Origin: Minisyncoccota bacterium
GTDB lineage: Bacteria; Patescibacteriota; Minisyncoccia; Phycocordibacterales; JABAAK01
DNA length: 64,000 nt
Direction of reading: 5' to 3'
NCBI GenBank assembly: GCA_965216295.1
Contig: OZ244141.1
Span: 78,163-142,162, forward strand
In this document: piece after piece, positions 1 to 64,000 of the stretch
How the letters are laid out: each line of letters opens with the position of its first letter
How positions within the stretch are numbered: position 1 is the stretch's first letter
Position numbers and translations under genes: made by a program
Notes under the pieces: generated by a model
Told to the model about the DNA's origin: nothing
Database searches by the model: none
Seen by the model: the letters and a program-made list of their open reading frames with translations, nothing else

Positions 1-350
1 CACAACAGCAATCTCCTCTTTCTTTCCATCTATTTCGTAATATTCAACTGTCTCTCTAAACTCATCTGATGATGAATAGGAGTTATCATTCACATTCCTA
101 CTCTTTCCGCTATATTCTCTACTTTTTTCTATGTATTGTTTCTGCTTGACTGCTAGATGTCCTGCCAAACTTGCCTGTCCAAAAGAATACCCTTGTGTAC
201 TATCTGCCGGACGACCTTTAGAGTGGGGTTTTGCTTTTTTCGTTACATCAGGCGTGTAAAAATCATCATCATGATCACCACTCATAACATGCACAACCGC
301 AAAAATGATTACTATCAATACTGCTATTAAAATAATTAAAATCTTTTTCA
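1..350 (-). CDS. Partial CDS (N-terminal part only; continues past the window edge): hypothetical protein with an N-terminal hydrophobic signal/TM segment (MKKILIILIAVLIVIIF...)
   Basis: My translation of the minus strand from the ATG at 348-350 gives an open frame to position 1. It is absent from the ORF track because it is truncated by the window edge. Confidence 0.3.
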
Positions 351-506
351 TATACATACATTTAACCACAAATTTTCTTTTATGATTTAGTGTTTATATT
401 ACACAGGATTGTGTATAACGCGAGACAATACAACTTCACAACCCCATAATAGCCATCACATCCTTAACCCCTCTTACTACTAATATAGGGCTCGTATTCT
501 TCTCTA

Positions 507-1193
507 CTAACGAACGCAACCTCTAAATTTATCGGTTCCTTTAGTTCTTTGACAAATTCTTTCATCACAACGGTGCCAAGATTTTACCACTTTATTTGAA
601 ATATTATATTCAGAGTCAGTTGAACTAGCAACATCTCTACAAGAAGCTATGTCTTTTTGTTTTATGTGTTTTGACCTAAGATTTTTGGAAGAAGTACAAA
701 GACTGTCATCCCATCGTCCATTACTACAATATATTGACTTACATTTCCAATTTTTATCTCTTTTGTGATCATGAGGAATTAATACTCCCACTTGCGTTCT
801 GTTAGCACAGTTACTTACACGTACCTGATCAGAGGGACGCTTTGCTATGAAAGTACACCATTCTTGAGCAGTTTTTGTTGGAATGAAAAGATCTTGTTTG
901 AGATTTCTTTTTCCCTGAATGCCACGACATATGCCGTGCTCATCTATTTCAATCTTCTGACCAGAGATTGATAATTTGTAGCTAGGTTTAGTTGGACTTC
1001 TGTTTGTGTTTCGTGTCGGCACACCACTTTCACTACACCCACCTCGATTGTACGGGGCAGCTATAGTTTCCCTCCATTCGTGTCCATGAGCGTATGAACC
1101 AAGGGCAAGCAGCGTTATTAGAAACATTACTCCAACAACACTGATATTTTTACAACGTACTGTCATATTTCTTTTCATATTTAATAAACCCAA
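507..1193 (-). CDS. Secreted cysteine-rich hypothetical protein
   Basis: N-terminal hydrophobic signal-like segment (VVGVMFLITLLALGSYAHG); about 12 Cys in the mature part. No family recognised. Overlaps the next gene by 13 nt, suggesting an operon. Confidence 0.45.
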   Translation of the reverse strand: MGLLNMKRNMTVRCKNISVVGVMFLITLLALGSYAHGHEWRETIAAPYNRGGCSESGVPTRNTNRSPTKPSYKLSISGQKIEIDEHGICRGIQGKRNLKQDLFIPTKTAQEWCTFIAKRPSDQVRVSNCANRTQVGVLIPHDHKRDKNWKCKSIYCSNGRWDDSLCTSSKNLRSKHIKQKDIASCRDVASSTDSEYNISNKVVKSWHRCDERICQRTKGTDKFRGCVR

Positions 1194-2374
1194 TCAGAGA
1201 GCCAGGTTGCCAATTGCCAATAATCTGGCAATTCTTTTGTGTATACCTCCGCACCAGTTTCTACATCGTATATTCGCACAACAACAGGTGATGTTTGCGA
1301 TCCTTCTTCATCGTAAATAGAAGTATCAGTTAATTGAACCGCAACAAACCGGTTATCGGGTGAAAACGTAGACCAGAACCCAGCAATTGGATGTCTTGCC
1401 TTCAGAGTTGCAGTAAACGAACCTGGATTCCAGTCAGAAACGGTAAAGATGTAGAAATTAGTGTTGTAGTAATCGCTGAGTGCTATATACCTCCCGTTGG
1501 GAGATATAGAAATCTTTTGTAACTTTGATCCGGCTAATTGAACAAAATTTGAACCATCACCACCTATTGCTATAGTGATAAGGTTATTCTGTTCACCTGT
1601 TTCTATATTATACGTTGCAAGTCCACCTTCACCGACATAAACAACCGCTCTATCATTAAATGGGTGTGGCACAGGGTTTGCTCCCTTTATTTCATTCCAC
1701 ACAAGACTCTCACCCTCAAGCGTTACGATACTTGAATCAACTAACGGTTCAGCGGAATCGTCTTCCACTATTCTTGTTGCTGAAAAAACAATCCTGCCAT
1801 CACCAAGAGAAATCGGCACCGAAGTACTCAATGTTGCAATAGAGTCCGGTGAAAGAAATGTTAAATCAGTACCGTCTTGATTAACTAATGCAAGGCGAGT
1901 AAAGTTTGCCACCGCGTCAGGTTGATTTTCATCAGTAACAAGTGTGGAATAAAGCAGAGGAAGCTTGTTCGTTGTAGGAGAAACAACTCCAGCAATGGCA
2001 GCAAAATCATCACCTGTTTCTATCGTTATCGCATACACTTCACCAGTAACCACATCAAGTGTAAGTGGCTTCACTGACTCATCACCACCCTGTTTCGCAC
2101 TACTCAAGATAATCTTTCCTTTGAGTAAACTGCGAAGTTCTGCATTTTGAACAAATGGTGTTGGTGACAATTCATCAGCAACTACCAGTACACGCCCAAG
2201 TGATTGAACACTGTCATCTGTGGGAGTGATGGTGGTATCATCGGGGTTAAGAGAATAAACGCCAGTTCGTGTTACGTCTCTAAATAAACCGGAATACTCA
2301 AGAACAACAAACACGAACAGTAAAACGACGACAATGCCAACAAAAAATCCAATTAGTTTATTTTTCATATACAA
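1181..2374 (-). CDS. Membrane-anchored beta-propeller (PD40/TolB-like repeat) protein
   Basis: N-terminal TM (LIGFFVGIVVVLLFVFVVL). Repeated strand-turn motifs typical of WD40-like/PD40 propellers (ISISPNGRYIALSDYYNTNFYIF..., RIVFSATR). Confidence 0.45.
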   Translation of the reverse strand: MYMKNKLIGFFVGIVVVLLFVFVVLEYSGLFRDVTRTGVYSLNPDDTTITPTDDSVQSLGRVLVVADELSPTPFVQNAELRSLLKGKIILSSAKQGGDESVKPLTLDVVTGEVYAITIETGDDFAAIAGVVSPTTNKLPLLYSTLVTDENQPDAVANFTRLALVNQDGTDLTFLSPDSIATLSTSVPISLGDGRIVFSATRIVEDDSAEPLVDSSIVTLEGESLVWNEIKGANPVPHPFNDRAVVYVGEGGLATYNIETGEQNNLITIAIGGDGSNFVQLAGSKLQKISISPNGRYIALSDYYNTNFYIFTVSDWNPGSFTATLKARHPIAGFWSTFSPDNRFVAVQLTDTSIYDEEGSQTSPVVVRIYDVETGAEVYTKELPDYWQLATWLSDWVY

Positions 2375-2408
2375 CCTACACCCCCTGATTGATCCTCGTT
2401 ATCAACAA

Positions 2409-3113
2409 CTATCCACCAATGAGTGCGCGAAGAGCCTGTAGCTCTGCATCCTGCTTATCTACCTGCGTTTGTAACTCTTTGATGCTTTCAATTAACAAAC
2501 CAGTGAGTGCGGGATAATCAACCTGCTTCATGCCATCATTATCTGTCTGCACCAACTCAGGAAATACCCGCTCAACCTCTTGTGCCACAACACCAATTGA
2601 CTTCTCACCGCTTTCTTTGTAAGTAAAGGAATAACCATTGATATTCTGTAACTTTTCACTTGGGTTACCTATCTTTTGTATATTCTCTTTTGCATTTCTA
2701 TCAGATGTATAATAGAAACCAGTCCCAGAAAACTTCCCCCCCTTTACTGATTGAAGCGCCCCCGCATATTTAGAAATTATTGTGTCGTTCTCCCACTTCC
2801 AGAGCAACTCTTCACATTTAAAAAAATTCCCTTCAGCATACCCAACGGTATAACCTTTCGCACAAGTTCCTCCAGGCCTAGGCTGACCTGGCGACTCAGT
2901 CGGCGCAGGATCAAAAAGAGCACTAGAATTAATACATTTCAATCCACTATCTGTCAATGTGAGAAATTCACTATTCCCACAGGCTGCAATTTCAGAGTTT
3001 TGCGATTGAACTGTGTAGTGAGAAAAAGAAATAAGTGTCAGTAACCCAACTAATACTACAGCTAAAAACCAACTGAAGATTAATCTTATACTCATATAGA
3101 CGAAGTGTAACAT
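2409..3113 (-). CDS. Secreted protein with a C-terminal peptidase S74 / intramolecular chaperone auto-processing domain (tail-fibre/endosialidase chaperone type)
   Basis: N-terminal TM/signal. C-terminal about 100 aa match the S74 chaperone domain consensus: YYTSDRNAKENIQKI, GVVAQEVERVFPELV, VDYPALTGLLIESIKELQ. Confidence 0.6.
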   Translation of the reverse strand: MLHFVYMSIRLIFSWFLAVVLVGLLTLISFSHYTVQSQNSEIAACGNSEFLTLTDSGLKCINSSALFDPAPTESPGQPRPGGTCAKGYTVGYAEGNFFKCEELLWKWENDTIISKYAGALQSVKGGKFSGTGFYYTSDRNAKENIQKIGNPSEKLQNINGYSFTYKESGEKSIGVVAQEVERVFPELVQTDNDGMKQVDYPALTGLLIESIKELQTQVDKQDAELQALRALIGG

Positions 3114-3260
3114 GGAATAGAAAAATAAAATCGATGTTGTGGAAATTGGGTAATTATCCTGTGATTCAAGGGCAAGATCAGACTAAAAGAGTGTGGTATA
3201 ACAGGAACAGATCTTCGTTGGTAAGATTTGTTTTTTCACTACACAAAGGAGGAAGAAAAA

Positions 3261-4775
3261 ATGCGTTATACAAAAAACACGCTGTCGTTTGATTCTGTAC
3301 AATTACGAGAAGATATCGTAGAGTCAGATCCAAATGAAAAAAATTATGGCATCAAGTTACACGCTTTGTCGGGTAACCCAGAACTGCTTGCTGCGGTTGG
3401 TGCCTCTCTCTCGAGAAACCCATCTCCACTCAAGGCAAGGCTGAAAAGTTTGAGCCCTGAGGTAAAAAAAAGGATTATGGATAAGTACTTTAAAAGGTAT
3501 GGACATAATTCTATAGGAGATATTGGCCATTTCGCCATTTCTTTTGAGGGAGTTTCAATGCTTGCCGCGTATCTTATATTAAACAATAGATTGTTTGATG
3601 GGCAAGAAGCATCCACTCGATATATAGGGTTTGCAGGAAAATACTGTTTCCCAAAAATCTTTCAAACAGAAGTAGAAGAAGAGTTGTGTCGATCATGGTT
3701 TTCACTATATGAAAGAGTGTTTCACCATTCAATGGAACACTGTATCAAAAGTGGTTACTCAAACGATGCTGCGGAAGCGGCAAGTTTTGACATAGCAGGT
3801 GGTCTGCTCCCTATCGCAACGAGAACATCAGTTTTCTTTGTGGGGAGTATACGAACCTTCTTAAAACAACTCTATTATATAGAAAGTATGGAAGACGAGG
3901 TATGCGAGTTGAGAGAGCTTGGGGAGAAACTGAGAGCATTACTGCTGGAAGTTTGTCCAAATTCTGTCTCATTAAAAAAAAGTGGTTCAATTGAAGCACA
4001 AAGAGAGATGACATTAACGCCATCGTTTGATGCTGTTGATCGAATTTTAAGAGTTGGTCTTGATTCTTATCTTCACCACGGATGGTCTGTTAGCGTAACA
4101 CCTATTCAAAAAAATTACCTCATGAATAAGGTAAAAGAAGGTATGTCAAGCTTGTTTCGCAATACTGCTACGCTTGGTATTAAGGAGGTGCACACCAAAT
4201 TAATACTAGTAGCAATGAGTGATCAAGTGTTTCATTTGTTTCGCGAGAGTCATCGCTTTTCATCTTTAGAGGATATCGTGGATGCTGTAGCAAAAGATAC
4301 TGCAACAGCACTTCTTGGTAACATCTCGGTTTCTTTCAAAATGGATTTTAGAAGTTTGAGAGACCTGCATCGCCATAGGATATTTCCTATCAATCAAGTA
4401 CGTCGCTTTGGAGGGGCGATAGATTGTAATCCTTGGTATCAGGAAAAAGTGAGAGATGTAAAACTCAAACAAGAGATGATAGATTTGTTCTCAAAAACGC
4501 TCGAGACATATAGTGTTCAAAAAAAACAGGAAAAGGGATATATCTCTAGACCTGTTGGTATTTTGCCGATGATGTCTCAGTTCCCTGCCATTATTTCTGG
4601 CAGTTTACACGACTGGTATTCAATGCTCATGACCCGTAAATCGGGAAAGGTGCATCCTGTCGTACATACGTTTGTACAAGACGTGTCTCAGATTATTAAT
4701 CACGGGCTTCGCTTTGATTTAATACAAGACATTCCTCAAACGGTGAATTATGAGAAACGATCGTCAGATAAGTAA
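3261..4775 (+). CDS. ThyX-family (flavin-dependent thymidylate synthase-like) protein, long tandem-domain form
   Basis: GGAGG RBS precedes ATG 3261 (MRYTKNT). The N-terminal half aligns with the ThyX core (GHNSIGDIGHFAISFEGVSMLAAYLILNNRLFDGQEASTRY versus GHETPFEHIVFTFHV...FRHRIASYNELSGRY), with RHR replaced by NNR. The second half keeps SFKMDFRSLRDLHRHRI. Its 515-aa length resembles the long ThyX forms. Confidence 0.45.
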   Translation: MRYTKNTLSFDSVQLREDIVESDPNEKNYGIKLHALSGNPELLAAVGASLSRNPSPLKARLKSLSPEVKKRIMDKYFKRYGHNSIGDIGHFAISFEGVSMLAAYLILNNRLFDGQEASTRYIGFAGKYCFPKIFQTEVEEELCRSWFSLYERVFHHSMEHCIKSGYSNDAAEAASFDIAGGLLPIATRTSVFFVGSIRTFLKQLYYIESMEDEVCELRELGEKLRALLLEVCPNSVSLKKSGSIEAQREMTLTPSFDAVDRILRVGLDSYLHHGWSVSVTPIQKNYLMNKVKEGMSSLFRNTATLGIKEVHTKLILVAMSDQVFHLFRESHRFSSLEDIVDAVAKDTATALLGNISVSFKMDFRSLRDLHRHRIFPINQVRRFGGAIDCNPWYQEKVRDVKLKQEMIDLFSKTLETYSVQKKQEKGYISRPVGILPMMSQFPAIISGSLHDWYSMLMTRKSGKVHPVVHTFVQDVSQIINHGLRFDLIQDIPQTVNYEKRSSDK

Positions 4776-5285
4776 CTCATAACTGTGCGCACCCAAGTAA
4801 TTATTGCTTGGGTGCGTTTTTTTAATCTTATAAGTGCTCCTAGAAGATGCTGTTTTTATTTCACTTGTCTTTGACTTTCTCTTATACACACCGAGCCGTT
4901 TTTTTATTACATCTTTTACATATCGTGAACAGGAAATTTTTTTTAAAACTTCTTCAATAAAACAGACCGGCATTTGTCCTCTGCAAGGTACAGACTTTGG
5001 TAGTTTTTCATGAAAAACCCAATCACAATTAAACCTAGTCATTTTATAAAACACAGAACATTCTTCTGGTTTTATAATCAAAACATTTTCATTTTGAGGT
5101 CGATTTTCAATCTCTTGACTGGTAGCTATAATATAGTAATACTCTCTCCCGCTTGGGGATGTAAAATCACCAAGGACAAGATGGTAGTGTGAATTTGTAT
5201 TGCCAGATTTTTCTAATTGACCACTTACATAATATAAAACATCTCCTCTACTGACATCCATACAAACGATAATTTTCTCTAGCAA
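4764..5285 (-). CDS. MazF/PemK-like putative toxin (endoribonuclease fold) with a Lys-rich C-terminal tail
   Basis: The N-terminal about 100 aa follow the Kid/PemK/MazF pattern (RGDVLYYVSG...GNTNSHYHLVLGD...YYYIIATSQEIENRP..NVLIIKPEE versus MazF GDLIWVDF..G.E.AGHRPAVVLS...CLCVPCTTQ...P.EVVL). Overlaps the upstream Panacea-domain gene by about 38 nt. The likely start is the internal Met at about 5261. Confidence 0.4.
   Translation of the reverse strand: MLEKIIVCMDVSRGDVLYYVSGQLEKSGNTNSHYHLVLGDFTSPSGREYYYIIATSQEIENRPQNENVLIIKPEECSVFYKMTRFNCDWVFHEKLPKSVPCRGQMPVCFIEEVLKKISCSRYVKDVIKKRLGVYKRKSKTSEIKTASSRSTYKIKKTHPSNNYLGAHSYELLI
4787..4829 (+). terminator. Rho-independent terminator downstream of the ThyX-like gene
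   Basis: Hairpin gcgcacccaag-taattattg-cttgggtgcg followed by ttttttt. Confidence 0.6.
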
Positions 5286-5847
5286 CTTCTAGTGTGGATT
5301 CTTCTACTTGCACAGGCCCATCGTTCACAAAAAAATCTTCCTTATCTATTGAAGCACACTGTCCTTCACCAAAATCATGTATGCCATGTTTTTTCCACGC
5401 ATCAAATGCATGCACTCCTTCTGTTTCGTGATTAATGAGATAATTTATATCTTTATCTCCATATTTTTCTAAAACATAATCTAAACACTCAGCATCAACT
5501 TCTGATATATAATCCGTATCTATTTCCTTTTCTTTATTAACTTCTACCGTGCTGTTGTTGTTCTTTATGTACTGTTGGGCATACTCTATTTCCTCTGCGC
5601 TTGTATGCTCACTATCAAAACCAACGATATCTGCCAAGTTTGATGGCACTGGTCCATTTTTAAGTGCTACATAATAATCTCCAGAGATGGTTTCTCCATA
5701 CTTTCTAAGCTTATACACATCTGCCAAAACAGCCAATTTTATTAATTTTAGTGACTCACACCTTTGACCTGGTAATTTATCTAATAAATACCTTGTCATT
5801 TGAACTCTGACCGCCAAACTATCAGAAATTATTGTTTTTGCCTCCAT
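5248..5847 (-). CDS. Panacea-domain (DUF4065, SocA/GepA-like) protein, putative antitoxin
   Basis: LKLIKLAVLADVYKLRKYGETISGDYYVALKNGPVPSNLADIV matches the Panacea core (KL.KLlY.a........G.pi.....y.A...GPV...vyd). Confidence 0.55.
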   Translation of the reverse strand: MEAKTIISDSLAVRVQMTRYLLDKLPGQRCESLKLIKLAVLADVYKLRKYGETISGDYYVALKNGPVPSNLADIVGFDSEHTSAEEIEYAQQYIKNNNSTVEVNKEKEIDTDYISEVDAECLDYVLEKYGDKDINYLINHETEGVHAFDAWKKHGIHDFGEGQCASIDKEDFFVNDGPVQVEESTLEVARENYRLYGCQ

Positions 5848-5908
5848 AACTGCAGTATATAACAGAATCTGTATTAATGAAAAGAATACCTGCTATTTGC
5901 CTGTGAAT

Positions 5909-5947
5909 ATACAAAACACTCAGAATTTACTTGGGTGCGTTTTTTTT
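5909..5947 (-). terminator. Hairpin plus U-tract at the 3' end of the LTD gene pair, sharing the cttgggtgcgtttttttt half-site with the 4787 terminator
   Basis: cactcag-aatttac-ttgggtg stem. T-runs on both strands (tttttttt on plus, ttttgtat on minus). Overlaps the last codons of gene 5927..6847. Confidence 0.35.
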
Positions 5948-6847
5948 ATATAAATAACAAGACTTTCGTGCCAATTGAAGTGTGCTTCGCTGCACACACA
6001 ATACTTTCCGAAGAACAAACATTAGATAGAAAAGCTCAATGGTGATAACAACAAAGACAATATCCATCCATCGTAAAACAAAAGTGAGTGTTGAAATAGT
6101 ACCATCAACCACACCTACTCCTCCTCGTTCTTGCACTTTCTCAGCAGAAACGACAGTGGTGTACGACAAGGCCTCGCGTGCGCTTTCTTCTGTTTTGGTC
6201 AACGGAACACTCTGCTCTTGCATCACCCGCTCTTTCAAAGACTCCACTGTAGCGACACGCTCCAACGGGAGTGTGACATTCTTTTTTTTCTGCTGACTGC
6301 TCATCGTTGGTATGGGATTTGTTGCAATAATACCCGGCGTGGCAGGAGCAATGATTTGTTTTCCTCCTCCAACAATATGTTGCGTTGCTCCTGTACCAAT
6401 AATAGGTTCGGTAGGAAGAAAGGAAATGCTGTTTTCCAATTGTCCTGTTTCTGTGGCAGAAATTCCAATCGTTGTTTTTTCATTCGGAATTGTAAAGTCA
6501 GAGATAAAAAGTCTCTGTGTGCGATCTGGGTACAACATATGAAATGTATCTGCGTGCTGTACGATTACCGCAACCGCACCAGAAGGAATCGATGATCCTT
6601 TGTTGTGTTCAAAAATGACATGAGAACGATCTCCAACATGGAATTGCAATTCAGTAACATCAACCGCCACCTCACCATCATTAACCACCTCTATCCATTG
6701 ATACCCCTTCCTAGTTTCACTCGTTGGTTGGTACATCACTTCAGTGATAACAACTTGCGCATGAATAGAAACACTCATCGCAAGAAAAAAGAGTGTTGCG
6801 ACACAAAAACCAGTGAGTTGATGAATAGTACACATTTGCGTATACAA
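5927..6847 (-). CDS. Secreted/membrane-anchored lamin-tail-domain (LTD) protein
   Basis: N-terminal signal/TM. VVITEVMYQPTSETRKGYQWIEVVNDGEVAVDVTELQF is a typical LTD core. C-terminal hydrophobic segment. Confidence 0.55.
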   Translation of the reverse strand: MYTQMCTIHQLTGFCVATLFFLAMSVSIHAQVVITEVMYQPTSETRKGYQWIEVVNDGEVAVDVTELQFHVGDRSHVIFEHNKGSSIPSGAVAVIVQHADTFHMLYPDRTQRLFISDFTIPNEKTTIGISATETGQLENSISFLPTEPIIGTGATQHIVGGGKQIIAPATPGIIATNPIPTMSSQQKKKNVTLPLERVATVESLKERVMQEQSVPLTKTEESAREALSYTTVVSAEKVQERGGVGVVDGTISTLTFVLRWMDIVFVVITIELFYLMFVLRKVLCVQRSTLQLARKSCYLYKKNAPK

Positions 6848-6849
6848 AT

Positions 6850-9222
6850 CTAGAGACTGCTCGTCGTCACGAAAATGCGTGGCAATAATTGTGTATTGCT
6901 CTCATTGTGTGCTGAATCAACAGCAGTGAGAGTACAGTCAGCAAATGTCCCTTCTGATAATTTGTAGTGTATGCCGTGACTACCATTACGGACAAGGTAT
7001 GGCAGTGATCCAATATCACAAGAACCGTCGTAATTCAATTGCGCCCAGTCACCCATCGTTAGACTAGCAACAGACACAGGGATAATTACTTTATTTCCGT
7101 AGAAACCAAGTGTTTGTGCATTCGTACCAAGTGTCAATTGTGGTGCCTGCGTGTTACGAACAACAACAATGCTGTCTCGAACGCTACTAACATTACCATC
7201 TCCATCACTTACTTTTGGTCTTATGAACACACGATTATCACTTGCTACACCATTTTCTGGTGAGAAGTGAATGCGGTACTGTACAACAACAGCACCTCTT
7301 GCTGCATTACTCACCGACACCCTTTCAAATCGAGCAGATGCTTCTGTTTCTATCCTTGGCACATCTTCAAGATATGTAGTTATGGTGTCGCGTGAATAGT
7401 TGGTAGTGCTATCAGCAATAGTTACCTGAAAGGTCACTGTGTTTTCTGTTGTGAAAAAGAGATTTTTCCCAGAAGTAACTGGATTGCCGTTAAAGGTAGT
7501 GATAGTGACATGTGGAATATCAGAACGAACCTCCTTGGCAGTTCCACCGCCACCGCCCGATATTACCCCTTGATCTCCAGGGAGACTACCAGGAGTTGGT
7601 GTTGCTTCAAAGATGGTTCTTGTTGATGAGATGTGTAGTGTTTTGCCACTATCTTTTTTAGCACCATCATTACTTGTGTACGAGATAGAGTAGAGTTCTT
7701 CTCCGGTACTAATCTTTTGTATCACAATCGTATCACCTGGATCGTTGAGAGCAAAAGTGCTGGTATATAGAGGTCCTGTGTATGCACCAAACGCTAATCT
7801 GAATGCTTCTGCATTTCCTGTAATAATTGCGACTTCCCCGCTTGCGATAGTCTGATCACCAGAGACATGGGTGATGGCTCTTCGTTGCCCTCCCTCAACA
7901 ACCTTGAGGTCTGCAAGATTCACTACTGCACTACTGTCGTTAACAATCTCTATCCATTCATCTCCTTCTGAAGAGTTGTAAGAGATTTCTGTTATCCGCA
8001 CTGCCGTCTGTACGATTCCTGAAATCTGTGGTGACGTTGTGTAGTATTCATTACCACCCTTATCAACCGCTCGCACACAAACCTTCTTGCCGTTGTTTTC
8101 AGGGTCGGTAATGCTGAAACGCGCCTCTCCATTTACCAATGAAATAGTTGTCTCAACATTTCTTGATGCAACATATTCTGCTTTGGTAGCACAACTCACT
8201 GTTCCTGTTTTGTAAAAAACAGTATCTGTTAAGTACGTATCAGCAACTTGTAGAATAACTTCTTTGTATGATGATGTTCCTGTCGGCTCTATCGTCACTG
8301 ATACGGTTGGTGGTGTGCTATCAAAAATCACTTGTTTACCATCGTGTGCCACGGTACCGCTTTTTGTAAGAGCGGTGCCAGAGTCATCGGTGAGACCGTG
8401 TATGGTATAGGTAACAACACCTTCCATAGAGGTAGACGGTAGTGTGTATGACGCTTCTTTCCGCACACTGTCTTCTCCAGAAAAATTCACCGATCCAACG
8501 TCATCACTACCAATATGAAATGTCGCCGTAGGTGTCTGGGTATCTCTCTCATGTAATAATTCCAAGGTAATTGTATCGCCAACTCCAACAAAAATACCTT
8601 CATTCGTTTCCTCCCCACCAACAGCGCTGGTAATCACGGAAAATCCAATGGGTGATGGTAGTGTGTAGGCTGTGTCTGGTGGGTTAATCGCTACCTCTCC
8701 TGGTGTTGCGGGTGCGACGATAAGATCGTTTTCTGTTGTGAGGTGGAGTGACATGCCTGTGTCTTCTGCACGGTAATCTTGTGTGTAAGTAATGGTATCA
8801 ATGACTGTTTCGCCTTGATAGAGTTTGATGGTTGCACCCTCTGGTAGTGAAATATCAGCGGTATAGACACCTCCTACAGAACTCCCATACGTTGTGGAGA
8901 ACAAGGCTGCGTCTTGTACGATAACTGCACTTTTTCCTGCACTCAACGTTGCTTTTGTGCTGCCATGTGTGCTGATACTTTGCTTTGCATCATTATCCAC
9001 TTGAATGCTCAACTCCGTGATAGTAACTGTATCCGTTCCATCGGCAATAATCTCAAGCCAATCACCACTTTTCACACTGCTGTACATAATCTCCGTTATC
9101 TCAACGGTATTTTGGGATTGTGCCATTGCAGGCATGGCGCTACCAACCAAGGTGGCTATAAATAAAGTAAGGACAAGGGGGGTGTATAGGAAATAAGTTT
9201 TTATGGTGTGGGTGTGAGACAT
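6850..9222 (-). CDS. Large secreted protein with two lamin-tail domains and Ig-like repeats
   Basis: Signal peptide (LVLTLFIATLVGSAMPAMA). LTD motifs VEITEIMYSSVKSGDWLEII and VRITEISYNSSEGDEWIEIVNDSSAVVNLADLKV. Thr/Ser-rich beta-rich body. Confidence 0.55.
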   Translation of the reverse strand: MSHTHTIKTYFLYTPLVLTLFIATLVGSAMPAMAQSQNTVEITEIMYSSVKSGDWLEIIADGTDTVTITELSIQVDNDAKQSISTHGSTKATLSAGKSAVIVQDAALFSTTYGSSVGGVYTADISLPEGATIKLYQGETVIDTITYTQDYRAEDTGMSLHLTTENDLIVAPATPGEVAINPPDTAYTLPSPIGFSVITSAVGGEETNEGIFVGVGDTITLELLHERDTQTPTATFHIGSDDVGSVNFSGEDSVRKEASYTLPSTSMEGVVTYTIHGLTDDSGTALTKSGTVAHDGKQVIFDSTPPTVSVTIEPTGTSSYKEVILQVADTYLTDTVFYKTGTVSCATKAEYVASRNVETTISLVNGEARFSITDPENNGKKVCVRAVDKGGNEYYTTSPQISGIVQTAVRITEISYNSSEGDEWIEIVNDSSAVVNLADLKVVEGGQRRAITHVSGDQTIASGEVAIITGNAEAFRLAFGAYTGPLYTSTFALNDPGDTIVIQKISTGEELYSISYTSNDGAKKDSGKTLHISSTRTIFEATPTPGSLPGDQGVISGGGGGTAKEVRSDIPHVTITTFNGNPVTSGKNLFFTTENTVTFQVTIADSTTNYSRDTITTYLEDVPRIETEASARFERVSVSNAARGAVVVQYRIHFSPENGVASDNRVFIRPKVSDGDGNVSSVRDSIVVVRNTQAPQLTLGTNAQTLGFYGNKVIIPVSVASLTMGDWAQLNYDGSCDIGSLPYLVRNGSHGIHYKLSEGTFADCTLTAVDSAHNESNTQLLPRIFVTTSSL

Positions 9223-9411
9223 TTTGAATAGTTATTAGTATGTGTAATTATCAACAAAGAACAAAGAGAAAGGCACCCTGTGGGGTGTCTTGTTACATGG
9301 ACAATGATACTTTCCGAAAAGTATGCAGACATGTATAGGATTAATAATCTGTCACCATATATACCGCACTCAACTTATTTTTGCAAGTGTTGGTATGTGT
9401 TTACAAATGCA

Positions 9412-10185
9412 TCAATGTGTTGCCTGTATCACACCAACACTATCAAGAACATCAAGCACGGCTCCCTGAGCGTGCCACCCTACCAAAACAAGTGGCGCTA
9501 ACACCGATATGAGAAAAAGTGCCGAAAAGGTGGTAAGGAGGGTGCTATAGATACAAAAAATTGCCACTTTGCGTTTGTCATGGTGATACAGTGATGTAAA
9601 GAAACGGTATGAAAAGTACCCAAAAATAAAGAATAAAATGAGAAGAAGAATGATGGGGGTTGTTGTGGTACCACTAATGAGCCGCTCTATCGTCTGATTG
9701 AGAGAGGGTGATCCGAGATAGATAACCCAATACCATGACACGGGAAAGTTAAAGGCAATGAGTGCATAGAGAAAAGAAACCCACTTCTTTGTCTGATTGC
9801 CAGAAAAAAGATACGAGGCTACCAGGTACGCGAGCACCCCGAGAAAAATAAATACGAGAGTCGCAGAGGCAACAACAAGTTCAATCGCTGGTACAAGAGA
9901 TGATAGTGAAACCAGTGATGGTCCAACAACAAATGGTACAAGCCCTGATAGCCATAACAGCAAAAGTGGTGTGGTAAAGAGTGTGGCGTATAAGAGGCGA
10001 ACAAAAAAGACAATTTTCCTGTCCATACCCTTACCGATGTTTGGAAAAAGAAAAAAAATAACCCGATAGGTGACAACAACAGTCGGAACAATAATAGCGA
10101 AGACAAAGAGAGTGTTGGTGGGAATGGCACTGACGAGTGTTGGATCATACACTGGCTGGATTTGTGCATAGGCTGTCGTAATCAT
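9412..10185 (-). CDS. Polytopic integral membrane protein (hypothetical), last gene of the ABC-exporter cluster
   Basis: 6 to 8 predicted hydrophobic helices. No family recognised. Confidence 0.4.
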   Translation of the reverse strand: MITTAYAQIQPVYDPTLVSAIPTNTLFVFAIIVPTVVVTYRVIFFLFPNIGKGMDRKIVFFVRLLYATLFTTPLLLLWLSGLVPFVVGPSLVSLSSLVPAIELVVASATLVFIFLGVLAYLVASYLFSGNQTKKWVSFLYALIAFNFPVSWYWVIYLGSPSLNQTIERLISGTTTTPIILLLILFFIFGYFSYRFFTSLYHHDKRKVAIFCIYSTLLTTFSALFLISVLAPLVLVGWHAQGAVLDVLDSVGVIQATH

Positions 10186-10208
10186 ACATGTGTAGTATAT
10201 ACATTCCG

Positions 10209-10916
10209 CTACCGCAATTGTTTGTCTTCACGAATAACACCATCGTGCATGACCATAATGCGTTTTGCTTCATGAGCGTAATCAAGCTCGTGCGTCACCA
10301 TAATAATAGTTTGTCCATTATCGTTGAGCCTTTTAAATATAGCAATAATCTGAGAAGAGCGTTCAGTATCGAGGTTTGCTGTCGGTTCATCAGCAAACAG
10401 AACACGAGGTTCATGGACAATGGCACGGGCAATGGAAACACGTTGGTTCTCCCCACCAGAGAGTTGTCCAGGATAGAAATCAATACGATCTCGCATACCA
10501 AACGATGCGAGGGTGTCAGCGGCACGACGACGTGCCTCTGCTTTACTAGCGCCACGCATGAGCATTGGAATAGAAACATTCTCCCACGCTTTTAACTCTG
10601 GCATCATGGCATAATCTTGAAACACAAAACCAAAATGAAACAGACGATATTTCGTTTTCTCATGGGAAGACATGCGATGTGCATCATTACCAGAAACAAA
10701 AACACTACCCCCAGTTGGTTCATCAAGTAATCCGAGTTGGTACAAGAGAGTACTTTTACCAGTACCTGATTTACCGGTGATAGAGAGAAATTCTCCTTGG
10801 CGTACGGCAAAACTGATTCCTTTCAATACTTGTGTCTCCCGAGTACCATCAAGAAAAGTCCTCGTGATGTTCTCCACGCGTATAGCTTCTGTTTGATTGT
10901 CTATCATACTATTCAT
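10209..10916 (-). CDS. ABC transporter ATP-binding protein (MacB/LolD/FtsE-like)
   Basis: Walker A GKSGTGKST, ABC signature LSGGENQRVSIARA, Walker B VLFADEPT. Confidence 0.85.
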   Translation of the reverse strand: MNSMIDNQTEAIRVENITRTFLDGTRETQVLKGISFAVRQGEFLSITGKSGTGKSTLLYQLGLLDEPTGGSVFVSGNDAHRMSSHEKTKYRLFHFGFVFQDYAMMPELKAWENVSIPMLMRGASKAEARRRAADTLASFGMRDRIDFYPGQLSGGENQRVSIARAIVHEPRVLFADEPTANLDTERSSQIIAIFKRLNDNGQTIIMVTHELDYAHEAKRIMVMHDGVIREDKQLR

Positions 10917-10917
10917 A

Positions 10918-12171
10918 CTACCTACCCATTATCGCTTCAATCGCTGGTTTGCGAACAATATAGTATGCTGGCACAAACCCAGCAATCAGCGTTGCTATAA
11001 ATATTAGAAACATGCGAAAGGTGAGAGTTTCTGTTGTGAAATACAACACACCATCACTGAAAGGAAAATCAAGAGGGTTTGCCTGAAAGTACGGCACCAG
11101 GAGGAAAAAGAGTAATAGGAGTCCAAGAAATGTACCAATCACAGAGAAGAATAGTGCATAGAAAACATATGATAGACGAATCGCATTTGACGCAACGCCA
11201 ATGCCTTTCAAGATGCCAATGAAGCGTCGTCGAGATGTGGCGGTAACAAAAATAATAATAAAAATAGTAATGGACGCAACAATGAGACCAATCGCTCCGA
11301 CGACCGTACCGAGTGTTTTAAATGTTATGCGAATGTCATTTAAAAAAGGACCAATGGCTTCTTCAACGGTTTCAATATCTGCATATCGTTCATATCCTAA
11401 TGTTATGAGATGTTGTTTCACCACAGGAGCATCTGCCGAGGTGTGCAATCGAATGGCAATAAAGTTTGAGTCGTTTCCTGGGTTTTCACGAGAAAGGCGG
11501 ATATCGGCCTTGTTCATAATGATGGCAAGATCAAGCTCACCTGCCTTAGTACGAAAAACACCACGGACGGTGTACTGTTGATATTTGCTCCCTGAAAAAG
11601 CAATATAGACTGGATCTCCTGGATATACTTCACCAAACACACCCTCTCCAAACGGCGAATATCTCTCAAGCAGTGCTCTACCAATTAACACTCCGCCCCT
11701 ATCATTGCCCGCAAGGTACTGTCCTTCAATAATACTTGCATCAAGATGTGTTGTTCTCTTTTCATCCTCTGGATTAACTCCTAAAACGGTTGTTTGTATA
11801 AATTCTTGTTCGTTGTTCGCATCAGTAACGTTATAGTATTCACTTTTTTCAACAACTCTAACATCGCCTGCTGCATAGCGAGCAGAAAATGCTTTGATGC
11901 GAGAATCGGCGTCTAGATCGGAAATGAGGTACTGCGTTCTATCAATAAATGGCTTACCTTCTTTTGCCGTAATGAATATATCACCAAGTGCTTTAGTGCG
12001 CGTTCCCTCTAATGAGCCAACCACAATGCCTTCCAAAAGACCATTGATGACAACCAAGTTGAGAAAGGTGAGGAGCATGACGAACAAAATGAGTGATGTT
12101 GTCCATTTGTTTGATCCGCGAATGTAACGAACGAAAAGGAAAAAAGCTACTCGTATTTCTTGCAAATTCAT
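10918..12171 (-). CDS. ABC transporter permease, FtsX/MacB type, with a large extracytoplasmic domain
   Basis: N-terminal TM, about 250-aa periplasmic domain, then three C-terminal TMs (FtsX topology). Immediately upstream of the ATPase. Confidence 0.75.
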   Translation of the reverse strand: MNLQEIRVAFFLFVRYIRGSNKWTTSLILFVMLLTFLNLVVINGLLEGIVVGSLEGTRTKALGDIFITAKEGKPFIDRTQYLISDLDADSRIKAFSARYAAGDVRVVEKSEYYNVTDANNEQEFIQTTVLGVNPEDEKRTTHLDASIIEGQYLAGNDRGGVLIGRALLERYSPFGEGVFGEVYPGDPVYIAFSGSKYQQYTVRGVFRTKAGELDLAIIMNKADIRLSRENPGNDSNFIAIRLHTSADAPVVKQHLITLGYERYADIETVEEAIGPFLNDIRITFKTLGTVVGAIGLIVASITIFIIIFVTATSRRRFIGILKGIGVASNAIRLSYVFYALFFSVIGTFLGLLLLFFLLVPYFQANPLDFPFSDGVLYFTTETLTFRMFLIFIATLIAGFVPAYYIVRKPAIEAIMGR

Positions 12172-12183
12172 CGCACATTATTG

Positions 12184-13728
12184 TTAGTTACTAGAAACAT
12201 CAGTATCGTCGTAGAGTATGGTGTCGCCTTTGGTAAGAGAACCTTGTACGATAATCATATCTTCTTCTGTGTTTGATATAATGATAACAGGAATACTCTC
12301 ATTTCCTTCCGATCGCTCAACAAGAACAGTTGATACACCATCTTTAGTACGAACGGAACGGCGAGGAATGCTAATCGCTGCTGATGCTTCACCAGCAGGA
12401 ATAGAAACATCAATGGTGAGACCAGAACGTAGTGTGACAACCTCATCAGAGAGAACATCAAAAATCACCGTGTACACAGGGACCTGATTAATTCGCCCTT
12501 CAGTGACATTGATAGTTCTCACACGCATAGATACTTCATGATCAAGTGCTTCAACATATCCTTGCATCTTCTGCCCGATTGAAACATTTTGAATATCTAT
12601 CTCAGTAATATCGACAGACACCTCATACCCTCCTTGAGACGTCACTCGTACCGCTTGCGCTGTCGGAGCAACCTGTTCTCCAATTTTCACAAACACCTCA
12701 CCAATAAGTGCCGGAAATGGTGCCTTGATGGTCGTATCATTAACGCGCAATTGAAGCTGTCGCACTCGCTCACGTTGTGACTCAACATCTGCCCTTTTGG
12801 CAATGCGAGTCTTGGTGGTAGCACCAGCATATACTTCAGCCGCTTCTCGCACTGCTTGAGCATACTCTAATTTCTCTTGTTCTATTGTATTCAAATCTTG
12901 CACTGTTTGTGTAATACCCTCAAGAATTGTGAATCGTGTATTCGTGATTACTGCAAAAACCTCTTCATAGGTAGTATTCAATTCGCGCAGCGTGATAAAT
13001 TCATCAAATAACTGTAGCCATAACGTATCAACGCGATAGAGATCTTTTACAAACTGTTTCAATGTGGTAGACACTCTCTCCGCACTATCGCCCGACGCTC
13101 CTTCCCACCCTCTCCATGACCGTAAAACAGTTTCAATAGCAGCTCGTGCTTCCTGCAGTCTTCCTGCTTGGAGTGTAGAAATATCAATTCGTAATCGCGG
13201 CCTGGTGCTTGGGTTGTAATACCAAACATCAATGTCTCTGCGAATGGAACCTTCTATACTCCCCGCCGTCTGGTTGGCCCGTGCAAATGCAATTCGTGCA
13301 CTATTGATAAGTCTTTGCTGTGCCACATGCGTTGCCGCTTCTGTCTTTGCCCGCACCTCAGTACTTGGTCCTTCAATGAGACTATCAAGCTCTGCAAGAT
13401 CTTTTTTCAAAATTGCCTTTTGTTCTGAAAGTTCTGCAACTAACTGTTCCGAAGAGAGAAAGATGATAGGATCATTAACACCAACCCTATCCCCCGCCAC
13501 ATGTGCAATGCGGTTAACAGTACCGCTCTCTTCAAATGTAAGCACTACATCATTACGAGCAACGACACTACCTGTGACGACAATAAAAGCTTGATACGGC
13601 ACCTCAATGGCTACCGCACGAAGCAGATTGGCAGATGATGGCATGACAAACCGAGACCATATAATGGTGACAAGTATGAGAATGCTTGCGGTGATAACAA
13701 ATCGTTTAACAGTAACTATATTTCCCAT
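12184..13728 (-). CDS. HlyD-family periplasmic adaptor / membrane fusion protein
   Basis: N-terminal TM, long coiled-coil region, and beta-barrel/lipoyl-like segments typical of MFP adaptors. First gene of the tripartite ABC exporter. Confidence 0.7.
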   Translation of the reverse strand: MGNIVTVKRFVITASILILVTIIWSRFVMPSSANLLRAVAIEVPYQAFIVVTGSVVARNDVVLTFEESGTVNRIAHVAGDRVGVNDPIIFLSSEQLVAELSEQKAILKKDLAELDSLIEGPSTEVRAKTEAATHVAQQRLINSARIAFARANQTAGSIEGSIRRDIDVWYYNPSTRPRLRIDISTLQAGRLQEARAAIETVLRSWRGWEGASGDSAERVSTTLKQFVKDLYRVDTLWLQLFDEFITLRELNTTYEEVFAVITNTRFTILEGITQTVQDLNTIEQEKLEYAQAVREAAEVYAGATTKTRIAKRADVESQRERVRQLQLRVNDTTIKAPFPALIGEVFVKIGEQVAPTAQAVRVTSQGGYEVSVDITEIDIQNVSIGQKMQGYVEALDHEVSMRVRTINVTEGRINQVPVYTVIFDVLSDEVVTLRSGLTIDVSIPAGEASAAISIPRRSVRTKDGVSTVLVERSEGNESIPVIIISNTEEDMIIVQGSLTKGDTILYDDTDVSSN

Positions 13729-13797
13729 AAATAACTACTATATTGTAACAGTATTGCTTCGCTGTGGGAACCACACAAGCAAGACCGCACAAAGAAA

Positions 13798-13873
13798 TGG
13801 GGTGTCTAGAGGGATTCGAACCCTCTCTGCGAGCTCCACAAGCCCGCGTGCTAACCATTACACCATAGACACC
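13798..13873 (-). tRNA. tRNA-His (anticodon GTG)
   Basis: Cloverleaf identified by eye: 8-bp acceptor stem with the extra 5' G-1 typical of tRNA-His, anticodon loop ttGTGga, T-arm GGTTCGAATCC, CCA encoded. Confidence 0.8.
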
Positions 13874-13915
13874 ATAGAGAAATTGTAGCACCAGCAGTAG
13901 GGGAATTGCAAAAAA

Positions 13916-16300
13916 CTAACTACCGCACGAAGTACACACATTGGCATCATCACCATCTACCACACGCGCTTTTTCGATAGGGGTTGGCACTGTTTTCTGT
14001 TTCACATTCTCTGTTGTCACCTGTTTCTGTGACCTATCAACAGTAAATTGAGCAGTATCGTACGCTGGTGTGTTGCGAAGATAGTACATACCAGTCTTTA
14101 ATCCGCGCTGCCATGTGTAGAAGTGAAGTGCAGTTAACTTGTCCGCGGTTGCATCTGCCATATGAATATTGAGACTCTGGCTCTGACAGATAAAAGCACC
14201 GCGATCTGCTGCCATATCAATAATACTTCGCTGAGGAATCTCCCACACTGTTCGATATCGCAGTCGTACCTCTTCTGGTATTTCAGTAATTCGCTGTACT
14301 GAACCACGCTCTTCGATAAGGCGGTTGTGAAGATCTTTGTTCCAAATACCCAGCGCAATAAGTTCTCGAAGGAGGTGTTTGTTAATAACAATAAATTCTC
14401 CAGAGAGTACCCGTCGCACATAGAGGTTTGAGGTGAATGGTTCAAATGCTTCATTGTTGCCAAATATCTGCGCCGTGGTTGCTGTTGGCATGGGTGAGAT
14501 GAGTAGTGAGTTTCTCAAACCGTGTTTTTTAACTTCTTCACGAAGGTGTTCCCAATCAAACAATCCTGATTCAGGGTAGACTCCCCAGAGATCAAACTGG
14601 AGTTTTCCTTGCGACGTTGGTGACCCCTTGAAGGAGTCATATGGACCATCACGTTTAGCAAGAGCGACGGAAGCTTCAACGGCACCGTGGTAGATAGTTT
14701 CAAAAATATGCTTGTTGAGTGTCCGTGCAGCCGGCTCATCAAACGAGAGTTTCATGATAGCAAATGTGTCCGCAAGACCTTGGACGCCAATACCAATTGG
14801 GCGGTGGCGAAGGTTTGATCGCTGACATTCTGGCAAAATATATGCGTTGCGATCAATAACCTTATTTAGGTTTCGAGTCACCACTTTCGTTATATCGTGG
14901 AGCCCTTGAAAATCATATGTTCCATCTTTTTTCACGAACTGATTAACACAAATTGAGGCGAGGTTACACACAGCCGTCTCACGCTCATCGGAATATTCCA
15001 TAATCTCAGTACAAAGGTTACTAGAACGAATAACACCTACATTTTTCTGATTTGATTTTCTATTTGCAGCATCTTTGTAGAGCATGAAGGGTGTTCCTGT
15101 CTCAATCTGGCAATTGATAATCTTGAACCATAAATCCCGTGCTTTGATTGTTTTTCTCATTCTCCCCTCTTGTTCATAGGTGGTGTATAATTCTTCAAAC
15201 TTTTTGCCAAAACTTGTATATAAATCAGAACACTCTTTAGGACAGAAGAATGACCAATTACCATCTTCTTTAACACGATTCATAAATAAATCAGGAATCC
15301 AGAGTGCATAGAAAAGATCGCGTGCACGTAATTCTTCAGCACCGTGATTCTTTCGCAAATCAAGAAACTCAAGTGTGTCGGCATGCCACGGTTCAAGGTA
15401 TATACAGAAGGCACCCTTTCTCTTCCCCCCTTGATTAACATACCGAGCAGTTTCATTAAAATTTTTAATCATCGGAATAAGACCATCTGACACACCTCGT
15501 GAACCAGCGATGTACGATCCTTTTGCACGAATGTTGTGGACACTCAAACCAATGCCACCAGCAGACTGTGAGATGCGAGCACAATCGGTAAGTGTTTTGT
15601 AGATACCAGAGATGCTGTCATCAGACATGGCAAGGAGGAAACAGGAAGACATTTGTGGAAGTGGTGTACCAGCATTGAAGAGCGTTGGTGTTGCATGAGT
15701 AAATTGCTTTTTTGACAAGAGGTGATAGGTCTCAAATGCTGTTTCCAGGTCGTCACCATGAATACCAAGTGCAACACGCATAAACATGTGCTGTGGTCGC
15801 TCTACAATAGAATCATTCATAGACATCAAGTATCCCTTCTTGAGTGTTTCAACGGCAAAGTAATCGAAGAGTTCAAAGTCCCGGTCATGAACAATCTCGG
15901 CATCAATGCGTTCTCCATGACAATGCACAATCTGTAAGAGTTCATCAGAAACAAAAGGGGCGTGGCGACCTGTTTTGGGTTCAATGTAGGCATGGAGGCG
16001 TTTAATGTTGTCAGTAAATGAGCTTTCGGTTTCTTTGTGTAAATTAGAAATAGCGATACGAGCAGCAAGTATTGAAAAATCAGAGTGCATGGTTGCTAAA
16101 GAAGCACACACCTGTGCTGCCAAGGCGTCTAAATCAGTGGTTTTTATATTATCATGAAGACCATCTATTGTTCGCTTTGCTATCTCTGAGACATCCACAA
16201 ATCGCGTATCTAGACCATATGCTAGACCACGAATACGTTCTAGAACGGCATCAAAATTTACCTCTTCCCTTGTACCATTCCTTTTTTGTACGTACATCAT
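13916..16300 (-). CDS. nrdA: Ribonucleoside-diphosphate reductase, class I alpha subunit
   Basis: N-terminal ATP-cone; catalytic motifs including NLCTEI and the C-terminal Cys pair (CTSCGS). Confidence 0.9.
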   Translation of the reverse strand: MMYVQKRNGTREEVNFDAVLERIRGLAYGLDTRFVDVSEIAKRTIDGLHDNIKTTDLDALAAQVCASLATMHSDFSILAARIAISNLHKETESSFTDNIKRLHAYIEPKTGRHAPFVSDELLQIVHCHGERIDAEIVHDRDFELFDYFAVETLKKGYLMSMNDSIVERPQHMFMRVALGIHGDDLETAFETYHLLSKKQFTHATPTLFNAGTPLPQMSSCFLLAMSDDSISGIYKTLTDCARISQSAGGIGLSVHNIRAKGSYIAGSRGVSDGLIPMIKNFNETARYVNQGGKRKGAFCIYLEPWHADTLEFLDLRKNHGAEELRARDLFYALWIPDLFMNRVKEDGNWSFFCPKECSDLYTSFGKKFEELYTTYEQEGRMRKTIKARDLWFKIINCQIETGTPFMLYKDAANRKSNQKNVGVIRSSNLCTEIMEYSDERETAVCNLASICVNQFVKKDGTYDFQGLHDITKVVTRNLNKVIDRNAYILPECQRSNLRHRPIGIGVQGLADTFAIMKLSFDEPAARTLNKHIFETIYHGAVEASVALAKRDGPYDSFKGSPTSQGKLQFDLWGVYPESGLFDWEHLREEVKKHGLRNSLLISPMPTATTAQIFGNNEAFEPFTSNLYVRRVLSGEFIVINKHLLRELIALGIWNKDLHNRLIEERGSVQRITEIPEEVRLRYRTVWEIPQRSIIDMAADRGAFICQSQSLNIHMADATADKLTALHFYTWQRGLKTGMYYLRNTPAYDTAQFTVDRSQKQVTTENVKQKTVPTPIEKARVVDGDDANVCTSCGS

Positions 16301-16313
16301 ATAATTCTATCTA

Positions 16314-17414
16314 TTAAAAATCTCCGTCGAGTCGAAACGCTGGTCTCCCACCAGTATCCGCCTTACCTTTTGCTTTAACTCCTGCCTTCTGATACTCCGA
16401 CACACGACGTTCAAAAAAGTTTGTTTTGCCTTCAAGCGAAATCATAGTCATAAAATCAAATGGGTTCTCAGCCTGATATCGTTTCTCCTCTCCAAGCTCC
16501 ACCAACAAGTAATCAGCAACAAATTCAATGTATTGACACATCAAATCAGCATTCATACCAATGAGGCGTACTGGGATTGATTCACAGACAAATTCTTTTT
16601 CAATAGAAACGGCATCTTCAATAATAGCGAGTACCTGTTCTGACGTTAGTTTGTTCTTAATATGATTCCTGTAAAGTAGGCAGGCAAACCGAAAGTGCAT
16701 TGTTTCGTCGCGAGAGATTAATTCATTTGCTTGTGACAATCCTGGCATCAAACCACGCTTACGTAACCAAAAAATGGAACAAAAACTACCAGAGAAAAAA
16801 ATACCTTCTACGGCAGCAAATGCAATGAGTCGCTCAACAAAAGAACCATCTTGAATCCAACGCAATGACCACTGTGCTTTTTTCTCTACTGATGGAATGG
16901 TAGTCATTGCATTAAAAAGATGGTGTTGTTCAGCAACATCTTGTACGTACGTATCGATAAGAAGTGAATAGGTGTGTGAGTGTATGTTCTCAGCTGCAAT
17001 TTGGAAACCATAAAAAAATTTCGCCTCAGTGTATTGCACTTGTGAAAGAAACTTTTCAGCAAGATTTTCATTTACAATACCATCTGATGCGGCAAAGAAA
17101 GCGAGCACTTGTTTGATAAAAAAACGCTCATTGTCATTGAGCTTCTGTTGCCAGTGCACCAAGTCGTCAGCCAATGAAATTTCTTCTGGTGTCCAAAAGT
17201 TTGCAACTGATGATGTATAAAATTCCCAAATGTCGTGATGTTCAATGGGAAATAAAACGAAGCGGTTTGCATTAGTTTGTAATAGTGGCTCTGTTTCTTT
17301 TTCTTTCTGCCGAAGTGTCTGTAGTTGTTCTTTTGTTCGTCTAATAAGGTTCATATAAAGTGCAAAGGAAGTATAACAAAAAACGCAAAAAAATATGTTC
17401 AATGTTTTCAACAA
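16314..17414 (-). CDS. nrdB: Ribonucleoside-diphosphate reductase beta subunit (ferritin-like di-iron radical protein)
   Basis: Characteristic R2 motifs ([13 protein letters not shown], di-iron ligand spacing). Probable true start at the internal Met at about 17354. Confidence 0.9.
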
Positions 17415-17592
17415 GGCATTCGATACACCCCTCTAGGGGGTGGAAAATTGGTTTTTAATTTTAAAAAATCTCAGAAATGCATGACAATTAATTTTTATAG
17501 ATGTCAAATCATTCTTTTAGATGCATAAAAAATAAATTGCACTACCTTCGTGCACCATAAATAATTGCCACGAATGTTCCGTGGCATACATG

Positions 17593-17676
17593 TGCTCAGG
17601 AGAGGACTTGAACCTCCACAGGATTGCTCCTATACGCCCCTCAAGCGTACGCGTCTACCAATTCCGCCACCTGAGC
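17593..17676 (-). tRNA. tRNA-Leu (anticodon GAG) with a long variable arm
   Basis: Cloverleaf: acceptor gctcagg/cctgagc, anticodon stem tacgc/gcgta with loop ttGAGgg, long variable arm, T-arm GGTTCAAGTCC. Confidence 0.75.
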
Positions 17677-17895
17677 AACTCCCTACAACTATACCGTGCA
17701 CAACTGCACTGCGCAACAAAGCAAAAATTTACAATGTAGTATATATAGTATTGTATTTTTAACTTTATTTTATTGACTTTATTGAAAAACAATAAAGTAC
17801 CGTACTCTATCCGAATTCTATAAAAATAGAAAAGAAAGATGCTGTCTGTGTCCCTCACAAATAGTCACACATCTTTCACAAAAAATAATAATTAA

Positions 17896-18579
17896 TTATT
17901 TTTCAGAAGTATTGTTTGTTTTTTCAGGTGGTGTCGTCTCTTTTTGTTCTTCACCCTCTTTATTAGTATGCTCGTGTACTTCTTCTTGTTGTACAGACTC
18001 TGTGGTAGATGTTGCTTGTACTTCCACTTCACCTTTTTCATTTGATTGTTGTGTAGGCTCTGTGGTAGGTGTCACATCATCATGAGTGCTTTCTTTTTTC
18101 TGCATCTTTTTCTTTTCTTCAATTTCACTCACAGAACTCTCTGTTACTGTTTCTGATCGACGAAGTTTGTGGCGAATTTGTTTAGGAGTCTTGTCTCGCA
18201 AGAAGTAGAGTTTTGCTCGTCGCACCTTTGACCTTTTATTAATTTCAATTTTATCAATCATGGGAGAATAGAGAGGGAAAATTTTTTCAACACCAATACC
18301 GTCAGTACCAACCCTACGAACAGTAAATGTTGCTCCGGGTTCAAGGTTATGTTTTGTTGCAATAACAATACCGCCAAACGCCTGTAGTCGCACTTTTCCT
18401 TTGTCCTCTACAATTTTTTGCCAAACACGAATAGTGTCACCAGCACTAATTTTGAGTGCCTGGCGACTTTCAACATGAACTGGAGAAATGTCTTTATTTT
18501 CCAATGTTATTTGCATAAAGTGAGTATGTTCCGCCACTATACCACGCTCCCTGTTGCGTCGCAATTGATTGTCTGGCAT
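17896..18579 (-). CDS. rplS: 50S ribosomal protein L19 with a long Glu/Lys/Thr-rich C-terminal extension
   Basis: GDTIRVWQKIVEDKGKVRLQAFGGIVIA...TFTVRRV..GIGVEKIFPLYSP...RRAKLYFLR is the L19 signature. Likely start at MQITL (about 18516). Tail of about 90 extra aa. Confidence 0.8.
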   Translation of the reverse strand: MPDNQLRRNRERGIVAEHTHFMQITLENKDISPVHVESRQALKISAGDTIRVWQKIVEDKGKVRLQAFGGIVIATKHNLEPGATFTVRRVGTDGIGVEKIFPLYSPMIDKIEINKRSKVRRAKLYFLRDKTPKQIRHKLRRSETVTESSVSEIEEKKKMQKKESTHDDVTPTTEPTQQSNEKGEVEVQATSTTESVQQEEVHEHTNKEGEEQKETTPPEKTNNTSEK

Positions 18580-19319
18580 TGAGAAACGGCATAGAGAAAA
18601 TCTTTTGGGTATGGAGCAATAAAGGTATGCTGATCGTCCTCTATAGTAAACGTGATGCGGTACGCATGGAGTGCCATTCTTGTAAATGATAAAAATGGTC
18701 CTCGTCGTGGCGCATAGGTGCGATCACACAGTACTGGGTGCTGTATTGATTTTGCGTGAACACGAATTTGATGCGTTCGTCCTGTCTTTGGATAAAACCG
18801 AACAAGTGATACATCAATGCCACACTGCATTGCAACAGCATACTCTGTATATGCATCGCGTGTCTTCCCACGAGGGTTGTGTGTTGACTTCATACGAAAA
18901 TCTTTTCTACTGCGCCCGATAGGTAATTGAATAATACCGCGAAGTCGTTTTGGAGTTCCATAAACAAACGCATGGTATTCTTTTTTAATCTTTCCTTGTT
19001 GAAACTGTTTTTTCAATTTTTTAAACATTCTTTGTGTTTTTGCGATAACCATAACACCACTGGTCTCTTGATCAAGACGATGCACAATACCTGGACGAGG
19101 AAATGTCGTGCCTTCTTTGTCAGTGTACGGCTCTCCAACCTCTTGAAGTTCTGGATACTTCTCTGCAATCCAATCAGTTAGCGTGCGTGTTGTTTTGACA
19201 CCTCGGTGCACTATTAATCCCGATGGTTTATTAATCACAAGAATTGATTCGTTTTCAAAAAGAACAATAGGTGTCAACAACACTTCTTGATCTGGCTGTT
19301 GTTGTGTCTTTTCTATCAT
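18537..19319 (-). CDS. RluA-family pseudouridine synthase
   Basis: Catalytic motif HRLDQETSGVMVIAKT and the overall RluA/RluD pattern. Confidence 0.85.
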   Translation of the reverse strand: MIEKTQQQPDQEVLLTPIVLFENESILVINKPSGLIVHRGVKTTRTLTDWIAEKYPELQEVGEPYTDKEGTTFPRPGIVHRLDQETSGVMVIAKTQRMFKKLKKQFQQGKIKKEYHAFVYGTPKRLRGIIQLPIGRSRKDFRMKSTHNPRGKTRDAYTEYAVAMQCGIDVSLVRFYPKTGRTHQIRVHAKSIQHPVLCDRTYAPRRGPFLSFTRMALHAYRITFTIEDDQHTFIAPYPKDFLYAVSQCQTINCDATGSVV

Positions 19320-19322
19320 ACA

Positions 19323-20075
19323 CTACATTCCGTTATTCTTTGTCTTTGTATGAAACTGTTTCATTGCTAATTGAAAATCGTTGTGTGTAAATGCTGGCCA
19401 GAGAGTGTTGCTAAAAAGTAATTCGCTGTACTCACTCTCCCATAACAAAAAACCAGAGAGTCGTTGTGCACCTCCTGTACGAATGATGCACTGTGGATTG
19501 GGAAACGGATGTGTTGATAACCGCTTCGCCACACTCTCCTCGGTCAACACCTCGCCCGCAAAAACACACTGCTGTGCTGCACGAACAATATCCTTCCTCC
19601 CGTTATACGAAACTGCAATCCATATTGTGATACCGTCATAGTCTTTGGTTTTTTGCTCAACATCAGCAAACGCCTCTTGCACGTCTGGTGAAAAATGTTC
19701 CCGTTCACCAATAAAACGAATAGATGGGCGAGTGGCCATTGATTGAATGGTCGTATCAAGTTGTTTAACCTCTTCTAAAAATACATCAAAGAGTATGGCG
19801 TTTGCCACCTGATGTCGTTTCCAGTTATCACTGGAGAAAGCAAAAGCAATGATGTCAGTAAATCCTTCTTGGCGCGCCCACTCTGCACACTGCCGTAGCA
19901 CCAAAGCCCCTTGTTTGTATGCTTTCTTGAGTGGTATTTTTTGCTGTCGTGCAAAACGACGATTACCATCCATGATAAGACCAATACAACTGCGTAATGA
20001 TTTATGACCATCTTGATAGCAATGCTGATAAGGGTCAACCTCTTTGGTGATGATTTCTTGTTTCATATGATGCAT
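19323..20075 (-). CDS. uppS: Isoprenyl transferase (undecaprenyl-diphosphate synthase)
   Basis: IMDGNRRFA motif, plus the C-terminal RTGG..R(L)SGFLLW motif. Confidence 0.85.
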   Translation of the reverse strand: MHHMKQEIITKEVDPYQHCYQDGHKSLRSCIGLIMDGNRRFARQQKIPLKKAYKQGALVLRQCAEWARQEGFTDIIAFAFSSDNWKRHQVANAILFDVFLEEVKQLDTTIQSMATRPSIRFIGEREHFSPDVQEAFADVEQKTKDYDGITIWIAVSYNGRKDIVRAAQQCVFAGEVLTEESVAKRLSTHPFPNPQCIIRTGGAQRLSGFLLWESEYSELLFSNTLWPAFTHNDFQLAMKQFHTKTKNNGM

Positions 20076-20087
20076 ATGATCTACCTG

Positions 20088-20161
20088 TGAGCGATGCAGG
20101 GCTCGAACCTGCGACCTTCTGGGTGTAAACCAGACGCTCTAGCCAACTGAGCTAATCGCCC
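20088..20161 (-). tRNA. tRNA-Val (anticodon TAC)
   Basis: Cloverleaf: GGGCGATTAGCTCAGTTGG...anticodon loop ttTACac...GGTTCGAGCCC. Confidence 0.8.
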
Positions 20162-20203
20162 CTTACTATATAGTATATAGAATTATCAATTTGTATACCA
20201 CTA

Positions 20204-21265
20204 TTACCTTGCCCCACCAGCTCCTCGACGGTGTGCAGCGATGGGGTATCCCGTCTTTATCTTTCTTTTCTTGAATTCCTCAAGTATCAACGTCAGTATC
20301 TTTCCTTGCAGTGTTTTGTACACAGAATAATCCGGTGTTGTGATATAGAACGTCGCTTCAAACAAGATTGCGTACTCATCAAGCTTTTCTAGATAGACAC
20401 GACGTATGCGTGTGTGCTCACACTGCTTAACAATATCTGTCAGTATTGTAGGGATTTCTTTAAGTACCGCACTACTTGTTTCATATGAAACTGGAACGAC
20501 GATAGTGTTTCTGCGTTCTTGCAGACGATCTTCATTGATAACTTCTGTTGTTACCATATCCTGGTTAGGTATGATCAGCTCCTCACCAGTTGAGAGACGA
20601 ATGTGTGTTGTTTTTAATCCAATACGGCTAATGGTACCCGAATTTCCCTTGATGGTAATAAAATCACCAACAGAAAACGGTTTATCAAAAAAGATAACAA
20701 AGGCACTAAAAAGATCGGCGAGTATTTTTTGAAAAGCAAAGGCAAAGGCAAGACCACCAATACCAAGCCCTGCGATAAGAGGGGTAACTTCAACTTCCAG
20801 ATTTGCCAATAAGATAATAATGATAATGACCCACAAACATATCTTAACGAGTGTCCTGAGCACTGGTAGTGCCAATGCCAGTCCAGCACGCCTATCTTTC
20901 AACTTGGTAATCCACGAATCAATAAAAAAGTCAACAATGATTGAGAGTGCAATAACAATACGATAACCAACCCAAAGAATAAAGATGGTGGTGAATATAG
21001 AATCAACAGCGTTTGGAAGCGTTAGAATGAAATGTTGTGCCGAAAAGAATGCTATGAAAAGATAGAAACGGAGACCTAATGACTCAATGATTTGTAATAT
21101 TAATTCACCAATGTAGGTGTTCGTTTTTCTAATAATAATCGCACAACGTTTCAATAAAAAACGCTGAAAGATAAGAGCGGCAGCAAATAAAATGACTGTC
21201 GTGAGTAATGTGATGGCGTAGTCACCAAGTGTGTCGTTAAGAAATAACGTATCCCAAAATCCCAT
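20204..21265 (-). CDS. Small-conductance mechanosensitive channel (MscS family)
   Basis: Multiple N-terminal TMs followed by the MscS beta-domain (FSVGDFITIKGNSGTISRIGLKTTHIRLSTGEELIIPN). Confidence 0.8.
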   Translation of the reverse strand: MGFWDTLFLNDTLGDYAITLLTTVILFAAALIFQRFLLKRCAIIIRKTNTYIGELILQIIESLGLRFYLFIAFFSAQHFILTLPNAVDSIFTTIFILWVGYRIVIALSIIVDFFIDSWITKLKDRRAGLALALPVLRTLVKICLWVIIIIILLANLEVEVTPLIAGLGIGGLAFAFAFQKILADLFSAFVIFFDKPFSVGDFITIKGNSGTISRIGLKTTHIRLSTGEELIIPNQDMVTTEVINEDRLQERRNTIVVPVSYETSSAVLKEIPTILTDIVKQCEHTRIRRVYLEKLDEYAILFEATFYITTPDYSVYKTLQGKILTLILEEFKKRKIKTGYPIAAHRRGAGGAR

Positions 21266-21298
21266 ACGACCAGTATACCCACAAAGAAGAGGTGGGCA

Positions 21299-23488
21299 CT
21301 ATACCCACCGTGCAATAGCGAGGAGATCGGTTTGCTTGTTCGGCAATCGTTGCCAAATAGTTTCTGTAATAAAGGGAGCAAAGGGATGTAACAATTTCAA
21401 TATGTCCTGCAGTATCTCGTACAACATACGTGCTCGTGCCACTTGCTCTTCTTTGGTACCAGTAGCCAACACCATCTTACTCTCCTCTATAATCTGATCT
21501 GCAAACGTATGCCACACATACTCATACGCACTCTCTACCGCAAGATTATATTGAGATTTTTCTAAATAGCTCCCCACTTCCTTCTTTACTTTCTGTGCGT
21601 GTGCCACATACTCTTTTTCTTTTTTACTAAACGACACGTCTGAGCCAAAGACATCTCTCTCATCTACATGTTGCAATACAAACCGAGCTACGTTCCACAC
21701 CTTGTTCATAAAATGTTTCGCGTGCTTCACCTTATCCTCATAGAAACGAAAATCTGTCCCTGGTGTTACTGCGGTGAGCAAACTGAACCGTAGTGCATCG
21801 GCACCGTAGCGTTCAACAATCGTGACAGGATCTATGGTATTTCTCAAAGACTTAGAAAACTTCTTCCCTTCACCGTCTCGAACCAAACCATGTATATATA
21901 CCTCTCGAAAAGGAATCTCACCAAAACAGTACACACTCATAAGAATCATTCGTGCCATCCAGAGAAACAAAATTTCATACCCCATCTGTATCCAGCTGGT
22001 CGGATGATACTGTTTCATATCTTCAGTTTTTTCACCCATCACATCCGTCTGTCCAAGTGTTGAAAACGACCACGTTCCAGATGAAAACCAAGTATCAAGT
22101 GTATCTTCGTCCTGCACCCAACCGTCTCCATCTGGCGCAGAAACACCGCAATACACCTCCTCTTTTCGATACCACACAGGAATTCGATGACCCCACCAAA
22201 TCTGCCGAGAGATACACCAATCTCGCGGATTGTTTACCCACGCGGCATACACCTTCTTAAAATGATCTGGAAATATCTGTATGGTGTTGTCTTTTTGTAC
22301 GTTTGTCTGACTGATTGCTTCTCTCTGTAATTCATTTAATGACTTGTTGATGTGAGGAATTTTCTTAGTGACCGCCACGAACCACTGCTCTTTTATTTGT
22401 GGCTCTAATACTCCTCCCCCTCGCTCATTGGTTGCCAAGTTATTCTCATACTCCTCTTCAACACTTTCAAGTAATCCCTTTTTCTGTAGTTTTGCAACAA
22501 TTAGTGGTCGTGCTTTGGTGATGTGCATACCAGCAAACTCTCCGGCAATGTCGAGTAATTTTCCTTTCCAGTCAATAATCTGTGTCTTCTCCAATGTGTG
22601 TCGTTCTGCTATCTCAAAGTCGGTGACATCATGCCACGGTGTAATTGTCATGACACCAGTACCAAACTCAGGGTCCACCGCTTCGTCTTTGAGTATTGTT
22701 GCTTCCACCGGTCCATTAATCCACTCCACTGACAGTGTTTGTCCGTGTGTGTACATTGCATATCGTTTGTCGTCTGGATGCATCACGACATACTTGTCAG
22801 CAAATTTGGTCTCTGGTCGCACGGTACCGATAACAAAAGGACCATATTTGAGATAGTAGAATTTTGATTTCTCTGGTTTTCTTACAATCTCATCATCTGA
22901 TACTGTTGTTTGTAATGCAGGGTCCCAATTCACAATTCTATGCCCACGATAAATTAAACCATCGTCGTACATTTTCTTGAATACCGAACGAACTGTCTGT
23001 GAACGCTTTTCATCAAAGGTGTACGCTAATCGACTCCAGTCACAACTAACACCCATTGTTTGTATCTGTGTAATAATTGTTGCTTTCGCATTTTCTGCAT
23101 AAACACGTATTTTTTCAAGCAATGCTTCTCGTCCGTAATGTTCTCTTGGGTTTCGTATTTTCTCCTTCTCTGCGATATCTTTTTCCACCCGAACCTGTGT
23201 TGCCAATGCAGCATGATCTGTTCCTGGGATTAATAACACACGCTTGCCACACAAACGTTCATAGCGCGCCCGAGTATCTATTAATGCATGTTCTAAGGTA
23301 TGACCAAGGTGGAGTATCCCAGTCACGTTTGGTGGCGGCATAACAACAGTAAACACCTCCGCATCTTTTTTGATGTATCCTTTCTGTATACTAGTCTCTG
23401 GATGAAAGGCTCTTTCCTTTTCCCATAGTGTACACATGTCTTTTTCATGCTCACCTGGTTTGTATGGTGAGAGAAATACTGTATCCAT
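21299..23488 (-). CDS. valS: Valine--tRNA ligase (compact form)
   Basis: HIGH-type motif PPPNVTGILHLGH and KMSKS-type KFSKSLRN. ValS-like N-terminus (YKPGEHEKDM..W). The track ORF extends upstream to 23569; the likely start is Met at 23488. Confidence 0.85.
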   Translation of the reverse strand: MDTVFLSPYKPGEHEKDMCTLWEKERAFHPETSIQKGYIKKDAEVFTVVMPPPNVTGILHLGHTLEHALIDTRARYERLCGKRVLLIPGTDHAALATQVRVEKDIAEKEKIRNPREHYGREALLEKIRVYAENAKATIITQIQTMGVSCDWSRLAYTFDEKRSQTVRSVFKKMYDDGLIYRGHRIVNWDPALQTTVSDDEIVRKPEKSKFYYLKYGPFVIGTVRPETKFADKYVVMHPDDKRYAMYTHGQTLSVEWINGPVEATILKDEAVDPEFGTGVMTITPWHDVTDFEIAERHTLEKTQIIDWKGKLLDIAGEFAGMHITKARPLIVAKLQKKGLLESVEEEYENNLATNERGGGVLEPQIKEQWFVAVTKKIPHINKSLNELQREAISQTNVQKDNTIQIFPDHFKKVYAAWVNNPRDWCISRQIWWGHRIPVWYRKEEVYCGVSAPDGDGWVQDEDTLDTWFSSGTWSFSTLGQTDVMGEKTEDMKQYHPTSWIQMGYEILFLWMARMILMSVYCFGEIPFREVYIHGLVRDGEGKKFSKSLRNTIDPVTIVERYGADALRFSLLTAVTPGTDFRFYEDKVKHAKHFMNKVWNVARFVLQHVDERDVFGSDVSFSKKEKEYVAHAQKVKKEVGSYLEKSQYNLAVESAYEYVWHTFADQIIEESKMVLATGTKEEQVARARMLYEILQDILKLLHPFAPFITETIWQRLPNKQTDLLAIARWV

Positions 23489-23545
23489 AGAAACATAATA
23501 CAATAGGTGGTGATGTGCTTCAAATTGTGGTGATATGGGTATACT

Positions 23546-24037
23546 GTGTATGTGGAGAATAGTCAGCAAAAGAATGACGAGCGGGTATTACTTGCGTGGG
23601 ATTTTATAGAAGAGAAAAAACCTCGTTCACAAGATAAAGAAGTGCTCCTTGCGGTACTTGGTATTTCTGGTGTGATACTTGCCATTATTGCAAAAACATA
23701 CATCTTTGCGATGTTATTATTTATCGCTACAGGAACAGGACTCCTACTCAGTAGACAACTACCACGAAAAATGTCATTCTCCATTCGAGAACGTTCATTG
23801 ACCATTGGTGGTCGCGTACAATCGTTCTCAGAGATTTTTTCTTTCAATGTTATTGATGATCCTGGTGATAAAAGTCGTCTTATTCTCAAAGTAAAAAATA
23901 TACTTGATGGGACAATAGTTATACCGCTCTACGATCATGATTCAGATACGGTAAAAAGTCATCTGCGTTCTCGTGGTCTCCGAGAAGAATCAACATTACG
24001 ACCCTCATTGGTTGATATTATTGCTAGGCATTTTTAA
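23546..24037 (+). CDS. Hypothetical small membrane protein (2 TM)
   Basis: ORF with two hydrophobic helices then a soluble domain. Sits between valS and tRNA-Ser. Confidence 0.35.
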   Translation: MYVENSQQKNDERVLLAWDFIEEKKPRSQDKEVLLAVLGISGVILAIIAKTYIFAMLLFIATGTGLLLSRQLPRKMSFSIRERSLTIGGRVQSFSEIFSFNVIDDPGDKSRLILKVKNILDGTIVIPLYDHDSDTVKSHLRSRGLREESTLRPSLVDIIARHF

Positions 24038-24038
24038 A

Positions 24039-24132
24039 GGAAGGGTGGCAGAGTGGTTGAATGCACCGGTCTTGAAAACCGACAGGCGAGTTAAACCTCG
24101 TCTCGAGGGTTCGAATCCCTCCCCTTCCGCCA
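24039..24132 (+). tRNA. tRNA-Ser (anticodon TGA), long variable arm, CCA encoded
   Basis: GGAAGGGTGGCAGAGTGG...anticodon loop cuUGAaa...long variable arm...GGTTCGAATCC...GCCA. Confidence 0.8.
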
Positions 24133-24136
24133 AATA

Positions 24137-24799
24137 TTAATGATTGTACTTTATTCGTACTGTATTGTATATATACGAAATTATAAAAAATACAATCGCC
24201 GAAAGTGTCCAAAACAAAAACACTCTGGATAAATATTGTATTGAAGCATATTCGCCCAAATAAATCTGATCTTGAACTTCAGAAAAAGACACGTCACAGG
24301 GAAAAAGGACACAATTTATATTTAAAGAAGTTGGGGTAAAGAGATATGATAGTACTAATAAAAGGTGTCCGTATATCACTAGGGCAAACACAATACCCCG
24401 GTACAGTACAAATCCCAATTTGTACACAGCATAAAATAAAATTGGTATGAGTGTTGTATGGAGTACAACAGAAACTCCGAATACAAAGAAATTTTGGTCA
24501 GATTCAAAAAGCGCACCCGTTCTTCCGAGTCCTTCAACACCAACAAGTTGGTAGAAAAAATCAATAATCCAGAGTGCTTGAGCTGGTAATGCAGCAATAA
24601 GTGTTCCACTAACAATTATCTTATTGCGAAAAAGGATTCCGATTGCGCCTATAAATGAGGCAATGTTACAAAACCACAGCAATTCTACAAGACTATAGTC
24701 ATGGATGATGTGTAGTAGAATGTTGAGTAATGCAATACTCAACAAAAAAAGGGCTGCGATAGTAAGATATAAATATCTTCCGTGAAACAAACCGCTCAT
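24137..24799 (-). CDS. Polytopic membrane protein (hypothetical)
   Basis: About 6 predicted TM helices. No family recognised. Confidence 0.4.
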   Translation of the reverse strand: MSGLFHGRYLYLTIAALFLLSIALLNILLHIIHDYSLVELLWFCNIASFIGAIGILFRNKIIVSGTLIAALPAQALWIIDFFYQLVGVEGLGRTGALFESDQNFFVFGVSVVLHTTLIPILFYAVYKLGFVLYRGIVFALVIYGHLLLVLSYLFTPTSLNINCVLFPCDVSFSEVQDQIYLGEYASIQYLSRVFLFWTLSAIVFFIISYIYNTVRIKYNH

Positions 24800-24861
24800 A
24801 TAATAGGTTTATAAACAGATGTACTTAAAAGATTGTAGTTGTATTACTATTCATCGACCAC

Positions 24862-27306
24862 TTATTGTCTAACACATTTAATGCTGCTAGAGTTTTTTTC
24901 AAAAACCTCATTTGCCCAACACAATCTTTTACCAACAGGAGCTTCCAACCTCCCATCAACACCTCTTACCTGAACAGTGAGGAGGGGGTTTTTGTTATTA
25001 AAGTTGTCATCATCAGATTTTCCACAATTCCCCAATTCCCCCTTATTATTTTTTGTAATACTAATCTCATCAGAAGGGTTTAGATCAAGCTGGCAGCCGT
25101 CTATAAAGATTTTTTGAATCGGTTTATTTTTTGAATCTATCTTAATCACCCCATTCTTTAGAGTAATAGATATGGAAGACTGTCCGAGTCGTCGTTCAAG
25201 ATATACATCAGAAAGCACTTTGACAGAAACGCGTTTAGTTGCAAGTTCTTTAAACCCAGGATTTCCCTTCTTCACCTTTGTTTTTTTTACTCCCAAACTA
25301 CCATATTGTTGGCAAGAACCACTATCGACATCTATCAATTTTTTTTCTAGTGTTGGAGTGGATGCACTACACTTCCAGCAAGTGACTTTATATGTTTCAT
25401 CTTGAAGTGGTGTTGAAAAATGATATTCTTTTGTAATCTTGTTTTTTTCTGATGCTAGAGTATTTGAAGTAACAAAACGATCAAGCAGTCCGTTATCCTG
25501 CCCCCCTCTCTCTCTCGTAGTTTTGACTTCACAGAGTAATTCACCACCAACATAACACTCTTTTTTTTCTTCTCCAGAACTTGGTTTACACGGATGCGCT
25601 TCTGGTATTGTTGCGACGTCGATTATATCCGCTTTACGACGATAGTCACCATTAAACACTTCTACTGTAAAATCAAGATTATTGCTGCTATCTTCTATAT
25701 ACTCTTGGGTGAGCACGGTTGGTGATACTGAAAATTTGTGAATAGAAGCGGTTTGCACATTAATAGCACTTATAGGACCAACAAAGTCAGAACCAAATAA
25801 CTCATCATGACAAACAAGAGTTAGATATTCAATTGGACTATTAGCCACTGATATCTGAACATTCGTTTGCAGTTCTCCGCTTTTTTCTATAGCCTCTTTC
25901 GCTTTTATTAAATAACTTTTCTGTGCGTCCGTCAAGTCATCATTCTTGTTCCCCATTCCATCAGTTGCAATAACATCTCTGAAAACCCTACCATCTCCAC
26001 ACGTTGTGTTGGGTAGATTTACTCTTGTACCAACCCGTTTGGCTTCATAACTAAGAGCGCCAAAATTAGGGAGTTTTCTATCACCAATAGGAATAGCAAC
26101 CCCTCCAGGTTCTTCTTGTATTGATCTTGAATTATCACCGCATGTCGTTTGACCTCTTGAACCACATTGAATTTCTTGGCGATAATCTCTACAACCATAC
26201 CCTTTGTCTTCATTACCCCTACTATTATCAACCCCAAAACTCCAAAAACCAAGTGAGTCTTTTGTTTTTATAGAACGACCACAACCATACAATCCAAAAC
26301 TTATTTTCCCACCTTCAATAACAACCCTAGTACGAACACCAGCTCCCCCATTATCATCCTCTGATGGGTGATGGCCTGACCACCATTCAGAAGCATCAGC
26401 TCCACATGTACCACCCAATCTCCCACAGACTTTTGTTTGAAAATCATTTTTTGAAATTACCTTTTTCACACAATACTTATTATCTTTAAACCAAGAACCT
26501 TCTTCTTCATTACACTGACCACTATCATCTACTACGCTATATGGACTGAGTAGTATAATGTCAGCAAGTGTAGAAACATAAGCACAACCATACAATCTTA
26601 TGTTTTGCGTTTCCGCATGATCTTTCCCATCATCCTTATTGTCTGCTATACTATTTCCTCCTTCATTATAATAATTCTGACTGCTGTACAAATACGCCCC
26701 CTCATTCACAAGCAAGCGTGCATTTAATGGATGAAAATCAGCACTATTTTCACCCAAAAGGGTGGCACACCTCATCTTGATCTTATTAAACGCGTTTTCT
26801 ATTTTCCCCACTTCTCCTGGTGTTTTCACTTTTTCCTCTGCCCTTCTTTCTAACACTGCTGGTGCAAGGGAGGCGTCTGCCACTCTAAGGTCTCTCTTAA
26901 TCTCCCCTTTACGAGTTTCCCTAACAGCAGATTTGATTTCATCTTCTCCAAAAAAAATCGTATAAAATGGTAAAGATGTTTTTAAGTGACCCTCAATCCA
27001 CCTCTCCGCTGGAAGCCATTTATTTTTACCATCTACCTTTTTGTAACAATACCTCTGTTTGTATTTTAGATTACTCTTGTCAGGATTAGTGATGGCACCT
27101 GTGTTTGTATTAAAAAGTGTTCCTTGATGCACAGTACCACTCACCGTCCAAACATTACCAACATCACTTGTACATATTTTTCCACTCCCACTTTGTCCTT
27201 GTGCCTGCCCTGTTTGTATATAGGGGATGTAGTATACAGCCATCGCGAGCACAAAAATGACCATCAAACCAAAAATATAACGCACACTTATTAAATGTTT
27301 TCCCAT
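24862..27306 (-). CDS. Large (814 aa) secreted cysteine-rich protein, hypothetical
   Basis: N-terminal signal/TM (FGLMVIFVLAMAVYYIP). More than 40 Cys with many C..GxxxxC spacings. No catalytic motif recognised. Confidence 0.5.
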   Translation of the reverse strand: MGKHLISVRYIFGLMVIFVLAMAVYYIPYIQTGQAQGQSGSGKICTSDVGNVWTVSGTVHQGTLFNTNTGAITNPDKSNLKYKQRYCYKKVDGKNKWLPAERWIEGHLKTSLPFYTIFFGEDEIKSAVRETRKGEIKRDLRVADASLAPAVLERRAEEKVKTPGEVGKIENAFNKIKMRCATLLGENSADFHPLNARLLVNEGAYLYSSQNYYNEGGNSIADNKDDGKDHAETQNIRLYGCAYVSTLADIILLSPYSVVDDSGQCNEEEGSWFKDNKYCVKKVISKNDFQTKVCGRLGGTCGADASEWWSGHHPSEDDNGGAGVRTRVVIEGGKISFGLYGCGRSIKTKDSLGFWSFGVDNSRGNEDKGYGCRDYRQEIQCGSRGQTTCGDNSRSIQEEPGGVAIPIGDRKLPNFGALSYEAKRVGTRVNLPNTTCGDGRVFRDVIATDGMGNKNDDLTDAQKSYLIKAKEAIEKSGELQTNVQISVANSPIEYLTLVCHDELFGSDFVGPISAINVQTASIHKFSVSPTVLTQEYIEDSSNNLDFTVEVFNGDYRRKADIIDVATIPEAHPCKPSSGEEKKECYVGGELLCEVKTTRERGGQDNGLLDRFVTSNTLASEKNKITKEYHFSTPLQDETYKVTCWKCSASTPTLEKKLIDVDSGSCQQYGSLGVKKTKVKKGNPGFKELATKRVSVKVLSDVYLERRLGQSSISITLKNGVIKIDSKNKPIQKIFIDGCQLDLNPSDEISITKNNKGELGNCGKSDDDNFNNKNPLLTVQVRGVDGRLEAPVGKRLCWANEVFEKNSSSIKCVRQ

Positions 27307-27340
27307 TCTAATAGTAAGTGTAACACGATATTACAAATTG

Positions 27341-27412
27341 CCTCCCCAGTAGGAATCGAACCTACATTACGAGCTCCGCAAGCCCGCGTTCTATCCGTTA
27401 AACTATGGGGAG
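27341..27412 (-). tRNA. tRNA, anticodon apparently GCG (Arg) by my folding
   Basis: Acceptor ctcccca/tggggag, anticodon stem cgggc/gctcg with loop ttGCGga, T-arm GGTTCGATTCC. GCG is an unusual Arg anticodon for bacteria, so the assignment is uncertain. Confidence 0.55.
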
Positions 27413-27423
27413 TGTGGTGGTGT

Positions 27424-27687
27424 CTAGGATTGAATTGACTTGGCACCCTTCCGCATCAATTGAGCCTTTTTCCTCGACGCGGTATTCTTTTTAATAACAC
27501 CACTCTTTTCTGCCTTATCTATTGCTTTCTGAGCCGCTTTCACAGATTGCGACTTCCCACCAGCATCCATAGTACTATCATTTGTTGTCTTTATTGTCTG
27601 ACGCATTGTGCGTAGGCGACGCACGTTGTAGACATATCGACGCTTTGAAGCGCGAATTTCTTTCTTTGCAGAGCTAGTAATAGCCAT
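27424..27687 (-). CDS. rpsT: 30S ribosomal protein S20
   Basis: MAITSSAKKEIRASKRR...NVRR...RTMRQTIK is the S20 N-terminal signature. Confidence 0.8.
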   Translation of the reverse strand: MAITSSAKKEIRASKRRYVYNVRRLRTMRQTIKTTNDSTMDAGGKSQSVKAAQKAIDKAEKSGVIKKNTASRKKAQLMRKGAKSIQS

Positions 27688-27764
27688 ACACACACTGTAC
27701 ACACAACTGTCGTAATGAGCAATGATTCCCTATCCCACATAACCCTTTGACGGTATACTGGTGA

Positions 27765-28328
27765 GTGATGATTGGTCTTGTAACTGGTGTGCCAGAAGAT
27801 GCTGGAAAGGGTGTTCTCCTTATCCTCACCAAGGGAGGAGTGGGCTACCTAGTGAATGTTTCGAGGGGTGTGAAAGAAAAAACTCTCAAAGAAAAAGAGG
27901 TTGCGCTTCACACACACACCGTTTTGAACACTAGTGGTATATCGTTGTATGGATTTTGTGAAAAGATAGAGTACACAACCTTTCTTCTTCTGCTCTCTGT
28001 CTCTGGTATAGGACCAAAGGGTGCTTTAAATATTTTAGACACCACCACACCACAAAACCTACTTTCCAACATTGGTCGAGAAGATGTTACAGAGTTGGTT
28101 GCATTAGGGGTACCGAAACGACAAGCAGAACGAATGGTTGTTGAATTGAAAACAAAAATTAATGTGGAAGGTGGGGATGCAAGTGTTGCTGATGCGGTTG
28201 CTGCTTTGATTGCTTTAGGATATGATCGCCAAGAAATTGCTGAAACACTACGAACAACTTCTGTGAGTGATTTAGATACCAGCGAGCAGATAAAAAAAAT
28301 ACTGCGAGCGATGCAGACAAGCAGATAG
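27765..28328 (+). CDS. ruvA: Holliday junction branch-migration complex subunit RuvA
   Basis: MIGLVTG...; helix-hairpin-helix motif LLLSVSGIGPKGALNIL; C-terminal domain III. Confidence 0.85.
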   Translation: MMIGLVTGVPEDAGKGVLLILTKGGVGYLVNVSRGVKEKTLKEKEVALHTHTVLNTSGISLYGFCEKIEYTTFLLLLSVSGIGPKGALNILDTTTPQNLLSNIGREDVTELVALGVPKRQAERMVVELKTKINVEGGDASVADAVAALIALGYDRQEIAETLRTTSVSDLDTSEQIKKILRAMQTSR

Positions 28329-28358
28329 TGTGTTACAACTCACTCTTGCTATATACTG

Positions 28359-29444
28359 TTGGTAAGTATGAATAATGTCTACGGTCTCCTTCTCATCGCC
28401 GTTTTGGTTGGTGGTTCAGTCATTATATTCCAGGAGCAGATACGAGAATTTGAGATAGAGGTACGAACTCCCCCACCACTTATAGAACTTGGTAGTGGTG
28501 GAAAGCTCCGACCTGGTGCACCAAGGACTGCGAGTGTTGGTGGTGGTTCTACCTCATTAGGAAAAGGGGGCATAGGGTCAGGTTCTGGTTTTGACAGAAC
28601 TGACTTGTCGAGCAATTTACAATTCAGTGGGTCTGGTAGAATCGTCAGTGGGCCAACAGGAAATATTGATGGAGTCAAAATTGGTGAAGTATTGCACACC
28701 ATCAATCGTGGTATCAACACCGCTCAAGCTCGTGGTTTTGTCCAAAATATAACTGAACAATGGCCGACTTCTCCTTTTGCTGGTTATATAGCATTTCTTG
28801 ATTCAACAAGAGGATTGGGGGTGACAGATCCTTCTCGTGAGTACTTTGCTCTCATCGCCTCTTCCCTTCTCAAGCAACCACTAACCATTTCTGGTTGGCA
28901 GGTTTTTGACTATCGGAGTAGAACGATACACACCATCCCTGACGCAATATTCATCCCTGGTTCAAGAGATAATCCAGAGTTGTCACCAATAACACTGCGC
29001 CCAGGAGATACAGTAATTGTTTCCTCAGATCGATCACCGACCGGCACCTCATTTCTAGTAAATAAGTGTACTGGTTTTCTCTCACAATTCAAAACATTTA
29101 CCCCATCTATAAAAACAACATGTGTTGATCCCAAGGAGGAATTGATACGTTTTAACAAAGTACCGTTTTCTGATGATTTGTGTTATGAAACTGTCGAACG
29201 ACTCTCTGCTTGTCGGGTGGTGACTGATTTGAGTCCGAGTTTGTCAAAAAACTGCAGAGAGTTATTGGGAGATATTATTACCGAAAAAGGTTGTGTTGCA
29301 GAGCATAGAAATGATGCTGATTTCTATACAAATGAATGGCGTATCTTTTTAAATTCTCGCGATACACTTTGGAGAACCGATGAGACGAATGCTCTCTATT
29401 TAGTTGATGGAGAGAATAGATTGGTTGCCACCTTTGTCTATTAA
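28359..29444 (+). CDS. Membrane-anchored Gly/Ser-rich extracytoplasmic hypothetical protein
   Basis: N-terminal TM (LLLIAVLVGGSVIIF), then a low-complexity Gly-rich region and a Cys-containing C-terminal domain. Confidence 0.4.
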   Translation: MVSMNNVYGLLLIAVLVGGSVIIFQEQIREFEIEVRTPPPLIELGSGGKLRPGAPRTASVGGGSTSLGKGGIGSGSGFDRTDLSSNLQFSGSGRIVSGPTGNIDGVKIGEVLHTINRGINTAQARGFVQNITEQWPTSPFAGYIAFLDSTRGLGVTDPSREYFALIASSLLKQPLTISGWQVFDYRSRTIHTIPDAIFIPGSRDNPELSPITLRPGDTVIVSSDRSPTGTSFLVNKCTGFLSQFKTFTPSIKTTCVDPKEELIRFNKVPFSDDLCYETVERLSACRVVTDLSPSLSKNCRELLGDIITEKGCVAEHRNDADFYTNEWRIFLNSRDTLWRTDETNALYLVDGENRLVATFVY

Positions 29445-29473
29445 TACAACCCTGGTATGATGCCGATGGTGAC

Positions 29474-29547
29474 CCGCCCATAGCTCAGTTCGGTAGAGCG
29501 GCGGCCTTTTAAGCCGACGGTCCCAGGTTCAAATCCTGGTGGGCGGA
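29474..29547 (+). tRNA. tRNA-Lys (anticodon TTT)
   Basis: ...TAGCTCAGTTCGGTAGAGC...anticodon loop CTTTTAA...GGTTCAAATCC. Confidence 0.8.
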
Positions 29548-29568
29548 CAAGTAAAACTTTCTATCTAT

Positions 29569-30312
29569 CTAAGCATGAGATAGTTCCTTTTTGATATATT
29601 CCATATCTGGTGTGTATGAGAGTATAAGGTACTCAATAGTATTGAGCTCTGGCATACGGTTAAGCCTCCCTTGGCGGATTTTCTCATCCATATAGCGCAA
29701 AAGAAGAAGTGGTGTGGTGGGATTGAGTTTTGTAAGAACTGTTTGTGCTTTTTTGAAAGGGTATGCCTTGACACCAGAATCTCTCACAGTACCACCCATC
29801 TGTACCGCATTAATCACACGAACTTGCCACAATAAAATAGCGAGGAGAGGTTCAACAGATTCTCCTTCAGCGAGTAATGTATGAAGTGCACGCAATGTTT
29901 TGTTTGGGTTGCCTTGTAAAAACAATTCTGCAAACCCAAATGCTTTTGAAGAACCCTGTGTGGTGGTTTTTATTTTATACGTTTTAATAATCGCTCCTCC
30001 TTTTTTAAGAAGATTAATCTCTTTTGTTCCCATAGTGGGATTAAAAACAATAAACATGTGTTGTGAGTCTGAATACCCTTTTGGATTTTCATACAACCCA
30101 CTACCAGCACCCGCGTCAACCTCGTTTAAAAAAACAATGAGTTTCCTTTCAAAGAGGCTTTGACTGTGGAGCAATTCTTTTATCGTATAAACCTCCTCAT
30201 TATCGGTGATACATATGTATTCCGCATTCGGTTGTTTTTCCTTACAAATAGCAACGACCTTGCGTACTGCCTCGCGCGCAGCAATCCGATCTCCAGTAAA
30301 CACATAGAGCAT
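29569..30312 (-). CDS. DNA polymerase III delta subunit-like (HolA family), short form
   Basis: N-terminal MLYVFTGDR...LFERKLIVF pattern and C-terminal helical domain (LHTLLAEGESVEPLLAILLWQVRVI) consistent with HolA. Confidence 0.5.
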   Translation of the reverse strand: MLYVFTGDRIAAREAVRKVVAICKEKQPNAEYICITDNEEVYTIKELLHSQSLFERKLIVFLNEVDAGAGSGLYENPKGYSDSQHMFIVFNPTMGTKEINLLKKGGAIIKTYKIKTTTQGSSKAFGFAELFLQGNPNKTLRALHTLLAEGESVEPLLAILLWQVRVINAVQMGGTVRDSGVKAYPFKKAQTVLTKLNPTTPLLLLRYMDEKIRQGRLNRMPELNTIEYLILSYTPDMEYIKKELSHA

Positions 30313-30327
30313 TACTCTATTGTACCT

Positions 30328-32661
30328 CTATCCAACTTTTTTGACATGTTCTAGTAATCCCCACACACAACCAACCTTCACATCCACCAAAAGTGGTATG
30401 GGTTTTTTATCTTTTGGATAGACACTTTCCATCTTTTGAGTGATAAGAGATATTGATTCATCAAGTACCTCTGATTTTACTTCAAAGAAAAGTTCGTCAT
30501 GAATCTGTAAAAGCATTCGCACATTACCTTTCAGCTTTTTGTTTTCTGAGATTTCTTTATCAATTGCAATCATTGCCTGTTTGATAATGTCAGCTGCAGT
30601 TCCTTGTATTGGTGCATTCATTGCCATTCGCTCTGCTTGTGCGCGAACAAAAGAGAGTGAAGAGGTGGCGCCGTGTATGGGACGACTCCGACCAAACACT
30701 GTCTGCACACACCCATTTTCTCTCGCCTCTTTTTTTAAACTCTCCAAGTATGTGGTGAGTTGTGGAAATGTCAGTCGATATTCTTCTAAAAATTGTTTTG
30801 CCTCCTGCTGTGATACCGAACCGAGTGCGCGTCGCAGTGCAACAGCACCCATACCATATAAAATACCAAAATTAACAACCTTGGCTTGTCGCCGCTGCTC
30901 TGTTGTCACTTCACTCTGTGAGATGTGAAAGATGTGTGCTGCAACAGAGGTGTGGATATCCTCTCCTTGTTTGAAGCTGGTGAGTAAATTTTCCTCACCA
31001 GAGAGAATGGCTGAAATACGAAGCTCAAATTGTGAGTAATCAGCGGTGAGTAATTGCCACCCTGGTGTTGCGGTGAATAAATGCTTTATCTCCTGCCCTT
31101 CAGGGGTTGCTGTTGGAATGTTTTGCATATTCGGCTCACGAGAAGCAAGACGACCGGTGGTAGTTCCGCTCTGTATAAAATTGGTGTGTAAACGATTGTT
31201 GGCATCGATAAGCTTGATAAATACAGCAATGTATGAAGAGAGTAATTTTTTCAAGTGTCGATATTGAAGAATAAGTGGAATGACTGGATGTTCGTCGTAC
31301 ATATCAAGCAACACCGATTCTTTTGTTGATCGTTGTCCAGTAGAGGTTTTTACCTTTCGTCCTGATTGTAAAGAAAGCTCTTCAAAGAGAATCACGCCCA
31401 ACTGTTTGGGTGAATTAATATTAAACTCCTTTCCTGCGATAGTGTGTATGTTTTTTTCTATCGCAAGGAGTTTTTTTTCTAACATCTTCTTGAGTGGAAC
31501 CAATGCTTTTTTATCCATATGCACACCAACCTCTTCCATTTTTTGCAAGATTGGTATAAGTGGTTTTTCAATATCTTCCCACACTGAGAATCGGTTTGTT
31601 TTTTGTAACTCTGCAAGGATTTTTGCATTCGCCTGCGCCACCGTCTTTGTGTCTGTGTAGGAGAGTATTTCTTTGACACCAACATTCACTTTATCGGCAT
31701 CAAGTACCCACAACGCAATAGCGGTTTCAAGAGTAAGCGCGGGAGATGCTTCATTTCCATCTTCAACTACCATCTCTTCTATACCGAGTAATTTTTGGTA
31801 GCGCTTTATGGTTGATGTAAGGGCGTATGCTTGTAATCTCTCTTGTGCATCTTTCCAAGAAACTCGCTCCTGCCACTTTCCAGAAATCTGTCGCTCTAGA
31901 GGGAGTGGGAGGTCAACATGTATAGTTGCAAGTTCTCGTGATTGCAGCGCACTCTCTTTATGCTCTTCCAACAATCCCACCACTCGTTTTTTGAAACCTT
32001 GTTTTTCAAGATTTCCAGAATCAACCGCGTCATATATCGCGTCAAGGTTGCCGATGGTACTGATAAGCTTCTTTGCTGTCACAGCACCAATACCAAAAAC
32101 TCCAGGAATGTTATCAGAAGCATCTCCCGCAAGCCCTTTGTAATCAGGAAGATGGTGTGGTGGAAAGCCGTATTTTTGCTCAACCGCTTGTGCTCCCATT
32201 ACTGCAAATTCCTTGGTGCCACGAACAAGAAGGTGGACAGACACACGAGTATCATCAACAAGCTGAAGAAGATCATTGTCACATGTGATGATAACAATAT
32301 CGTCTTTGAGTTTCTTTACTAAAGATCCAATAATATCATCTGCCTCGTACCCCGCCTTCTCTAACACAACAACACCAAGTGATGGTAGCAACTCTTTTGC
32401 TCCATTAATTTGTTCAATCAGGTCGTCTTCGGGTACTTCTCGCGTTCCTTTATACGCGCTATACATCTCCGAGCGCACAGTTGGTTCTGGCCTATCAAAA
32501 CAAGCAATGACCGTGTCTGGTTTGAGTGTTTCAAGAAGGTGTGTTGTTGTTTGTAAAAATCCATACAAGGCACCCGTTGGTTTTCCCTCAGGGGTAGTGA
32601 GGTTTGGTATGGCGTAGTAAGAGCGATAGAGAAGTGCGAGTGAGTCTAAAAGTAGTGTCAT
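30328..32661 (-). CDS. polA: DNA polymerase I
   Basis: N-terminal 5'-3' exonuclease domain (LLLDSLALLYRSYYAIP...GALYGF) plus the family A polymerase motifs (DYSQFELRI; ...QIHDELFFEV). Confidence 0.9.
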   Translation of the reverse strand: MTLLLDSLALLYRSYYAIPNLTTPEGKPTGALYGFLQTTTHLLETLKPDTVIACFDRPEPTVRSEMYSAYKGTREVPEDDLIEQINGAKELLPSLGVVVLEKAGYEADDIIGSLVKKLKDDIVIITCDNDLLQLVDDTRVSVHLLVRGTKEFAVMGAQAVEQKYGFPPHHLPDYKGLAGDASDNIPGVFGIGAVTAKKLISTIGNLDAIYDAVDSGNLEKQGFKKRVVGLLEEHKESALQSRELATIHVDLPLPLERQISGKWQERVSWKDAQERLQAYALTSTIKRYQKLLGIEEMVVEDGNEASPALTLETAIALWVLDADKVNVGVKEILSYTDTKTVAQANAKILAELQKTNRFSVWEDIEKPLIPILQKMEEVGVHMDKKALVPLKKMLEKKLLAIEKNIHTIAGKEFNINSPKQLGVILFEELSLQSGRKVKTSTGQRSTKESVLLDMYDEHPVIPLILQYRHLKKLLSSYIAVFIKLIDANNRLHTNFIQSGTTTGRLASREPNMQNIPTATPEGQEIKHLFTATPGWQLLTADYSQFELRISAILSGEENLLTSFKQGEDIHTSVAAHIFHISQSEVTTEQRRQAKVVNFGILYGMGAVALRRALGSVSQQEAKQFLEEYRLTFPQLTTYLESLKKEARENGCVQTVFGRSRPIHGATSSLSFVRAQAERMAMNAPIQGTAADIIKQAMIAIDKEISENKKLKGNVRMLLQIHDELFFEVKSEVLDESISLITQKMESVYPKDKKPIPLLVDVKVGCVWGLLEHVKKVG

Positions 32662-33116
32662 GGTGTGGGGGTAAATGTGTGTGTTGCTCCGTTCACAGAT
32701 ATGGTAACACCATATGCATTTTTTGGTATGTATTTTGGAGCACGCTCAGGCCATTCAATAATAGTGAGATTCTTTGTTTTTGTCATAACAGCCTCCCAAC
32801 CAAGTGTCTCTATCTCCTTTTCATCCTCCAAACGATATAAATCAACGTGTGTCAAGTATTGAAAGGTCTCGTCGGTTGTTATATATTCTTTATGAAGTAC
32901 AAATGTTGCACTCGTAATGGTCTCAGAAACACCAAGAAGCCCCCCTATCTCTTTTACTAATGCTGTTTTACCAGACCCCAGTGGTCCAGATAGTAATAAC
33001 ACCACTTTTGTATCTTTATGAACACCATCTAAAACTTCTTTTTTAATATGTTCAAGGAGTGCTTTTGCAAACACCGCAACCTCTTGGATACTTGTTGTCT
33101 CTGTCTTTTGAAGCAT
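32658..33116 (-). CDS. tsaE: tRNA threonylcarbamoyladenosine biosynthesis protein TsaE
   Basis: P-loop LSGPLGSGKTALV and DLYRL motif. The track ORF extends upstream to 33206; the likely start is at MLQKTETT. Confidence 0.8.
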   Translation of the reverse strand: MLQKTETTSIQEVAVFAKALLEHIKKEVLDGVHKDTKVVLLLSGPLGSGKTALVKEIGGLLGVSETITSATFVLHKEYITTDETFQYLTHVDLYRLEDEKEIETLGWEAVMTKTKNLTIIEWPERAPKYIPKNAYGVTISVNGATHTFTPTP

Positions 33117-33158
33117 GTCTGTAGCATAGCATTGGTGGTAAGTGATACACTGTTGGTA

Positions 33159-34838
33159 ATGGGTGTATTTAAAAATGAGATCGTAGAAACAAAGCTGCGA
33201 GAACACTACAAAGAGGAGGAGGAGCGATTAATGCAGTACCTCTCTGAGAGATATAACCTACCCTATCTCATCTTGTCAGATGTTTCTTTAGAGCCAGATG
33301 CCCTCCAGATGATCAAAGAAGAGCGAGCAAAAGAGGGTGAATTTGTAGTTTTTAAAAGATTGAAAAAAAATCTTTTTGTGGCGACACGAAATCACAAAAA
33401 TCCCATATTACAAGAATCTCTTCAAGAATTTAAAAAGAGGGGGTTTTCTGTAAAACTCCATCTCATCTCTCGAACAACTCTCAATAGACTCTTATCCTAC
33501 TATCAGGACATTAAACCGACCATAGCGACCACCTCAGGAACTTTCACAATTACCGGAAAAGAGTTTTACGCAAAATCAAAAGAGATTCGATCAATCGAAC
33601 AAGCACGAGAATTTCTCAAATCACTTGCTGGTATGAGTAGTTCCCGTCGTATCTCAAAAAATGTTGAGTATATTCTTACATCAGCCATGAGCCTTGGTGC
33701 CTCTGATATACATATTGAACCAAACAGTGAGGGGGGTGCTGTGCGATATCGATTAGATGGTGTGTTGGTAACCATTGTTGAGTTTTCACCACAAGAAATG
33801 AAACAACTCATCACGCGAATAAAGCTGGTTGCTGGTATGAAAATTAATATTATCACTCAGGCACAAGATGGTAGTTTTGTTGTTCAACTTCCTGATCATG
33901 CAATTAGTGTTCGTGCGTCCACCGTACCACAAGAGGTTGGTGAGTCTTTTGTGCTTCGTCTACTAGACCCAAACACTGTTTTGCATGAAATTGAAAAGCT
34001 TGGTTTGCATAAAATTGTTTTAGAAACCTTTCAGGAAGAAATAAAAAAACCGCACGGTATGATTATCACAACAGGACCAACAGGATCTGGTAAAACAACA
34101 ACGCTCTATTCATTCCTTAACGCTGTTAAATCACCAGGAGTGAAAATAATTACTCTTGAGGATCCAGTAGAATACCGCCTTCCTGGTATCATTCAAACAC
34201 AAATAGAGAAGAAGTATACTTTTGCGTCTGGGTTGCGAGCTATTTTGCGACAAGATCCTGACATAATCCTTGTTGGTGAGATTCGTGATGAAGAAGTTGC
34301 TGGAGTTGCAATACAAGCATCACTCACAGGACACATGGTCTTTTCCACCCTACACACAAATGATGCAATTGGAACACTCCCCCGTCTTGTTGGGTTTGGT
34401 GTTGATCCTAAGTCACTTTCTCAAGCACTCAATCTTGTTATAGCCCAGCGCTTGGTGCGAAAATTGTGCCCACACTGTTCTGAAAAACAAGTATTAAACG
34501 ATGAACAAAAAAAGAAGGTGAATAATTTTATAGCAGCACTTCCTGATGGGTATAAAACAGAGAAATTATCCTTTGATACTATCCGAGAAGTTGGGCCGAG
34601 TAGTAAAACATGTGAACGTTGTGTTGGTGGTTATAAAGGTCGTGTTGGTGTATTTGAAACGTTCCGCGTTGGACCAGAAGAAGAGATGTCTGTTATACAA
34701 GGTGCAACCACAAAAGAATTGCAAGACGTTATTAAAAAACAAGGGTTGCCGTTTATGCATCAAGATGGTTTATATAAAGTACTCACTGGTGTCACTTCTT
34801 TTGCTGAATTAGGGCGTGTGTTAGGATTATATATATAA
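33159..34838 (+). CDS. Type II secretion / type IV pilus assembly ATPase (GspE/PilB family)
   Basis: Walker A TTGPTGSGKTTT, Asp box, His box, tetracysteine motif (CPHC...CERC). The track ORF starts at 33048; the likely start is MGVFKNE. Confidence 0.85.
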   Translation: MGVFKNEIVETKLREHYKEEEERLMQYLSERYNLPYLILSDVSLEPDALQMIKEERAKEGEFVVFKRLKKNLFVATRNHKNPILQESLQEFKKRGFSVKLHLISRTTLNRLLSYYQDIKPTIATTSGTFTITGKEFYAKSKEIRSIEQAREFLKSLAGMSSSRRISKNVEYILTSAMSLGASDIHIEPNSEGGAVRYRLDGVLVTIVEFSPQEMKQLITRIKLVAGMKINIITQAQDGSFVVQLPDHAISVRASTVPQEVGESFVLRLLDPNTVLHEIEKLGLHKIVLETFQEEIKKPHGMIITTGPTGSGKTTTLYSFLNAVKSPGVKIITLEDPVEYRLPGIIQTQIEKKYTFASGLRAILRQDPDIILVGEIRDEEVAGVAIQASLTGHMVFSTLHTNDAIGTLPRLVGFGVDPKSLSQALNLVIAQRLVRKLCPHCSEKQVLNDEQKKKVNNFIAALPDGYKTEKLSFDTIREVGPSSKTCERCVGGYKGRVGVFETFRVGPEEEMSVIQGATTKELQDVIKKQGLPFMHQDGLYKVLTGVTSFAELGRVLGLYI

Positions 34839-34841
34839 GTA

Positions 34842-35825
34842 TTGTTGTATATGGCATCAAAGGAATTATCACACTCACTGGACACCCTCCTGCGCCCGGG
34901 TGAGTGGGGTGAGTATGTTGGTCAAGAGGTGGTAAAGAAAAACTTGCAAACGTTAATACAAGCGGCGTGTGAGCGAAAGCAGGTGCCGGAACACATACTT
35001 CTTTACGGCTCCGCTGGACTTGGTAAAACAACACTCGCACACATCATTGGTGCTGAGTTGAAACTGCCAGTACAGGTAACATCAGGTGTTGTTGTTGAGC
35101 GGTCTGGAGATATTGTGTCGCTTCTTTCAACAATGGAGTTGGGTGGAGTTTTGTTTATTGATGAGATTCATCGCATGAGTCGTGTGTGTGAAGAAACACT
35201 CTACCCCATTATGGAATCTGGTGGTCTAGATATTGTCGTTGGTAAAGGTCCAACAGCTCGTTCAGTACATATAGATTTACCACCAACAACAATTATTGGA
35301 GCAACAACTCAAATTGGAAAAATTTCAGCACCACTGAGATCACGATTCTCTGGGGGTGTGCTTCGTTTAAGTAACTACAACACAGAAGAACTTGCTGAAA
35401 TCATTACTCGATCTGCAAAATTATTAGAAGTGGCAATATCACCAAAAGCAGCGGCTGCAATAGCGGAGCGGTCGAGAAGTACGCCTCGTATAGCAAACTA
35501 TCTTCTCAAAAGAGTTCGTGATTATGCGCAAATAAAAAATATTCAGATTGATCCTGATGTGGTTGAAGAAGCGCTCCAAGAAAGATCGATTGATGCGTAT
35601 GGTCTCACTGAAGAAGATAGAATGTTATTAACCACCATTCGAGATACTTTCTCTGGCGGACCAGTTGGCATTAAAACCCTCGCCACAGTTATGAATGAAG
35701 ATGTTAGCGCAATTGAAGAGGTTTATGAGCCATTTTTACTCCAAACAGGATTTTTGGAGAGAAAGCCACACGGTAGATGTATAACAAACAAAGGAATTGA
35801 ATATTTGAGTGGTGTTGGTTTGTAA
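34842..35825 (+). CDS. ruvB: Holliday junction ATP-dependent DNA helicase RuvB
   Basis: Walker A GSAGLGKTTLAHIIG, Walker B LFIDEIHR, sensor motifs. Confidence 0.9.
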   Translation: MLYMASKELSHSLDTLLRPGEWGEYVGQEVVKKNLQTLIQAACERKQVPEHILLYGSAGLGKTTLAHIIGAELKLPVQVTSGVVVERSGDIVSLLSTMELGGVLFIDEIHRMSRVCEETLYPIMESGGLDIVVGKGPTARSVHIDLPPTTIIGATTQIGKISAPLRSRFSGGVLRLSNYNTEELAEIITRSAKLLEVAISPKAAAAIAERSRSTPRIANYLLKRVRDYAQIKNIQIDPDVVEEALQERSIDAYGLTEEDRMLLTTIRDTFSGGPVGIKTLATVMNEDVSAIEEVYEPFLLQTGFLERKPHGRCITNKGIEYLSGVGL

Positions 35826-35864
35826 TATTGGTTTTTCTGATGAAATTGGTATAGTACTGATACT

Positions 35865-36416
35865 ATGTCTGGACATAACAAATGGTCAAAAATAAAGCAC
35901 AAAAAGGCTGCTAGTGATATAAAGAAGAGTAAGGCTTTTTCTCGACTGACCAAACTTATTACTGCAGAATCAAGACGATCGAGTGGTGATATAACATCAC
36001 CAGGACTTCGGGCGGCTATTGATCAAGCAAAACTTATCAACCTACCGTCTCAAAACATACAACGCGCCATTGATCGCGGCTCTGGTGCTGGTGATTTGGT
36101 ATTGAGTGAGGTTTGGTATGAAGTGTATGGTCCTGAAAACTCTGTTTTGCGCATACAAACCCTAACAGATAATAAAAACAGAACCGCAGCAGAGATTCGT
36201 TCCATTCTGTCTAAAAAAGGGTTTGTTATTGCAAAACAAAATTCTACCTCTTGGATGTTTGACATAACTCCCAACAGCACCAAACCCAAAGAGGTGGTAG
36301 CGCTTCCTACTGATAAGCTGATTGTTTTTGAGGAATTACTACAATCTATTACTAATGATTCTGATGATGTTCAGAAAATTGTTACAAATGTTGCTGGTAG
36401 TGAGGTTTTTGTATGA
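35865..36416 (+). CDS. yebC: YebC/PmpR-family transcriptional regulator (short form)
   Basis: MSGHNKWSKIKHKKAASDIKKSKAFSRL is the YebC N-terminal signature. Sits in the ruvB-ruvC context. Confidence 0.8.
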   Translation: MSGHNKWSKIKHKKAASDIKKSKAFSRLTKLITAESRRSSGDITSPGLRAAIDQAKLINLPSQNIQRAIDRGSGAGDLVLSEVWYEVYGPENSVLRIQTLTDNKNRTAAEIRSILSKKGFVIAKQNSTSWMFDITPNSTKPKEVVALPTDKLIVFEELLQSITNDSDDVQKIVTNVAGSEVFV

Positions 36417-36922
36417 AAGTTTTTGCAGTAGATCCTGGTTTTGGTAGGATTGGCTTTGCGTTGGTTGAAAAGGCAATACCAAAAAACAATGTTATTTTTT
36501 CTGAATGTTTTGTAACACCTACCAACAAATCTCAATCACAGAGAATTGCTATGGTTGGTGATCGTTTTGAGCAACTCCTTGATAGGTTTAAACCAAAGAT
36601 TGTTGTTTTAGAAAAATTGTTTTTTTCAAAAAACAAAAAAACTGCCATGCGTGTTGCAGAAGTTCGCGGCATGCTTATTGCACAAACAATACAGAGAGGG
36701 TTGGAACTACAAGAATACACACCGGCGCAAGTAAAACTTGCGGTTGCTGGTTCTGGTAATGCAGACAAGAAACAAATGATGAAAATGATTCCTCATATAG
36801 TTATCATAAATCCTGACAAAAAGATGTTGGACGATGAATATGATGCGATTGCCATTGGAGTGACTTGTATACAACACAATAGCTATAAAAAATTTCTGGG
36901 TGATAATGTGTTAAGTGCGTAA
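36413..36922 (+). CDS. ruvC: Crossover junction endodeoxyribonuclease RuvC
   Basis: MKVFAVDPGFGRIGFALVE (catalytic Asp); RNase H-like fold. Start overlaps the yebC stop. Confidence 0.85.
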   Translation: MKVFAVDPGFGRIGFALVEKAIPKNNVIFSECFVTPTNKSQSQRIAMVGDRFEQLLDRFKPKIVVLEKLFFSKNKKTAMRVAEVRGMLIAQTIQRGLELQEYTPAQVKLAVAGSGNADKKQMMKMIPHIVIINPDKKMLDDEYDAIAIGVTCIQHNSYKKFLGDNVLSA

Positions 36923-36933
36923 TAAAAATTTAT

Positions 36934-39444
36934 ATGAGTTGGTATACTATAATAAAAAAAAATAATTTGTTAAAAATACTGTTGATACTTTCCATCTCTG
37001 GTTTTCTAGTTGTGGCTGGCTTTATGATTCTTTTTTTCACCTTCACACCACTACCAGACATTGAACAAATCGGACTTGTTGGTGACACTGAATCAATTAA
37101 AATCACTGATCGCAACGACAATTTTTTATTTGATTTTTCAGAAAACAAGAGGCGTAAATATATCTCTTACGAAGATATATCAAAAAATATTATTAATGCA
37201 ACAATTGCCATAGAAGATAAAAACTTTTTTAATCATGGTGGTGTTGAATTTGGAGCTCTGTTGCGAGCAACATTAGTCAATCTGCGCAGTGGTGATTTTA
37301 CGCAAGGTGGTTCAACCATTACACAGCAGGTAGTGAAAAACCTGCTTCTAACAAATGAAAAAGATGTGGTGCGAAAATTAAAAGAATTTGTTTTGGCAAT
37401 AAAACTAGAGAGTGGTTATTCAAAGGAGGAAATTCTTAGTTTTTACTTCAACAACATTTCATATGGTGGTGTTATTTATGGTGTTGGTGAGGCGGCAAAT
37501 TCGTTTTTTGGAAAATCAGCAAAAGACATATCTGTTGCAGAAGCTGCCTATCTTGCAGCGATACCAAACGCACCAACACGACTTTCCCCATACAGATCAA
37601 ACAAAAAAGACCTGGAAAAAAGAAAAAATTACACATTAGAAAGGATGCTGAGTTTGGGATTTATTAACCAAGAACAATTTATCTCAGCAAGTAATGAAAA
37701 TGTATATTTTCAAAAACAAAATGTTTTTTCTGTAAAAGCACCTCATTTTGTTTTTTTTGTTAAAAATCATTTAGAGAATAAATATGGTGATACTTTGAGA
37801 AATCTACAAGGGAAAACAATTCGCACAACACTTGATTTAGAATTACAACAACACACAGAAGAGGTTGTTCGAGAGTTTGCACCAAAGCTTGAAGAAAGAT
37901 ATGGAGCAAAAAACACCGCCGTGGTGATACTTTCAACAAAAACAGGTGATATACTCACCATGCTTGGTTCAAAAGATTATTTTGATACAGAGGTTGATGG
38001 TGAGGTAAATGTCACCACATCATTAAGACAGCCGGGATCTACATTTAAACCATTTGTATACGCAACACTTCTTGAAAGGGGGTTTACACCCCAAACAACA
38101 CTTTTTGATGTACCAACACAGTTTAGTACAAGATGTTTAAAAACGGACATAACATACCCTGAAGAGGGGGATGATGAGTTTTTTGAGAAAAACAATGATT
38201 GTTATTTACCAAAAAACTATAATGAAAAATTTCACGGTCCAGTAAGTTTTAGAGATGCGCTCGCACAATCAATCAACATAGCTGCGGTAAAAGCAATGTA
38301 TATCGCCGGATTGCCAGACGTTATTAAGTTGGTAAAATCTGCTGGAATTACCAGCATATCAAGTGGTGGTAATTATGGATTAACATTAGTACTTGGTGGG
38401 GGTGAAGTAAGCCCTCTTGAGTTGGGTGATGCATACACTATATTTGCAAATGATGGTGAGTTTGTTGAATATCGATGGGATGTCTCATCTCCAATAATTA
38501 AAAGAAAAGTTCTGCCAACTGGAGTTGCTCAAGATATTAATGATATACTTTCAGACAACAAGGCGAGATCGCCAGCTTTTGGATTACACTCACCTCTTCG
38601 TTTTGACAAATACTCGGTTGCGGCAAAAACTGGTACTACCAACAACTCTCGTGATATTTGGGTAGTTGGTTACACTCCAGATGTGGTGGTTGTTGTTTGG
38701 GGTGGTAATCCTATTGGAGACCCTATTATTGATGGTGTTGGTGGTACTGGGTTGGCACTCTCCTCAATGTTTCATAAAATTATTGAAAAGGCTGCGGATT
38801 TGTATAGTTCACCACAAAGTAAATTTTCGAAAAATGTGCAACCAAAACCAACCCAACCACCAGCGCTTCGTGGTGTCTGGTGGGATACTAGAGATAAACC
38901 ACACTCAATACTTCACTATCTTAACAAGAAAGATCCTGTAAATGAAAAACCTTTGTATGAAAATGATTCTCAGTATGATTATTGGGAATACGCAATACAA
39001 GAATGGGAGAAAGATAATGGTGCTTTGTTATATCAAAGAATGAATGATGTGGAAAAAGTAAAAAATGGAAATTATTTAAAAATTGTATTACCTGTTTTAG
39101 GTACTATCATACAACCTGATGAGTATCAAACTGTGCAAATTATTAATACTAATGAAAACACATCTCGTTATGAATTTTATATACAAGATAAACTAATTGG
39201 ATCATCACATCTACCAAACATATATTTTTTACCATCCCTCTTTTTAGACGGTTCTGAAGAAGTGTTGTATATTAAGGTTGTTGTATATAGTAATAATGGT
39301 ACTAATATTATAGAACAAGAGTATAAAACAAATCTATATAGCGGTTTTGATAATACACCCCCATCAATAGAATCAGAAGAAGATCAGTTTTTTATATTCA
39401 GCAATCCAGTACCAATACCAAGACAATTCGATAGAGATTTTTAA
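36934..39444 (+). CDS. Bifunctional class A penicillin-binding protein (PBP1A-type) with a C-terminal extension of about 250 aa
   Basis: GT51 motifs (IAIEDKNFFNHGGVE; ...GGSTITQQ), transpeptidase STFKP, SxN, KTG(T). Confidence 0.85.
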   Translation: MSWYTIIKKNNLLKILLILSISGFLVVAGFMILFFTFTPLPDIEQIGLVGDTESIKITDRNDNFLFDFSENKRRKYISYEDISKNIINATIAIEDKNFFNHGGVEFGALLRATLVNLRSGDFTQGGSTITQQVVKNLLLTNEKDVVRKLKEFVLAIKLESGYSKEEILSFYFNNISYGGVIYGVGEAANSFFGKSAKDISVAEAAYLAAIPNAPTRLSPYRSNKKDLEKRKNYTLERMLSLGFINQEQFISASNENVYFQKQNVFSVKAPHFVFFVKNHLENKYGDTLRNLQGKTIRTTLDLELQQHTEEVVREFAPKLEERYGAKNTAVVILSTKTGDILTMLGSKDYFDTEVDGEVNVTTSLRQPGSTFKPFVYATLLERGFTPQTTLFDVPTQFSTRCLKTDITYPEEGDDEFFEKNNDCYLPKNYNEKFHGPVSFRDALAQSINIAAVKAMYIAGLPDVIKLVKSAGITSISSGGNYGLTLVLGGGEVSPLELGDAYTIFANDGEFVEYRWDVSSPIIKRKVLPTGVAQDINDILSDNKARSPAFGLHSPLRFDKYSVAAKTGTTNNSRDIWVVGYTPDVVVVVWGGNPIGDPIIDGVGGTGLALSSMFHKIIEKAADLYSSPQSKFSKNVQPKPTQPPALRGVWWDTRDKPHSILHYLNKKDPVNEKPLYENDSQYDYWEYAIQEWEKDNGALLYQRMNDVEKVKNGNYLKIVLPVLGTIIQPDEYQTVQIINTNENTSRYEFYIQDKLIGSSHLPNIYFLPSLFLDGSEEVLYIKVVVYSNNGTNIIEQEYKTNLYSGFDNTPPSIESEEDQFFIFSNPVPIPRQFDRDF

Positions 39445-40560
39445 TTACTTATTAAGTAGTGGTGAGATAAGTGCTGTAAATAGTTTATGTGAAGCTCCTT
39501 GTATTAAAATAGGTTTTACACCACCACTAACAAAACAAAATCGTATTTTTTCATCATTAATGACTTGTATAGCGTCATTAATAAATCGATAGTTAAAATT
39601 TGGTAATTCCCCGCCCCTTTGTAAATCAGCGATTGGTATTCTATCCTCTGTGGATCCAATAGTATCATTATCAAAATATAGAACAATATAATTACCATCA
39701 ATCTTCATTTTTATAGTATTTAGTGTGTTAGAAAAATATTTTGCTTTTTTGAAAAAATTAAGTACATCATACTTTAAAACAGTGAAACTAATATCAAAAT
39801 TGGTTGGTATTATTTTTTTATAATCTGGGAAAGTGCCAGATGTTGATCGTGTGAAAAAAGTACCCTCTTTCATACCAACACACACACCCTCATCACCTAT
39901 GGTAAGAGCAACTGATGGATTGATTGATGATTCTAATATTTTTAAAATTTTATTAACATTTTTTGCTGGTATAAGTACATCAAAATCTTTAACCATATCA
40001 TCAACAAGAAATCGTATTTCAGCTAATCTAAATGTGTCTGTTGCAACAAAATATATATTTTTTTCTTTAGTTTTAATAAGTACATTATTAAGCTCTTGTT
40101 TAATAACACTTGTAGCTGCGGCGTGTTGGGTTGCTCTCAGTCCACAAATAAACACTTCACGATCTATTGAGAATTTGTTTTTTATATCCTTTGTGTTGAT
40201 ATTTGGAAATTCATCAACAACTCCAGAAATTGTTTTAATTTTTGAAACACTACTCTCTGTTTTAATTTGTAAAACAGAATTATTTTCAACCAAATCTAAT
40301 TCAATAACTGAGTCAATAATTGGTGAAACAACACCGTCAAATATTTTAATTGAAACAATAAACTCTCCCTCACTCTCAACCTCAACATCTGTTTCATACA
40401 CCATAGAAATATCAAATTGAGTAAGATATAAAGATAATTTTTTATCTTTCACAATAATTTTTACAGGATCCTCAACCACCTCACCTAGTTGTGGTGTCAC
40501 TATCCTTGTTAATGTCCTTACACTATTTTTTAAAAAGCTGGTTAATACTTTTACTTTCAT
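39445..40560 (-). CDS. dnaN: DNA polymerase III beta sliding clamp
   Basis: Length of about 370 aa, three-domain clamp-like pattern, and position immediately downstream of dnaA. Confidence 0.7.
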   Translation of the reverse strand: MKVKVLTSFLKNSVRTLTRIVTPQLGEVVEDPVKIIVKDKKLSLYLTQFDISMVYETDVEVESEGEFIVSIKIFDGVVSPIIDSVIELDLVENNSVLQIKTESSVSKIKTISGVVDEFPNINTKDIKNKFSIDREVFICGLRATQHAAATSVIKQELNNVLIKTKEKNIYFVATDTFRLAEIRFLVDDMVKDFDVLIPAKNVNKILKILESSINPSVALTIGDEGVCVGMKEGTFFTRSTSGTFPDYKKIIPTNFDISFTVLKYDVLNFFKKAKYFSNTLNTIKMKIDGNYIVLYFDNDTIGSTEDRIPIADLQRGGELPNFNYRFINDAIQVINDEKIRFCFVSGGVKPILIQGASHKLFTALISPLLNK

Positions 40561-40805
40561 ATTATATATAGTTTATTATTATTGTTATAAGTGTTGAAAA
40601 GTGTAAAAAGAGAAAATAATGAATAATACAAACCTCTAATAGAATTATTATTGTTATTTTCTTGTATAACTTTTTGTGTATAACTTTTTAGAAAATAATT
40701 TAAATCAAATTGATTGTTAATAAGTATTGTTTTTTTAACCAAAACACAAACATGTTTTAAACAATTTATATTTTTATTATTATATACAACATTCAACATA
40801 ATAAT
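40561..40805. promoter_or_regulatory. AT-rich dnaA-dnaN intergenic region with DnaA-box-like motifs (candidate oriC/DUE)
   Basis: About 80% AT. TGTGTATAA (40675-40683) and TTGTATAAC, both one mismatch from the TTATCCACA/TGTGGATAA consensus. Confidence 0.4.
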
Positions 40806-42182
40806 TTATATTAAATTCAAACTTCTTTTAATATTATTAAAATCACTTATAATTTTTACATCATTTTCTAGCATATCAGATACTCTATCACAGGCATACA
40901 TAACTGTTGTATGGTCTCTGTTTCCTAAGTGCTTACCAATTGAAGAATATGGTGTGTTTAAGAACTCTCTTAGTATATACATTATTATCTGTCGTATCAA
41001 AACCATCTCCTTTTTTCTTGATTTTGTTGTTATTAATGAAGGATCAATGTCATAAAAAGAACAAACCTTTTGTATAACATCTTTATGAGTTATGTTTATT
41101 TTTGCCTTTAAATTACTCTTAATAAAGTTTTTAATATTTGACAACTTTATTTGTTTGTTGTGTATCTCATTATAGAGCATAATATTTTTTACAACACTAT
41201 CAAGCTCCCGGACATTCCCATTTATGTTCTTAACAACAAAATCAACAATTTCATCCTCAACAATAAGGTCTATGTTTTCAATCTTTTTCTTGAAAATGAT
41301 ACCTAATGACTCAGAATCCACAACCTGGATATCCACAATCATACCAGAGGCAAACCTTGATCGAATACGCTCTTCAATAGAGGGAATCTCACTCGGAGGT
41401 CTATCAGAGGAGAAAATAATCTGATTATTATTATTGTAAAAATGGTTAAATAAATGGAATAATTCTATGGTAGTACGCTCCTTTCCTGCGAAGAAATGAA
41501 CATCATCTATAATAAGGAGTTGATAACTTTGGTACCTCTTACGAAAATCACTAACTCTTTCATGACCAACACCAACCGCGTCTACATAATCCTGTGTAAA
41601 GTTTTCTGCGGTCGTGTAATACACTTTTAGGTTTGGTTGTAGTTGTAATACCCTATTCCCCAACGCTTGTGTGAGGTGAGTTTTACCAACACCAGTTGGC
41701 CCATAAATAAATAGTGGATTATATACAACACCCAGTCTTTTTATAACAGCTTGAGCCGCGCTGTGTGCAAAGTCAATATACGGAGCAATAACAAATGAAT
41801 CAAAATTAAACCGAGGGTTTAGTCCAGAATTTTTATCAACTTGTTCAAATTGAAACGGTATGGTTTTATTATCCTGCTTTTTTTTCGCAGACTGATTTGT
41901 ATTAATTCTTCTGTTTATAGTAAAACGAACAAGTTTTATGTTTGTGGTTTGTTTTTGTATCTCACTAATAATAATCCGCATATATTTCTGTTGAATCCAG
42001 TTTTTAACAAACTCATTAGGAACACCAATTGTGAGAGTTTTGTCTTTATCCACATGAAGAGCGTGTGTACTAACAAACCACGTCTTAAAATTTGTTTCAG
42101 GAATTGATTTTCTCAATGATTCTAAAACCCCTTCCCAAATTGTTTGAGCATCTAATGTTCTGACCGTTTCCATTGAACCCAT
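40806..42182 (-). CDS. dnaA: Chromosomal replication initiator protein DnaA
   Basis: AAA+ Walker A GPTGVGKTHL, Walker B LLIIDDVHF, and C-terminal DNA-binding domain. The track ORF runs to 42233; the likely start is MGSMETV. Confidence 0.9.
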   Translation of the reverse strand: MGSMETVRTLDAQTIWEGVLESLRKSIPETNFKTWFVSTHALHVDKDKTLTIGVPNEFVKNWIQQKYMRIIISEIQKQTTNIKLVRFTINRRINTNQSAKKKQDNKTIPFQFEQVDKNSGLNPRFNFDSFVIAPYIDFAHSAAQAVIKRLGVVYNPLFIYGPTGVGKTHLTQALGNRVLQLQPNLKVYYTTAENFTQDYVDAVGVGHERVSDFRKRYQSYQLLIIDDVHFFAGKERTTIELFHLFNHFYNNNNQIIFSSDRPPSEIPSIEERIRSRFASGMIVDIQVVDSESLGIIFKKKIENIDLIVEDEIVDFVVKNINGNVRELDSVVKNIMLYNEIHNKQIKLSNIKNFIKSNLKAKINITHKDVIQKVCSFYDIDPSLITTKSRKKEMVLIRQIIMYILREFLNTPYSSIGKHLGNRDHTTVMYACDRVSDMLENDVKIISDFNNIKRSLNLI

Positions 42183-42329
42183 TATGGGGTATGAAGTCAA
42201 AAAAGCAAAATAGATATATAGCAGTGCTCTCAATTAAGATGTGTATAACGTTGTGAATAACTAAATAAAAATAGTATTGTGTTGTTTTGATAGATAAGGT
42301 ATACTCAGCAAGTCACACTCTCAACTTTT
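42183..42329. promoter_or_regulatory. dnaA-rpmH intergenic region with two DnaA-box-like motifs (candidate oriC part / dnaA promoter)
   Basis: TGTGTATAA (42240-42248) and TGTGAATAA (42252-42260). Classic rpmH-dnaA origin context. Confidence 0.4.
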
Positions 42330-42449
42330 ATGCACAAAAGAAGTGTAAAAAAAACAAACAAAAAACACGGTTTTCTATCAAGGAGTAAAACAAGCTCAGG
42401 AAAGAAGGTTATTCAACGAAGAAGGCTTCGAGGAAGGAAAAGTATATAG
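42330..42449 (+). CDS. rpmH: 50S ribosomal protein L34 (not in the ORF track; found by manual translation)
   Basis: Translation gives MHKRSVKKTNKKHGFLSRSKTSSGKKVIQRRRLRGRKSI, matching the L34 pattern (K(R)T.Q....K...HGFR.R......G..VL..RR.KGRK.L). Its stop overlaps the rnpA ATG. Confidence 0.8.
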   Translation: MHKRSVKKTNKKHGFLSRSKTSSGKKVIQRRRLRGRKSI

Positions 42450-42766
42450 TGATGCAGAAGAAAATATCATCACAAGAGATTAAAAACTATCTTCGGGGGG
42501 GTGTTAGGGTTTCAAATAACAGTCTGGTGATTATTTATCATAAAAAACAAGAAAGAAAATCTGTTGCAGTTATTATATCAAAGAAAAAAATTAAAAATGC
42601 TGTAAAAAGAAATTATGTTCGTCGAGTAATACGATCTCTTGCGCAATCAGAAAAAGAATTAAAAGGAATTTTTATTTTTATCTATAAATCAAAAGAAACA
42701 AAAAATGAGCGTATACAAAAAGTAATACAAGACGCAATCAAAACACTAAAGGATAAGTTAGTATAA
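42449..42766 (+). CDS. rnpA: Ribonuclease P protein component
   Basis: Small basic protein with an RnpA-like N-terminus, immediately downstream of rpmH. Confidence 0.75.
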   Translation: MMQKKISSQEIKNYLRGGVRVSNNSLVIIYHKKQERKSVAVIISKKKIKNAVKRNYVRRVIRSLAQSEKELKGIFIFIYKSKETKNERIQKVIQDAIKTLKDKLV

Positions 42767-42835
42767 AAAGTGCTATTGTGGAAAACATACTAAACAAAAA
42801 CAAAAAAAAGAGTAATGGTATATACTGACTGAGTA

Positions 42836-43603
42836 ATGGAATCAATACTCACAACCGTTTTTTATCAACCGGCAATAAATATTTTATACCTCGGATCAAA
42901 TATTGTTGACCCGAGCGTATTTTGGTTGGGGATTTTTTTTCTTGTACTTATTATTAAAATTGCACTTTTCCCTGTAAGCGTTGGCGCCATACAAACGCAA
43001 CAGAAAATACAAGGAATTCAGGGAAAATTGCAGTCTTTAAAGGAGCGATATAAAAATGACAAGGAAAAACTAGCCTTAGAAAGTATGGCTCTTTATAGAA
43101 AAAACAACATTAATCCATTTAAATCAATATTTATACTCCTTATACAAATACCAATTATTATCACCATTTTCTTGGTCACAAGAGATGTGTCCCAAGGAGA
43201 TACTTCATTCGACCTACTCTACTCATTTATTAATCAACCAGAACCACTCTTAACAACCATGTTTGGCCTTGAACTCACAGCACCTCTAGGCAGTGGTTTA
43301 ATCTTCTCTTCCGCAACAGTAACGTTTGCCATACTTTCTGGCGCAACACTATTAATGCTTATGAGGCAGTCAGCAAGGCGTGTTTCTGGAGAACAGGCAA
43401 TGCGTATTCAAAAAATACTACAATTAGTATTCACACCACTTGTAATGTTTTCTGTTTTTTGGTTTGGCGCCGCCGTTGGTTTTTACTTTTTTATTAATAA
43501 TATTATTTCAATGATACAGGAAACATTTATCAGAAAAGGTATTGGGGTAGATGAGAAAAAACCCTCAAATAAGATAACCAATCAAGTTACTACAGCCCAA
43601 TAA
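42836..43603 (+). CDS. yidC: Membrane protein insertase YidC (short Oxa1-like form)
   Basis: rpmH-rnpA-yidC synteny; 5 TM; conserved YidC core (LALESMALYRKNNINPF...). Confidence 0.8.
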   Translation: MESILTTVFYQPAINILYLGSNIVDPSVFWLGIFFLVLIIKIALFPVSVGAIQTQQKIQGIQGKLQSLKERYKNDKEKLALESMALYRKNNINPFKSIFILLIQIPIIITIFLVTRDVSQGDTSFDLLYSFINQPEPLLTTMFGLELTAPLGSGLIFSSATVTFAILSGATLLMLMRQSARRVSGEQAMRIQKILQLVFTPLVMFSVFWFGAAVGFYFFINNIISMIQETFIRKGIGVDEKKPSNKITNQVTTAQ

Positions 43604-44873
43604 CCCACAACGAAAGATCTCTTTTATTAATAAAGAAAAACAAAGAACCATCATCATTTATCCACGGGTGTATAATATCAAATTTTGTACCAGATGTGAG
43701 TGCTAAAATATCCTCATCTTTTGGATTTAGTATAATCTCTTGTTCTTTGGTGACAGCATTAATATACACAACAACATCACTCAAAACAACATCTCCTTGA
43801 TACCAAGAGTCAGGATAAATTGCTTTATATCCAGAGAGTGTCCTGTTGGGGAGATTGACAGGAACACCACAGATGAATATGCCAGAGTGACCATCACATT
43901 TTTCAGTAAAAGTTTTATACAACGCGGCAAACTCACCACCACCATCAGCACTTGCGACCATTGCCCCACCAATGCTTTTATATTTATATAAAAAATTAGA
44001 CGACTCATCTAACAAAACAGAGCCACCCGAACGAGAATAGAATATTTTTTCTGGTAAGGGTGTGGGTGTCTGTGTATTAAGAGCAAAGATATGAGCAGGA
44101 ACTCCGGTTGCGGTCGGGGTTTTGATGGTAAGGTATTTCCCCCTTCTCCATTGGGGTAACCAAACATTACTATTAGATCTCCAAATAACTCTTGTATCCG
44201 CGCTGTTTTCTAAATTGACCAATGTTCCAACAGAACCTTTGTTTGTTTTTTTAATAAAAAACAACTTGTTTTCACCATCTGTTGCGACACGCACATTGTT
44301 CTCAAAAACAGTCTTTGTATTAGTTTTTGGAACAAAGTCATCAAAAAACGATTGAGAAATTAGATCATTTGCTTGGTTTTCAAATTGAAATAACACCCTA
44401 CCATTCTTAAACAAATAAGCTTTTTGTATATACAAACCATCACCTTGAAAAGTTTTCTTTATACTATACGGATTAATGGTTGCTTGGTGTCGATCTCCTC
44501 TACCCGCCTCTATAATACGAACAACCCATCCCAACCCTTCTTCCTTATCAACACGATATCCAGCAACCGGTCCTTGAAAAATTTTCAAAATACGAAACAC
44601 ACCACCCTCAAGGTCATCGGGTGTGGGTGAATCCGTCACTATAATTGGTGGCTCAATAAAGGTTATTGGAGAAACAGAGGGTTCGTTGATTGGTGTTGGG
44701 ACGGTGCCAAATGGGCTGGTTGATTTGGGTTTTTGATTGATTGTCGTTACAGTTTTTTTTGGCATATCATCAGTGTTGTATATATAGTACAAACCAAACA
44801 ATACCAATAAAATAATAATCGCAAGCGCGATAAGTAGTGATCGGAGTAGTTTTTTTAAAGAACCTGTTTCCAT
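43590..44873 (-). CDS. Secreted/membrane-anchored hypothetical protein (last gene of the T4SS-like cluster)
   Basis: N-terminal TM (LLIALAIIILLVLFGLYYIY), Pro/Thr linker, then a beta-rich extracytoplasmic domain. Confidence 0.4.
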   Translation of the reverse strand: METGSLKKLLRSLLIALAIIILLVLFGLYYIYNTDDMPKKTVTTINQKPKSTSPFGTVPTPINEPSVSPITFIEPPIIVTDSPTPDDLEGGVFRILKIFQGPVAGYRVDKEEGLGWVVRIIEAGRGDRHQATINPYSIKKTFQGDGLYIQKAYLFKNGRVLFQFENQANDLISQSFFDDFVPKTNTKTVFENNVRVATDGENKLFFIKKTNKGSVGTLVNLENSADTRVIWRSNSNVWLPQWRRGKYLTIKTPTATGVPAHIFALNTQTPTPLPEKIFYSRSGGSVLLDESSNFLYKYKSIGGAMVASADGGGEFAALYKTFTEKCDGHSGIFICGVPVNLPNRTLSGYKAIYPDSWYQGDVVLSDVVVYINAVTKEQEIILNPKDEDILALTSGTKFDIIHPWINDDGSLFFFINKRDLSLWVIGL

Positions 44874-44983
44874 ACTATTAAGTATACCGCACAAAGAAAA
44901 AGTGATAAAGAAAGAATCTCACACCACAAACCAGATCTTTTATGTTTTAAAAAAGACGTTATTATTTCAAACACAAGCAATAG

Positions 44984-45466
44984 CTATTGTATGATAAAAT
45001 TAAGGAATTTTAATGAAACCAAATCAGGGTTAACGGTATTTAATATTATATAGGATCCTATAAGGATAACCAAACTCAATAATCCATTTTTTAGCACTGT
45101 TAAAGCCTCCTCTCGCCCCTTCACATGACCACCCGCAGTTAGTGCTAATAGCCTTACCCCATAAAAGGCAATAACAACCGTAGTAAATATTGCGGCAAGA
45201 GAAAAGGCAATTTTAAAAAGTGCCGTCAATAATTTTCGAATTAACTTATTTATTTCTTCTTGATCCTTAATATTAACTCCAATCCCAGCTCCGGGTGCGG
45301 GAGGTTTAAATCCTGGTATGCCAACAGAAAAATAAATTGTTTGCATTTGGTTTTGAGAAACAGCGGTCATTTTTTGTATAGGGGTGGTGAAAAAAAACAG
45401 CGCTGTTGTAAAAAAAGCAACCACTATGGTAACGCAAATGTATTTATAGCTCGATAGTAAAATCAT
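44984..45466 (-). CDS. Small membrane protein, candidate VirB2/TrbC-like pilin
   Basis: Signal-like N-terminus plus two C-terminal hydrophobic helices. The size and topology fit T4SS pilins. There is no sequence-level family proof. Confidence 0.3.
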   Translation of the reverse strand: MILLSSYKYICVTIVVAFFTTALFFFTTPIQKMTAVSQNQMQTIYFSVGIPGFKPPAPGAGIGVNIKDQEEINKLIRKLLTALFKIAFSLAAIFTTVVIAFYGVRLLALTAGGHVKGREEALTVLKNGLLSLVILIGSYIILNTVNPDLVSLKFLNFIIQ

Positions 45467-46526
45467 ATTCTGCTTTTTGTTTTAACACATCACCCTTACG
45501 CTGTTCCGCGACAACTTTGAGGAAAAACGCACCCTCATCACCACTTAATAATAGATTCACCCTCCTTGAATCTTCTTCTAATTTTTCTTCACCATTCTTA
45601 AACCAGTTGTAGGTAATAGTCCCATTATTAAAAGCTTCAAGTGAAAAGAAGTATGGATATACTGATAGTGTTATTGGTTCACTGAACAAAACATTTTTAC
45701 CAAACGCTCTGTTGTGTAACACGCCACGAAGTGCTTCAAATTCATACACTAGTAATTTAGGGAAATTTCGAGGAATGGTAACACTCCTTTTTACCACAAA
45801 GGATTGATTGTTTAATTTTTTTGCCGTCACCGTCACCTTAATTTTTGGTAAATCATACCGAGGCTCGCTTGGTATGATAATCACTGATTTTCCAACCCCC
45901 TGTGCTCCCTGAAACACTCTTCCATTCACCTCCCACACAAAAGAAAAATCTCTTTCTGTAAACACAGAGGTGCCACTTTGATACAACAAATCTGCTGAAA
46001 CACGAATCGGAGCATCTCTTCCTGGCAACGGATATCCAAGATAGTGTGCGGGCGTTACCACCTCACCCTCCCAAATAATATCAAGTCGCACCGGGTATAT
46101 AATTATTTCTTGGGTGAGTTGTTGTCGCAAACCACCATAGTAAAAAGTTATATTACAAGTGATAGTGGTTGGTCGACTTAAATCCAACACCTTAAAATCA
46201 ATCTGTAACAAATCATTAAATTTTTCATCAATCTTTCCATTAATGAACCACTTAGTGGAATCAACAGCGCTTTTTGAAACCTGACCAGAGGTAACCTTTA
46301 TTGTTACAGTGTCACCAAGAGCTGGTGTTGTGGTGCTAGCAGAGATACCCAGAAGATCGCTGGCGGCAGGAATGTTTTGAGCAATCACTGGTATATAGCT
46401 GAGGTGTATAAGTAACACACATATTAAATAGTAGGGCGTATTTGAGTGTCTAAAAATCGACAACATAATATTCGCAGTATAACAGGGTGTTGCACGAACT
46501 CTATTTTTTATAGGAAAACACCACAC
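45444..46526 (-). CDS. Secreted hypothetical protein (beta-rich)
   Basis: Signal peptide (YYLICVLLIHLSYIPVIAQ). No family recognised. Confidence 0.4.
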   Translation of the reverse strand: MWCFPIKNRVRATPCYTANIMLSIFRHSNTPYYLICVLLIHLSYIPVIAQNIPAASDLLGISASTTTPALGDTVTIKVTSGQVSKSAVDSTKWFINGKIDEKFNDLLQIDFKVLDLSRPTTITCNITFYYGGLRQQLTQEIIIYPVRLDIIWEGEVVTPAHYLGYPLPGRDAPIRVSADLLYQSGTSVFTERDFSFVWEVNGRVFQGAQGVGKSVIIIPSEPRYDLPKIKVTVTAKKLNNQSFVVKRSVTIPRNFPKLLVYEFEALRGVLHNRAFGKNVLFSEPITLSVYPYFFSLEAFNNGTITYNWFKNGEEKLEEDSRRVNLLLSGDEGAFFLKVVAEQRKGDVLKQKAEYDFTIEL

Positions 46527-46965
46527 ATGTCAGGTATATCGACCACAAAGGAAATGTAGAGAGAATAGGGATGCTTTCAATAATGAATATAATTGGCAAA
46601 ACAACAATCAAACCAACCTTACCTTTTTTAGGAGGATTAACACCAAAGAGGACTAGGTAGAAAGACAGTATTATGATTGACAGAGTAAGGGGGAGTGCGA
46701 GGAGTGATGTGGAGAGTGCAATTGGATATCCTGCAAGACCTTGACCAATCTCCTCAAACCCAAAAAACGAGAGAGCAGATCCAACTACAGCAGCCACAGA
46801 TAAACCAGCAAGTGTTACTGGATTAAAAAATACCACAAGAAGAGGGAGATATATAAAATCAACAATCTCTTTGAAAACAAGGAGGGTTGTTGCAACAATC
46901 AAACCACCCCTCGGAAGCTCTGTAGATCCACTTCCGCCACGCTGTAAACGACGAATTTGTATCAT
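46501..46965 (-). CDS. Small polytopic membrane protein (about 4 TM), T4SS-like cluster component
   Basis: Four hydrophobic helices; overlaps neighbours on the same strand. Confidence 0.4.
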   Translation of the reverse strand: MIQIRRLQRGGSGSTELPRGGLIVATTLLVFKEIVDFIYLPLLVVFFNPVTLAGLSVAAVVGSALSFFGFEEIGQGLAGYPIALSTSLLALPLTLSIIILSFYLVLFGVNPPKKGKVGLIVVLPIIFIIESIPILSTFPLWSIYLTCVVFSYKK

Positions 46966-46969
46966 ACAA

Positions 46970-48790
46970 TCAACTTACCGAATCATCACCACCCTCCTTT
47001 TTAGATTTTATTCGGAGCAGTTGAGATGGATCAGAGGTAATAATCTGATCTTCTGTGTAAGAAGCGATAATTTTAATAGCAACTCTTTTAAGGCCGGCGA
47101 CAAACAAACCCTCCCCAACCGCTGATTCTAAGAGTAAAAACTTTTCATTATCTGTAAGGTTAAAAATTTCTTGTAACCTCTCTATTGATGTTGCAGATTG
47201 TCGTAGCAAAAGAACCAAAGAGGCGTTGTTTAAAATTGGTTTTCCGTAAGGAGAGTTTAAGAAATCACTAACATCTTGTGTGATTGTGGCAACTCCAAGA
47301 TAGTATTTTCTACCACGCTTTACCAATCCAAACAGAAAAATAGCACTCGCCTCATCACGCATCATTACCCACGCTTCATCGACAACCAGGAGTCGTTTGC
47401 GTAATACCTTACGCACATTGTTCCATATATAGTGTGTAATAATATACATTGCTGCAGGTTTCAACTCATCTTCCATATCTCTAATGGAAAAAACAACCAA
47501 ATCTTTATTCATATTGACATTAGTTGGTTGATTGATAAAACCAGACCATGACCCTCCTGTATATTTTCCAAGACGACCAACCAACCCCTCACTCCCATCC
47601 AAACCAGCAAGTACTAAGGCAAAATCAGAAAGCAGTGGCGCTTCCGCGTTTTCAAAGTTAGCATTTGGAGTTATGTCTTTCAAGGCGTATGTCTCTGTAA
47701 TAGCTTTATCAAGAAGAGATTCTTCTGCTGCGGTCAGATTGCCTAAAAGAACACGGAACAATCCAACAAGATCAATAATATTACTTCGCAAGACATCGGC
47801 TGGATTTTCATCCTCACGAATAGCAGGAAGATCAAATGGATTGATGTGATGTTCTGAATTAAGTGAAACATTGAAATGCCGACCATCAACCGCCTTAGAT
47901 AGAGGTTCAAACTCCATCTCAGGATCAATAACAATAACATTAATACCTGCCATCAATGATCGCAACACTTCCAATTTCATAGCGTATGATTTACCAGCAC
48001 CTGATGTTGCAAAGGTAACCGAGTTGTAGTTTGGTAATGAAAAACGGTCAAATAGTATGAGTGATGCGTTATGCTGATTAACACCATAGAGAATCCCTCG
48101 ATCTGCAGAAAGACCGAATGAGACAAATGGAAATATGCTTGAGAGTGGTTCTGAGTTGAGTTTGGTGTGTATAGAAAGCACATCATTTGCAAACGGGCTA
48201 GTGCTCTTAAATCCCTGCTCTTGTTGAAACAAACTTGGCTTTACGAATATAAGACGACCATCAAGGAGTGATCGCAAATCCTTTTCTGTATCTGCTAATG
48301 ATTCCAAAGAATCACCATAGATAGTAATGTATATACCAACATCAAACAACAATTCTGTTGCCTGTTGAATTCGATCACGCAAATGCTCCAAATCTCTCCT
48401 CGCAATATCAAGTTTTGGATCACGAACCATACCCTTACGTTCTCTTTCCAGAATCTGACTCTCCACCTGCGCAACCTTCTTTCTAAAATCACGCAAAACA
48501 TTTTTTGTCTCAATGGGGTGTATGTGTATAGCGATGTCAAATTCTCTGCTAATGTTGATGATTGGTGTAAACCAACCCTCATTTAAAAAGCGAGGATACG
48601 AGACTATTGCAAGTGTCCGTGCGTACTTACCACCAAGCTCAATGTGTTTGGGAGCAACTTTGATTGCTGCGGGGGCAATAACATCTCGCAACCCAATACT
48701 GCTACGCTCAAACATTTCTTGTGGCATAAAAGAGGTAACCCCTTTCCCCTCCACAGCGCTTTTCTTTTTAAAAATATCTAAAAGTCCCAT
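46970..48790 (-). CDS. VirB4/TraC/TrsE-family conjugation/type IV secretion ATPase
   Basis: Walker A FATSGAGKSYAM, Walker B LLVVDEAWVMM, and the VirB4 N-terminal domain pattern (IELGGKYARTLAIVSYP). Confidence 0.8.
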   Translation of the reverse strand: MGLLDIFKKKSAVEGKGVTSFMPQEMFERSSIGLRDVIAPAAIKVAPKHIELGGKYARTLAIVSYPRFLNEGWFTPIINISREFDIAIHIHPIETKNVLRDFRKKVAQVESQILERERKGMVRDPKLDIARRDLEHLRDRIQQATELLFDVGIYITIYGDSLESLADTEKDLRSLLDGRLIFVKPSLFQQEQGFKSTSPFANDVLSIHTKLNSEPLSSIFPFVSFGLSADRGILYGVNQHNASLILFDRFSLPNYNSVTFATSGAGKSYAMKLEVLRSLMAGINVIVIDPEMEFEPLSKAVDGRHFNVSLNSEHHINPFDLPAIREDENPADVLRSNIIDLVGLFRVLLGNLTAAEESLLDKAITETYALKDITPNANFENAEAPLLSDFALVLAGLDGSEGLVGRLGKYTGGSWSGFINQPTNVNMNKDLVVFSIRDMEDELKPAAMYIITHYIWNNVRKVLRKRLLVVDEAWVMMRDEASAIFLFGLVKRGRKYYLGVATITQDVSDFLNSPYGKPILNNASLVLLLRQSATSIERLQEIFNLTDNEKFLLLESAVGEGLFVAGLKRVAIKIIASYTEDQIITSDPSQLLRIKSKKEGGDDSVS

Positions 48791-48791
48791 A

Positions 48792-49397
48792 CTATAGTTT
48801 TGGTACCGGCGCAGTGTCGCCCGGATTAAATGTTTGATACAACAATTCGGTAACAGCTTCGGTGTCTAGGCGAACAGCGCGAAGGCCTAAAGAGCGTATG
48901 TTATTTTGCACAAAAGAAACGCGTTGTTGTAGTTGTGTTTGAGCCTCTTCAAAGAAATTTTGTTGCTCGTTTGTTTTAGATTTTTTAAATGATAACGTTA
49001 GTGATTTTATTTGCACTGGAGAATAACCAATAATAAGAAAAAACTGCTTCGTCATAATTTCATTTGATTCAGTAAATTCAGTAATAAATTTGATATATTC
49101 TTTGGTTTGCAATCTCAACAACTCTACCTCCTGTTTGTTGTAAAGATTTTCTAAATATTCTAGGTGCTTTTGTATATTGAGGCGACGAGATTGTATAAGA
49201 ATCTGTATATTCACCTCTAATGAATTAAGCATACTCTGGAACTGATTGAGTATCGCTTCACGCTCCAAGTCAGACTTTAGATCAAAGTTTAATGAAGAAA
49301 CCAGCACGATTGCACAGAATATACCGTCCTCTCGAATGATAGTGCCATCTCGTATTTCTTTCAAAGGAACAAATGACTGTGTTGTTTTCTGTTTCAT
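48792..49397 (-). CDS. Hypothetical cytoplasmic protein, possibly a VirB4 N-terminal-domain-like accessory
   Basis: VPLKEIRDGTIIREDGIFCAIVLVSSLNFDLKSDLERE resembles the start of the VirB4/TraC N-domain. Immediately upstream of the ATPase. Confidence 0.3.
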   Translation of the reverse strand: MKQKTTQSFVPLKEIRDGTIIREDGIFCAIVLVSSLNFDLKSDLEREAILNQFQSMLNSLEVNIQILIQSRRLNIQKHLEYLENLYNKQEVELLRLQTKEYIKFITEFTESNEIMTKQFFLIIGYSPVQIKSLTLSFKKSKTNEQQNFFEEAQTQLQQRVSFVQNNIRSLGLRAVRLDTEAVTELLYQTFNPGDTAPVPKL

Positions 49398-49400
49398 ACG

Positions 49401-49823
49401 CTATGATGTTTGCCGACTGTCTTGAGAAAATTGTATCTCAGTAAGTAATTCTTTAATACGATCTGATTCATTATGATCTTTTTGAGTTTCTGAAACTTCT
49501 TCATTTTTTTGAGCCACTCTTTTTCGTGTAACCGCAACAGATTCTTGTTGTTTGTTCCAGACATATAATTTATCATTCAAGAGATATGTCAGCATTGCTC
49601 GAAGCAGGTCTATAAATGATTGGCTGTTGTGTTTGTAAAACGCTAACAATCCTCCAAGAACTCCAACAGGAGCACCCACAAGCAACGCGGTCCCAAACCC
49701 AACAAAGAAGAATAAAAAAATAAAGAGTCCAAGAGCTCCTCCTATGTACACAGCCTGCACAAAACTGAGCCCAAACAAAATGGTATCTGGAATATCAAGG
49801 TTTTGTGGTACTTGAAACCGCAT
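49401..49823 (-). CDS. Small 2-TM membrane protein (VirB3/PrgI-like candidate)
   Basis: Two adjacent TM helices followed by a charged tail. Positioned before the VirB4-like gene. Confidence 0.35.
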   Translation of the reverse strand: MRFQVPQNLDIPDTILFGLSFVQAVYIGGALGLFIFLFFFVGFGTALLVGAPVGVLGGLLAFYKHNSQSFIDLLRAMLTYLLNDKLYVWNKQQESVAVTRKRVAQKNEEVSETQKDHNESDRIKELLTEIQFSQDSRQTS

Positions 49824-49864
49824 ACACCCCCAGTATACCGCTTCTTTGCCACCCCACCTTCCAA

Positions 49865-50176
49865 TTATTGAGGTCGAGTGAGTATGATGCTTTTAATCTT
49901 TTTAAAGATCCTTTCATCAACAGCTTGGACAATCATCTTTTTCTCTTCATTAGAGACTCCCATCCGTTTATCAATGCTTTGAGTAAAAGAATCAGACCGC
50001 TTAATACCTGTAATGACACCAATCACATCTTCCTCAAGCGTACTGATTTGTGGGATAGATAGCTGAAATTCTTCAGCCAATAGTGCCAACTCTTTTTCTA
50101 GTATGGTCTGTATCGCATCACGTTTTTTATCACCATACTTACTCAATATCGCCAAAAAATTCCTTTTATAGTTCAT
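49865..50176 (-). CDS. Small hypothetical cytoplasmic protein
   Basis: ORF only; helical and charged. Confidence 0.3.
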   Translation of the reverse strand: MNYKRNFLAILSKYGDKKRDAIQTILEKELALLAEEFQLSIPQISTLEEDVIGVITGIKRSDSFTQSIDKRMGVSNEEKKMIVQAVDERIFKKIKSIILTRPQ

Positions 50177-50179
50177 ACA

Positions 50180-52096
50180 TTATTTATTATCACCTTTCTT
50201 TTTGGTACCATAGTATTTGTGAGTAAATTCCCTTGATGCGTTCGTGATTTTCCTTGCTCTATCATTAAGGATTTTTTTAGCAAATGCAATTCTTGCATCA
50301 CTATTTGGAGGAGCTTCTTTTGCTCGACCACTTCCTGCAATAATCTGATCAGCCTTCTTTCCATCCACCTCTCCTATTCTATCTGGATGATGTTGATTCA
50401 TGAGAAGTTTGTACTGATCTCGCATTTTTTCAGGAGAAGTTTCGTTTGACGTACCAAGTATTGCGTGATAGTCATCACCACTCACTTCATCAAGCTGTTT
50501 TCCTGTTGGAGGGGTATATCCTTTTTCTGTGCCATCTGAAGGGTTGTATGGGAGTGCCAGTTTTGATTCTTGTAGGTGTTCTAAACGACGGTTTTTGGGT
50601 ATCGGTGATCCACCACCACCACCACCATCATCTCCTGCTACTGATGGACGAGGGTTAGTTGAAGTTTTTTTATCTTCTTGTGTTTTAGCATCTTTCTTGC
50701 CACCACGATGACGATTAAAGAAGCCAGAAGCAGCACTTGATTTGAATAATATATGTCGATCTTTTAGCGATCTCCCCCCTTTCTTCTTATCACCCTGATC
50801 AATTGATCGTACATCACCAACAAACTCCTTTGTTATTCTCTTTGTTGCTTTCCCTACAGATGTTTTTCCAAGCCAAGCAGCTCTCCTTTTCGTCCACCCA
50901 TGAAATTGACCTTTTCCAACACTATCCGAAAAATCCCTCCCCTGCCATCGCCAATAATTTCGCAAATTCTGCAAACGACCTGTCAAGTTCACCCCGCCCT
51001 TAAGGGCTTTTTGTATCTTGTTAAAGAGACTGATAACGTGGAGTATGAGGAATATCGTAAGGAAGGCGAGAAAGATACTTCCTATAAATTCCTCATAAGG
51101 ACTATTTCCCAAATTTTCATTAAGTATCTTATCCATCAATTCTGTTATTTTAAATACAAACCATAATAGAAAGAAAATAATAACCGGCATTAACGCGGTG
51201 CTCTGTAATTTACCAACCCACCAGATTTTAAACTTTCCAAAAACATTCTTACCATCACCTCCGACAAATAAGGCAATTACGGCAATTGGTGATGTGATGA
51301 GTACAAGAATGGCAACAAAGAATCGTTCAAAAAAGAGAATGATAAGGTAGAAAAATGATGCTGCGAGAGCAAACTTGGTAATCATTGAGAAAAGATGAAA
51401 AAGAATACTCGCTTTAGCGATTGCGGTAGAGCCAGCGGGTGCACTGGCGCCAGAAGATGCACCCGAAAGGGAAATTTTTTGGTGTAAATTGGGATTTATA
51501 AGGTTATCAGCATACAAAGAATACAAACCAGATTGCTGTTGGAACAGAAGTGCAAACAGATTTGATACATCATAAATAAACAATACAAAAAAACCACTAA
51601 AGTTTACCAACAACGCAGCAATAAGTAGTCGTACCAACGTTGCCTTGCTATACCATCCTGGCTTTTCTCGAAGATGACTAAAAACAATCCCAACAGCGAT
51701 AGTTATGAATAGTGCAACAATAATAAGATTGGCGACATCTCTAAAAAACACCCAAACATCCTGAATAATACCTGATTCAGTGGGTGCAACAATGGTGCTA
51801 AATTCCAAGACAGTGAGTGTGGTGGCATGACGAAGCGCATCAAGAGACAAGTCTAATACATTACTTCCGATGGTGTTGTTAAGAAAATCAAACATTAGCT
51901 CAACAACCTTATAAATGGTACCAATAATTGCTGATGCCACCGCCCCCGCCCCCCCCGCTACATCTATTGGTGTTTCTGGTTTCGGAAATCCTGGTCCTTG
52001 TGCGAAGACCCATTGCCAGTCAACAAGTAGTACAACAAGCAATGCAATACAACACCACCCAGCTGTTTTAAATATTGTAATATTCACTTTTTTCAT
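50180..52096 (-). CDS. VirB6/TrbL-like polytopic membrane protein with a C-terminal J-like domain (HPD motif)
   Basis: Signal plus about 6 TM and a cytoplasmic tail ending in DDYHAILGTSNETSPEKMRDQYKLLMNQHHPDR (J-domain-like helix II/III with HPD). Confidence 0.5.
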   Translation of the reverse strand: MKKVNITIFKTAGWCCIALLVVLLVDWQWVFAQGPGFPKPETPIDVAGGAGAVASAIIGTIYKVVELMFDFLNNTIGSNVLDLSLDALRHATTLTVLEFSTIVAPTESGIIQDVWVFFRDVANLIIVALFITIAVGIVFSHLREKPGWYSKATLVRLLIAALLVNFSGFFVLFIYDVSNLFALLFQQQSGLYSLYADNLINPNLHQKISLSGASSGASAPAGSTAIAKASILFHLFSMITKFALAASFFYLIILFFERFFVAILVLITSPIAVIALFVGGDGKNVFGKFKIWWVGKLQSTALMPVIIFFLLWFVFKITELMDKILNENLGNSPYEEFIGSIFLAFLTIFLILHVISLFNKIQKALKGGVNLTGRLQNLRNYWRWQGRDFSDSVGKGQFHGWTKRRAAWLGKTSVGKATKRITKEFVGDVRSIDQGDKKKGGRSLKDRHILFKSSAASGFFNRHRGGKKDAKTQEDKKTSTNPRPSVAGDDGGGGGGSPIPKNRRLEHLQESKLALPYNPSDGTEKGYTPPTGKQLDEVSGDDYHAILGTSNETSPEKMRDQYKLLMNQHHPDRIGEVDGKKADQIIAGSGRAKEAPPNSDARIAFAKKILNDRARKITNASREFTHKYYGTKKKGDNK

Positions 52097-52102
52097 ACAT
52101 TA

Positions 52103-55100
52103 TTAGAAAAAGGGGCGCGGCACATTAACATCAGGTATATTAACAAAATCATCCAATCCAGACGGCGGTGTAGTTATTTTCCGAATACTTTCATCCCTAA
52201 TCCCATAATCAGTTTTCAACGACCTATCTTTTGTTCTGGACGATCTATCACCACCAGGAACTGATTTCCAGAAATTGGAATAATCCCCCAAAATCTTTTG
52301 CTGAACTCGTCCTCGTAACGCAGCGTTATACTGTCTGCCAATTGTATTGCTACTGAATTTTGTTGCCCTAAAGGTCTGAATAGCATCATCATCTTTACTA
52401 AAAATTCTAGCAAAATTAACTGTTTTTGCTTGATCATATCCTGTTCCGTATGTTCCGTAAGATTGTGACTGTAGATTAAATGTAGGAGTGTTTTGTAATG
52501 TTATGTTGGGAATATCAATTATTCCATTTTCATAAAATAGGTAAATGACTCTGGACAACGCCCGAGCTATATTCTTGGTTTTTGTTTCACGAACTTCCTT
52601 TTTCAATGTATTAAGTGTACCTGATTCACAAAAACCTTGGCCCTCAACAGTAACATTAATTTTATCTGTACATTTTTTATAAGCAGGCGCTGCCCCGTTT
52701 TTAATTTTTTTCACAAGAGCTTTCTCAACATTTTGTGGCGTGACTTCATCACTTCCCACCAACTTACTCCTAATTTTCTTTACCCCCTCATTTCTCTCAT
52801 TTTTATACCCATCACTCAAAAAAACATCATCCTCTCCTCGAACACGGAGATATACTCCTAACGTAGATTTATAATCACCAACCAGCTTTTCAGCTACTAT
52901 CTCTTTCTGTTCTAGGTAGGATAAGTCATTGTGAAAATTTCTAAAAGAAAGATTGTTAACATCTTCGTAATAGAGGAATGTATCAGAAACATTCTTCTTC
53001 TCATCCACTATAGTGGTTTCAGTCACATCAATCTTTTTTGTTTTACGACTAATGATGACAATTTTATTCCGCCTCTCTAAAGTTTCTTTAATTTGCACTT
53101 TGGCTTTGAATCCAGAAGGTATCTCGCCGAGCACTTGCTTGCTTTCCAAACTCTTTTTCACATGATCTTTATATATCTCATAAGCTTTATAATCCTGGTC
53201 AAGTTTGGGGTTTGTAACAAGATAGTTGCCCTCATTACCAATGACACCACTCAATAAGTATCGAGCATCACCCGCTGCTTCGACATATTCTTCTGCTTCT
53301 GCGTAACCACTTTCGTCTATAAACGCTACAAAGACCGAATCACCTCCATTAGCAAGTGCATTCGCATTACGATCAAGTTGACCGGTGTCCACCGCATCTA
53401 TACCTCCTTCTAAGAGGTTTTGAAAAACATTACTGAATGTTTGCTCTATTACACTAGATAGAAGGCTACCAATTTCACTAAACTCATCAGCTTCAGACAC
53501 TTGTTCGAGTGGCAGTTGTGAAGCGAATGAAAAGCTTTCTGAGATTAAACTGTAATCCTGATATATAGTTGGTTGTGTTAAGCAGTTAATAAAAGCATCA
53601 ATATCAATCAATCCATCAGAGTTATAACTTCCATCACTACCACACCCATCAGCCTTGTCAGCATCATGACTAGACATAAGAGCTCCAGTTTCAGATGTTA
53701 CCTGCTCTCTCTTTGAAACCGTATCACCAGATATATTATTACGAATCTCTTGTGCATCAAAGAATGTTCCAATGTATAGTTCACTAAACGACTGTGCTAC
53801 ATTAAATGGTCTAAAAGTCACATCTTCTTCTATAATTTTCACATTAACATCTATATCCACATCCACGCCAAAATCAACAGTGCTTTTATTAATATTGTCA
53901 AATATATCACTCCCCTTACACGCCCTGGTTTTAATAATACCAATCCCCAATTCATCCTTTATAAGGCGTGTAAAATCAAGATTAAGGCTGTCATTACAAA
54001 AGAACCCCAAACCCTCTCCTGTCAAAAAACTTCCAACAGCCTCGTCAGCTAAATTTTTCCAGTACTCAGAAGGATTGTCTTGGAAAAAATTTGCTTCATT
54101 GCTCCAATTTACATATTTAGAAAGAAGACCTTGGGTTAGCGCGCTTGAAGCGATTCGTGCAATTCCATCGAGAAGACATTCCTTACCCACATTTGCCAGA
54201 TCGTTAGTTGGTACGCTGATTATAGAAGCGAGACCTCCTAGACCAGCAGCCAAGCAAGCAAGCAAGGTCGCCGCTGCCGCCACAACGCCCGATAAAAGAC
54301 TGCTGCCCGATCCACCACCACCACCACCTCCTTCACCTTCAAGAAGTGTTTCACCAAAATCTTCAAAATCTTCATCTGAGTTTGTTTGCACTTTTAAAAA
54401 TTCAGGTGCCACCACCTCTTCTTCATTCAACCCTTGATAAACAGCAGATATACCCCAATCTCCATCTGTTAGTTTTAAACGAACGCTACCATCACCCTTT
54501 CTTGTTTTTTCTACAACTTCCCCCGTATCTTGATTGAGCGCCACGATAGTTATTTCAATATTAGGAAATCCAGACACTTCAATTCTGTTGTCTATTTCTC
54601 CAGAAGGTGATTCAAAACCCAAAGTTTTGTTGGGCGTTTTTATCTCCAACAGGTCAGGAACATTTGTGGTTATTTCCTTACCTAAACTATCTTTATATGT
54701 AAAACTCAATGACCACTTACCATTTCCTAGAAGTAAGTCTATATAATCATTATCTTTTTGCCTTTCCTTTTTCAAAACCCGATTCCCTCTAGATGCTTTA
54801 ATAGTTATTGGGGTTTTTGGGTCTGCACTATTTATGTTATTTATTGTTATTTTATTTATTAAATTTTCACTAGGTGAAGTAAAGGAGAGAAATATGGGTT
54901 TGAGTGAAGAACCACCACCTTCTTCAGAACCAGATGGATCCCCACCACCATCTTTTTCAGAACCAGATGGATCCTCACCACCACCTTCTTCAGAACCAGA
55001 CGGATCCCCACCACCATCTTTTTCAGAACCAGACGGATCCCCACCACCATCTTTTTCAGAACCAGACGGATCCCCACCACCATCTTTTTCAGAACCAGAT

Positions 55101-55606
55101 GGATCCTCATTACCACCTCTGGGATTATTAGTTCTTCTAGTGATAAATTTTATAAAAGCAGCATTCACAGAACTTCCGGTGTATAAGGAATTATTCCTTC
55201 CAGCACCGTTAAGATTGGAACCATTACCACCATCAAAACCAGACGAACCATTACCACCATCAAAACCAGACGAACCATTACCACCACCACCATTACCACC
55301 ATCAAAACCAGACGAACCATTATCACCATCAAAACCAGACGAACCACCACCACCTCCAGGAGCAGTTGTGCTACTATCAAGGTCACCACCAGGAGGTTTT
55401 ATATTAAATATCCTAGCCAAATCTTTTGATGTTTTTGGTTCTAAAGAAGTTCCTCTTAAGGACGGGTCTACCAAAACCTCGCCATCTCCTAGTCGATCAA
55501 GCGTTCCTCGTTTTGCTTCGTCACCCTCTAAGATAAATAAATAGACACCGCTCGCTACCAAAACAACCACAGAAACAACACCAATAAGGATAAATCTAAA
55601 AGTCAT
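52103..55606 (-). CDS. Giant (1167 aa) Gly/Asp/Pro-rich repeat protein with an N-terminal TM and an internal hydrophobic segment
   Basis: Repeats (GNGSSGFDGG) x4 and (DPSGSEKDGGG) x6; poly-Gly stretches; mid-protein TM (VVAAAATLLACLAAGLGGLASII). Confidence 0.5.
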   Translation of the reverse strand: MTFRFILIGVVSVVVLVASGVYLFILEGDEAKRGTLDRLGDGEVLVDPSLRGTSLEPKTSKDLARIFNIKPPGGDLDSSTTAPGGGGGSSGFDGDNGSSGFDGGNGGGGNGSSGFDGGNGSSGFDGGNGSNLNGAGRNNSLYTGSSVNAAFIKFITRRTNNPRGGNEDPSGSEKDGGGDPSGSEKDGGGDPSGSEKDGGGDPSGSEEGGGEDPSGSEKDGGGDPSGSEEGGGSSLKPIFLSFTSPSENLINKITINNINSADPKTPITIKASRGNRVLKKERQKDNDYIDLLLGNGKWSLSFTYKDSLGKEITTNVPDLLEIKTPNKTLGFESPSGEIDNRIEVSGFPNIEITIVALNQDTGEVVEKTRKGDGSVRLKLTDGDWGISAVYQGLNEEEVVAPEFLKVQTNSDEDFEDFGETLLEGEGGGGGGGSGSSLLSGVVAAAATLLACLAAGLGGLASIISVPTNDLANVGKECLLDGIARIASSALTQGLLSKYVNWSNEANFFQDNPSEYWKNLADEAVGSFLTGEGLGFFCNDSLNLDFTRLIKDELGIGIIKTRACKGSDIFDNINKSTVDFGVDVDIDVNVKIIEEDVTFRPFNVAQSFSELYIGTFFDAQEIRNNISGDTVSKREQVTSETGALMSSHDADKADGCGSDGSYNSDGLIDIDAFINCLTQPTIYQDYSLISESFSFASQLPLEQVSEADEFSEIGSLLSSVIEQTFSNVFQNLLEGGIDAVDTGQLDRNANALANGGDSVFVAFIDESGYAEAEEYVEAAGDARYLLSGVIGNEGNYLVTNPKLDQDYKAYEIYKDHVKKSLESKQVLGEIPSGFKAKVQIKETLERRNKIVIISRKTKKIDVTETTIVDEKKNVSDTFLYYEDVNNLSFRNFHNDLSYLEQKEIVAEKLVGDYKSTLGVYLRVRGEDDVFLSDGYKNERNEGVKKIRSKLVGSDEVTPQNVEKALVKKIKNGAAPAYKKCTDKINVTVEGQGFCESGTLNTLKKEVRETKTKNIARALSRVIYLFYENGIIDIPNITLQNTPTFNLQSQSYGTYGTGYDQAKTVNFARIFSKDDDAIQTFRATKFSSNTIGRQYNAALRGRVQQKILGDYSNFWKSVPGGDRSSRTKDRSLKTDYGIRDESIRKITTPPSGLDDFVNIPDVNVPRPFF
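54910..55125. repeat. Tandem 33-bp repeats (about 6 copies) encoding DPSGSEKDGGG units
   Basis: ttcagaaccagatggatccccaccaccatcttt repeated with minor variants. Confidence 0.8.
55219..55355. repeat. Tandem 27-bp repeats (about 4-5 copies) encoding the GNGSSGFDG units
   Basis: accaccatcaaaaccagacgaaccatt repeated. Confidence 0.75.
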
Positions 55607-55625
55607 TATATTCAGTATAACTCAG

Positions 55626-56486
55626 TTATTTACTCAGTTCTTTTATAATATCTTGCAAACTCTGGAGAAAAACATCAAACTTTACCGTCGTCGTACCTCC
55701 TTCCGGAGCATTCGGGTCAGTTGGGGCTAATAAACGTATACCCAACACAACATTATCAGCTGTTGGAGGTAATAATGAAACATCTACCGCAGCACATGAG
55801 TCAGAAACCCTTTTGATAAATAGTGTGTATTGCGAATATATTGCGTGTGGTACTCGTCGTGGTAACTTTTGAAGTATCTCTTGACACAAAAGTTGTAATT
55901 GAAGCGCTTCTTCACGACGACCTTTCTCATTTGCAAATGCCCCAATAACAATTTTTTCTACAGGAGTTTTTATAGCGCCAAGTAACTGAATTGCAGAAAT
56001 GAATTCAGAGAGCACCGCGCCCCTATCAACCGAATCATCAACTTGCACAACCAAATCTGAATCCTCGCTTTTTGATAATTTTTTAGTAACATCTGCAACA
56101 GAATCTTTTACTATTTGATCAATCTCTTCTTCAGTTACATTTTTGTAACCATCTCGTGAATATAATATTTTGCGCAATACATCAGAGGTACGCTCACTCG
56201 GACCACCTTGTTCTTCTGTCGTTCGTGCCGTTGCCTCATCAATTTCTGCTTGGTAAGCAAGTGATGTTGGATTATCTGGATCTGTTCCTTTAAGAACTTC
56301 CAGCCAATTCGGCACGCCATCACCATCAATATCTTCATCTGTAACAGAATACTTGGTCAAAAAAATATTTCCTGGTTCCTTATCAATATTGTTGTATAAC
56401 CATATCATCAGTACGATAAACCAAAACACAAAAAAAACAATGAGTATAAATAATGTTTTTCTCTCTACTAGGGGCATTCGCCGCAT
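55626..56486 (-). CDS. Membrane-anchored extracytoplasmic protein (first gene of the T4SS-like cluster)
   Basis: N-terminal TM (LFILIVFFVFWFIVLMIWLY); DGDGVPNWLE calcium-binding-like motif. The track ORF extends to 56594. Confidence 0.4.
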   Translation of the reverse strand: MRRMPLVERKTLFILIVFFVFWFIVLMIWLYNNIDKEPGNIFLTKYSVTDEDIDGDGVPNWLEVLKGTDPDNPTSLAYQAEIDEATARTTEEQGGPSERTSDVLRKILYSRDGYKNVTEEEIDQIVKDSVADVTKKLSKSEDSDLVVQVDDSVDRGAVLSEFISAIQLLGAIKTPVEKIVIGAFANEKGRREEALQLQLLCQEILQKLPRRVPHAIYSQYTLFIKRVSDSCAAVDVSLLPPTADNVVLGIRLLAPTDPNAPEGGTTTVKFDVFLQSLQDIIKELSK

Positions 56487-56994
56487 TTGAGGAGGACGTT
56501 TTTCCAATCGCCCATTCTTACTATGCTTATTGTGAGGTGTTGGGTGAGGATGCATACACACAGTATATGGTAAAATGAAGTGTGGTGATATCAAACAGTA
56601 ATCAAACCTCTTTGGCGATAAGAGGAAAAATTGCCATTATTGTATGGAGTCTCTCTTTCTTCGCATTTTTTAGTCCTCAAGAAGTAGACGCGTTTTTCAT
56701 ACCCGAGGGAGGTCGTATATTAATTGCTCTCCCGCCCTGCCATCTTCCTATCCCCGGTTCAGTATGGACGCTCAGTATTAATTTAGCAACCAAATTACCT
56801 CACCCAGAACTGCGATTTCCCGTAGCACCAAGAGCACACTATATTCCACCACTACCTATAACAAATACTTTAGGACAAGCATTACCCATCAGGTTGCCGT
56901 GCTGTTGGTATATAGGGATAGCTATCATATGCAACCCTGTTCCAGGATTTCTTCCAGCACCACCCTCTCTTTACGGTGCCTCTTTTTAGAAAGA

Positions 56995-57750
56995 TTAGAG
57001 TAATGCTGCGCATTGTTTCCAAGAATCAAAAGAAACATCTTCCGCTCGTGTTGTTTCTGTAACACCACAATTCATTAAACGGGTTTGTATGTCACTGTTG
57101 TGTGCAAACTTTTTTAACACCGCTTTTCGTTTATGTCTGAAAGCTGTGTGGATTAGTGAAAAAAAGTTTTGCTGTAATTGCTCTTCAACAGGAGAAATAT
57201 TTTCTATACTCAATATTGCGGAAGACACTTGAGGTTTTGGATGAAATGCTTGAGGCGGTACTGTTGTGATAATTTTTGGTGTACCAAAAAGACGAACAGA
57301 AAGTGAGAGGAGTGAGTGTTTGGTACGATGGGTAATTCTTTGAGCAACTTCCTTTTGCAACAAAAGAGCCATGCGAGTTGGTGGTACAGACGACGTTAGT
57401 AATAATCGCAACAGTGAGCTGGTGAGATAGTATGGTATGTTTGCCACAACCACAAATGGGGTTTTGGATATATGACTTTTCCATGATTCGTTTCGCGCAT
57501 CATCTTGTATGAGAACCAACTGCTCTTTCTCCAATGCCTCAGCAAATCGTTTCTGTAGACACTCTACTAAAACAGGATCTTTTTCTACGGCGTAGAGTTT
57601 TTTTGTATGTAAAAGGAGGAGTTCTGTTAAGACACCCTTACCAGGCCCGATTTCTAAAACCACTTCATTGTGCTGTATATGTGCCGCCTTTATTAACATC
57701 CCAGCAAATCGTTTGCTTTTTAAAAAATGTTGTCCTAATCGTGCTCGCAT
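56995..57750 (-). CDS. rsmA: 16S rRNA (adenine1518/1519-N6)-dimethyltransferase
   Basis: KsgA motifs GQHFL and SAM-binding VLEIGPGKGVLT; NIPY motif (VANIPYYLTS). Confidence 0.85.
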   Translation of the reverse strand: MRARLGQHFLKSKRFAGMLIKAAHIQHNEVVLEIGPGKGVLTELLLLHTKKLYAVEKDPVLVECLQKRFAEALEKEQLVLIQDDARNESWKSHISKTPFVVVANIPYYLTSSLLRLLLTSSVPPTRMALLLQKEVAQRITHRTKHSLLSLSVRLFGTPKIITTVPPQAFHPKPQVSSAILSIENISPVEEQLQQNFFSLIHTAFRHKRKAVLKKFAHNSDIQTRLMNCGVTETTRAEDVSFDSWKQCAALL

Positions 57751-57875
57751 ATAGTTATCATATTATTACCACACCAAATGCTTTGCTGATTCTACCCTGA
57801 AGGTCATAAATCAATTTTGTTCCAAGGTGTGTTGTAATAAACACATAATAAACTATTGTGTTACTATTTGTTTAA

Positions 57876-57911
57876 TATAAAAATAAAGATGCGCTCATTG
57901 CTGAGCGCATC
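57876..57911 (-). terminator. Intrinsic terminator after paralog A
   Basis: GATGCGCTCA-gcaa-TGAGCGCATC hairpin (10-bp GC-rich stem) followed on the minus strand by TTTATTTTTAT. Confidence 0.7.
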
Positions 57912-57938
57912 TAAAGACTAAAACCTAGCCGTGAACTC

Positions 57939-58526
57939 TTATTTCAGAGCCGTTTGATCCATTACCCCTCTCAATTCATCAAGTCTCTCATCCAACGCGA
58001 CAGTTATCCGAGTTCTATAAGCAGAAATGACATCAACAGGTAACCTTAAAGTCTTACTATCAGCAAAATACTCTTTGCTCGAGTTCATAATGCTTTCCAC
58101 ATATGCAGGATTATCAGCCTGAGCATTGCAGTCGCGAACATAGATAGTAGTAATAGCATCAACCATCATGAGGTCTTCTCCGTTTACATGGAGAAGTAAA
58201 CGGCAGTATTCACCACCATCAACTCCCAAAGCATCATCAATACGACTAAAAACCGAATCACAATAACCCAATTTTTCAACCGCAACAACACCATCTTCAA
58301 GAGCGTGAACTATTCCAATGCATGTCTCCGATTTTCCGGATTCGGGTGAATGACGCTCACGCCACACAGACGCAACATAAGGATATGTTTTTTCGGTCAC
58401 ATTTTCCGGAGTTGTGGAAGTTACATCAGGGTACCCTCCAGTTCCAAAAGACGGACTCGCAGCAAACGCCACGGGAAAACTAAGCAGGGTGGCAAGAGTT
58501 CCACCAAACAAAAATTTTATATTCAT
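57939..58526 (-). CDS. Secreted small Cys-containing protein, paralog family member A
   Basis: Signal peptide MNIKFLFGGTLATLLSFPVAFA|ASPSFGTGGYPDV. GGAGAAG RBS. Four conserved Cys. The track ORF 57939..58568 uses an upstream TTG. Confidence 0.6.
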   Translation of the reverse strand: MNIKFLFGGTLATLLSFPVAFAASPSFGTGGYPDVTSTTPENVTEKTYPYVASVWRERHSPESGKSETCIGIVHALEDGVVAVEKLGYCDSVFSRIDDALGVDGGEYCRLLLHVNGEDLMMVDAITTIYVRDCNAQADNPAYVESIMNSSKEYFADSKTLRLPVDVISAYRTRITVALDERLDELRGVMDQTALK

Positions 58527-58609
58527 AATACTTCTCCAAAGCAATGAAAAACAAAAAACCCGCACCAAAGATACAGGCAGACTAAAGAACGATAATCTAA
58601 TCCAAAAGA

Positions 58610-58638
58610 ATTGTACTATATAAACATGTGGTTGTCAA
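58610..58638 (-). promoter_or_regulatory. Sigma70-type promoter of paralog A
   Basis: Minus strand reads TTGACA-17 nt-TACAAT, about 85 nt upstream of the ATG. Confidence 0.6.
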
Positions 58639-58650
58639 ATAGCTGTTTAG

Positions 58651-58686
58651 TATAAAAACAAAGATGCGCTCATTGCTGAGCGCATC
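58651..58686 (-). terminator. Intrinsic terminator after paralog B
   Basis: Identical hairpin plus U-tract. Confidence 0.7.
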
Positions 58687-58713
58687 TAAAGACTAAAACC
58701 TAATCGCGAACTC

Positions 58714-59298
58714 TTATTTCAGAGCCGTTTGATCCATTACCCCTCTCAATTCATCAAGTCTCTTATCCAACGCGGTAGTTATCCGAGTTCTATAAGCAGA
58801 AATGACATCAACAGGTATCCTTACTTTACTATTAGCAAAATAATCTTTATATTTTTCCTTCAAATTCATCATGTCTTCTATATATGCAGGATTACCAAGC
58901 TGAGTATTACAATTGCGAACATGGATATTAGTAATAGCATCAATTGGCATAAGATTAAGATCCACCACTTTTTTGTTGAAATAGCAGTATTCACCAACAC
59001 CAACTCCCAAAGCATCATCAATACGACTAAAAATCGAGCCACAATAACCCAACTTTTCAACTGCAAAAACATCATCTTCAAGAGCATGAACTATTCCAAT
59101 ACATTCCGGTTCATCAGGCGACCAGGACTCATACCACACATCCAGAATATAAGGATATGTTTTTTCGGTCACATTTTCCGGAGTTGTGGAAGTTACATCA
59201 GGGTACCCTCCAGTTCCAAAAGACGGACTCGCAGCAAACGCCACGGGAAAACTAAGCAGGGTGGCAAGAGTTCCACCAAACAAAAATTTTATATTCAT
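58714..59298 (-). CDS. Secreted small Cys-containing protein, paralog B
   Basis: Same signal peptide and N-terminus as A; diverged middle; C-terminus conserved with A (VISAYRTRIT.ALD.RLDELRGVMDQTALK). Confidence 0.6.
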   Translation of the reverse strand: MNIKFLFGGTLATLLSFPVAFAASPSFGTGGYPDVTSTTPENVTEKTYPYILDVWYESWSPDEPECIGIVHALEDDVFAVEKLGYCGSIFSRIDDALGVGVGEYCYFNKKVVDLNLMPIDAITNIHVRNCNTQLGNPAYIEDMMNLKEKYKDYFANSKVRIPVDVISAYRTRITTALDKRLDELRGVMDQTALK

Positions 59299-59381
59299 AA
59301 TACTTCTCCAAAGCAATGAAAAACAAAAAACCCGCACCAAAGATACAGGCAGACTAAAGAACGATAATCTAATCCAAAAGA

Positions 59382-59410
59382 ATTGTACTATATAAACATG
59401 TGGTTGTCAA
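59382..59410 (-). promoter_or_regulatory. Sigma70-type promoter of paralog B
   Basis: TTGACA accacatgtttatatag TACAAT on the minus strand. Confidence 0.6.
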
Positions 59411-59422
59411 ATAGCTGTTTAG

Positions 59423-59456
59423 TATAAAAAAGGTGCGCTCATTGCTGAGCGCACCT
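59423..59456 (-). terminator. Intrinsic terminator after paralog C
   Basis: GGTGCGCTCA-gcaa-TGAGCGCACC variant with compensatory stem change, plus TTTTTTAT. Confidence 0.7.
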
Positions 59457-59543
59457 AAGGGCTAAAACCTAATCGCGAACTCTTATTTCAGAGTTGTTTA
59501 ATTCACACCGCCTATTTTAACCTAGCAATCTTCCTCTCAGTCA

Positions 59544-60023
59544 TCAGGACTTAGATTCAGAAATAAGATTAGCAGGTGATAGTTGTGCTCTGTTAGCAAG
59601 AAACTCTTTATATTTTTCTTTCAGGTTATCAAGACATCCTTGAGAGATGTCAGCAGAACCATTACAGCTCAACTGAGCACCAGTTCGAACATAGATGGTT
59701 GTAAAAGTATCAATTTTTCCAAGCAGAGAATAATTCTTCGAATCTTTCAAACTCAACAAATAATTACAATTCGGATCATCATCACCCACTTTTTCAATCA
59801 TGAGAACACCGTCTTCAAGAGCATGAACTATTACAATGCATCTATAATCTAGTGATCTATAATTCCACACAGACATGAGACGAGGATACGGAGCCGCTTT
59901 TTCCGGAGTTATGGAAGTTACACCGGGGTACCCTCCAGTTCCAAAAGACGGACTCGCAGCAAACGCCACGGAAGAGCTAAGCAGGGCGACAAAAACCGCA
60001 CCAAACAAAAATTTTACATTCAT
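59544..60023 (-). CDS. Secreted small Cys-containing protein, paralog C
   Basis: MNVKFLFGAVFVALLSSSVAFA|ASPSFGTGGYPGV; C-terminus of type GCLDNLKEKYKEFLANRAQLSPANLISESKS. Confidence 0.6.
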   Translation of the reverse strand: MNVKFLFGAVFVALLSSSVAFAASPSFGTGGYPGVTSITPEKAAPYPRLMSVWNYRSLDYRCIVIVHALEDGVLMIEKVGDDDPNCNYLLSLKDSKNYSLLGKIDTFTTIYVRTGAQLSCNGSADISQGCLDNLKEKYKEFLANRAQLSPANLISESKS

Positions 60024-60104
60024 AATACTTCTCCTAAGTAATTTAAAATGAGTCCTGCGCCAAAGATACAGGCAGACCAAAGAACGATAATCTAATCCAA
60101 AAGA

Positions 60105-60133
60105 ATTGTAATACATAATAGTGTATTTGTCAA
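60105..60133 (-). promoter_or_regulatory. Sigma70-type promoter of paralog C
   Basis: TTGACA aatacactattatgtat TACAAT. Confidence 0.6.
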
Positions 60134-60145
60134 ATAGCTGTTTAG

Positions 60146-60179
60146 TATAAAAAAGGTGCGCTCATTGCTGAGCGCACCT
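60146..60179 (-). terminator. Intrinsic terminator after paralog D
   Basis: Same GGTGCGC variant. Confidence 0.7.
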
Positions 60180-60266
60180 AAGGGCTAAAACCTAATCGCG
60201 AACTCTTATTTCAGAGTTGTTTAATTCACACCGCCTATTTTAACCTAGCAATCTTCCTCTCAGTCA

Positions 60267-60752
60267 TCAGGACTTAGATTCAGAAATAAGATTAGCAGGT
60301 GATAGTTGTGCTCTGTTAGCAAGAAACTCTTTATATTTTTCTTTCAGGTTATCAAGACATCCTTGAGAGATGTCAGCAGAACCATTACAGCTCAACTGAG
60401 CACCAGTTCGAACATAGATGGTTGTAAAAGTATCAATTTTTCCAAGCAGAGAATAATTATCCATAGAATAATTTTCTATCGTAAAATTCCACAAAGAATC
60501 ACAATTCGAACTCACTTTTTTAATCATGAGAACATCCTCTTCAAGCAAATAAGCTACACCAGCACAACCAGAATCCGGCGAGTATCTCTGTTTCCACACA
60601 GACATGAGACGAGGATACGGAGCCACTTTTTCCGGAGTTATGGAAGTTACACCGGGGTACCCTCCAGTTCCAAAAGACGGACTCGCAGCAAACGCCACGG
60701 AAGAGCTAAGCAGGGCGACAAAAACCGCACCAAACAAAAATTTTACATTCAT
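60267..60752 (-). CDS. Secreted small Cys-containing protein, paralog D
   Basis: Near-identical N- and C-termini to C; diverged centre. Confidence 0.6.
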   Translation of the reverse strand: MNVKFLFGAVFVALLSSSVAFAASPSFGTGGYPGVTSITPEKVAPYPRLMSVWKQRYSPDSGCAGVAYLLEEDVLMIKKVSSNCDSLWNFTIENYSMDNYSLLGKIDTFTTIYVRTGAQLSCNGSADISQGCLDNLKEKYKEFLANRAQLSPANLISESKS

Positions 60753-60841
60753 AATACTTCTCCTAAGTAATTTAAAAATGAGTCCTGCACCAAAGGAAAG
60801 GTACAGGTAGACTATAAAAAACTATAATCTAATCCAAAAGA

Positions 60842-60870
60842 ATTGTAATACATAATAGTGTATTTGTCAA
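60842..60870 (-). promoter_or_regulatory. Sigma70-type promoter of paralog D
   Basis: TTGACA-17 nt-TACAAT. Confidence 0.6.
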
Positions 60871-60882
60871 AGAGCTGTTTGG

Positions 60883-60916
60883 TATAAAAAAGATGCGCTC
60901 ATTGCTGAGCGCATCT
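60883..60916 (-). terminator. Intrinsic terminator after paralog E
   Basis: GATGCGC variant plus U-tract. Confidence 0.7.
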
Positions 60917-60971
60917 AAGGGCTAAAACATAATCGCGAACTTTCGTTTCAGAGTTGTTTAATTCACACCAC

Positions 60972-61493
60972 CTATTTTAACCTAGCAATCTTCCTTCCAG
61001 ACATCACGATAAAGCTAGATCCAGAAATAAAATTAATAGTTCGTTCCCTGTTGGCAAGAAACTCTTCGTGTTTTTCTTTCAGGTTATCAAGAGAACATCC
61101 TTGAGGGGTGTCAGCAGAACCATTACAGCTCAACTGAACATCATTTCGAACATGGATAGTTGTAAAGGCATCAATTTTTCCAAGCAGAAAATAATTCTCC
61201 GAATCTCCCACCGATTTCCACGAATAATCACAATTCGTCGGACCAATATCCACTTCTTCAATCATGAGAACACCATCTTCAAGCAGATAAACTATTCCAC
61301 TACAGCCAGAATTCGGTGCGTATCTCTGATTCCACACAGATATGAAACGAGGATACGGATCCACTTTCTCTGAAATTGTGGAAGTTACACCAGAGGATCC
61401 TCCAGCTCCAAAAGATGGACTCGCAGCAAACGCCACGGAAGAGCTAAGTATGGTGATGACAAGAGTCGCACCAAACAAAAACTTTATATTCAT
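60972..61493 (-). CDS. Secreted small Cys-containing protein, paralog E
   Basis: MNIKFLFGATLVITILSSSVAFA|ASPSFGAGG; conserved Cys pattern; distinct C-terminus. Confidence 0.55.
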   Translation of the reverse strand: MNIKFLFGATLVITILSSSVAFAASPSFGAGGSSGVTSTISEKVDPYPRFISVWNQRYAPNSGCSGIVYLLEDGVLMIEEVDIGPTNCDYSWKSVGDSENYFLLGKIDAFTTIHVRNDVQLSCNGSADTPQGCSLDNLKEKHEEFLANRERTINFISGSSFIVMSGRKIARLK

Positions 61494-61586
61494 AATACTT
61501 CTCCTAAATAATTTAAAATGAGCCCTGCACCAAAGGTACGGGTAGACTATAAAAAACCATAATCTAATCCAATAACACAGTAATAC

Positions 61587-61615
61587 ACAATAACATTTTT
61601 GTCAAATAATTGTTT
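61587..61615 (-). promoter_or_regulatory. Sigma70-type promoter of paralog E (weaker -10)
   Basis: TTGACA-17 nt-TACTGT. Confidence 0.45.
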
Positions 61616-61650
61616 AGTATAAAAAAGATGCGCTCGTAATGAGCGCATCC
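61615..61650 (-). terminator. Intrinsic terminator region downstream of MLMQQP paralog 2 (loop variant gtaat)
   Basis: GATGCGCTC-attac-GAGCGCATC plus TTTTTTAT. Confidence 0.65.
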
Positions 61651-61800
61651 CAATTCCTCCAGGTTAAAAGTACAAGCTTGATGGAGTAAAGAAAAAACTT
61701 AATAGAGTTGTTGCTCCGTCACCCTCTTCTCATAATTCTCCTCAATCTCCTTCCGAATCTTCCACATCCCCATCATTTTCGGTGATTTTGAAGTAAAAGC

Positions 61801-62298
61801 TCATCCCCAACCAGGGAGCAACAAGGAGTAATTCACAATTATAGAAAGGTCAGTACATTGCTCAAACCCTACAGTGCGACTCCTAATAAATTCAGGAGAA
61901 CCAACCAAAACGATAAAAGCATCATCTTGATTAGTAAAACACTGCACGAATGTATCCACAATCACCGTTTCTGAAATACACAGAAGTCCAGCAATGTTTC
62001 GCACCGTATAAGTACCATCGTAAGCACCATAGTTTTTATATGAAACAAGCTTGATAAAGCGCGGATCAGACAACGAAGTTTCAATAGAACTGTTAAAATC
62101 TATAAGATCAGGTACTTCCTCCTTGAGGGGAAGAAGATGAATAAGAGGGTGAGGTCTTCTTTCATCATTAAGAACGTTGGGAGCACCCATTACCGCCTTT
62201 CGCTCTTCATTTTGACCAATGTACTCTAGAGCAATATAATCTTTGGTTTCGGCAAGACATAATACTTGCCGATTTGGTTTTGGTTGTTGCATAAGCAA
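61801..62298 (-). CDS. Cytoplasmic hypothetical protein, MLMQQP family paralog 2 (C-terminus diverged/truncated)
   Basis: Paralog of 62519..63097 through ...SPEFIRSRTV, then diverges. GGAGG RBS. Confidence 0.5.
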   Translation of the reverse strand: MLMQQPKPNRQVLCLAETKDYIALEYIGQNEERKAVMGAPNVLNDERRPHPLIHLLPLKEEVPDLIDFNSSIETSLSDPRFIKLVSYKNYGAYDGTYTVRNIAGLLCISETVIVDTFVQCFTNQDDAFIVLVGSPEFIRSRTVGFEQCTDLSIIVNYSLLLPGWG

Positions 62299-62389
62299 AC
62301 CTCCATAATTGATTCAAAGAAACCTGCACACAACATAAAAAGTCGCGTTGCAGTAGAAAGTAGATGAATCAAATCAACTACCTAAATGT

Positions 62390-62418
62390 ATTGTAATGTA
62401 TAACAGTGTGTTTGCCAA
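62390..62418 (-). promoter_or_regulatory. Sigma70-type promoter of MLMQQP paralog 2
   Basis: TTGGCA aacacactgttatacat TACAAT. Confidence 0.55.
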
Positions 62419-62430
62419 TAGTTGTTTAGT

Positions 62431-62466
62431 ATAAAAACAAAGATGCGCTCATTGCTGAGCGCATCT
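62431..62466 (-). terminator. Intrinsic terminator after MLMQQP paralog 1
   Basis: GATGCGC hairpin plus U-tract. Confidence 0.7.
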
Positions 62467-62518
62467 TGAAAATTTCCTCCAGGTTAAAAGTACAAACTTA
62501 ATGAAGTAAAGAAAAAAC

Positions 62519-63097
62519 TTAATAGAGTTGTTGCTCCATCTGATTCATTTCCTTCTCCCTCTGAATCCCAATCTTTCCCATCAGAGAGTCTATCAACTGA
62601 TTAACAAGTGTGGGATAATGCACAACCTTAAAAGGGTCAGCGCGTTGCTCTTCATTTGTTTTCTCAAACCTTACAGTGCGACTCCTAATAAATTCAGGAG
62701 AACCAACCAAAACGATAAAAGCACCATCTTGACTAGTAAAACACTGCACGAATGTATCCACAATCACCGTTTCTGGTATACACAGAACCCCAGCAATGTC
62801 TCGCACGGTACAAGTACTACCATTTCTGTAAGTATAATCAGTTCTGGAAGATACAAATCTGATAAAGCGCGAATCAAACAACGAAATTTCAATGGATTTT
62901 TTAAAATCTATAAGATCAGGTACTTCCTCCTTGGGGGGAAGAAGATGAAGAGGACAACGAACCCCTCCTTCATCATTAAAAGGGCTGTCGTGACATGTCG
63001 CCCCCCATTCTTTATACTGATCAGAGTACTCCAGAGCAATATAATCTTTGGTTTCTACAAGATATAACACCTGCCGTTCTGGTTGTTGCATAAGCAA
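62519..63097 (-). CDS. Cytoplasmic hypothetical protein, MLMQQP family paralog 1
   Basis: No signal peptide. Conserved core ETVIVDTFVQCFT.QD.AFIVLVGSPEFIRSRTV. Confidence 0.5.
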   Translation of the reverse strand: MLMQQPERQVLYLVETKDYIALEYSDQYKEWGATCHDSPFNDEGGVRCPLHLLPPKEEVPDLIDFKKSIEISLFDSRFIRFVSSRTDYTYRNGSTCTVRDIAGVLCIPETVIVDTFVQCFTSQDGAFIVLVGSPEFIRSRTVRFEKTNEEQRADPFKVVHYPTLVNQLIDSLMGKIGIQREKEMNQMEQQLY

Positions 63098-63188
63098 ACC
63101 TCCATAATTGATTCAAAGAACCTGCACACAACACCAAAAGGTCGCATCACAGTAGAAAGTAGATGAATCAAATCAACTATCTAAATGT

Positions 63189-63217
63189 ATTGTAATATAT
63201 AACAGTGTGTTTGCCAA
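63189..63217 (-). promoter_or_regulatory. Sigma70-type promoter of MLMQQP paralog 1
   Basis: TTGGCA-17 nt-TACAAT, directly after the stop of the helicase gene. Confidence 0.55.
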
Positions 63218-63233
63218 TAGTTGTTTACTATAC

Positions 63234-64000
63234 CTACCATTTTATAATCACACCAGGTGTTGTTTCATTTCTATCCTGAAAATCATCATAGAGAGCAAGG
63301 AGTGCTTGATCGTCAAATATGTCATACAAGAACGATGATGCTTGCACAGTTCTATGTTTACCCAAAAAACTACGCCGTCTTGCATACGAGCAGTACAGCA
63401 ACTTTTGCGCTCGTGTAATTGCTACATAACAGAGTCGTCGTTCCTCTTCAGCATCCCCTCTATCATCTGTTGTGAGGAATGGAAACAAACCTTCTTCCAG
63501 GCCACTTAAAAACACAACAGGAAATTCTAATCCTTTAGCCGCATGTACGGTCATTAATCGAACACCATCTCGGTGGTGACGAAGTGTGTCTTGATCAGAG
63601 CTCAATGCAGCTTCAGTGAGTATGGCATCAACACCTTTGGTTCCTTGCAGATGTGAAAATTTCTCAGCAAATGCAATTAATTCATACACCTCTTGTTTTC
63701 TTTCTTCAGGATTACCAAACGTTTCATTGAGATACGTATCATAGTCAATGGTTTTGATAAGTTTCTGTAATGTGTGTGCCACCGTCTGTGTTTCAAGAGA
63801 TTTCCGCACGTCATCAACAACCTCTTCAAACCGCTGTACCTTTTTCTGTATACGCGGAGTAATTGCATTTCGTTGCCCAGAAAAAAGTTTTTCAATTGTT
63901 TTTGCACCAATACCACGAGAAGGAATGCCGACAGCGCGAATGAAAGCATCGCGAGCGTTTCTATTCCGTGCGAGCGTTAGATATGCTAACAACCCACTTA
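63234..64000 (-). CDS. UvrD/PcrA/Rep-family helicase, C-terminal part (gene continues beyond the window end)
   Basis: Helicase motifs V/VI region: LMTVHAAKGLEFPVVFLSGLEEGLFP, VAITRAQKLLY. Confidence 0.7.
   Translation of the reverse strand, partial: SGLLAYLTLARNRNARDAFIRAVGIPSRGIGAKTIEKLFSGQRNAITPRIQKKVQRFEEVVDDVRKSLETQTVAHTLQKLIKTIDYDTYLNETFGNPEERKQEVYELIAFAEKFSHLQGTKGVDAILTEAALSSDQDTLRHHRDGVRLMTVHAAKGLEFPVVFLSGLEEGLFPFLTTDDRGDAEEERRLCYVAITRAQKLLYCSYARRRSFLGKHRTVQASSFLYDIFDDQALLALYDDFQDRNETTPGVIIKW

Follow-up and report, generated by a model that had tools for sequence, protein, structure and literature searches.

A VirB6-like polytopic protein encoded in a T4SS gene cluster was found to end in a predicted J-fold module with an HPD tripeptide, a fusion previously unreported in the literature searched. 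The protein (638 aa) is encoded on the minus strand by one uninterrupted ORF, at positions 50180..52096 (stop codon included) of the window, i.e., the whole 64-kb stretch of DNA that was analysed. Its membrane core (residues 88-358; 51023..51835, minus strand), the sole part common to the wider family, is followed by a basic juxtamembrane stretch and a low-complexity Gly/Lys-rich linker (residues 359-528; 50513..51022, minus strand) and by the C-terminal J-fold module (residues 529-636; 50189..50512, minus strand), which includes a PTG motif. The HPD tripeptide, H570-P571-D572 (50381..50389, minus strand; codons CAT CCA GAT), stands directly after helix II. Minus-strand translation of 50249-50476 yields DDYHAILGTSNETSPEKMRDQYKLLMNQHHPDRIGEVDGKKADQIIAGSGRAKEAPPNSDARIAFAKKILNDRARK, residues 541-616 of the protein, and this is exactly the peptide for which the first-pass annotation had proposed a J-like domain.

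An exhaustive phmmer search over 1.84 billion representative proteins returned 1977 relatives of the carrier, all but two of which match only approximately residues 75-480 (membrane core). Hydrophobic segments of the carrier were located at residues 6-32, 121-139, 157-184, 231-256, 260-278, 300-318, and 337-355, its N-terminus is signal-like, and the core contains positions that are near-invariant in the family (W115, R119, D120, N123, N165, F166, S167, N179, R258, and P304). A homolog profile constructed from the best 150 of the 1977 relatives matched TrwI/VirB6 of R388 (E 3.2e-5, 26 bits). In Pfam searches, PF04610 did not match the 638-aa protein itself; it matched one of its relatives (P0005, E 8.7e-4). 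The protein is polytopic and encoded beside VirB4 and VirB3/PrgI. Its proposed identity as a VirB6-type component was thereby upheld, by the TrwI/VirB6 profile match and by the neighbouring genes, and at the family level the carrier is probably a VirB6 homolog.

The T4SS genes around the carrier are, where strands are given below, all on the minus strand. Between the VirB6-like gene and the PrgI gene lies a 103-aa ORF (49865..50176, minus strand) without Pfam or NCBIfam match, which is kept at 11883-12191 in L001, the contig of the closest ortholog, and absent from L013 and L014, two more distant loci discussed below. It is followed downstream by genes for a PrgI/VirB3-like small membrane protein (49401..49823, minus strand; PF12666, E 2e-7, 31.9 bits, above cut-off), a TrsD-like protein of 201 aa that represents the VirB4 N-terminal domain as a separate ORF (48792..49397, minus strand; NF041427, E 1.4e-4), and a VirB4-family T4SS ATPase of 606 aa (46970..48790, minus strand). 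The TrsD-like ORF also matched the N-terminal parts of NCBIfam VirB4 models, and its homolog in L013 and L014 carries PF26593 TraC-like. The ATPase matched NF045971, the VirB4-like CD1110 family (E 3e-103, 346 bits, above cut-off), as well as PF19044 (E 2e-22). Two further ORFs precede a VirB2-like T4SS pilin (44984..45466, minus strand; PF18895, E 2.4e-5), whose 24.7 bits just missed the cut-off of 26.6, and one more ORF separates the pilin from yidC, dnaA (40806-42233), and dnaN (39445-40560). Immediately upstream of the carrier, in the same gene string, the ORF list contains a membrane-anchored repeat protein of 1167 aa (52103..55606, minus strand) whose gene includes tandem DNA repeats at 54911-55358; a 322-aa ORF and ksgA (56995-57750) follow.

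The order of the T4SS genes is the same in L001, L013, and L014. Neither a relaxase nor a T4CP was detected among the ORFs scanned, and no dnaK and no second J-like ORF were found in the 64-kb window. The remainder of the window is ordinary chromosome, with genes for RNR, PolA, a tRNA synthetase, PilB, and ThyX. In a scan of GTDB representatives, the nearest genomic relatives were Saccharibacteria, Paceibacterota, and Vogelbacteria MAGs (26-43 % identical). Patescibacteria T4SS of the MPF-FATA-like type comprise VirB4, TrsD, PrgI/VirB3, VirB6, and a VirB2-like pilin, have neither a coupling protein nor a relaxase, and sit near dnaA, ksgA, and rnpA (PMC12102498). The same components were found here, and the neighbourhood likewise includes dnaA, dnaN, and ksgA, with rnpA and rpmH in addition in L013 and L014. 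By gene content and position, the cluster encodes a monoderm-type T4SS that lies on the chromosome close to the origin, in an ultra-small bacterium of Patescibacteria/CPR-like type.

Several sequence comparisons linked the tail to J-domains. PF00226 was the sole Pfam match of the 638-aa protein, with an E-value of 2.4e-4 (21.6 bits) for the full-length sequence and of 7.2e-6 (26.5 bits) for the tail alone; both scores fall below the gathering cut-off of 27.8 bits, and the alignment spans only profile positions 1-36 of 63, which cover helix I, helix II, and the HPD. NCBIfam matches of the tail were weak and fell only on models of DnaJ, DjlA, and ActJ; for ActJ, a short JDP, all 93 model positions were aligned. 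A phmmer search against PDB sequences retrieved J-domains only, with E. coli DnaJ as the best match (E 0.005). When a profile of the tail and its ortholog was compared by hhalign with seven canonical J-domains, a probability of 93.3 % and an E-value of 2.6e-7 were obtained over 31 columns. The proposal that the tail is J-domain-like in sequence was thus borne out by Pfam, NCBIfam, PDB sequences, and hhalign; the PF00226 match that the first-pass annotation had named as a check was obtained at a low E-value with the tail alone, but below the gathering cut-off and over half of the profile.

Aligned to E. coli DnaJ, the tail keeps the equivalents of R22, Y25, K26, H33, P34, D35, and R36, and does not retain those of K23 and R27, so that its helix II has fewer basic residues than that of DnaJ. 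Y25, K26, and the HPD are positions that proved essential in mutagenesis of DnaJ. The C-terminal half of the tail showed no sequence similarity to canonical helices III and IV in either Pfam or hhalign comparisons.

Structure prediction of the tail gave the J fold that had been anticipated. The best AlphaFold2 model (pLDDT 88.2, pTM 0.79), which was computed with a four-row alignment of homologous tails, contains helix I (543-547), helix II (555-569), and, beyond the HPD loop, two more helices, one short (579-587) and one long (599-636). They form a compact helical J fold in which helices II and III make an antiparallel hairpin and the HPD loop is the turn right after the end of helix II at residue 569. 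With the same alignment, the five models spanned pLDDT values from 49 to 88, and in a single-sequence model the J part reached only 47-65. The last helix of the model, at 38 residues, is atypical for J-domains. Approximately 40 of the top 47 Foldseek matches in the PDB were J-domains, at non-significant E-values of 0.2 or worse. Taking sequence and structure evidence together, we conclude that the tail is a J-fold module and that divergence has made its second half unrecognisable by sequence.

Only one close ortholog of the carrier (P0002, 43 % identical) was found in the 1.84 billion proteins. The P0002 ORF on L001 stops after ...THSLKFTGKIV, and the next frame encodes the homologous tail. 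Since P0160, an intact protein of 622 aa from the same 90 % cluster, has a complete tail, this stop is attributed either to strain variation or to a homopolymer error in long reads; truncation as a sign of decay was ruled out by the next-frame tail and the intact P0160. Carrier and ortholog are 58 % identical in the membrane core, 21 % in the linker, 50 % in helix I-II, and 57 % in the segment after the HPD, whereas in the HPD loop only 2 of 9 residues are shared. In P0160, HHPD is changed to HSLK, with SLK in place of HPD, and the rest of the domain is well kept. The identity of 50-57 %, against 21 % in the linker, counts in favour of purifying selection on the J-like domain. Conservation of the HPD among orthologs, on which the first-pass annotation had made its proposal depend, was not found: HSLK occupies the site in the only close ortholog, and a more distant J-tail carrier, P0155, likewise lacks the HPD.

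When 154 family members were screened with a local HMM of the seven canonical J-domains and candidates were then checked by Pfam, a second HPD carrier was identified. This protein, P0090 (797 aa), is the sole other member whose C-terminus is a bona fide J-domain (PF00226, 43 bits, E 4.8e-11, 15 bits over the Pfam cut-off; ...AQQHHPDQGG...), and this domain follows a long Gly/Arg/Asn-rich linker. Its core is 29 % identical to that of the carrier. Gene order at its locus, L013, is unchanged and yidC-rnpA-rpmH-dnaA again lie next to it, which makes P0090 a positional ortholog. Its nearest relative, P0155 (44 % identical; locus L014), has a J-like end without HPD (...PYKFLGISPGASDGEIQRRYERTREWYERV...), with WYE(R) at the HPD site and a PF00226 score of 16 bits. 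In both HPD carriers, helix I contains an unusual H-x-I-L-G, QHHPD is present, and a PTG motif lies approximately 10 residues upstream, which hints that their J-tails may be of common origin; the mutual similarity of their J-domains is no higher than that of either to E. coli DnaJ.

Beyond these proteins, the fusion was sporadic. No J tail was present in P0156, P0157, and P0085, other members close to P0090, or in 25 further Patescibacteria loci taken from genome and metagenome scans. In most of those loci, the VirB6-like protein ends in a different shared motif (...G(P/A)GAGF), and one homolog, P0015, has a KH domain in place of the J tail. About two HPD-bearing and two HPD-less fusions were thus counted among the approximately 155 homologs and the 25 loci, and the HPD is kept in two of the four known J-tail carriers. 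The fusion thus recurs in P0090 and, in HPD-less form, in P0160 and P0155, but not in the family at large. Because of this sporadic occurrence, the J-tail does not belong to the channel in general; on its distribution among homologous sequences, it is a lineage-restricted, evolutionarily labile accessory outside the core of the machine.

The reading we favour, to which we give about an even chance, is that the tail is a membrane-tethered, divergent J-domain of class C (type III) and that it attracts DnaK to the T4SS on the cytoplasmic side. The basic, low-complexity linker of approximately 170 residues would tether the last approximately 110 residues, the J-domain, behind the membrane core. 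From there, the tail is predicted to recruit DnaK-ATP locally at the cytoplasmic T4SS face and to stimulate its ATPase, upon which DnaK would clamp a polypeptide presented at that site. Candidates for such a polypeptide are T4SS subunits that are being assembled or turned over and substrates on their way into or out of the channel, so that possible roles include assembly and quality control of the machine as well as polypeptide handling at the channel. DnaK recruitment was considered the most likely mechanism because the HPD loop and the helix-II tyrosine and lysine needed by DnaJ are retained, and on these residues recruitment by the tail is plausible. Chaperone-driven secretion is no more than a possibility, since the fusion is rare and the HPD is missing in the closest relative.

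The loss of the HPD in relatives bears most directly on a second, possible though rather doubtful, reading. The tail could be derived from a J-domain and act independently of Hsp70, as Pam16/Tim16 does, as an element for protein-protein interaction or oligomerisation at the T4SS base, with possible contacts to VirB4/TrsD or to adjacent VirB6 tails; the HPD of the carrier would then be a relic. This is what would be expected from an ortholog that keeps the domain (50-57 %) except for its HPD loop, where HHPD became HSLK and 2 of 9 residues remain, and the pattern is repeated in the second pair, in which P0090 has the HPD and P0155 does not. A C-terminal half unlike canonical helices III and IV, with its atypical 38-residue helix, points the same way. 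Against a relic, the HPD and the helix-II Y, K, and R are identical in two carriers whose cores share only 29 % identity. Such agreement is difficult to account for unless the HPD motif is under selection in both carrier lineages. The J-domain of P0090, moreover, exceeds the Pfam cut-off by 15 bits.

In a stronger version of the DnaK-recruiting reading, the bacterium's own DnaK would work as a ratchet where the T4SS opens into the cytoplasm and would draw polypeptides, or DNA capped by protein, out of the host and into the epibiont. Such a device would be the bacterial equivalent of the mitochondrial PAM motor or of Sec63-BiP. HPD-less relatives would then have a regulatory role resembling that of Pam16 partners. 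This ratchet would fit the macromolecule import proposed for Patescibacteria T4SS (PMC12102498), and we consider it improbable.

The favoured reading also requires that the tail be cytoplasmic, which was probed by charge distribution and hydropathy. In 150 homologs, the 60 residues past the last hydrophobic helix have K+R fractions of 0.12-0.22 and D+E fractions of 0.01-0.08, so that by the positive-inside rule the tail is likely cytoplasmic. A naive count of the seven hydrophobic segments instead places it outside, and hydropathy alone therefore yields contradictory topologies; a moderately hydrophobic stretch at approximately residues 51-80 would, if membrane-spanning, restore an even number of helices. 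For A. tumefaciens VirB6 and C. perfringens TcpH, topology experiments put the C-terminus on the cytoplasmic side. In the cryo-EM structure of the R388 system, two of five hydrophobic VirB6 helices are in the membrane and helices alpha5-alpha7 lie outside it, in the stalk (PMC9259494). The cytoplasmic location assigned to the tail in the first-pass annotation thus agrees with the positive-inside signal in the 150 homologs, but is not confirmed by the hydrophobic count or by the R388 structure.

These observations frame the possibility that the tail lies outside the cytoplasm or is passed into the host bacterium, where it would act on host DnaK or on nothing. In addition to the seven-segment count and the stalk position of the R388 helices, such a location would be in line with the L014 counterpart of the 1167-aa protein, which contains three identical HPD-less J-like repeats that are probably extracytoplasmic because they stand behind an N-in signal anchor, and with the proposal that Patescibacteria T4SS link to host cells (PMC12102498). 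With the family-wide positive-inside signal after the last hydrophobic helix, the additional segment that could even out the helix count, and the cytoplasmic C-termini of VirB6 and TcpH all opposed to it, we regard this reading as distinctly improbable. Very unlikely as well is a chance resemblance, in which a helical, lysine-rich segment unrelated to J-domains happens to contain HPD: the Pfam match is sub-threshold and covers only approximately 35 residues and the Foldseek E-values are poor, but four independent methods converge on J-domains alone and the positional ortholog P0090 carries a bona fide J-domain in the corresponding position.

Among known proteins, DjlA of E. coli and other Proteobacteria, a membrane-anchored class-C JDP, offers the closest architectural parallel to the carrier. 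In each case an inner-membrane protein terminates in a J-domain, additional sequence lies between the HPD and the last long helix, and the helix II/HPD regions of the two are very similar (YRKLMSEHHPDK in DjlA, YKLLMNQHHPDR in the carrier); the NCBIfam DjlA model PRK09430 matched the J part of the carrier (E 7e-4). DjlA differs in that it has one N-terminal TM helix and a TerB-like domain and acts outside secretion machines, whereas the carrier is a polytopic VirB6-like subunit. Membership in the DjlA family was excluded because the carrier scored 16-19 bits with NF006948, over model positions 201-233 only, against a cut-off of 162. A like logic of a translocon-tethered J-domain is known from Pam18/Tim14-Pam16/Tim16 of the TIM23 translocon and from Sec63 of the ER translocon; this analogy concerns mechanism only, since the membrane parts of Pam18/Tim14 and Sec63 have neither sequence nor architectural homology to the bacterial T4SS carrier.

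The carrier resembles the VirB6/TrbL family in its polytopic core, which matches TrwI/VirB6 at the level of the family profile, in being encoded with VirB4, VirB3/PrgI, and a pilin, and in having a C-terminal extension, which is variable in this family and long in TcpH of pCW3 and in Rickettsiales VirB6 paralogs. The survey of Patescibacteria T4SS contains no mention of DnaJ, J-domains, or chaperones (PMC12102498), and no report that links a J-domain to VirB6 or a T4SS channel subunit was found in the literature searched. The view that this arrangement is new relative to canonical VirB6/TrbL proteins was therefore retained.

In the single strain examined, growth as an epibiont was reported to require the T4SS of Patescibacteria (PMC12102498). 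Since only a few lineages have the fusion, it cannot account for how this system works in general. Should the tail be only structural, it would represent a bacterial J-domain that is decaying into a J-like module, in parallel to Tim14/Tim16. A J-domain wired to a channel subunit would instead point to Hsp70 as a partner of the Patescibacteria T4SS, and this unexpected architecture provides a testable handle on an essential and mechanistically opaque system.

Directly upstream of the gene for the VirB6-like protein, the window encodes a 1167-aa membrane-anchored protein (52103-55606, minus strand), for which no match was found in Pfam or NCBIfam. The gene contains DNA repeats (54911-55358), and tandem peptide repeats in the protein include DPSGSEKDGGG (approximately six copies) and GSSGFDGGNG (approximately five copies). 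In L014, the locus of a VirB6-like protein with an HPD-less J-like tail, a 401-aa homolog (L014:6766-7971, plus strand) combines an N-terminal membrane anchor with three J-like tandem repeats, which occupy the same place as the repeat region of the 1167-aa protein. These repeats are identical, are 50 aa long and each represent an HPD-less J-like half domain, DYYTLLGISPNATQEEIEEAWRQYRARFAGNSEALQIGRIAYDSI. Over this protein, totals of 60 bits and 48 bits were obtained with PF00226 and PF10041 (DUF2277), respectively. Its C-terminal end reads ...KECGLDTFAAITF, and the next ORF (679 aa, L014:7952-9991) overlaps it. The two ORFs probably represent a single gene split by a frameshift; when joined, they would constitute the counterpart of the 1167-aa protein.

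VirB4 is encoded in two pieces in the window, a TrsD-like N-terminal part (201 aa, 48792-49397, minus strand) and an ATPase part (606 aa, 46970-48790, minus strand). The same two-piece organization was observed in L014 and in L013, the locus of the HPD-bearing second carrier, which ruled out a frameshift as cause of the split and indicated that this gene organization is conserved. A 103-aa ORF (49865-50176, minus strand) without a family match separates the VirB6-like gene from PrgI; it has a conserved counterpart (102 aa) in L001, the contig of the close ortholog, and is absent from L013 and L014.

Upstream of dnaA, an intergenic region (42234-42835) contains four DnaA-box-like 9-mers, each with one mismatch, and the lowest G+C content in the window (0.29) was found in the 40-42 kb stretch. 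The intergenic region is a probable oriC. The T4SS gene string begins approximately 1-2 kb away from it, and the VirB6-like gene lies at a distance of approximately 8 kb. A PilB/T2SSE-type ATPase (33048-34838, plus strand; PF00437, E 4e-110) suggests that the 64-kb window encodes a type IV pilus system in addition to the T4SS.

In L001, whose contig label is 7x, a stop or frameshift beside an A-run (L001:11685-11700) interrupts the ortholog ORF within the tail, while P0160, a 622-aa member of the same 90 % cluster, is uninterrupted. The break represents either a long-read homopolymer error or a strain-level truncation of the tail.

Many Patescibacteria VirB6-like proteins (L002-L012, L015-L026) share a different C-terminal end, a conserved helical segment terminating in ...G(P/A)GAGF or ...GGAF that matched none of the families checked. 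The VirB6-like homolog P0015 (548 aa) carries a C-terminal KH domain (PF00013, 37 bits) where the J-domain would be. Domain shuffling takes place in the tails of these VirB6-like proteins.

Follow-up and report, generated by a model that had tools for sequence, protein, structure and literature searches.

The window analyzed here is a stretch of 64,000 nucleotides from a Minisyncoccota bacterium (GCA_965216295.1 OZ244141.1:78163-142162), a tiny, probably host-dependent member of the Patescibacteria. Five paralogous genes for predicted secreted proteins lie in tandem on the minus strand at 57887-61605, in a chromosomal interval between uvrD and rsmA. The sequence-only reading had described a tandem of five paralogs, A to E, which holds on the minus strand, but five was too small a size for the array, as two upstream cassettes with the same terminator-promoter junction had been missed. 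The whole array contains seven cassettes, five of the signal-peptide family and two of a second family, MQQP, whose proteins are unrelated to the secreted family and have no signal peptide; its two genes are upstream of E. The features are listed below, with promoter boxes and terminators as predicted.

40806-42233: dnaA, which follows the T4SS-like genes
44984-52096, minus strand: T4SS-like gene region, near dnaA
44984-45466, minus strand: pilin-like two-TM protein (PF18895 match, 2.4e-5)
46970-48790, minus strand: VirB4-like ATPase
49401-49823, minus strand: PrgI
50180-52096, minus strand: multi-pass membrane protein
56995-57750, minus strand: rsmA/ksgA, 16S rRNA dimethyltransferase (RrnaAD match, 5.9e-48)
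57887-58638, minus strand: cassette A, with CDS 57939-58526 (195 aa, long C-terminal helix), box TTGACA-17-TACAAT at 58638-58610, leader hairpin and T-run at 58578-58558, Shine-Dalgarno GGAGAAG and terminator at 57912-57887
58662-59410, minus strand: cassette B, with CDS 58714-59298 (194 aa), promoter-like box at 59410-59382, leader hairpin and T-run at 59350-59330 and terminator at 58687-58662
59431-60133, minus strand: cassette C, with CDS 59544-60023 (159 aa, short C-terminus), promoter-like box at 60133-60105 and terminator, a G:C stem variant, at 59456-59431
60154-60870, minus strand: cassette D, with CDS 60267-60752 (161 aa), promoter-like box at 60870-60842, a longer leader hairpin at 60807-60784 and terminator at 60179-60154
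60891-61605, minus strand: cassette E, with CDS 60972-61493 (173 aa, intermediate C-terminus ..RKIARLK), TTGACA at 61605-61600, degenerate -10 box TACTGT at 61582-61577 and terminator at 60916-60891
61625-62418, minus strand: cassette MQQP-2, with CDS 61801-62292 (163 aa), box TTGGCA-17-TACAAT at 62418-62390 and a terminator variant at 61651-61625
62440-63217, minus strand: cassette MQQP-1, with CDS 62519-63091 (190 aa), box TTGGCA-17-TACAAT at 63217-63189 and terminator at 62467-62440, its hairpin the same as in cassettes A-E
63234-63992, minus strand: 3' part of a UvrD/PcrA-type helicase gene, a conserved border on the upstream side

All seven cassettes have a common junction of ~75 nt, in which a strong hairpin terminator is followed by an A/T-rich stretch and then by -35 and -10 boxes with a spacer of 17 nt; in the secreted cassettes the common part also takes in the leader, a strong Shine-Dalgarno site and the sequence for signal peptide and tag. 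A near-consensus TTGACA-17-TACAAT had been assigned to each gene; this is true of A-D, but E has TTGACA-17-TACTGT, with a weak -10 box. Own -35 and -10 boxes were present in 19/19 cassettes from four contigs, where TTGACA was invariant, the -10 box nearly invariant, and the spacer drifted in sequence with its length kept. Scanning the region for sigma-70-type sites gave 18, against 17.3 in shuffled sequence, and with no overall excess the promoter case rests on position and on conservation among non-independent copies. Each of the cassettes A-E ends in a terminator with an 11-bp G+C hairpin and a T-run (-18 to -21 kcal/mol), and terminator-like sites in the region numbered 14, against 4.7 +/- 2.0 in shuffles. 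The compensatory stem variants proposed earlier were found, with A:T replaced by G:C (AGATGCGC..GCGCATCT vs AGGTGCGC..GCGCACCT). Promoter and terminator activity is predicted for the cassettes. The conserved leader is present but somewhat shorter than the ~90 nt first given, since the ATG lies 83-89 nt from the -10 box, which leaves ~77-84 nt. No known leader or riboswitch was found in Rfam, and RNAalifold predicted two hairpins in the leaders without covariation support.

Protein alignment confirmed that the five paralogs have a near-identical signal peptide and mature N-terminus, MN[IV]KFLFG..VAFA↓ASPSFG(T/A)GG in 5/5. The signal fits Sec/SPase-I criteria, with MNIK, a 17-residue hydrophobic core and then VAFA↓A (AxA cleavage motif), and is the sole hydrophobic segment of A-E in a Kyte-Doolittle 19-residue scan (threshold 1.6), so the mature proteins, which are predicted to be acidic (pI 4.6-5.8) and of 15-19 kDa, are expected to be soluble. 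Behind it comes a conserved, flexible tag rich in S/T/P/G, and no anchoring motif (lipobox, LPXTG or TM segment) was found in A-E. Because of the signal peptide and the flexible tag, the proteins should undergo Sec-type export and then be released to the cell surface or medium. No Cys occurs in the first 60 residues, the signal ending in ..SVAFA↓ASPSFG. Four conserved Cys had been reported; each protein does have four, but only three positions align in all five, as the fourth lies ahead of the third in A/B and behind it in C/D/E. Cys108 and Cys133 are lost jointly in one subtype, and the Cys of A-E may form disulfide bonds. Instead of the two alternative C-termini described before, we found three nested ones (A/B long, E intermediate, C/D short), which a 4-nt frameshift and earlier stop codons produce from one homologous 3' DNA module.

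The secreted family had not been recognized in the sequence-only reading, and our searches agree, with no Pfam, NCBIfam, PADLOC, PHROGs, PDB sequence or fold match and no housekeeping assignment among them. Pfam, NCBIfam, PADLOC and PHROGs were likewise empty for MQQP and for a Cys-rich variant found in a related contig, and none of the 13 members of the secreted family had a Pfam match even at E <= 5. Profile searches of 5.8 billion proteins matched three ERZ25071281 contigs and the source genome and nothing else, 1.84 billion representatives, scanned in full by HMM, yielded the secreted family itself only, and no homologue appeared in GTDB species genomes, in JGI metagenomes (searched with a protein pattern and with junction DNA) or in IMG/VR viral contigs, the last of which led us to reject a prophage origin. 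Both families are orphans, found only in this genome and in three contigs of one metagenome. Comparisons have little power, since the secreted family belongs to one species-level lineage from one metagenome. The best matches of rsmA were Patescibacteria MAGs with 46% identity or less. The AlphaFold model of a secreted protein was poor (pLDDT 55.7) and matched no known fold, so no biochemical activity can be proposed. The MQQP model gave no usable fold (pLDDT 38), and profile-profile comparison found no relationship between the two families.

The sister set consists of three contigs (L001, L002 and L003) of ENA sample ERZ25071281. The same uvrD...rsmA locus is present in them, with rsmA as the conserved downstream border, and the cassettes differ in number, order and content, so the copy-number variation to be looked for in related genomes does exist. 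The order D-C-B is collinear with the independent contig L003 at 90.6% identity, an orthologue of cassette E was not found in the three contigs, and in the arrays of L001-L003 secreted and small cytoplasmic-protein genes are interleaved. Full reading frames, signal peptide, Cys pattern and core residues are kept in the five copies here and in eight in the sister contigs. The family had been called hyper-variable, but variability as an ongoing process is not supported for the central cores, which are stable types, 90-97% identical between strains and closest to their orthologues in other strains; what changes is the cassette content and the homogenization of the flanks. Cassettes A and B agree at 99-100% over the first ~270 nt of B. 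The 5' module of A matches B at 99% and its own orthologue at 91%, and the 3' half of cassette C (~300 nt) matches D at 100% and its own orthologue at 91%. This mosaic identity, with flanks homogenized within a genome, indicates gene conversion. The same signal peptide and tag precede three bodies: the family-1 core, a Cys-rich domain (L001 10784-11191) and an MQQP-type C-domain (L001 12919-13377). Such fusions in sister strains were absent from the earlier account.

Several known sources of cassette variation were considered and rejected. Indels in the variable blocks and the stability of core types between strains argue against a diversity-generating retroelement, and no reverse transcriptase was found among the large window ORFs scanned. 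An integron array was rejected because the flanks are uvrD and rsmA, with no adjacent intI, and no cassette lacks promoter boxes of its own; the repeat, a perfect 11-bp stem with a T-run, is of the kind typical for intrinsic terminators and not an attC site. The array is not bordered by a recombinase gene, and the nearest tyrosine recombinase, in a sister contig, is ~8.5 kb off, beyond uvrD and several other genes.

Diversifying selection had also been proposed. Orthologue dN/dS was ~0.6-1.4 in the secreted family vs 0.30 for rsmA, and pooled nonsynonymous:synonymous counts were 122:36 vs 11:13 (Fisher p = 0.0025). The fast evolution is therefore there, but a ratio of ~1 is not significantly above 1, so relaxed constraint could explain part of the divergence. 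MQQP-1 orthologues had a dN/dS of 0.16.

The T4SS-like cluster lies downstream on the same strand, as had been noted, but is not immediately adjacent to the array: rsmA, an opposite-strand ORF and two unassigned ORFs (322 and 1167 aa) intervene, and PrgI, the VirB4-like and the pilin-like genes are 5.8-13 kb away. The 322-aa and 1167-aa proteins diverge strongly between strains. Patescibacteria have T4SS-like genes beside dnaA and ksgA (PMC12102498), as here. In TM7x, T4SS-adjacent small proteins with Sec signals were described as a 'secreted protein array' (McLean 2020, PMC7427843), and arrays of this type, of 2-11 genes, were later reinterpreted as VirB2-like pilin arrays (Quinonero-Coronel 2025, PMC12102498). 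Our array is like these in its tandem of small, divergent signal-peptide proteins, in its T4SS, dnaA and ksgA neighborhood and in a variation that may be related to host range. Unlike them, it has near-identical flanks vs ~25% identity overall, each gene has its own promoter-leader-terminator set, rsmA separates the array from the T4SS side, and a separate pilin-like gene is present at 44984-45466. VirB2-like pilin identity was rejected because A-E lack both a PF18895 match and membrane helices in the mature protein; in the hydropathy scan the pilin-like control protein had hydrophobic segments at 79-94 and 122-132.

Other tandem families offer partial parallels. Mycoplasmas carry arrays of variable surface lipoproteins, namely vsp (M. 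bovis), vlp (M. hyorhinis) and vsa (M. pulmonis), which resemble the present array in the reduced genome, in tandem paralogues that combine a divergent mature part with a signal peptide and 5' non-coding region that are highly conserved, and in a repertoire that changes through recombination between copies. In contrast to them, internal tandem repeats are absent from the mature part here, we identified neither an invertase nor a homopolymer switch, every copy seems promoter-competent, and the lipobox Cys is absent, which makes the proteins SPase-I type and soluble. Polymorphic toxin and bacteriocin loci join alternative C-terminal bodies to an N-terminal trafficking module that stays constant, have spare cassettes in tandem, and undergo homologous recombination at the conserved parts. 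The constant N-terminal module and alternative bodies are similar here, whereas each cassette is a complete gene and not a displaced 3' tip, with no recognizable toxin domain and no paired immunity genes. The staphylococcal island clusters ssl, lpl and spl are likewise tandem arrays of ~20 kDa exported paralogues with strain-specific copy number, and host interaction has been implicated for them; unlike the array here, they have known folds, are widespread within a genus and have no common terminator-promoter junction, which here is also used by the unrelated MQQP family.

The explanation we favor, with confidence only somewhat better than even, is that the array is a recombination-shuffled repertoire of exported host-interaction proteins in an uncultured Patescibacterium (CPR). 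Each of the seven cassettes would be a monocistronic expression unit, and the identical cassette ends would be substrates for homologous recombination. Gene conversion would homogenize the flanks of neighboring copies, unequal exchange would add, delete and reorder cassettes, and the export module would occasionally be joined to a different body, with the diverged central cores persisting as a repertoire of distinct types. The likeliest role would be that of a variable, abundantly expressed extracellular set, adhesin- or effector-like, that meets the surface of the host bacterium or its phages. A role in host interaction is what we infer for the exported proteins, and the data cannot separate the effector, surface antigen and bacteriocin that had been named as candidates.

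A bacteriocin or polymorphic-toxin locus, in which the secreted proteins would be antibacterial toxins and the cytoplasmic MQQP proteins their immunity proteins, would suit the constant N-terminus with varying bodies, including unrelated domains in sister strains, the interleaving of small cytoplasmic proteins in L001-L003 and the fast evolution of the secreted proteins. We nevertheless consider it unlikely, as Pfam, NCBIfam and PADLOC gave no toxin or immunity domain and there is no one-to-one pairing, the five secreted genes being consecutive here with nothing interposed but the terminator-promoter junction. In addition, MQQP-1 is under ordinary purifying selection without co-variation with the secreted set, and the MQQP C-domain is found behind a signal peptide in one variant, which would be odd for an immunity protein. 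We are also rather doubtful that the proteins serve the T4SS-like machine, either as pilus tip or surface adhesins (a VirB5-like role) or as Sec-exported subunits handed over to it, for which pertussis toxin and the Ptl system provide a parallel. The array is co-oriented with and near the PrgI, VirB4-like and pilin-like genes, T4SS-adjacent arrays with Sec signals recur in Patescibacteria (PMC7427843; PMC12102498), and the strong divergence of the adjoining 322-aa and 1167-aa proteins would fit. Against this, rsmA and the opposite-strand ORF intervene, rsmA-virB4 proximity is general in Patescibacteria and independent of this array, beyond the one species-level lineage the same T4SS context is found without the secreted family, the proteins are not of the VirB2 type, and in a single-membrane cell Sec export alone puts a protein outside.

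It is just as doubtful that the proteins are structural parts of the envelope or wall, whose variety would be surface antigenic variation that evades phages or host defenses and does not act on the host. This would agree with an export signal, strong signals for expression, a repertoire of cores of distinct types and cassette sets that differ between strains, and hosts of Patescibacteria mount surface-directed defenses (PMC13622651), but A-E carry none of the anchoring motifs sought and no on/off switch was found; with promoter boxes intact in all copies, simultaneous and not alternating expression would be expected. Neutral duplicates decaying without function, or a repeat assembly artefact, are very improbable. 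A dN/dS near 1 and an orphan family with a poorly predicted fold could be read that way; however, the 5 + 8 copies keep their frames, signal peptide, Cys pattern and core residues, core types are conserved across strains, promoter hexamers are conserved where spacers drift, and each unit has a distinct core, with D-C-B collinear in L003.

A large part of bacterial diversity falls within the Patescibacteria, most of which live on the surface of other bacteria to which they attach. To our knowledge, very few molecules that mediate their attachment or specificity have been described, and a strain-variable, strongly signaled, predicted-exported repertoire near a conserved T4SS region is a concrete candidate, although its general importance is uncertain because the family occurs in one uncultured lineage only. 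The cassette design, with common junctions, homogenized flanks, stable cores and a swapped export module, suggests how a 0.5-Mb genome can keep its diversity and shuffle it anew with neither retroelements nor dedicated recombinases. More speculatively, and on balance improbably, the ~75-270-nt junction, from terminator and promoter through leader to signal peptide and tag, could be a portable expression-and-export adaptor with which a minimal-genome episymbiont recombines unrelated bodies (family-1 cores, the Cys-rich domain and the MQQP C-domain) into a combinatorial set of secreted proteins. This repertoire and the T4SS-like machine could together set the choice of host cells for attachment or exploitation, and the MQQP proteins could be cargo of the same kind, sent out by a non-Sec route. 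As a minor observation, the tail of the leader hairpin, T6 or T7, was the only length-variable tract seen in the 19 cassettes.

A UvrD-type helicase gene on one side and rsmA (ksgA) on the other enclose a locus of seven cassettes. The sequence-only reading had described a tandem array of five paralogous genes, and the five paralogues with predicted signal peptides (A-E, here family 1) are confirmed with corrections and the interpretation is supported in part, but two genes upstream of them belong to the array as well: both end in the same terminator as A-E, which brings the locus to seven. Their products form a separate paralogous family, distinct from A-E, whose members start with MQQP. The coding sequences are as follows.

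62519-63091, minus strand, MQQP-1, 190 aa, no signal peptide
61801-62292, minus strand, MQQP-2, 163 aa, no signal peptide
60972-61493, minus strand, cassette E, 173 aa
60267-60752, minus strand, cassette D, 161 aa
59544-60023, minus strand, cassette C, 159 aa
58714-59298, minus strand, cassette B, 194 aa
57939-58526, minus strand, cassette A, 195 aa

MQQP-2 is truncated compared with MQQP-1, and the ..EQQLY end survives as a non-coding remnant at 61705-61800.

The repeated anatomy was read from a whole-unit DNA alignment and pattern searches. Cassettes end in a hairpin, AG(A/G)TGCGCTCAGCAATGAGCGCA(T/C)CT, followed by a T-run (-18 to -21 kcal/mol), and the compensatory stem variant (A:T to G:C) already noticed in these terminators is real. 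The junction continues with TTTTATACTAAACAGCTAT and promoter-like boxes, with the ATG 83-89 nt past the -10 box. The near-consensus promoter attributed to every gene holds for A-D (TTGACA, 17-nt spacer, TACAAT), but the -10 box of E deviates (TACTGT). MQQP-1 and MQQP-2 have TTGGCA-17-TACAAT and a leader of their own. Within the 64-kb window, the pattern search found the hairpin and junction in the array only. Leader variants are scattered mosaically among cassettes, one being a terminator-like hairpin followed by a T-run (-10 kcal/mol) and the other GACTCA.

Several smaller features were seen in the leaders and junctions. In the A and B leaders (58558-58578 and 59330-59350, minus strand), TTTTTTGTTTTT follows a weak hairpin immediately 5' of the Shine-Dalgarno, giving them an attenuator-like look, and C, D and E carry another allele. 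Three sister-strain contigs (L001-L003, coordinates their own) were compared, and among cassettes of L001 and L003 the leader T-run is T6 or T7. The terminator after MQQP-1 has the 4-nt loop CTAC in L001 (9848-9865) and GTAG in L002 (7641-7658) on the same stem, a type of loop flip that arises when recombination takes place inside a palindrome. Junctions (e.g. 59425-59440 and 60148-60163, minus strand) read CCTTTTTTATACTAA, which shares 14 of 15 bases with the phage lambda att core (GCTTTTTTATACTAA); this is most likely a coincidence of the terminator T-run lying beside the A/T-rich stretch upstream of the promoter.

Translation of A-E likely starts at the ATG after GGAGAAGTATT rather than from longer TTG-initiated ORFs. 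The proteins begin with MN(I/V)KFLFG..(S)VAFA followed by ASPSFG(T/A)GG(YP)(G/D)VTS, and a 19-residue hydropathy scan finds their sole hydrophobic stretch in this N-terminal segment; the mature proteins are predicted to be soluble and acidic (pI 4.6-5.8, 15-19 kDa). Four conserved cysteines had been claimed, and each protein does have four, but only three positions align across all copies, the fourth preceding the third in A/B but following it in C/D/E. Alternative C-termini are shared among paralogues, but the DNA alignment resolves three nested kinds instead of the two first described: the early stop in C/D comes from a 4-nt frameshift relative to E, and the non-coding DNA 3' of the stop in C, D and E still aligns with the last part of the A/B coding sequence, stop codon included. 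The structure prediction proposed earlier gave no assignment, as the AlphaFold2 model of A was weak (pLDDT 55.7, reaching 60-80 in a beta-sheet-plus-helix core, with the N-terminal tag disordered) and matched no solved fold. In an A-like subtype (L001 10001-10594, L002 7794-8393, L003 497-1081), the equivalents of Cys108 and Cys133 are replaced (R/H and H); because both are lost as a pair, which may have been one evolutionary event, the pattern suggests that they form a disulfide in the remaining copies.

The sister contigs, all from one metagenome assembly, carry the same uvrD...rsmA locus (rsmA protein 97% identical, dS 0.047), with cassettes in the following order.

Window: MQQP1, MQQP2, E, D, C, B, A
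L001: MQQP1, A-like, Cys-rich, MQQP3, MQQP2, chimera, D-like
L002: MQQP1, A-like, Cys-rich, MQQP2, A-like, remnant
L003: ..MQQP1, A-like, Cys-rich, MQQP3, MQQP2, chimera, D-like, C-like, B-like, ...

A search for copy-number variation had been proposed, and cassette number and content do vary among strains. The chimera (L001 12919-13377) joins a family-1-type signal peptide to an MQQP-type C-terminal domain, and the Cys-rich genes have an unrelated body behind an identical signal peptide and tag, so the export module is exchangeable. At the last array position of L002 (10782-11100), a 45-aa remnant has a different signal peptide and the same tag (..GGSFGTEGYLGVTST). The next ORF, of 59 aa, is unrelated and has a weak PHROG match (phrog_21831, 2.8e-4). 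The tag SPSFGTGGYP (residues 24-33 of A-E) also resembles SPFNDEGGVRCP and NPFKARGGGYGPP inside MQQP proteins (MQQP-1 residues 36-46; MQQP-3, L001 11410-11910, residues ~33-46), and the chimera has NPFFENKGYH at residues 24-33. This likeness hints at a short tag module shared by the two families, but it may be chance (hhalign E = 0.45).

Sliding identity reveals a mosaic. A and B are 100% identical over ~270 nt (junction, leader, signal peptide and tag), with a second identical stretch close to the 3' end. C and D differ only by leader indels and in a ~150-nt central block, and segment-wise nearest neighbours disagree along the cassettes. Central cores are nearest to other strains' orthologues (A 90-92%, B 94%, C 92%, D 97%), whereas the 5' module of A shares 99% identity with neighbour B and 91% with its orthologue, and the 3' half of C shares 100% with neighbour D and 91% with its orthologue. 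Flanks closest to neighbours and cores closest to orthologues are the signature of gene conversion between adjacent copies acting on the flanks, and the cores are retained as distinct, fairly stable types. The family is fast-evolving, as the term hyper-variable implied, but the pattern is not one of continuous hypermutation.

Nei-Gojobori dN/dS was 0.5-1.9 between paralogues and 0.6-1.4 between family 1 orthologues; rsmA had 0.30 and MQQP-1 0.16, and family 1 dN was 3-12x that of rsmA. Pooling four independent orthologue pairs, nonsynonymous:synonymous differences numbered 122:36 versus 11:13 in neighbouring genes (Fisher p = 0.0025). The proposal of diversifying selection was therefore borne out as far as rapid evolution, which these counts show; omega > 1 was not significant (e.g. 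C vs D, p = 0.21), and positive diversifying selection is no more than plausible. Plain decay is countered by 13/13 intact family 1 copies in the window and sister contigs, a Cys pattern retained save for the paired loss in one subtype, invariant core residues, and promoter hexamers that are conserved while adjacent spacers drift.

Both families are orphans, in line with the earlier failure to recognise the proteins. Among 5.8 billion proteins, a family 1 profile retrieved 12, all from the source contig, recorded at 511,782 bp, or the three contigs of ENA assembly ERZ25071281. When 1.84 billion cluster representatives were scanned in full by HMM, only the family's own two matched. None was found in GTDB species genomes, JGI metagenomes or IMG/VR; the MQQP family and the Cys-rich domain of the sister contigs likewise had no outside relatives. 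Searches of Pfam, NCBIfam, PADLOC, PHROGs and PDB sequences were empty, so no housekeeping assignment emerged. The locus is restricted to a single uncultured lineage.

The window is ordinary chromosome, encoding ribonucleotide reductase, PolA, a class A PBP, an aminoacyl-tRNA synthetase, a type IV pilus ATPase, YidC, DnaA, DnaN and six tRNAs. Matches to the rsmA protein, none above 46% identity, come solely from Patescibacteria and a few Chloroflexota MAGs, so the organism is a Patescibacterium with no represented close relative. Downstream of rsmA, the genes run in this order.

Minus strand, unknown protein, 322 aa, first downstream of rsmA
52103-55606, minus strand, unknown protein, 1167 aa
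Minus strand, multi-pass membrane protein, 638 aa
Minus strand, PrgI (2e-7)
Minus strand, VirB4-like ATPase (TraG P-loop 2e-22, AAA_10)
Minus strand, two-TM pilin-like protein (PF18895 2.4e-5, just below the Pfam cut-off)
Minus strand, dnaA, the end of the ordered run

This order matches the published placement of a monoderm-type T4SS near dnaA, dnaN and ksgA in Patescibacteria (PMC12102498). The T4SS-like cluster and its strand had been correctly recognised, but it is not immediately adjacent to the array.

The best-supported account of these sequences is a repertoire of small proteins, each expressed independently, exported by Sec and shuffled by recombination. Its role is reasonably well constrained and would probably lie where the cell meets its host or the host's phages, because of the export signal, the strong expression signals, the strain-specific repertoire, the host-associated lifestyle generally attributed to Patescibacteria (PMC12102498), and evidence that hosts remodel their own surfaces against epibionts of this type (PMC13622651). 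In design, the array is closest to mycoplasma variable-surface-protein arrays and to the cassette logic of polymorphic toxins. A toxin-immunity locus is nevertheless unlikely, as at least one of its expectations did not hold, and the array is without the toxin domain and immunity pairing that define polymorphic-toxin loci. Envelope antigenic variation is likewise unlikely: it too failed in at least one expectation, the lipobox that defines the mycoplasma arrays is absent, and no switch like theirs was found.

Among described systems, the closest are the T4SS-adjacent arrays encoding proteins with signal peptides, known from Saccharibacteria and further Patescibacteria (PMC7427843) and now read as VirB2-like pilin arrays (PMC12102498). 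In a Saccharibacteria MAG, rsmA is followed at once by three VirB2-like pilin paralogues (L020 10541-11945), so the rsmA-T4SS linkage is widespread and this known array type differs from the one in the window; family 1 fails the pilin tests, so it is not a member of such arrays. That the proteins are accessory parts or cargo of the T4SS is also doubtful, at least one expectation of that reading having failed. The array belongs to a known kind, the tandem variable exported-protein arrays of reduced-genome, host-dependent bacteria; what is new is an orphan family and an unusually clean junction, common to all cassettes and extending to those of an unrelated family. The locus is tidy and resists annotation, and it is a good candidate for experiments.

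Other observations concern the neighbouring sequence. The 1167-aa protein has Gly/Ser/Asp-rich tandem repeats at 54911-55106 and 55218-55358 (units of 33 nt x 5.9; others 27-69 nt), and its orthologue is split in L001 (606 + 776 aa) and 1377 aa long in L002. Identity with the sister contigs is only 66-80% across this region and the 322-aa gene, against 96.5% on the uvrD side. Between rsmA and the 322-aa gene, a Pro-rich 135-aa ORF with a signal-like N-terminus (56582-56989, plus strand) has no family match and is also called in L001 and L002 (132 aa). Adjoining the T4SS-like cluster, 39445-43603 holds dnaN, dnaA and yidC and the lowest G+C of the window (0.29 at 40-42 kb), and is probably the replication origin region.

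Follow-up and report, generated by a model that had tools for sequence, protein, structure and literature searches.

Reduced-genome, host-dependent Mollicutes carry multigene loci of variable surface proteins, such as vsp, vlp, vsa and vpma in Mycoplasma, and Staphylococcus aureus carries tandem clusters of secreted paralogs, ssl and lpl, with known folds and functions. Phytoplasma SVM effectors are described, in passages of two accounts, as sequence-variable mosaics (PMC6638208, PMC3743221). The literature yielded no description of an array such as the one reported here, the Gracilibacteria "hypervariation" paper dealing with an intragenic repeat. Little is known of how CPR/Patescibacteria episymbionts recognise their hosts and stay attached to them, and the genes that vary between their strains mostly lack annotation.

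The DNA analysed here, referred to as the window, is a stretch of 64 kb in which the interval between uvrD and ksgA holds seven cassettes, predicted to be monocistronic, on one strand (57887..63232, reverse strand). Each cassette consists, in order, of a near-consensus promoter, a leader of 80–100 nt with a hairpin, a ribosome-binding site (RBS), an ORF of 130–200 codons and, after a short 3'UTR, a strong Rho-independent terminator with a near-identical hairpin. The first two cassettes encode the leaderless proteins MQQP-A and MQQP-B and the remaining five encode proteins with signal peptides (Table 1). The best explanation, with a probability of about 0.75 when taken as a whole, is that the two MQQP cassettes form the 5' end of a multigene array, specific to its lineage and variable between strains, on the chromosome of a Parcubacteria-like (CPR) bacterium.

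Table 1. Features of the cassette array, in window coordinates.
Feature	Position	Strand	Description	Basis
Cassette 1 promoter	63189..63217	-	TTGGCA-17-TACAAT	Promoter scan, 10/12 match
Cassette 1 leader	63092..63188	-	97 nt; RBS GGAGG 7 nt before ATG	
MQQP-A gene	62519..63091	-	190 aa, without signal peptide; stop TAA 62519..62521	
Cassette 1 intrinsic terminator	62440..62467	-	12-bp stem, loop AGCAAUG region, then UUUGUUUUUAUA	-20.3 kcal/mol, z = -4.5
Cassette 2 promoter	62390..62418	-	TTGGCA-17-TACAAT	Promoter scan, 10/12 match
Cassette 2 leader	62293..62389	-	97 nt; hairpin and GGAGG RBS	Fold z = -2.8
MQQP-B gene	61801..62292	-	163 aa; in-frame TGA 61801..61803	Same ORF and stop in three sister-strain contigs
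Relic of ancestral C-terminus	61699..61800	-	33 codons in MQQP-B frame, AFTSKSPKMMGMWKIRKEIEENYEKRVTEQQLY; TAA 61699..61701	Translation; copy 1 alignment
Cassette 2 intrinsic terminator	61625..61651	-	Same stem, 5-nt loop variant	-18.6 kcal/mol, z = -4.9
Cassette 3 (secreted) promoter	61577..61605	-	TTGACA-17-TACTGT	Read from sequence
Cassettes 3–7	57887..61493	-	Signal-peptide type	
Secreted-family ORFs	60972..61493; 60267..60752; 59544..60023; 58714..59298; 57939..58526	-		
Secreted-cassette terminators	60891..60916; 60154..60179; 59431..59456; 58662..58687; 57887..57912	-		

The array is native to the chromosome, as indicated by its GC content (38.9%, against 39.3% in the window), by a chromosomal setting with dnaA, polA and valS, and by DnaA relatives that carry the names Paceibacterota or Parcubacteria. 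Searching plasmids and phages with MQQP-A by tblastn gave no match, and the locus holds no transposase, its site being fixed between uvrD and ksgA and not in a potential mobile unit. A type IV secretion-like cluster, with PrgI, VirB4/TraG-like and T4SS pilin genes, adjoins the array.

Promoter scanning and folding place seven terminators and six promoters (10–11 of 12 consensus positions) in register and in the same orientation. The predicted promoters are of the sigma-70 type, reading TTGACA-17-TACAAT (11/12) ahead of four secreted genes and, as the sequence-only reading had noticed, TTGGCA-17-TACAAT ahead of the two MQQP genes (63217..63189 and 62418..62390 in the direction of transcription); that of cassette 3 has a weakened -10 hexamer and falls under the scan threshold. 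Rho-independent terminators stand behind all seven ORFs, with stems of 11–12 bp (6–7 G-C pairs), loops of 4–5 nt, T-rich tails and folding energies of -18.6 to -22.5 kcal/mol (z = -4.5 to -6.4). The stem, GATGCGCTC/GAGCGCATC with a T-run directly after it, is present in both MQQP cassettes, bearing out the shared hairpin proposed earlier, and its variants are paired on both arms (GATGCGCTC..GAGCGCATC and GGTGCGCTC..GAGCGCACC). The cassette 1 hairpin is the same one found behind the secreted-family genes, while the loop of cassette 2 differs and is shorter (ATTAC). Each gene is thus a predicted transcription unit of its own, with its own promoter and terminator.

The segment that runs from the 3'UTR through the terminator hairpin and T-run to TATACTAAACAGCTATTTGACA is nearly identical across cassettes. 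The repeat unit of cassette 1 starts just upstream of the promoter, with TATAGTAAACAACTA at 63211..63232 (junction motif search), and a further copy of the junction motif lies ahead of cassette 3 at 61600..61621. The leader of cassette 1 contains an internal hairpin (CUGUGAUGCGACC...GGUGUUGUGUGCAG) that folds no better than shuffles (z = -0.57) and is therefore descriptive only. The consensus fold over all leaders was unconvincing (-1.2 kcal/mol), so no leader RNA element is claimed; Rfam gave no family at E < 0.3 across 57000..64000.

Such flanks could have been generic terminators used throughout the genome, an objection raised along with the first reading. The hairpin and the junction motif TATACTAAACARCTATTKGRCA each occur seven times in the 64 kb window, only within the array and with an expectation of 0 in each case; a scan of L001 and L003, sister loci with about 20 kb apiece, again placed the hairpin nowhere but in the arrays, a specificity that covers about 75 kb of a genome of at least 0.5 Mb. 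A scan of 185,579 GTDB species genomes for the hairpin returned 87 scattered chance matches and no multi-copy locus or array; one two-copy match belonged to an unrelated REP/RAYT element (L040). The screen of metagenomes for the junctions, suggested earlier as a check, gave 0 matches in the JGI metagenomes, and a metagenome search anchored on ksgA found relatives of at most 45% identity with no comparable repeat array beside that gene.

Both protein families are ORFans, known from a single lineage of species rank. The MQQP start codon is an ATG 7 nt after GGAGG, giving proteins that begin MQQP; the TTG start behind the earlier name, MLMQQP, lies only 1 nt after the RBS and was set aside, although the two leaderless paralogs themselves are real. 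They are 63% identical, and both lack a hydrophobic N-terminus. The family comprises three subtypes (A, B and C), and MQQP-A is a full-length member: a word-indexed search of 5.8 billion proteins retrieved two MQQP clusters, and an exhaustive HMM search of 1.84 billion representative proteins added only subtype C. Two HMM matches at E of about 3e-4 were repetitive proteins unrelated to MQQP. No family was found in Pfam, PADLOC, PHROG or NCBIfam, a BART match (E = 0.012) being below the cut-off and disregarded.

For the secreted family, the same word-indexed search of 5.8 billion proteins returned 12 proteins, all on the same four contigs, and the five window members matched nothing in Pfam at E <= 1, including SVM_signal (PF12113). 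Their signal peptides end in VAFA/ASPSFG, and the first 60 or so residues are free of cysteine, so that a lipobox cysteine is absent; two cysteines are invariant in the family, which would fit a disulfide-bonded protein outside the cell. The secreted-family genes end in TGATGA, and the 3'UTR of the short ones carries its own relic of the coding end of the long type. The MQQP products were correctly described as unrelated to this family, with no detectable relation between the two (hhalign probability 6%). In the profile comparison, the sole aligned stretch derived from the signal peptide of a chimeric cassette.

Four contigs from one sample, namely the window and three sister-strain arrays, differ in cassette content and order, with ratios of MQQP to secreted cassettes of 2:5 in the window and 2:3 in L003; L001 has three of each, together with a chimera. 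Cassettes whose bodies are only 34–47% identical agree at 99–100% in the region upstream of the gene and in its first 35 codons, and both the upstream segment from T-run to ATG and the 3'UTR segments are swapped between cassettes. For example, the A-to-B junction of the window is a hybrid, which follows the A-type 3'UTR as far as CCTGGAGGAA and is identical from there to the C-to-B junction of L001. Chimera X, a cassette of 152 aa that both L001 and L002 carry, joins a secreted 5' half (nt 5–263 against a secreted cassette, 76%, E = 8e-50) to an MQQP 3' half (nt 301–651 against an MQQP cassette, 68%, E = 1e-28; protein-level E = 1e-15). Together, the sister arrays, the hybrid junction and the chimera strongly support the suggestion, already made from the window, of recombination at the conserved flanks. 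The DNA itself shows the anatomy, the in-frame stop described below, the differences between strains and the mosaic of modules. The mechanism we infer is homologous recombination among the repeats (unequal crossing-over and gene conversion), which would add, delete and reorder cassettes and would also carry 5' or 3' modules from one gene body to another, unrelated one.

The hairpin junction might instead be the site of a dedicated recombinase, comparable to integron attC or REP/RAYT, and the locus a cassette-capture platform. A perfectly conserved palindrome does mark every cassette boundary, with unrelated ORFs between identical junctions, and L001 has a tyrosine-recombinase gene about 8 kb upstream. 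However, that gene lies beyond housekeeping genes, and what adjoins the array is not a recombinase but uvrD and ksgA. The hairpin with its T-run is a textbook terminator, all cassettes are co-oriented and have their own promoters, and no GTTRRRY core was seen in the array junction sequences read. Exchanged tracts also end at varying points, within 3'UTRs, within leaders or among signal-peptide codons, which is the pattern that homologous recombination would give. A recombinase site is therefore extremely unlikely, and homologous recombination is the preferred mechanism.

MQQP-B is, judging from its alignment with MQQP-A (copy 1), a C-terminally truncated paralog. The indels between the two copies in the shared coding region measure 6, 3, 6 and 15 bp, all multiples of three. 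After the in-frame 15-bp deletion the next 39 nt of MQQP-B are colinear with copy 1 (29 identities), and local DNA matches to copy 1 flank the TGA on either side in unchanged order, with a significance at the DNA level that is moderate (p about 0.0015, that of the 39-nt match, and 0.013, both against mononucleotide shuffles). BLASTP on the isolated tails found no similarity, so the homology is visible mainly in the DNA. The final seven or so codons of the ORF could not be matched clearly to copy 1, which makes a very short patch exchange possible. Directly behind the TGA, the relic now forms part of the 3'UTR; its alignment with copy 1 includes indels of 21 and 12 bp, and the 3' remnant, GGAGCAACAACTCTATTAAG...AACCTGGAGGAA, matches between copies at 61 of 64 positions, far above the AT-rich background.

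The sequence-only reading had explained this arrangement by a recombination event that swapped the last 30 or so codons of MQQP-B and left the original 3' end as a fossil. Identity between the copies indeed dips to 41% over alignment columns 586–745 and returns to 85% at the 3' end, BLASTP is blind to the similarity of the tails and recombination is evident elsewhere in the array. However, the stretch of low identity runs colinear with copy 1 and shows significant local DNA matches to it on either side of the TGA, the indels preserve the frame, the relic continues in the frame of the ORF and none of the remaining cassettes in the four arrays is a foreign donor, making a replacement quite unlikely. 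The remnant itself is real, but lying in frame behind a stop codon it is no proof of recombination; of the codons that were thought unrelated only the last seven or so are unmatched, and the C-terminus appears to be diverged and cut short by the in-frame TGA, not exchanged. On the truncation reading, substitutions and frame-preserving indels would have set the tail apart from copy 1 before it gained the TGA, which would have cut off the last 33 codons and left them as 3'UTR, while gene conversion that homogenises the junction would have kept the extreme 3' end like copy 1.

A further possibility is that the TGA is decoded, by read-through, recoding or selenocysteine insertion, in which case MQQP-B would be 196 residues long and the supposed fossil would be coding sequence. 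The reading frame stays open through the 33 downstream codons and is preserved by a 9-bp indel polymorphism between strains there, as read-through would likewise predict, and TGA is the rarest stop among the long ORFs of the window (3 of 35, in addition to two array genes). Against this, a comparison of the window with L003 gives the relic about four times the rate of divergence of the ORF (7/102 against 8/489 sites, Fisher p = 0.007, a comparison of 7 with 8 substitutions), and six of the seven differences in the relic change the amino acid, few as these sites are; for the ORF, pN is 0.011 and pS 0.034. TGATGA is a genuine stop in the same array. The standard code applies, with 35 table-11 ORFs of at least 250 codons spanning 49 of the 64 kb and giving no sign of TGA as a general sense codon (tables 4 or 25), and tRNA-Sec is absent from the six tRNAs of the window, itself a fraction of the genome. 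We regard decoding of the TGA as very unlikely. As the TGA is kept in all four B copies, one per strain, and the relic evolves faster, nonsense truncation is the simplest reading, and the truncated MQQP-B would be a fixed allele that is probably still functional. The A and B tails co-vary by genome, with EQQLY in the window and EQKLY in L001. As an ordinary nonsense truncation, although in a locus of unusual modularity, the "fossil 3' end" has little importance by itself.

Regarding function, it had been speculated that the MQQP proteins serve the secreted paralogs as cognate partners, giving immunity or acting as chaperones, in the manner of toxin–immunity or effector–chaperone pairs. The two families are located together and vary together within one array, small leaderless proteins stand beside exported ones and the two invariant cysteines of the secreted family fit an extracellular disulfide-bonded protein. 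However, there is no fixed pairing or ratio, counts and neighbours varying independently between strains, and every gene has its own predicted promoter and terminator, which would leave no co-transcription. Neither a toxin, immunity or defence family (Pfam, PADLOC, PHROG, NCBIfam) nor the layout of a toxin–immunity, polymorphic-toxin or bacteriocin locus was found, the genes being by prediction monocistronic, with variable neighbours and no domain match. Chimera X places the C-terminal half of an MQQP protein behind a Sec signal peptide, a poor fit to a strictly cytoplasmic partner. An immunity or chaperone role is somewhat disfavoured by these observations, and we regard it as unlikely. Our best guess is that the array is a fast-evolving repertoire for interaction with cell surfaces or partner cells, with the MQQP proteins as its leaderless branch and not as dedicated immunity partners.

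A more far-reaching and doubtful reading is that the junction is a selected "plug-and-play" frame that shuffles, captures and independently expresses unrelated small ORFs, whether exported, leaderless or chimeras of both, at one chromosomal site. If so, the locus would be a homologous-recombination analogue of the integron that makes strain-specific repertoires for host-cell interaction. The adjacent type IV secretion-like cluster could then export the leaderless MQQP proteins, with their Glu-rich C-terminal tail as the export signal, a signal that the truncated copy B would have lost.

The repertoire reading makes the locus a compact and well-delimited case of rapid repertoire evolution, with four versions of the array in one sample, traceable recombination junctions and proteins that have no counterpart elsewhere in billions of sequences. 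It also illustrates cleanly how, in nature, expression units that run from promoter to terminator are duplicated, cut short and recombined, and its exported and leaderless ORFans are concrete candidates for studies of host interaction.

Among known systems, the variable surface protein loci of Mollicutes share with the array tandem paralogs with a conserved 5' part (promoter or leader plus signal peptide) and divergent mature parts, a gene number that varies by strain, chimeras formed by intra-locus recombination and a reduced-genome, host-dependent bacterium. In contrast to those loci, the array lacks a lipobox cysteine (its signal peptides end AFA/AS), intragenic tandem repeats, an adjacent site-specific invertase and a single expression site; each of its genes has a constitutive-looking promoter and a terminator, and leaderless genes are included. 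Signs of phase variation were not seen in the array, where promoters are complete and co-oriented, no recombinase adjoins and the spacers hold no homopolymer or repeat tract. The phytoplasma SVM effectors resemble the array in having one conserved signal-peptide module on unrelated mature proteins, a recombination-prone mosaic and a reduced genome, but the array has no match to the Pfam SVM_signal, no transposase and no place in a potential mobile unit.

Integrons likewise contain co-oriented unrelated ORFs, a conserved palindrome between cassettes and strain-variable content. However, the array has neither IntI nor attI, with no adjacent intI, attI or Pc between its uvrD and ksgA flanks; each cassette has its own promoter, the exchange looks homologous, and the palindrome, unlike the imperfect attC of integrons, is perfect and forms a terminator stem that a T-run follows. 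With the ssl and lpl clusters of S. aureus, the array shares signal-peptide paralogs with a transcript each (in the array by prediction), strain-variable copy number and fast evolution, but its families are ORFans and its non-coding framing is far more uniform.

The array lies between a uvrD/pcrA-type helicase gene and ksgA/rsmA, an interval that holds seven small co-oriented ORFs, all on the minus strand. Each belongs to one cassette, numbered from the uvrD side. A promoter scan found a TTGGCA-17-TACAAT site 5' of both genes of the leaderless MQQP family (MQQP-A in cassette 1, MQQP-B in cassette 2) and a TTGACA-17-TACAAT site 5' of four genes of the secreted, signal-peptide family; every ORF is preceded by a leader of 83-97 nt and a ribosome binding site (RBS), and each of the seven is followed by a strong terminator hairpin (GATGCGCTC-loop-GAGCGCATC) with a T-run. 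Both ends of the array show the repeat unit: cassette 1 begins at TATAGTAAACAACTA, without a preceding terminator, and a decayed junction copy, TATATTAAACAAATAGTAACA, lies between the last terminator and ksgA.

Features of the array and its surroundings (prefixed positions refer to other contigs)
Feature	Position	Strand	Remark
uvrD/pcrA-type helicase gene	63234..63992	minus	one array flank
MQQP-A ORF, cassette 1	62519..63091	minus	190 aa
Antisense ORF over MQQP-A	62528-63067	plus	179 aa
Antisense promoter-like site and hairpin with T-run	62212-62272	plus	within copy 2 only
MQQP-B ORF, cassette 2	61801..62292	minus	163 aa
Relic behind MQQP-B	61699..61800	minus	
Cassette 3 promoter	61577-61605		TTGACA-17-TACTGT on the minus strand, read from sequence
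Cassette 3 ORF	60972-61493	minus	
Second hairpins in secreted-family leaders	59330-59350, 58558-58578, 60784-60807	minus	
Variant terminators	59432-59455, 60155-60178		paired A-U to G-C change, second stem position
3'UTRs of short secreted genes	60179-60266, 59456-59543	minus	
ksgA/rsmA	56995..57750	minus	other array flank
Repeat protein	52103-55606	minus	1167 aa
PrgI-family protein	49401..49823	minus	type IV secretion-like cluster
TraG/VirB4-like P-loop ATPase	46970..48790	minus	type IV secretion-like cluster
T4SS pilin	44984..45466	minus	type IV secretion-like cluster
dnaA	40806..42233		
Chimera X	L001:13688-14146; L002:3426-3884		152 aa, missing from the window
Split final cassette	L003:10782-11100		45- and 59-aa ORFs

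The array terminators have stems of 11-12 bp and folding energies of -18.6 to -22.5 kcal/mol (z = -4.5 to -6.4). In two of them a paired variant, GGTGCGCTC...GAGCGCACC, leaves the stem intact, and a sister-strain contig (L001, around 12005) carries an apparent G-U intermediate, GGTGCGCTC...GAGCGCATC; these paired changes and the intermediate indicate that selection acts on the stem as such. Across the 64-kb window the shared flanks do not behave as generic terminators: there are seven copies of the hairpin and seven of the adjoining motif TATACTAAACARCTATTKGRCA, all within the array, with a chance expectation of zero. As a multi-copy element the junction was present in none of the GTDB species genomes, and none was found in JGI metagenomes.

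Secreted-family leaders contain a second hairpin, which in the two long-type genes is followed by UUUUUUGUUUUU and is thus terminator-like, making a transcription attenuator between promoter and RBS possible; a consensus fold over all leaders was not convincing. Cassette 3 shows signs of partial decay: the −10 hexamer is TACTGT, no other signal-peptide region in the window is as divergent, and the ORF, having lost the usual stop, runs on into what was the 3'UTR (...SGRKIARLK).

The two MQQP proteins are 63% identical. Their sensible start is an ATG 7 nt 3' of GGAGG, which is preferred over the TTG two codons upstream (the MLMQQP start of the sequence-only reading), merely 1 nt from the RBS. 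That the family has no signal peptide is borne out by the absence of a hydrophobic N-terminus, and profile comparison detected no relation to the secreted proteins. The antisense ORF over MQQP-A is not open in copy 2; this ORF, like the antisense promoter-like site and hairpin, probably arose by chance in AT-rich coding sequence.

At the DNA level, cassettes 1 and 2 are colinear from promoter through terminator, with identities of 89% in the upstream region, 95% in the conserved core, 41% over the ~160 alignment columns 5' of the 3' end, and 85% at the 3' end. The final five codons and the 3'UTR as far as CCTGGAGGAA match at 61 of 64 positions, so the proposed copy 1-like remnant behind copy 2 is real. 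The accompanying claim that the MQQP-B C-terminus had been replaced has three observations against it. Of the 39 nt directly 3' of an in-frame 15-bp deletion in the MQQP-B tail, 29 are identical to copy 1 (p about 0.0015 against shuffles), and beyond the MQQP-B stop there is another colinear match (p about 0.013); all six indels between the copies are multiples of three; and 61700..62292 translates in one frame, ...LLLPGWG*AFTSKSPKMMGMWKIRKEIEENYEKRVTEQQLY, then TAA, so that the "fossil" is the in-frame continuation behind the TGA at 61801..61803. Unrelatedness at the protein level was an understandable impression, given that BLASTP between the isolated tails returned no similarity; the last ~7 codons before the TGA find no clear match in copy 1.

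The code is standard, with 35 table-11 ORFs of at least 250 codons spanning 49 kb of the 64-kb window; TGA terminates three of these, and two array genes end TGATGA. Three further array contigs were obtained from one ENA metagenome assembly (ERZ25071281), and the identical TGA is present in 4/4 MQQP-B copies. Between the window and L003, another of these contigs, the MQQP-B ORF shows 8 differences in 489 sites (pS 0.034, pN 0.011) and the 102-nt relic seven, of which six alter an amino acid (Fisher p = 0.007, on small numbers); the relic behaves as unconstrained sequence, and the truncated ORF looks weakly constrained. This faster divergence counts against read-through of the TGA, although the relic is still open, even across a 9-bp indel polymorphism, and with such small numbers read-through is unlikely rather than excluded. 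We infer that MQQP-B is a paralog truncated by a nonsense codon and fixed in the population, its former C-terminal codons persisting as 3'UTR. The 3'UTRs of the short secreted genes align to the long-type C-terminal coding end, ...AAACGGCTCTGAAATAAGAG, and are a second "fossil 3' end", made by an earlier stop, TGATGA; premature-stop truncation has thus occurred at least twice in the array.

Strain comparison gives better evidence than the fossil for modular cassettes recombining at conserved flanks. With A, B and C for MQQP subtypes, S and L for short and long secreted types, P for a signal peptide with an unrelated Pro/Ser/Cys-rich body and X for a chimera, the window reads A, B, S, S, S, L, L; L001 reads A, L, P, C, B, X, S; L003 reads A, L, P, B, L, then a broken cassette; and the open-ended contig L002 reads ..L, P, C, B, X, S, S, L... 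The broken cassette may reflect true decay or else an indel error, the coverage of that assembly being low (8x). Some cassettes with unrelated bodies share 99-100% identity over the upstream region and the first 35 codons, for example L001 P135 and S160 (body 34%) and L002 S160 and L197 (body 47%). The window A-to-B junction is A-type to CCTGGAGGAA and beyond that identical to the L001 C-to-B junction, the expected leftover if the L-P-C cassettes were deleted by recombination inside the common 3'UTR motif. Over nt 5-263 chimera X aligns with a secreted cassette (76%, E = 8e-50; promoter, leader, signal peptide and ~45 codons) and over nt 301-651 with an MQQP cassette (68%, E = 1e-28; C-terminal half and 3'UTR), placing the breakpoint between cassette nt 263 and 301; its protein matches MQQP at E = 1e-15. 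The original observation thus largely stands, as does its general reading as modular recombination; the specific one, replacement, does not.

The A and B tails carry one variant per genome (GAGCAACAACTC in the window, GAGCAAAAACTC in L001), and 3'UTR ends are swapped among A, B and C types across strains, a signature suggesting that gene conversion over the 3'UTR-terminator-promoter junction keeps the extreme 3' end similar.

Both families are ORFans: among 1.84 billion representatives the MQQP profile matched subtypes A, B and C only, and the secreted profile matched 12 proteins, every one on the same four contigs. Pfam, PADLOC, PHROG and NCBIfam gave no family match, the plasmid and phage search with MQQP-A no match, and structure prediction no fold match. 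In the secreted proteins the signal peptide is of the AFA|AS cleavage type and two cysteines are invariant; no conserved cysteine pattern was found in MQQP proteins. The suggestion that the latter are immunity or chaperone partners finds no support; the lack of pairing, the independent transcription units and the exported chimera count against it.

The window is chromosomal (dnaA, polA, valS, nrdA, PBP1A and pilB are present), and array and genome have the same GC. Named DnaA relatives, at 40-43% identity, are all Paceibacterota, Parcubacteria or Minisyncoccia. The nearest ksgA relatives reach at most 45% identity, several top-ranked contigs bearing groundwater-project names such as Hainich; in distant relatives no comparable array adjoins ksgA. 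A type IV secretion-like cluster (44984-49823) lies a few kb past the array, just beyond ksgA, and between array and cluster is a protein with Gly/Ser/Asp-rich tandem repeats (GGGDPSGSEKD...) and no family match. Its length varies between strains, reaching 1377 aa in L003; in L001 the region holds two overlapping genes, of 606 and 776 aa, the latter running off the locus. A role for the array in surface or partner-cell interaction of this episymbiotic CPR bacterium might be inferred.

The locus is unusual in its uniform promoter-to-terminator framing and its mixture of exported and leaderless ORFans. A hairpin-pattern match in an Anaerolineaceae MAG (JAENZD010000006.1, L040:1690-2440), with two copies of GGGTGCGCTCTTGTTTTGAGCGCACC around a ~180-aa ORF that we take by eye to be a REP-associated tyrosine transposase (RAYT), was rejected as an unrelated chance match; it illustrates that palindromes of a similar kind act as REP elements elsewhere.
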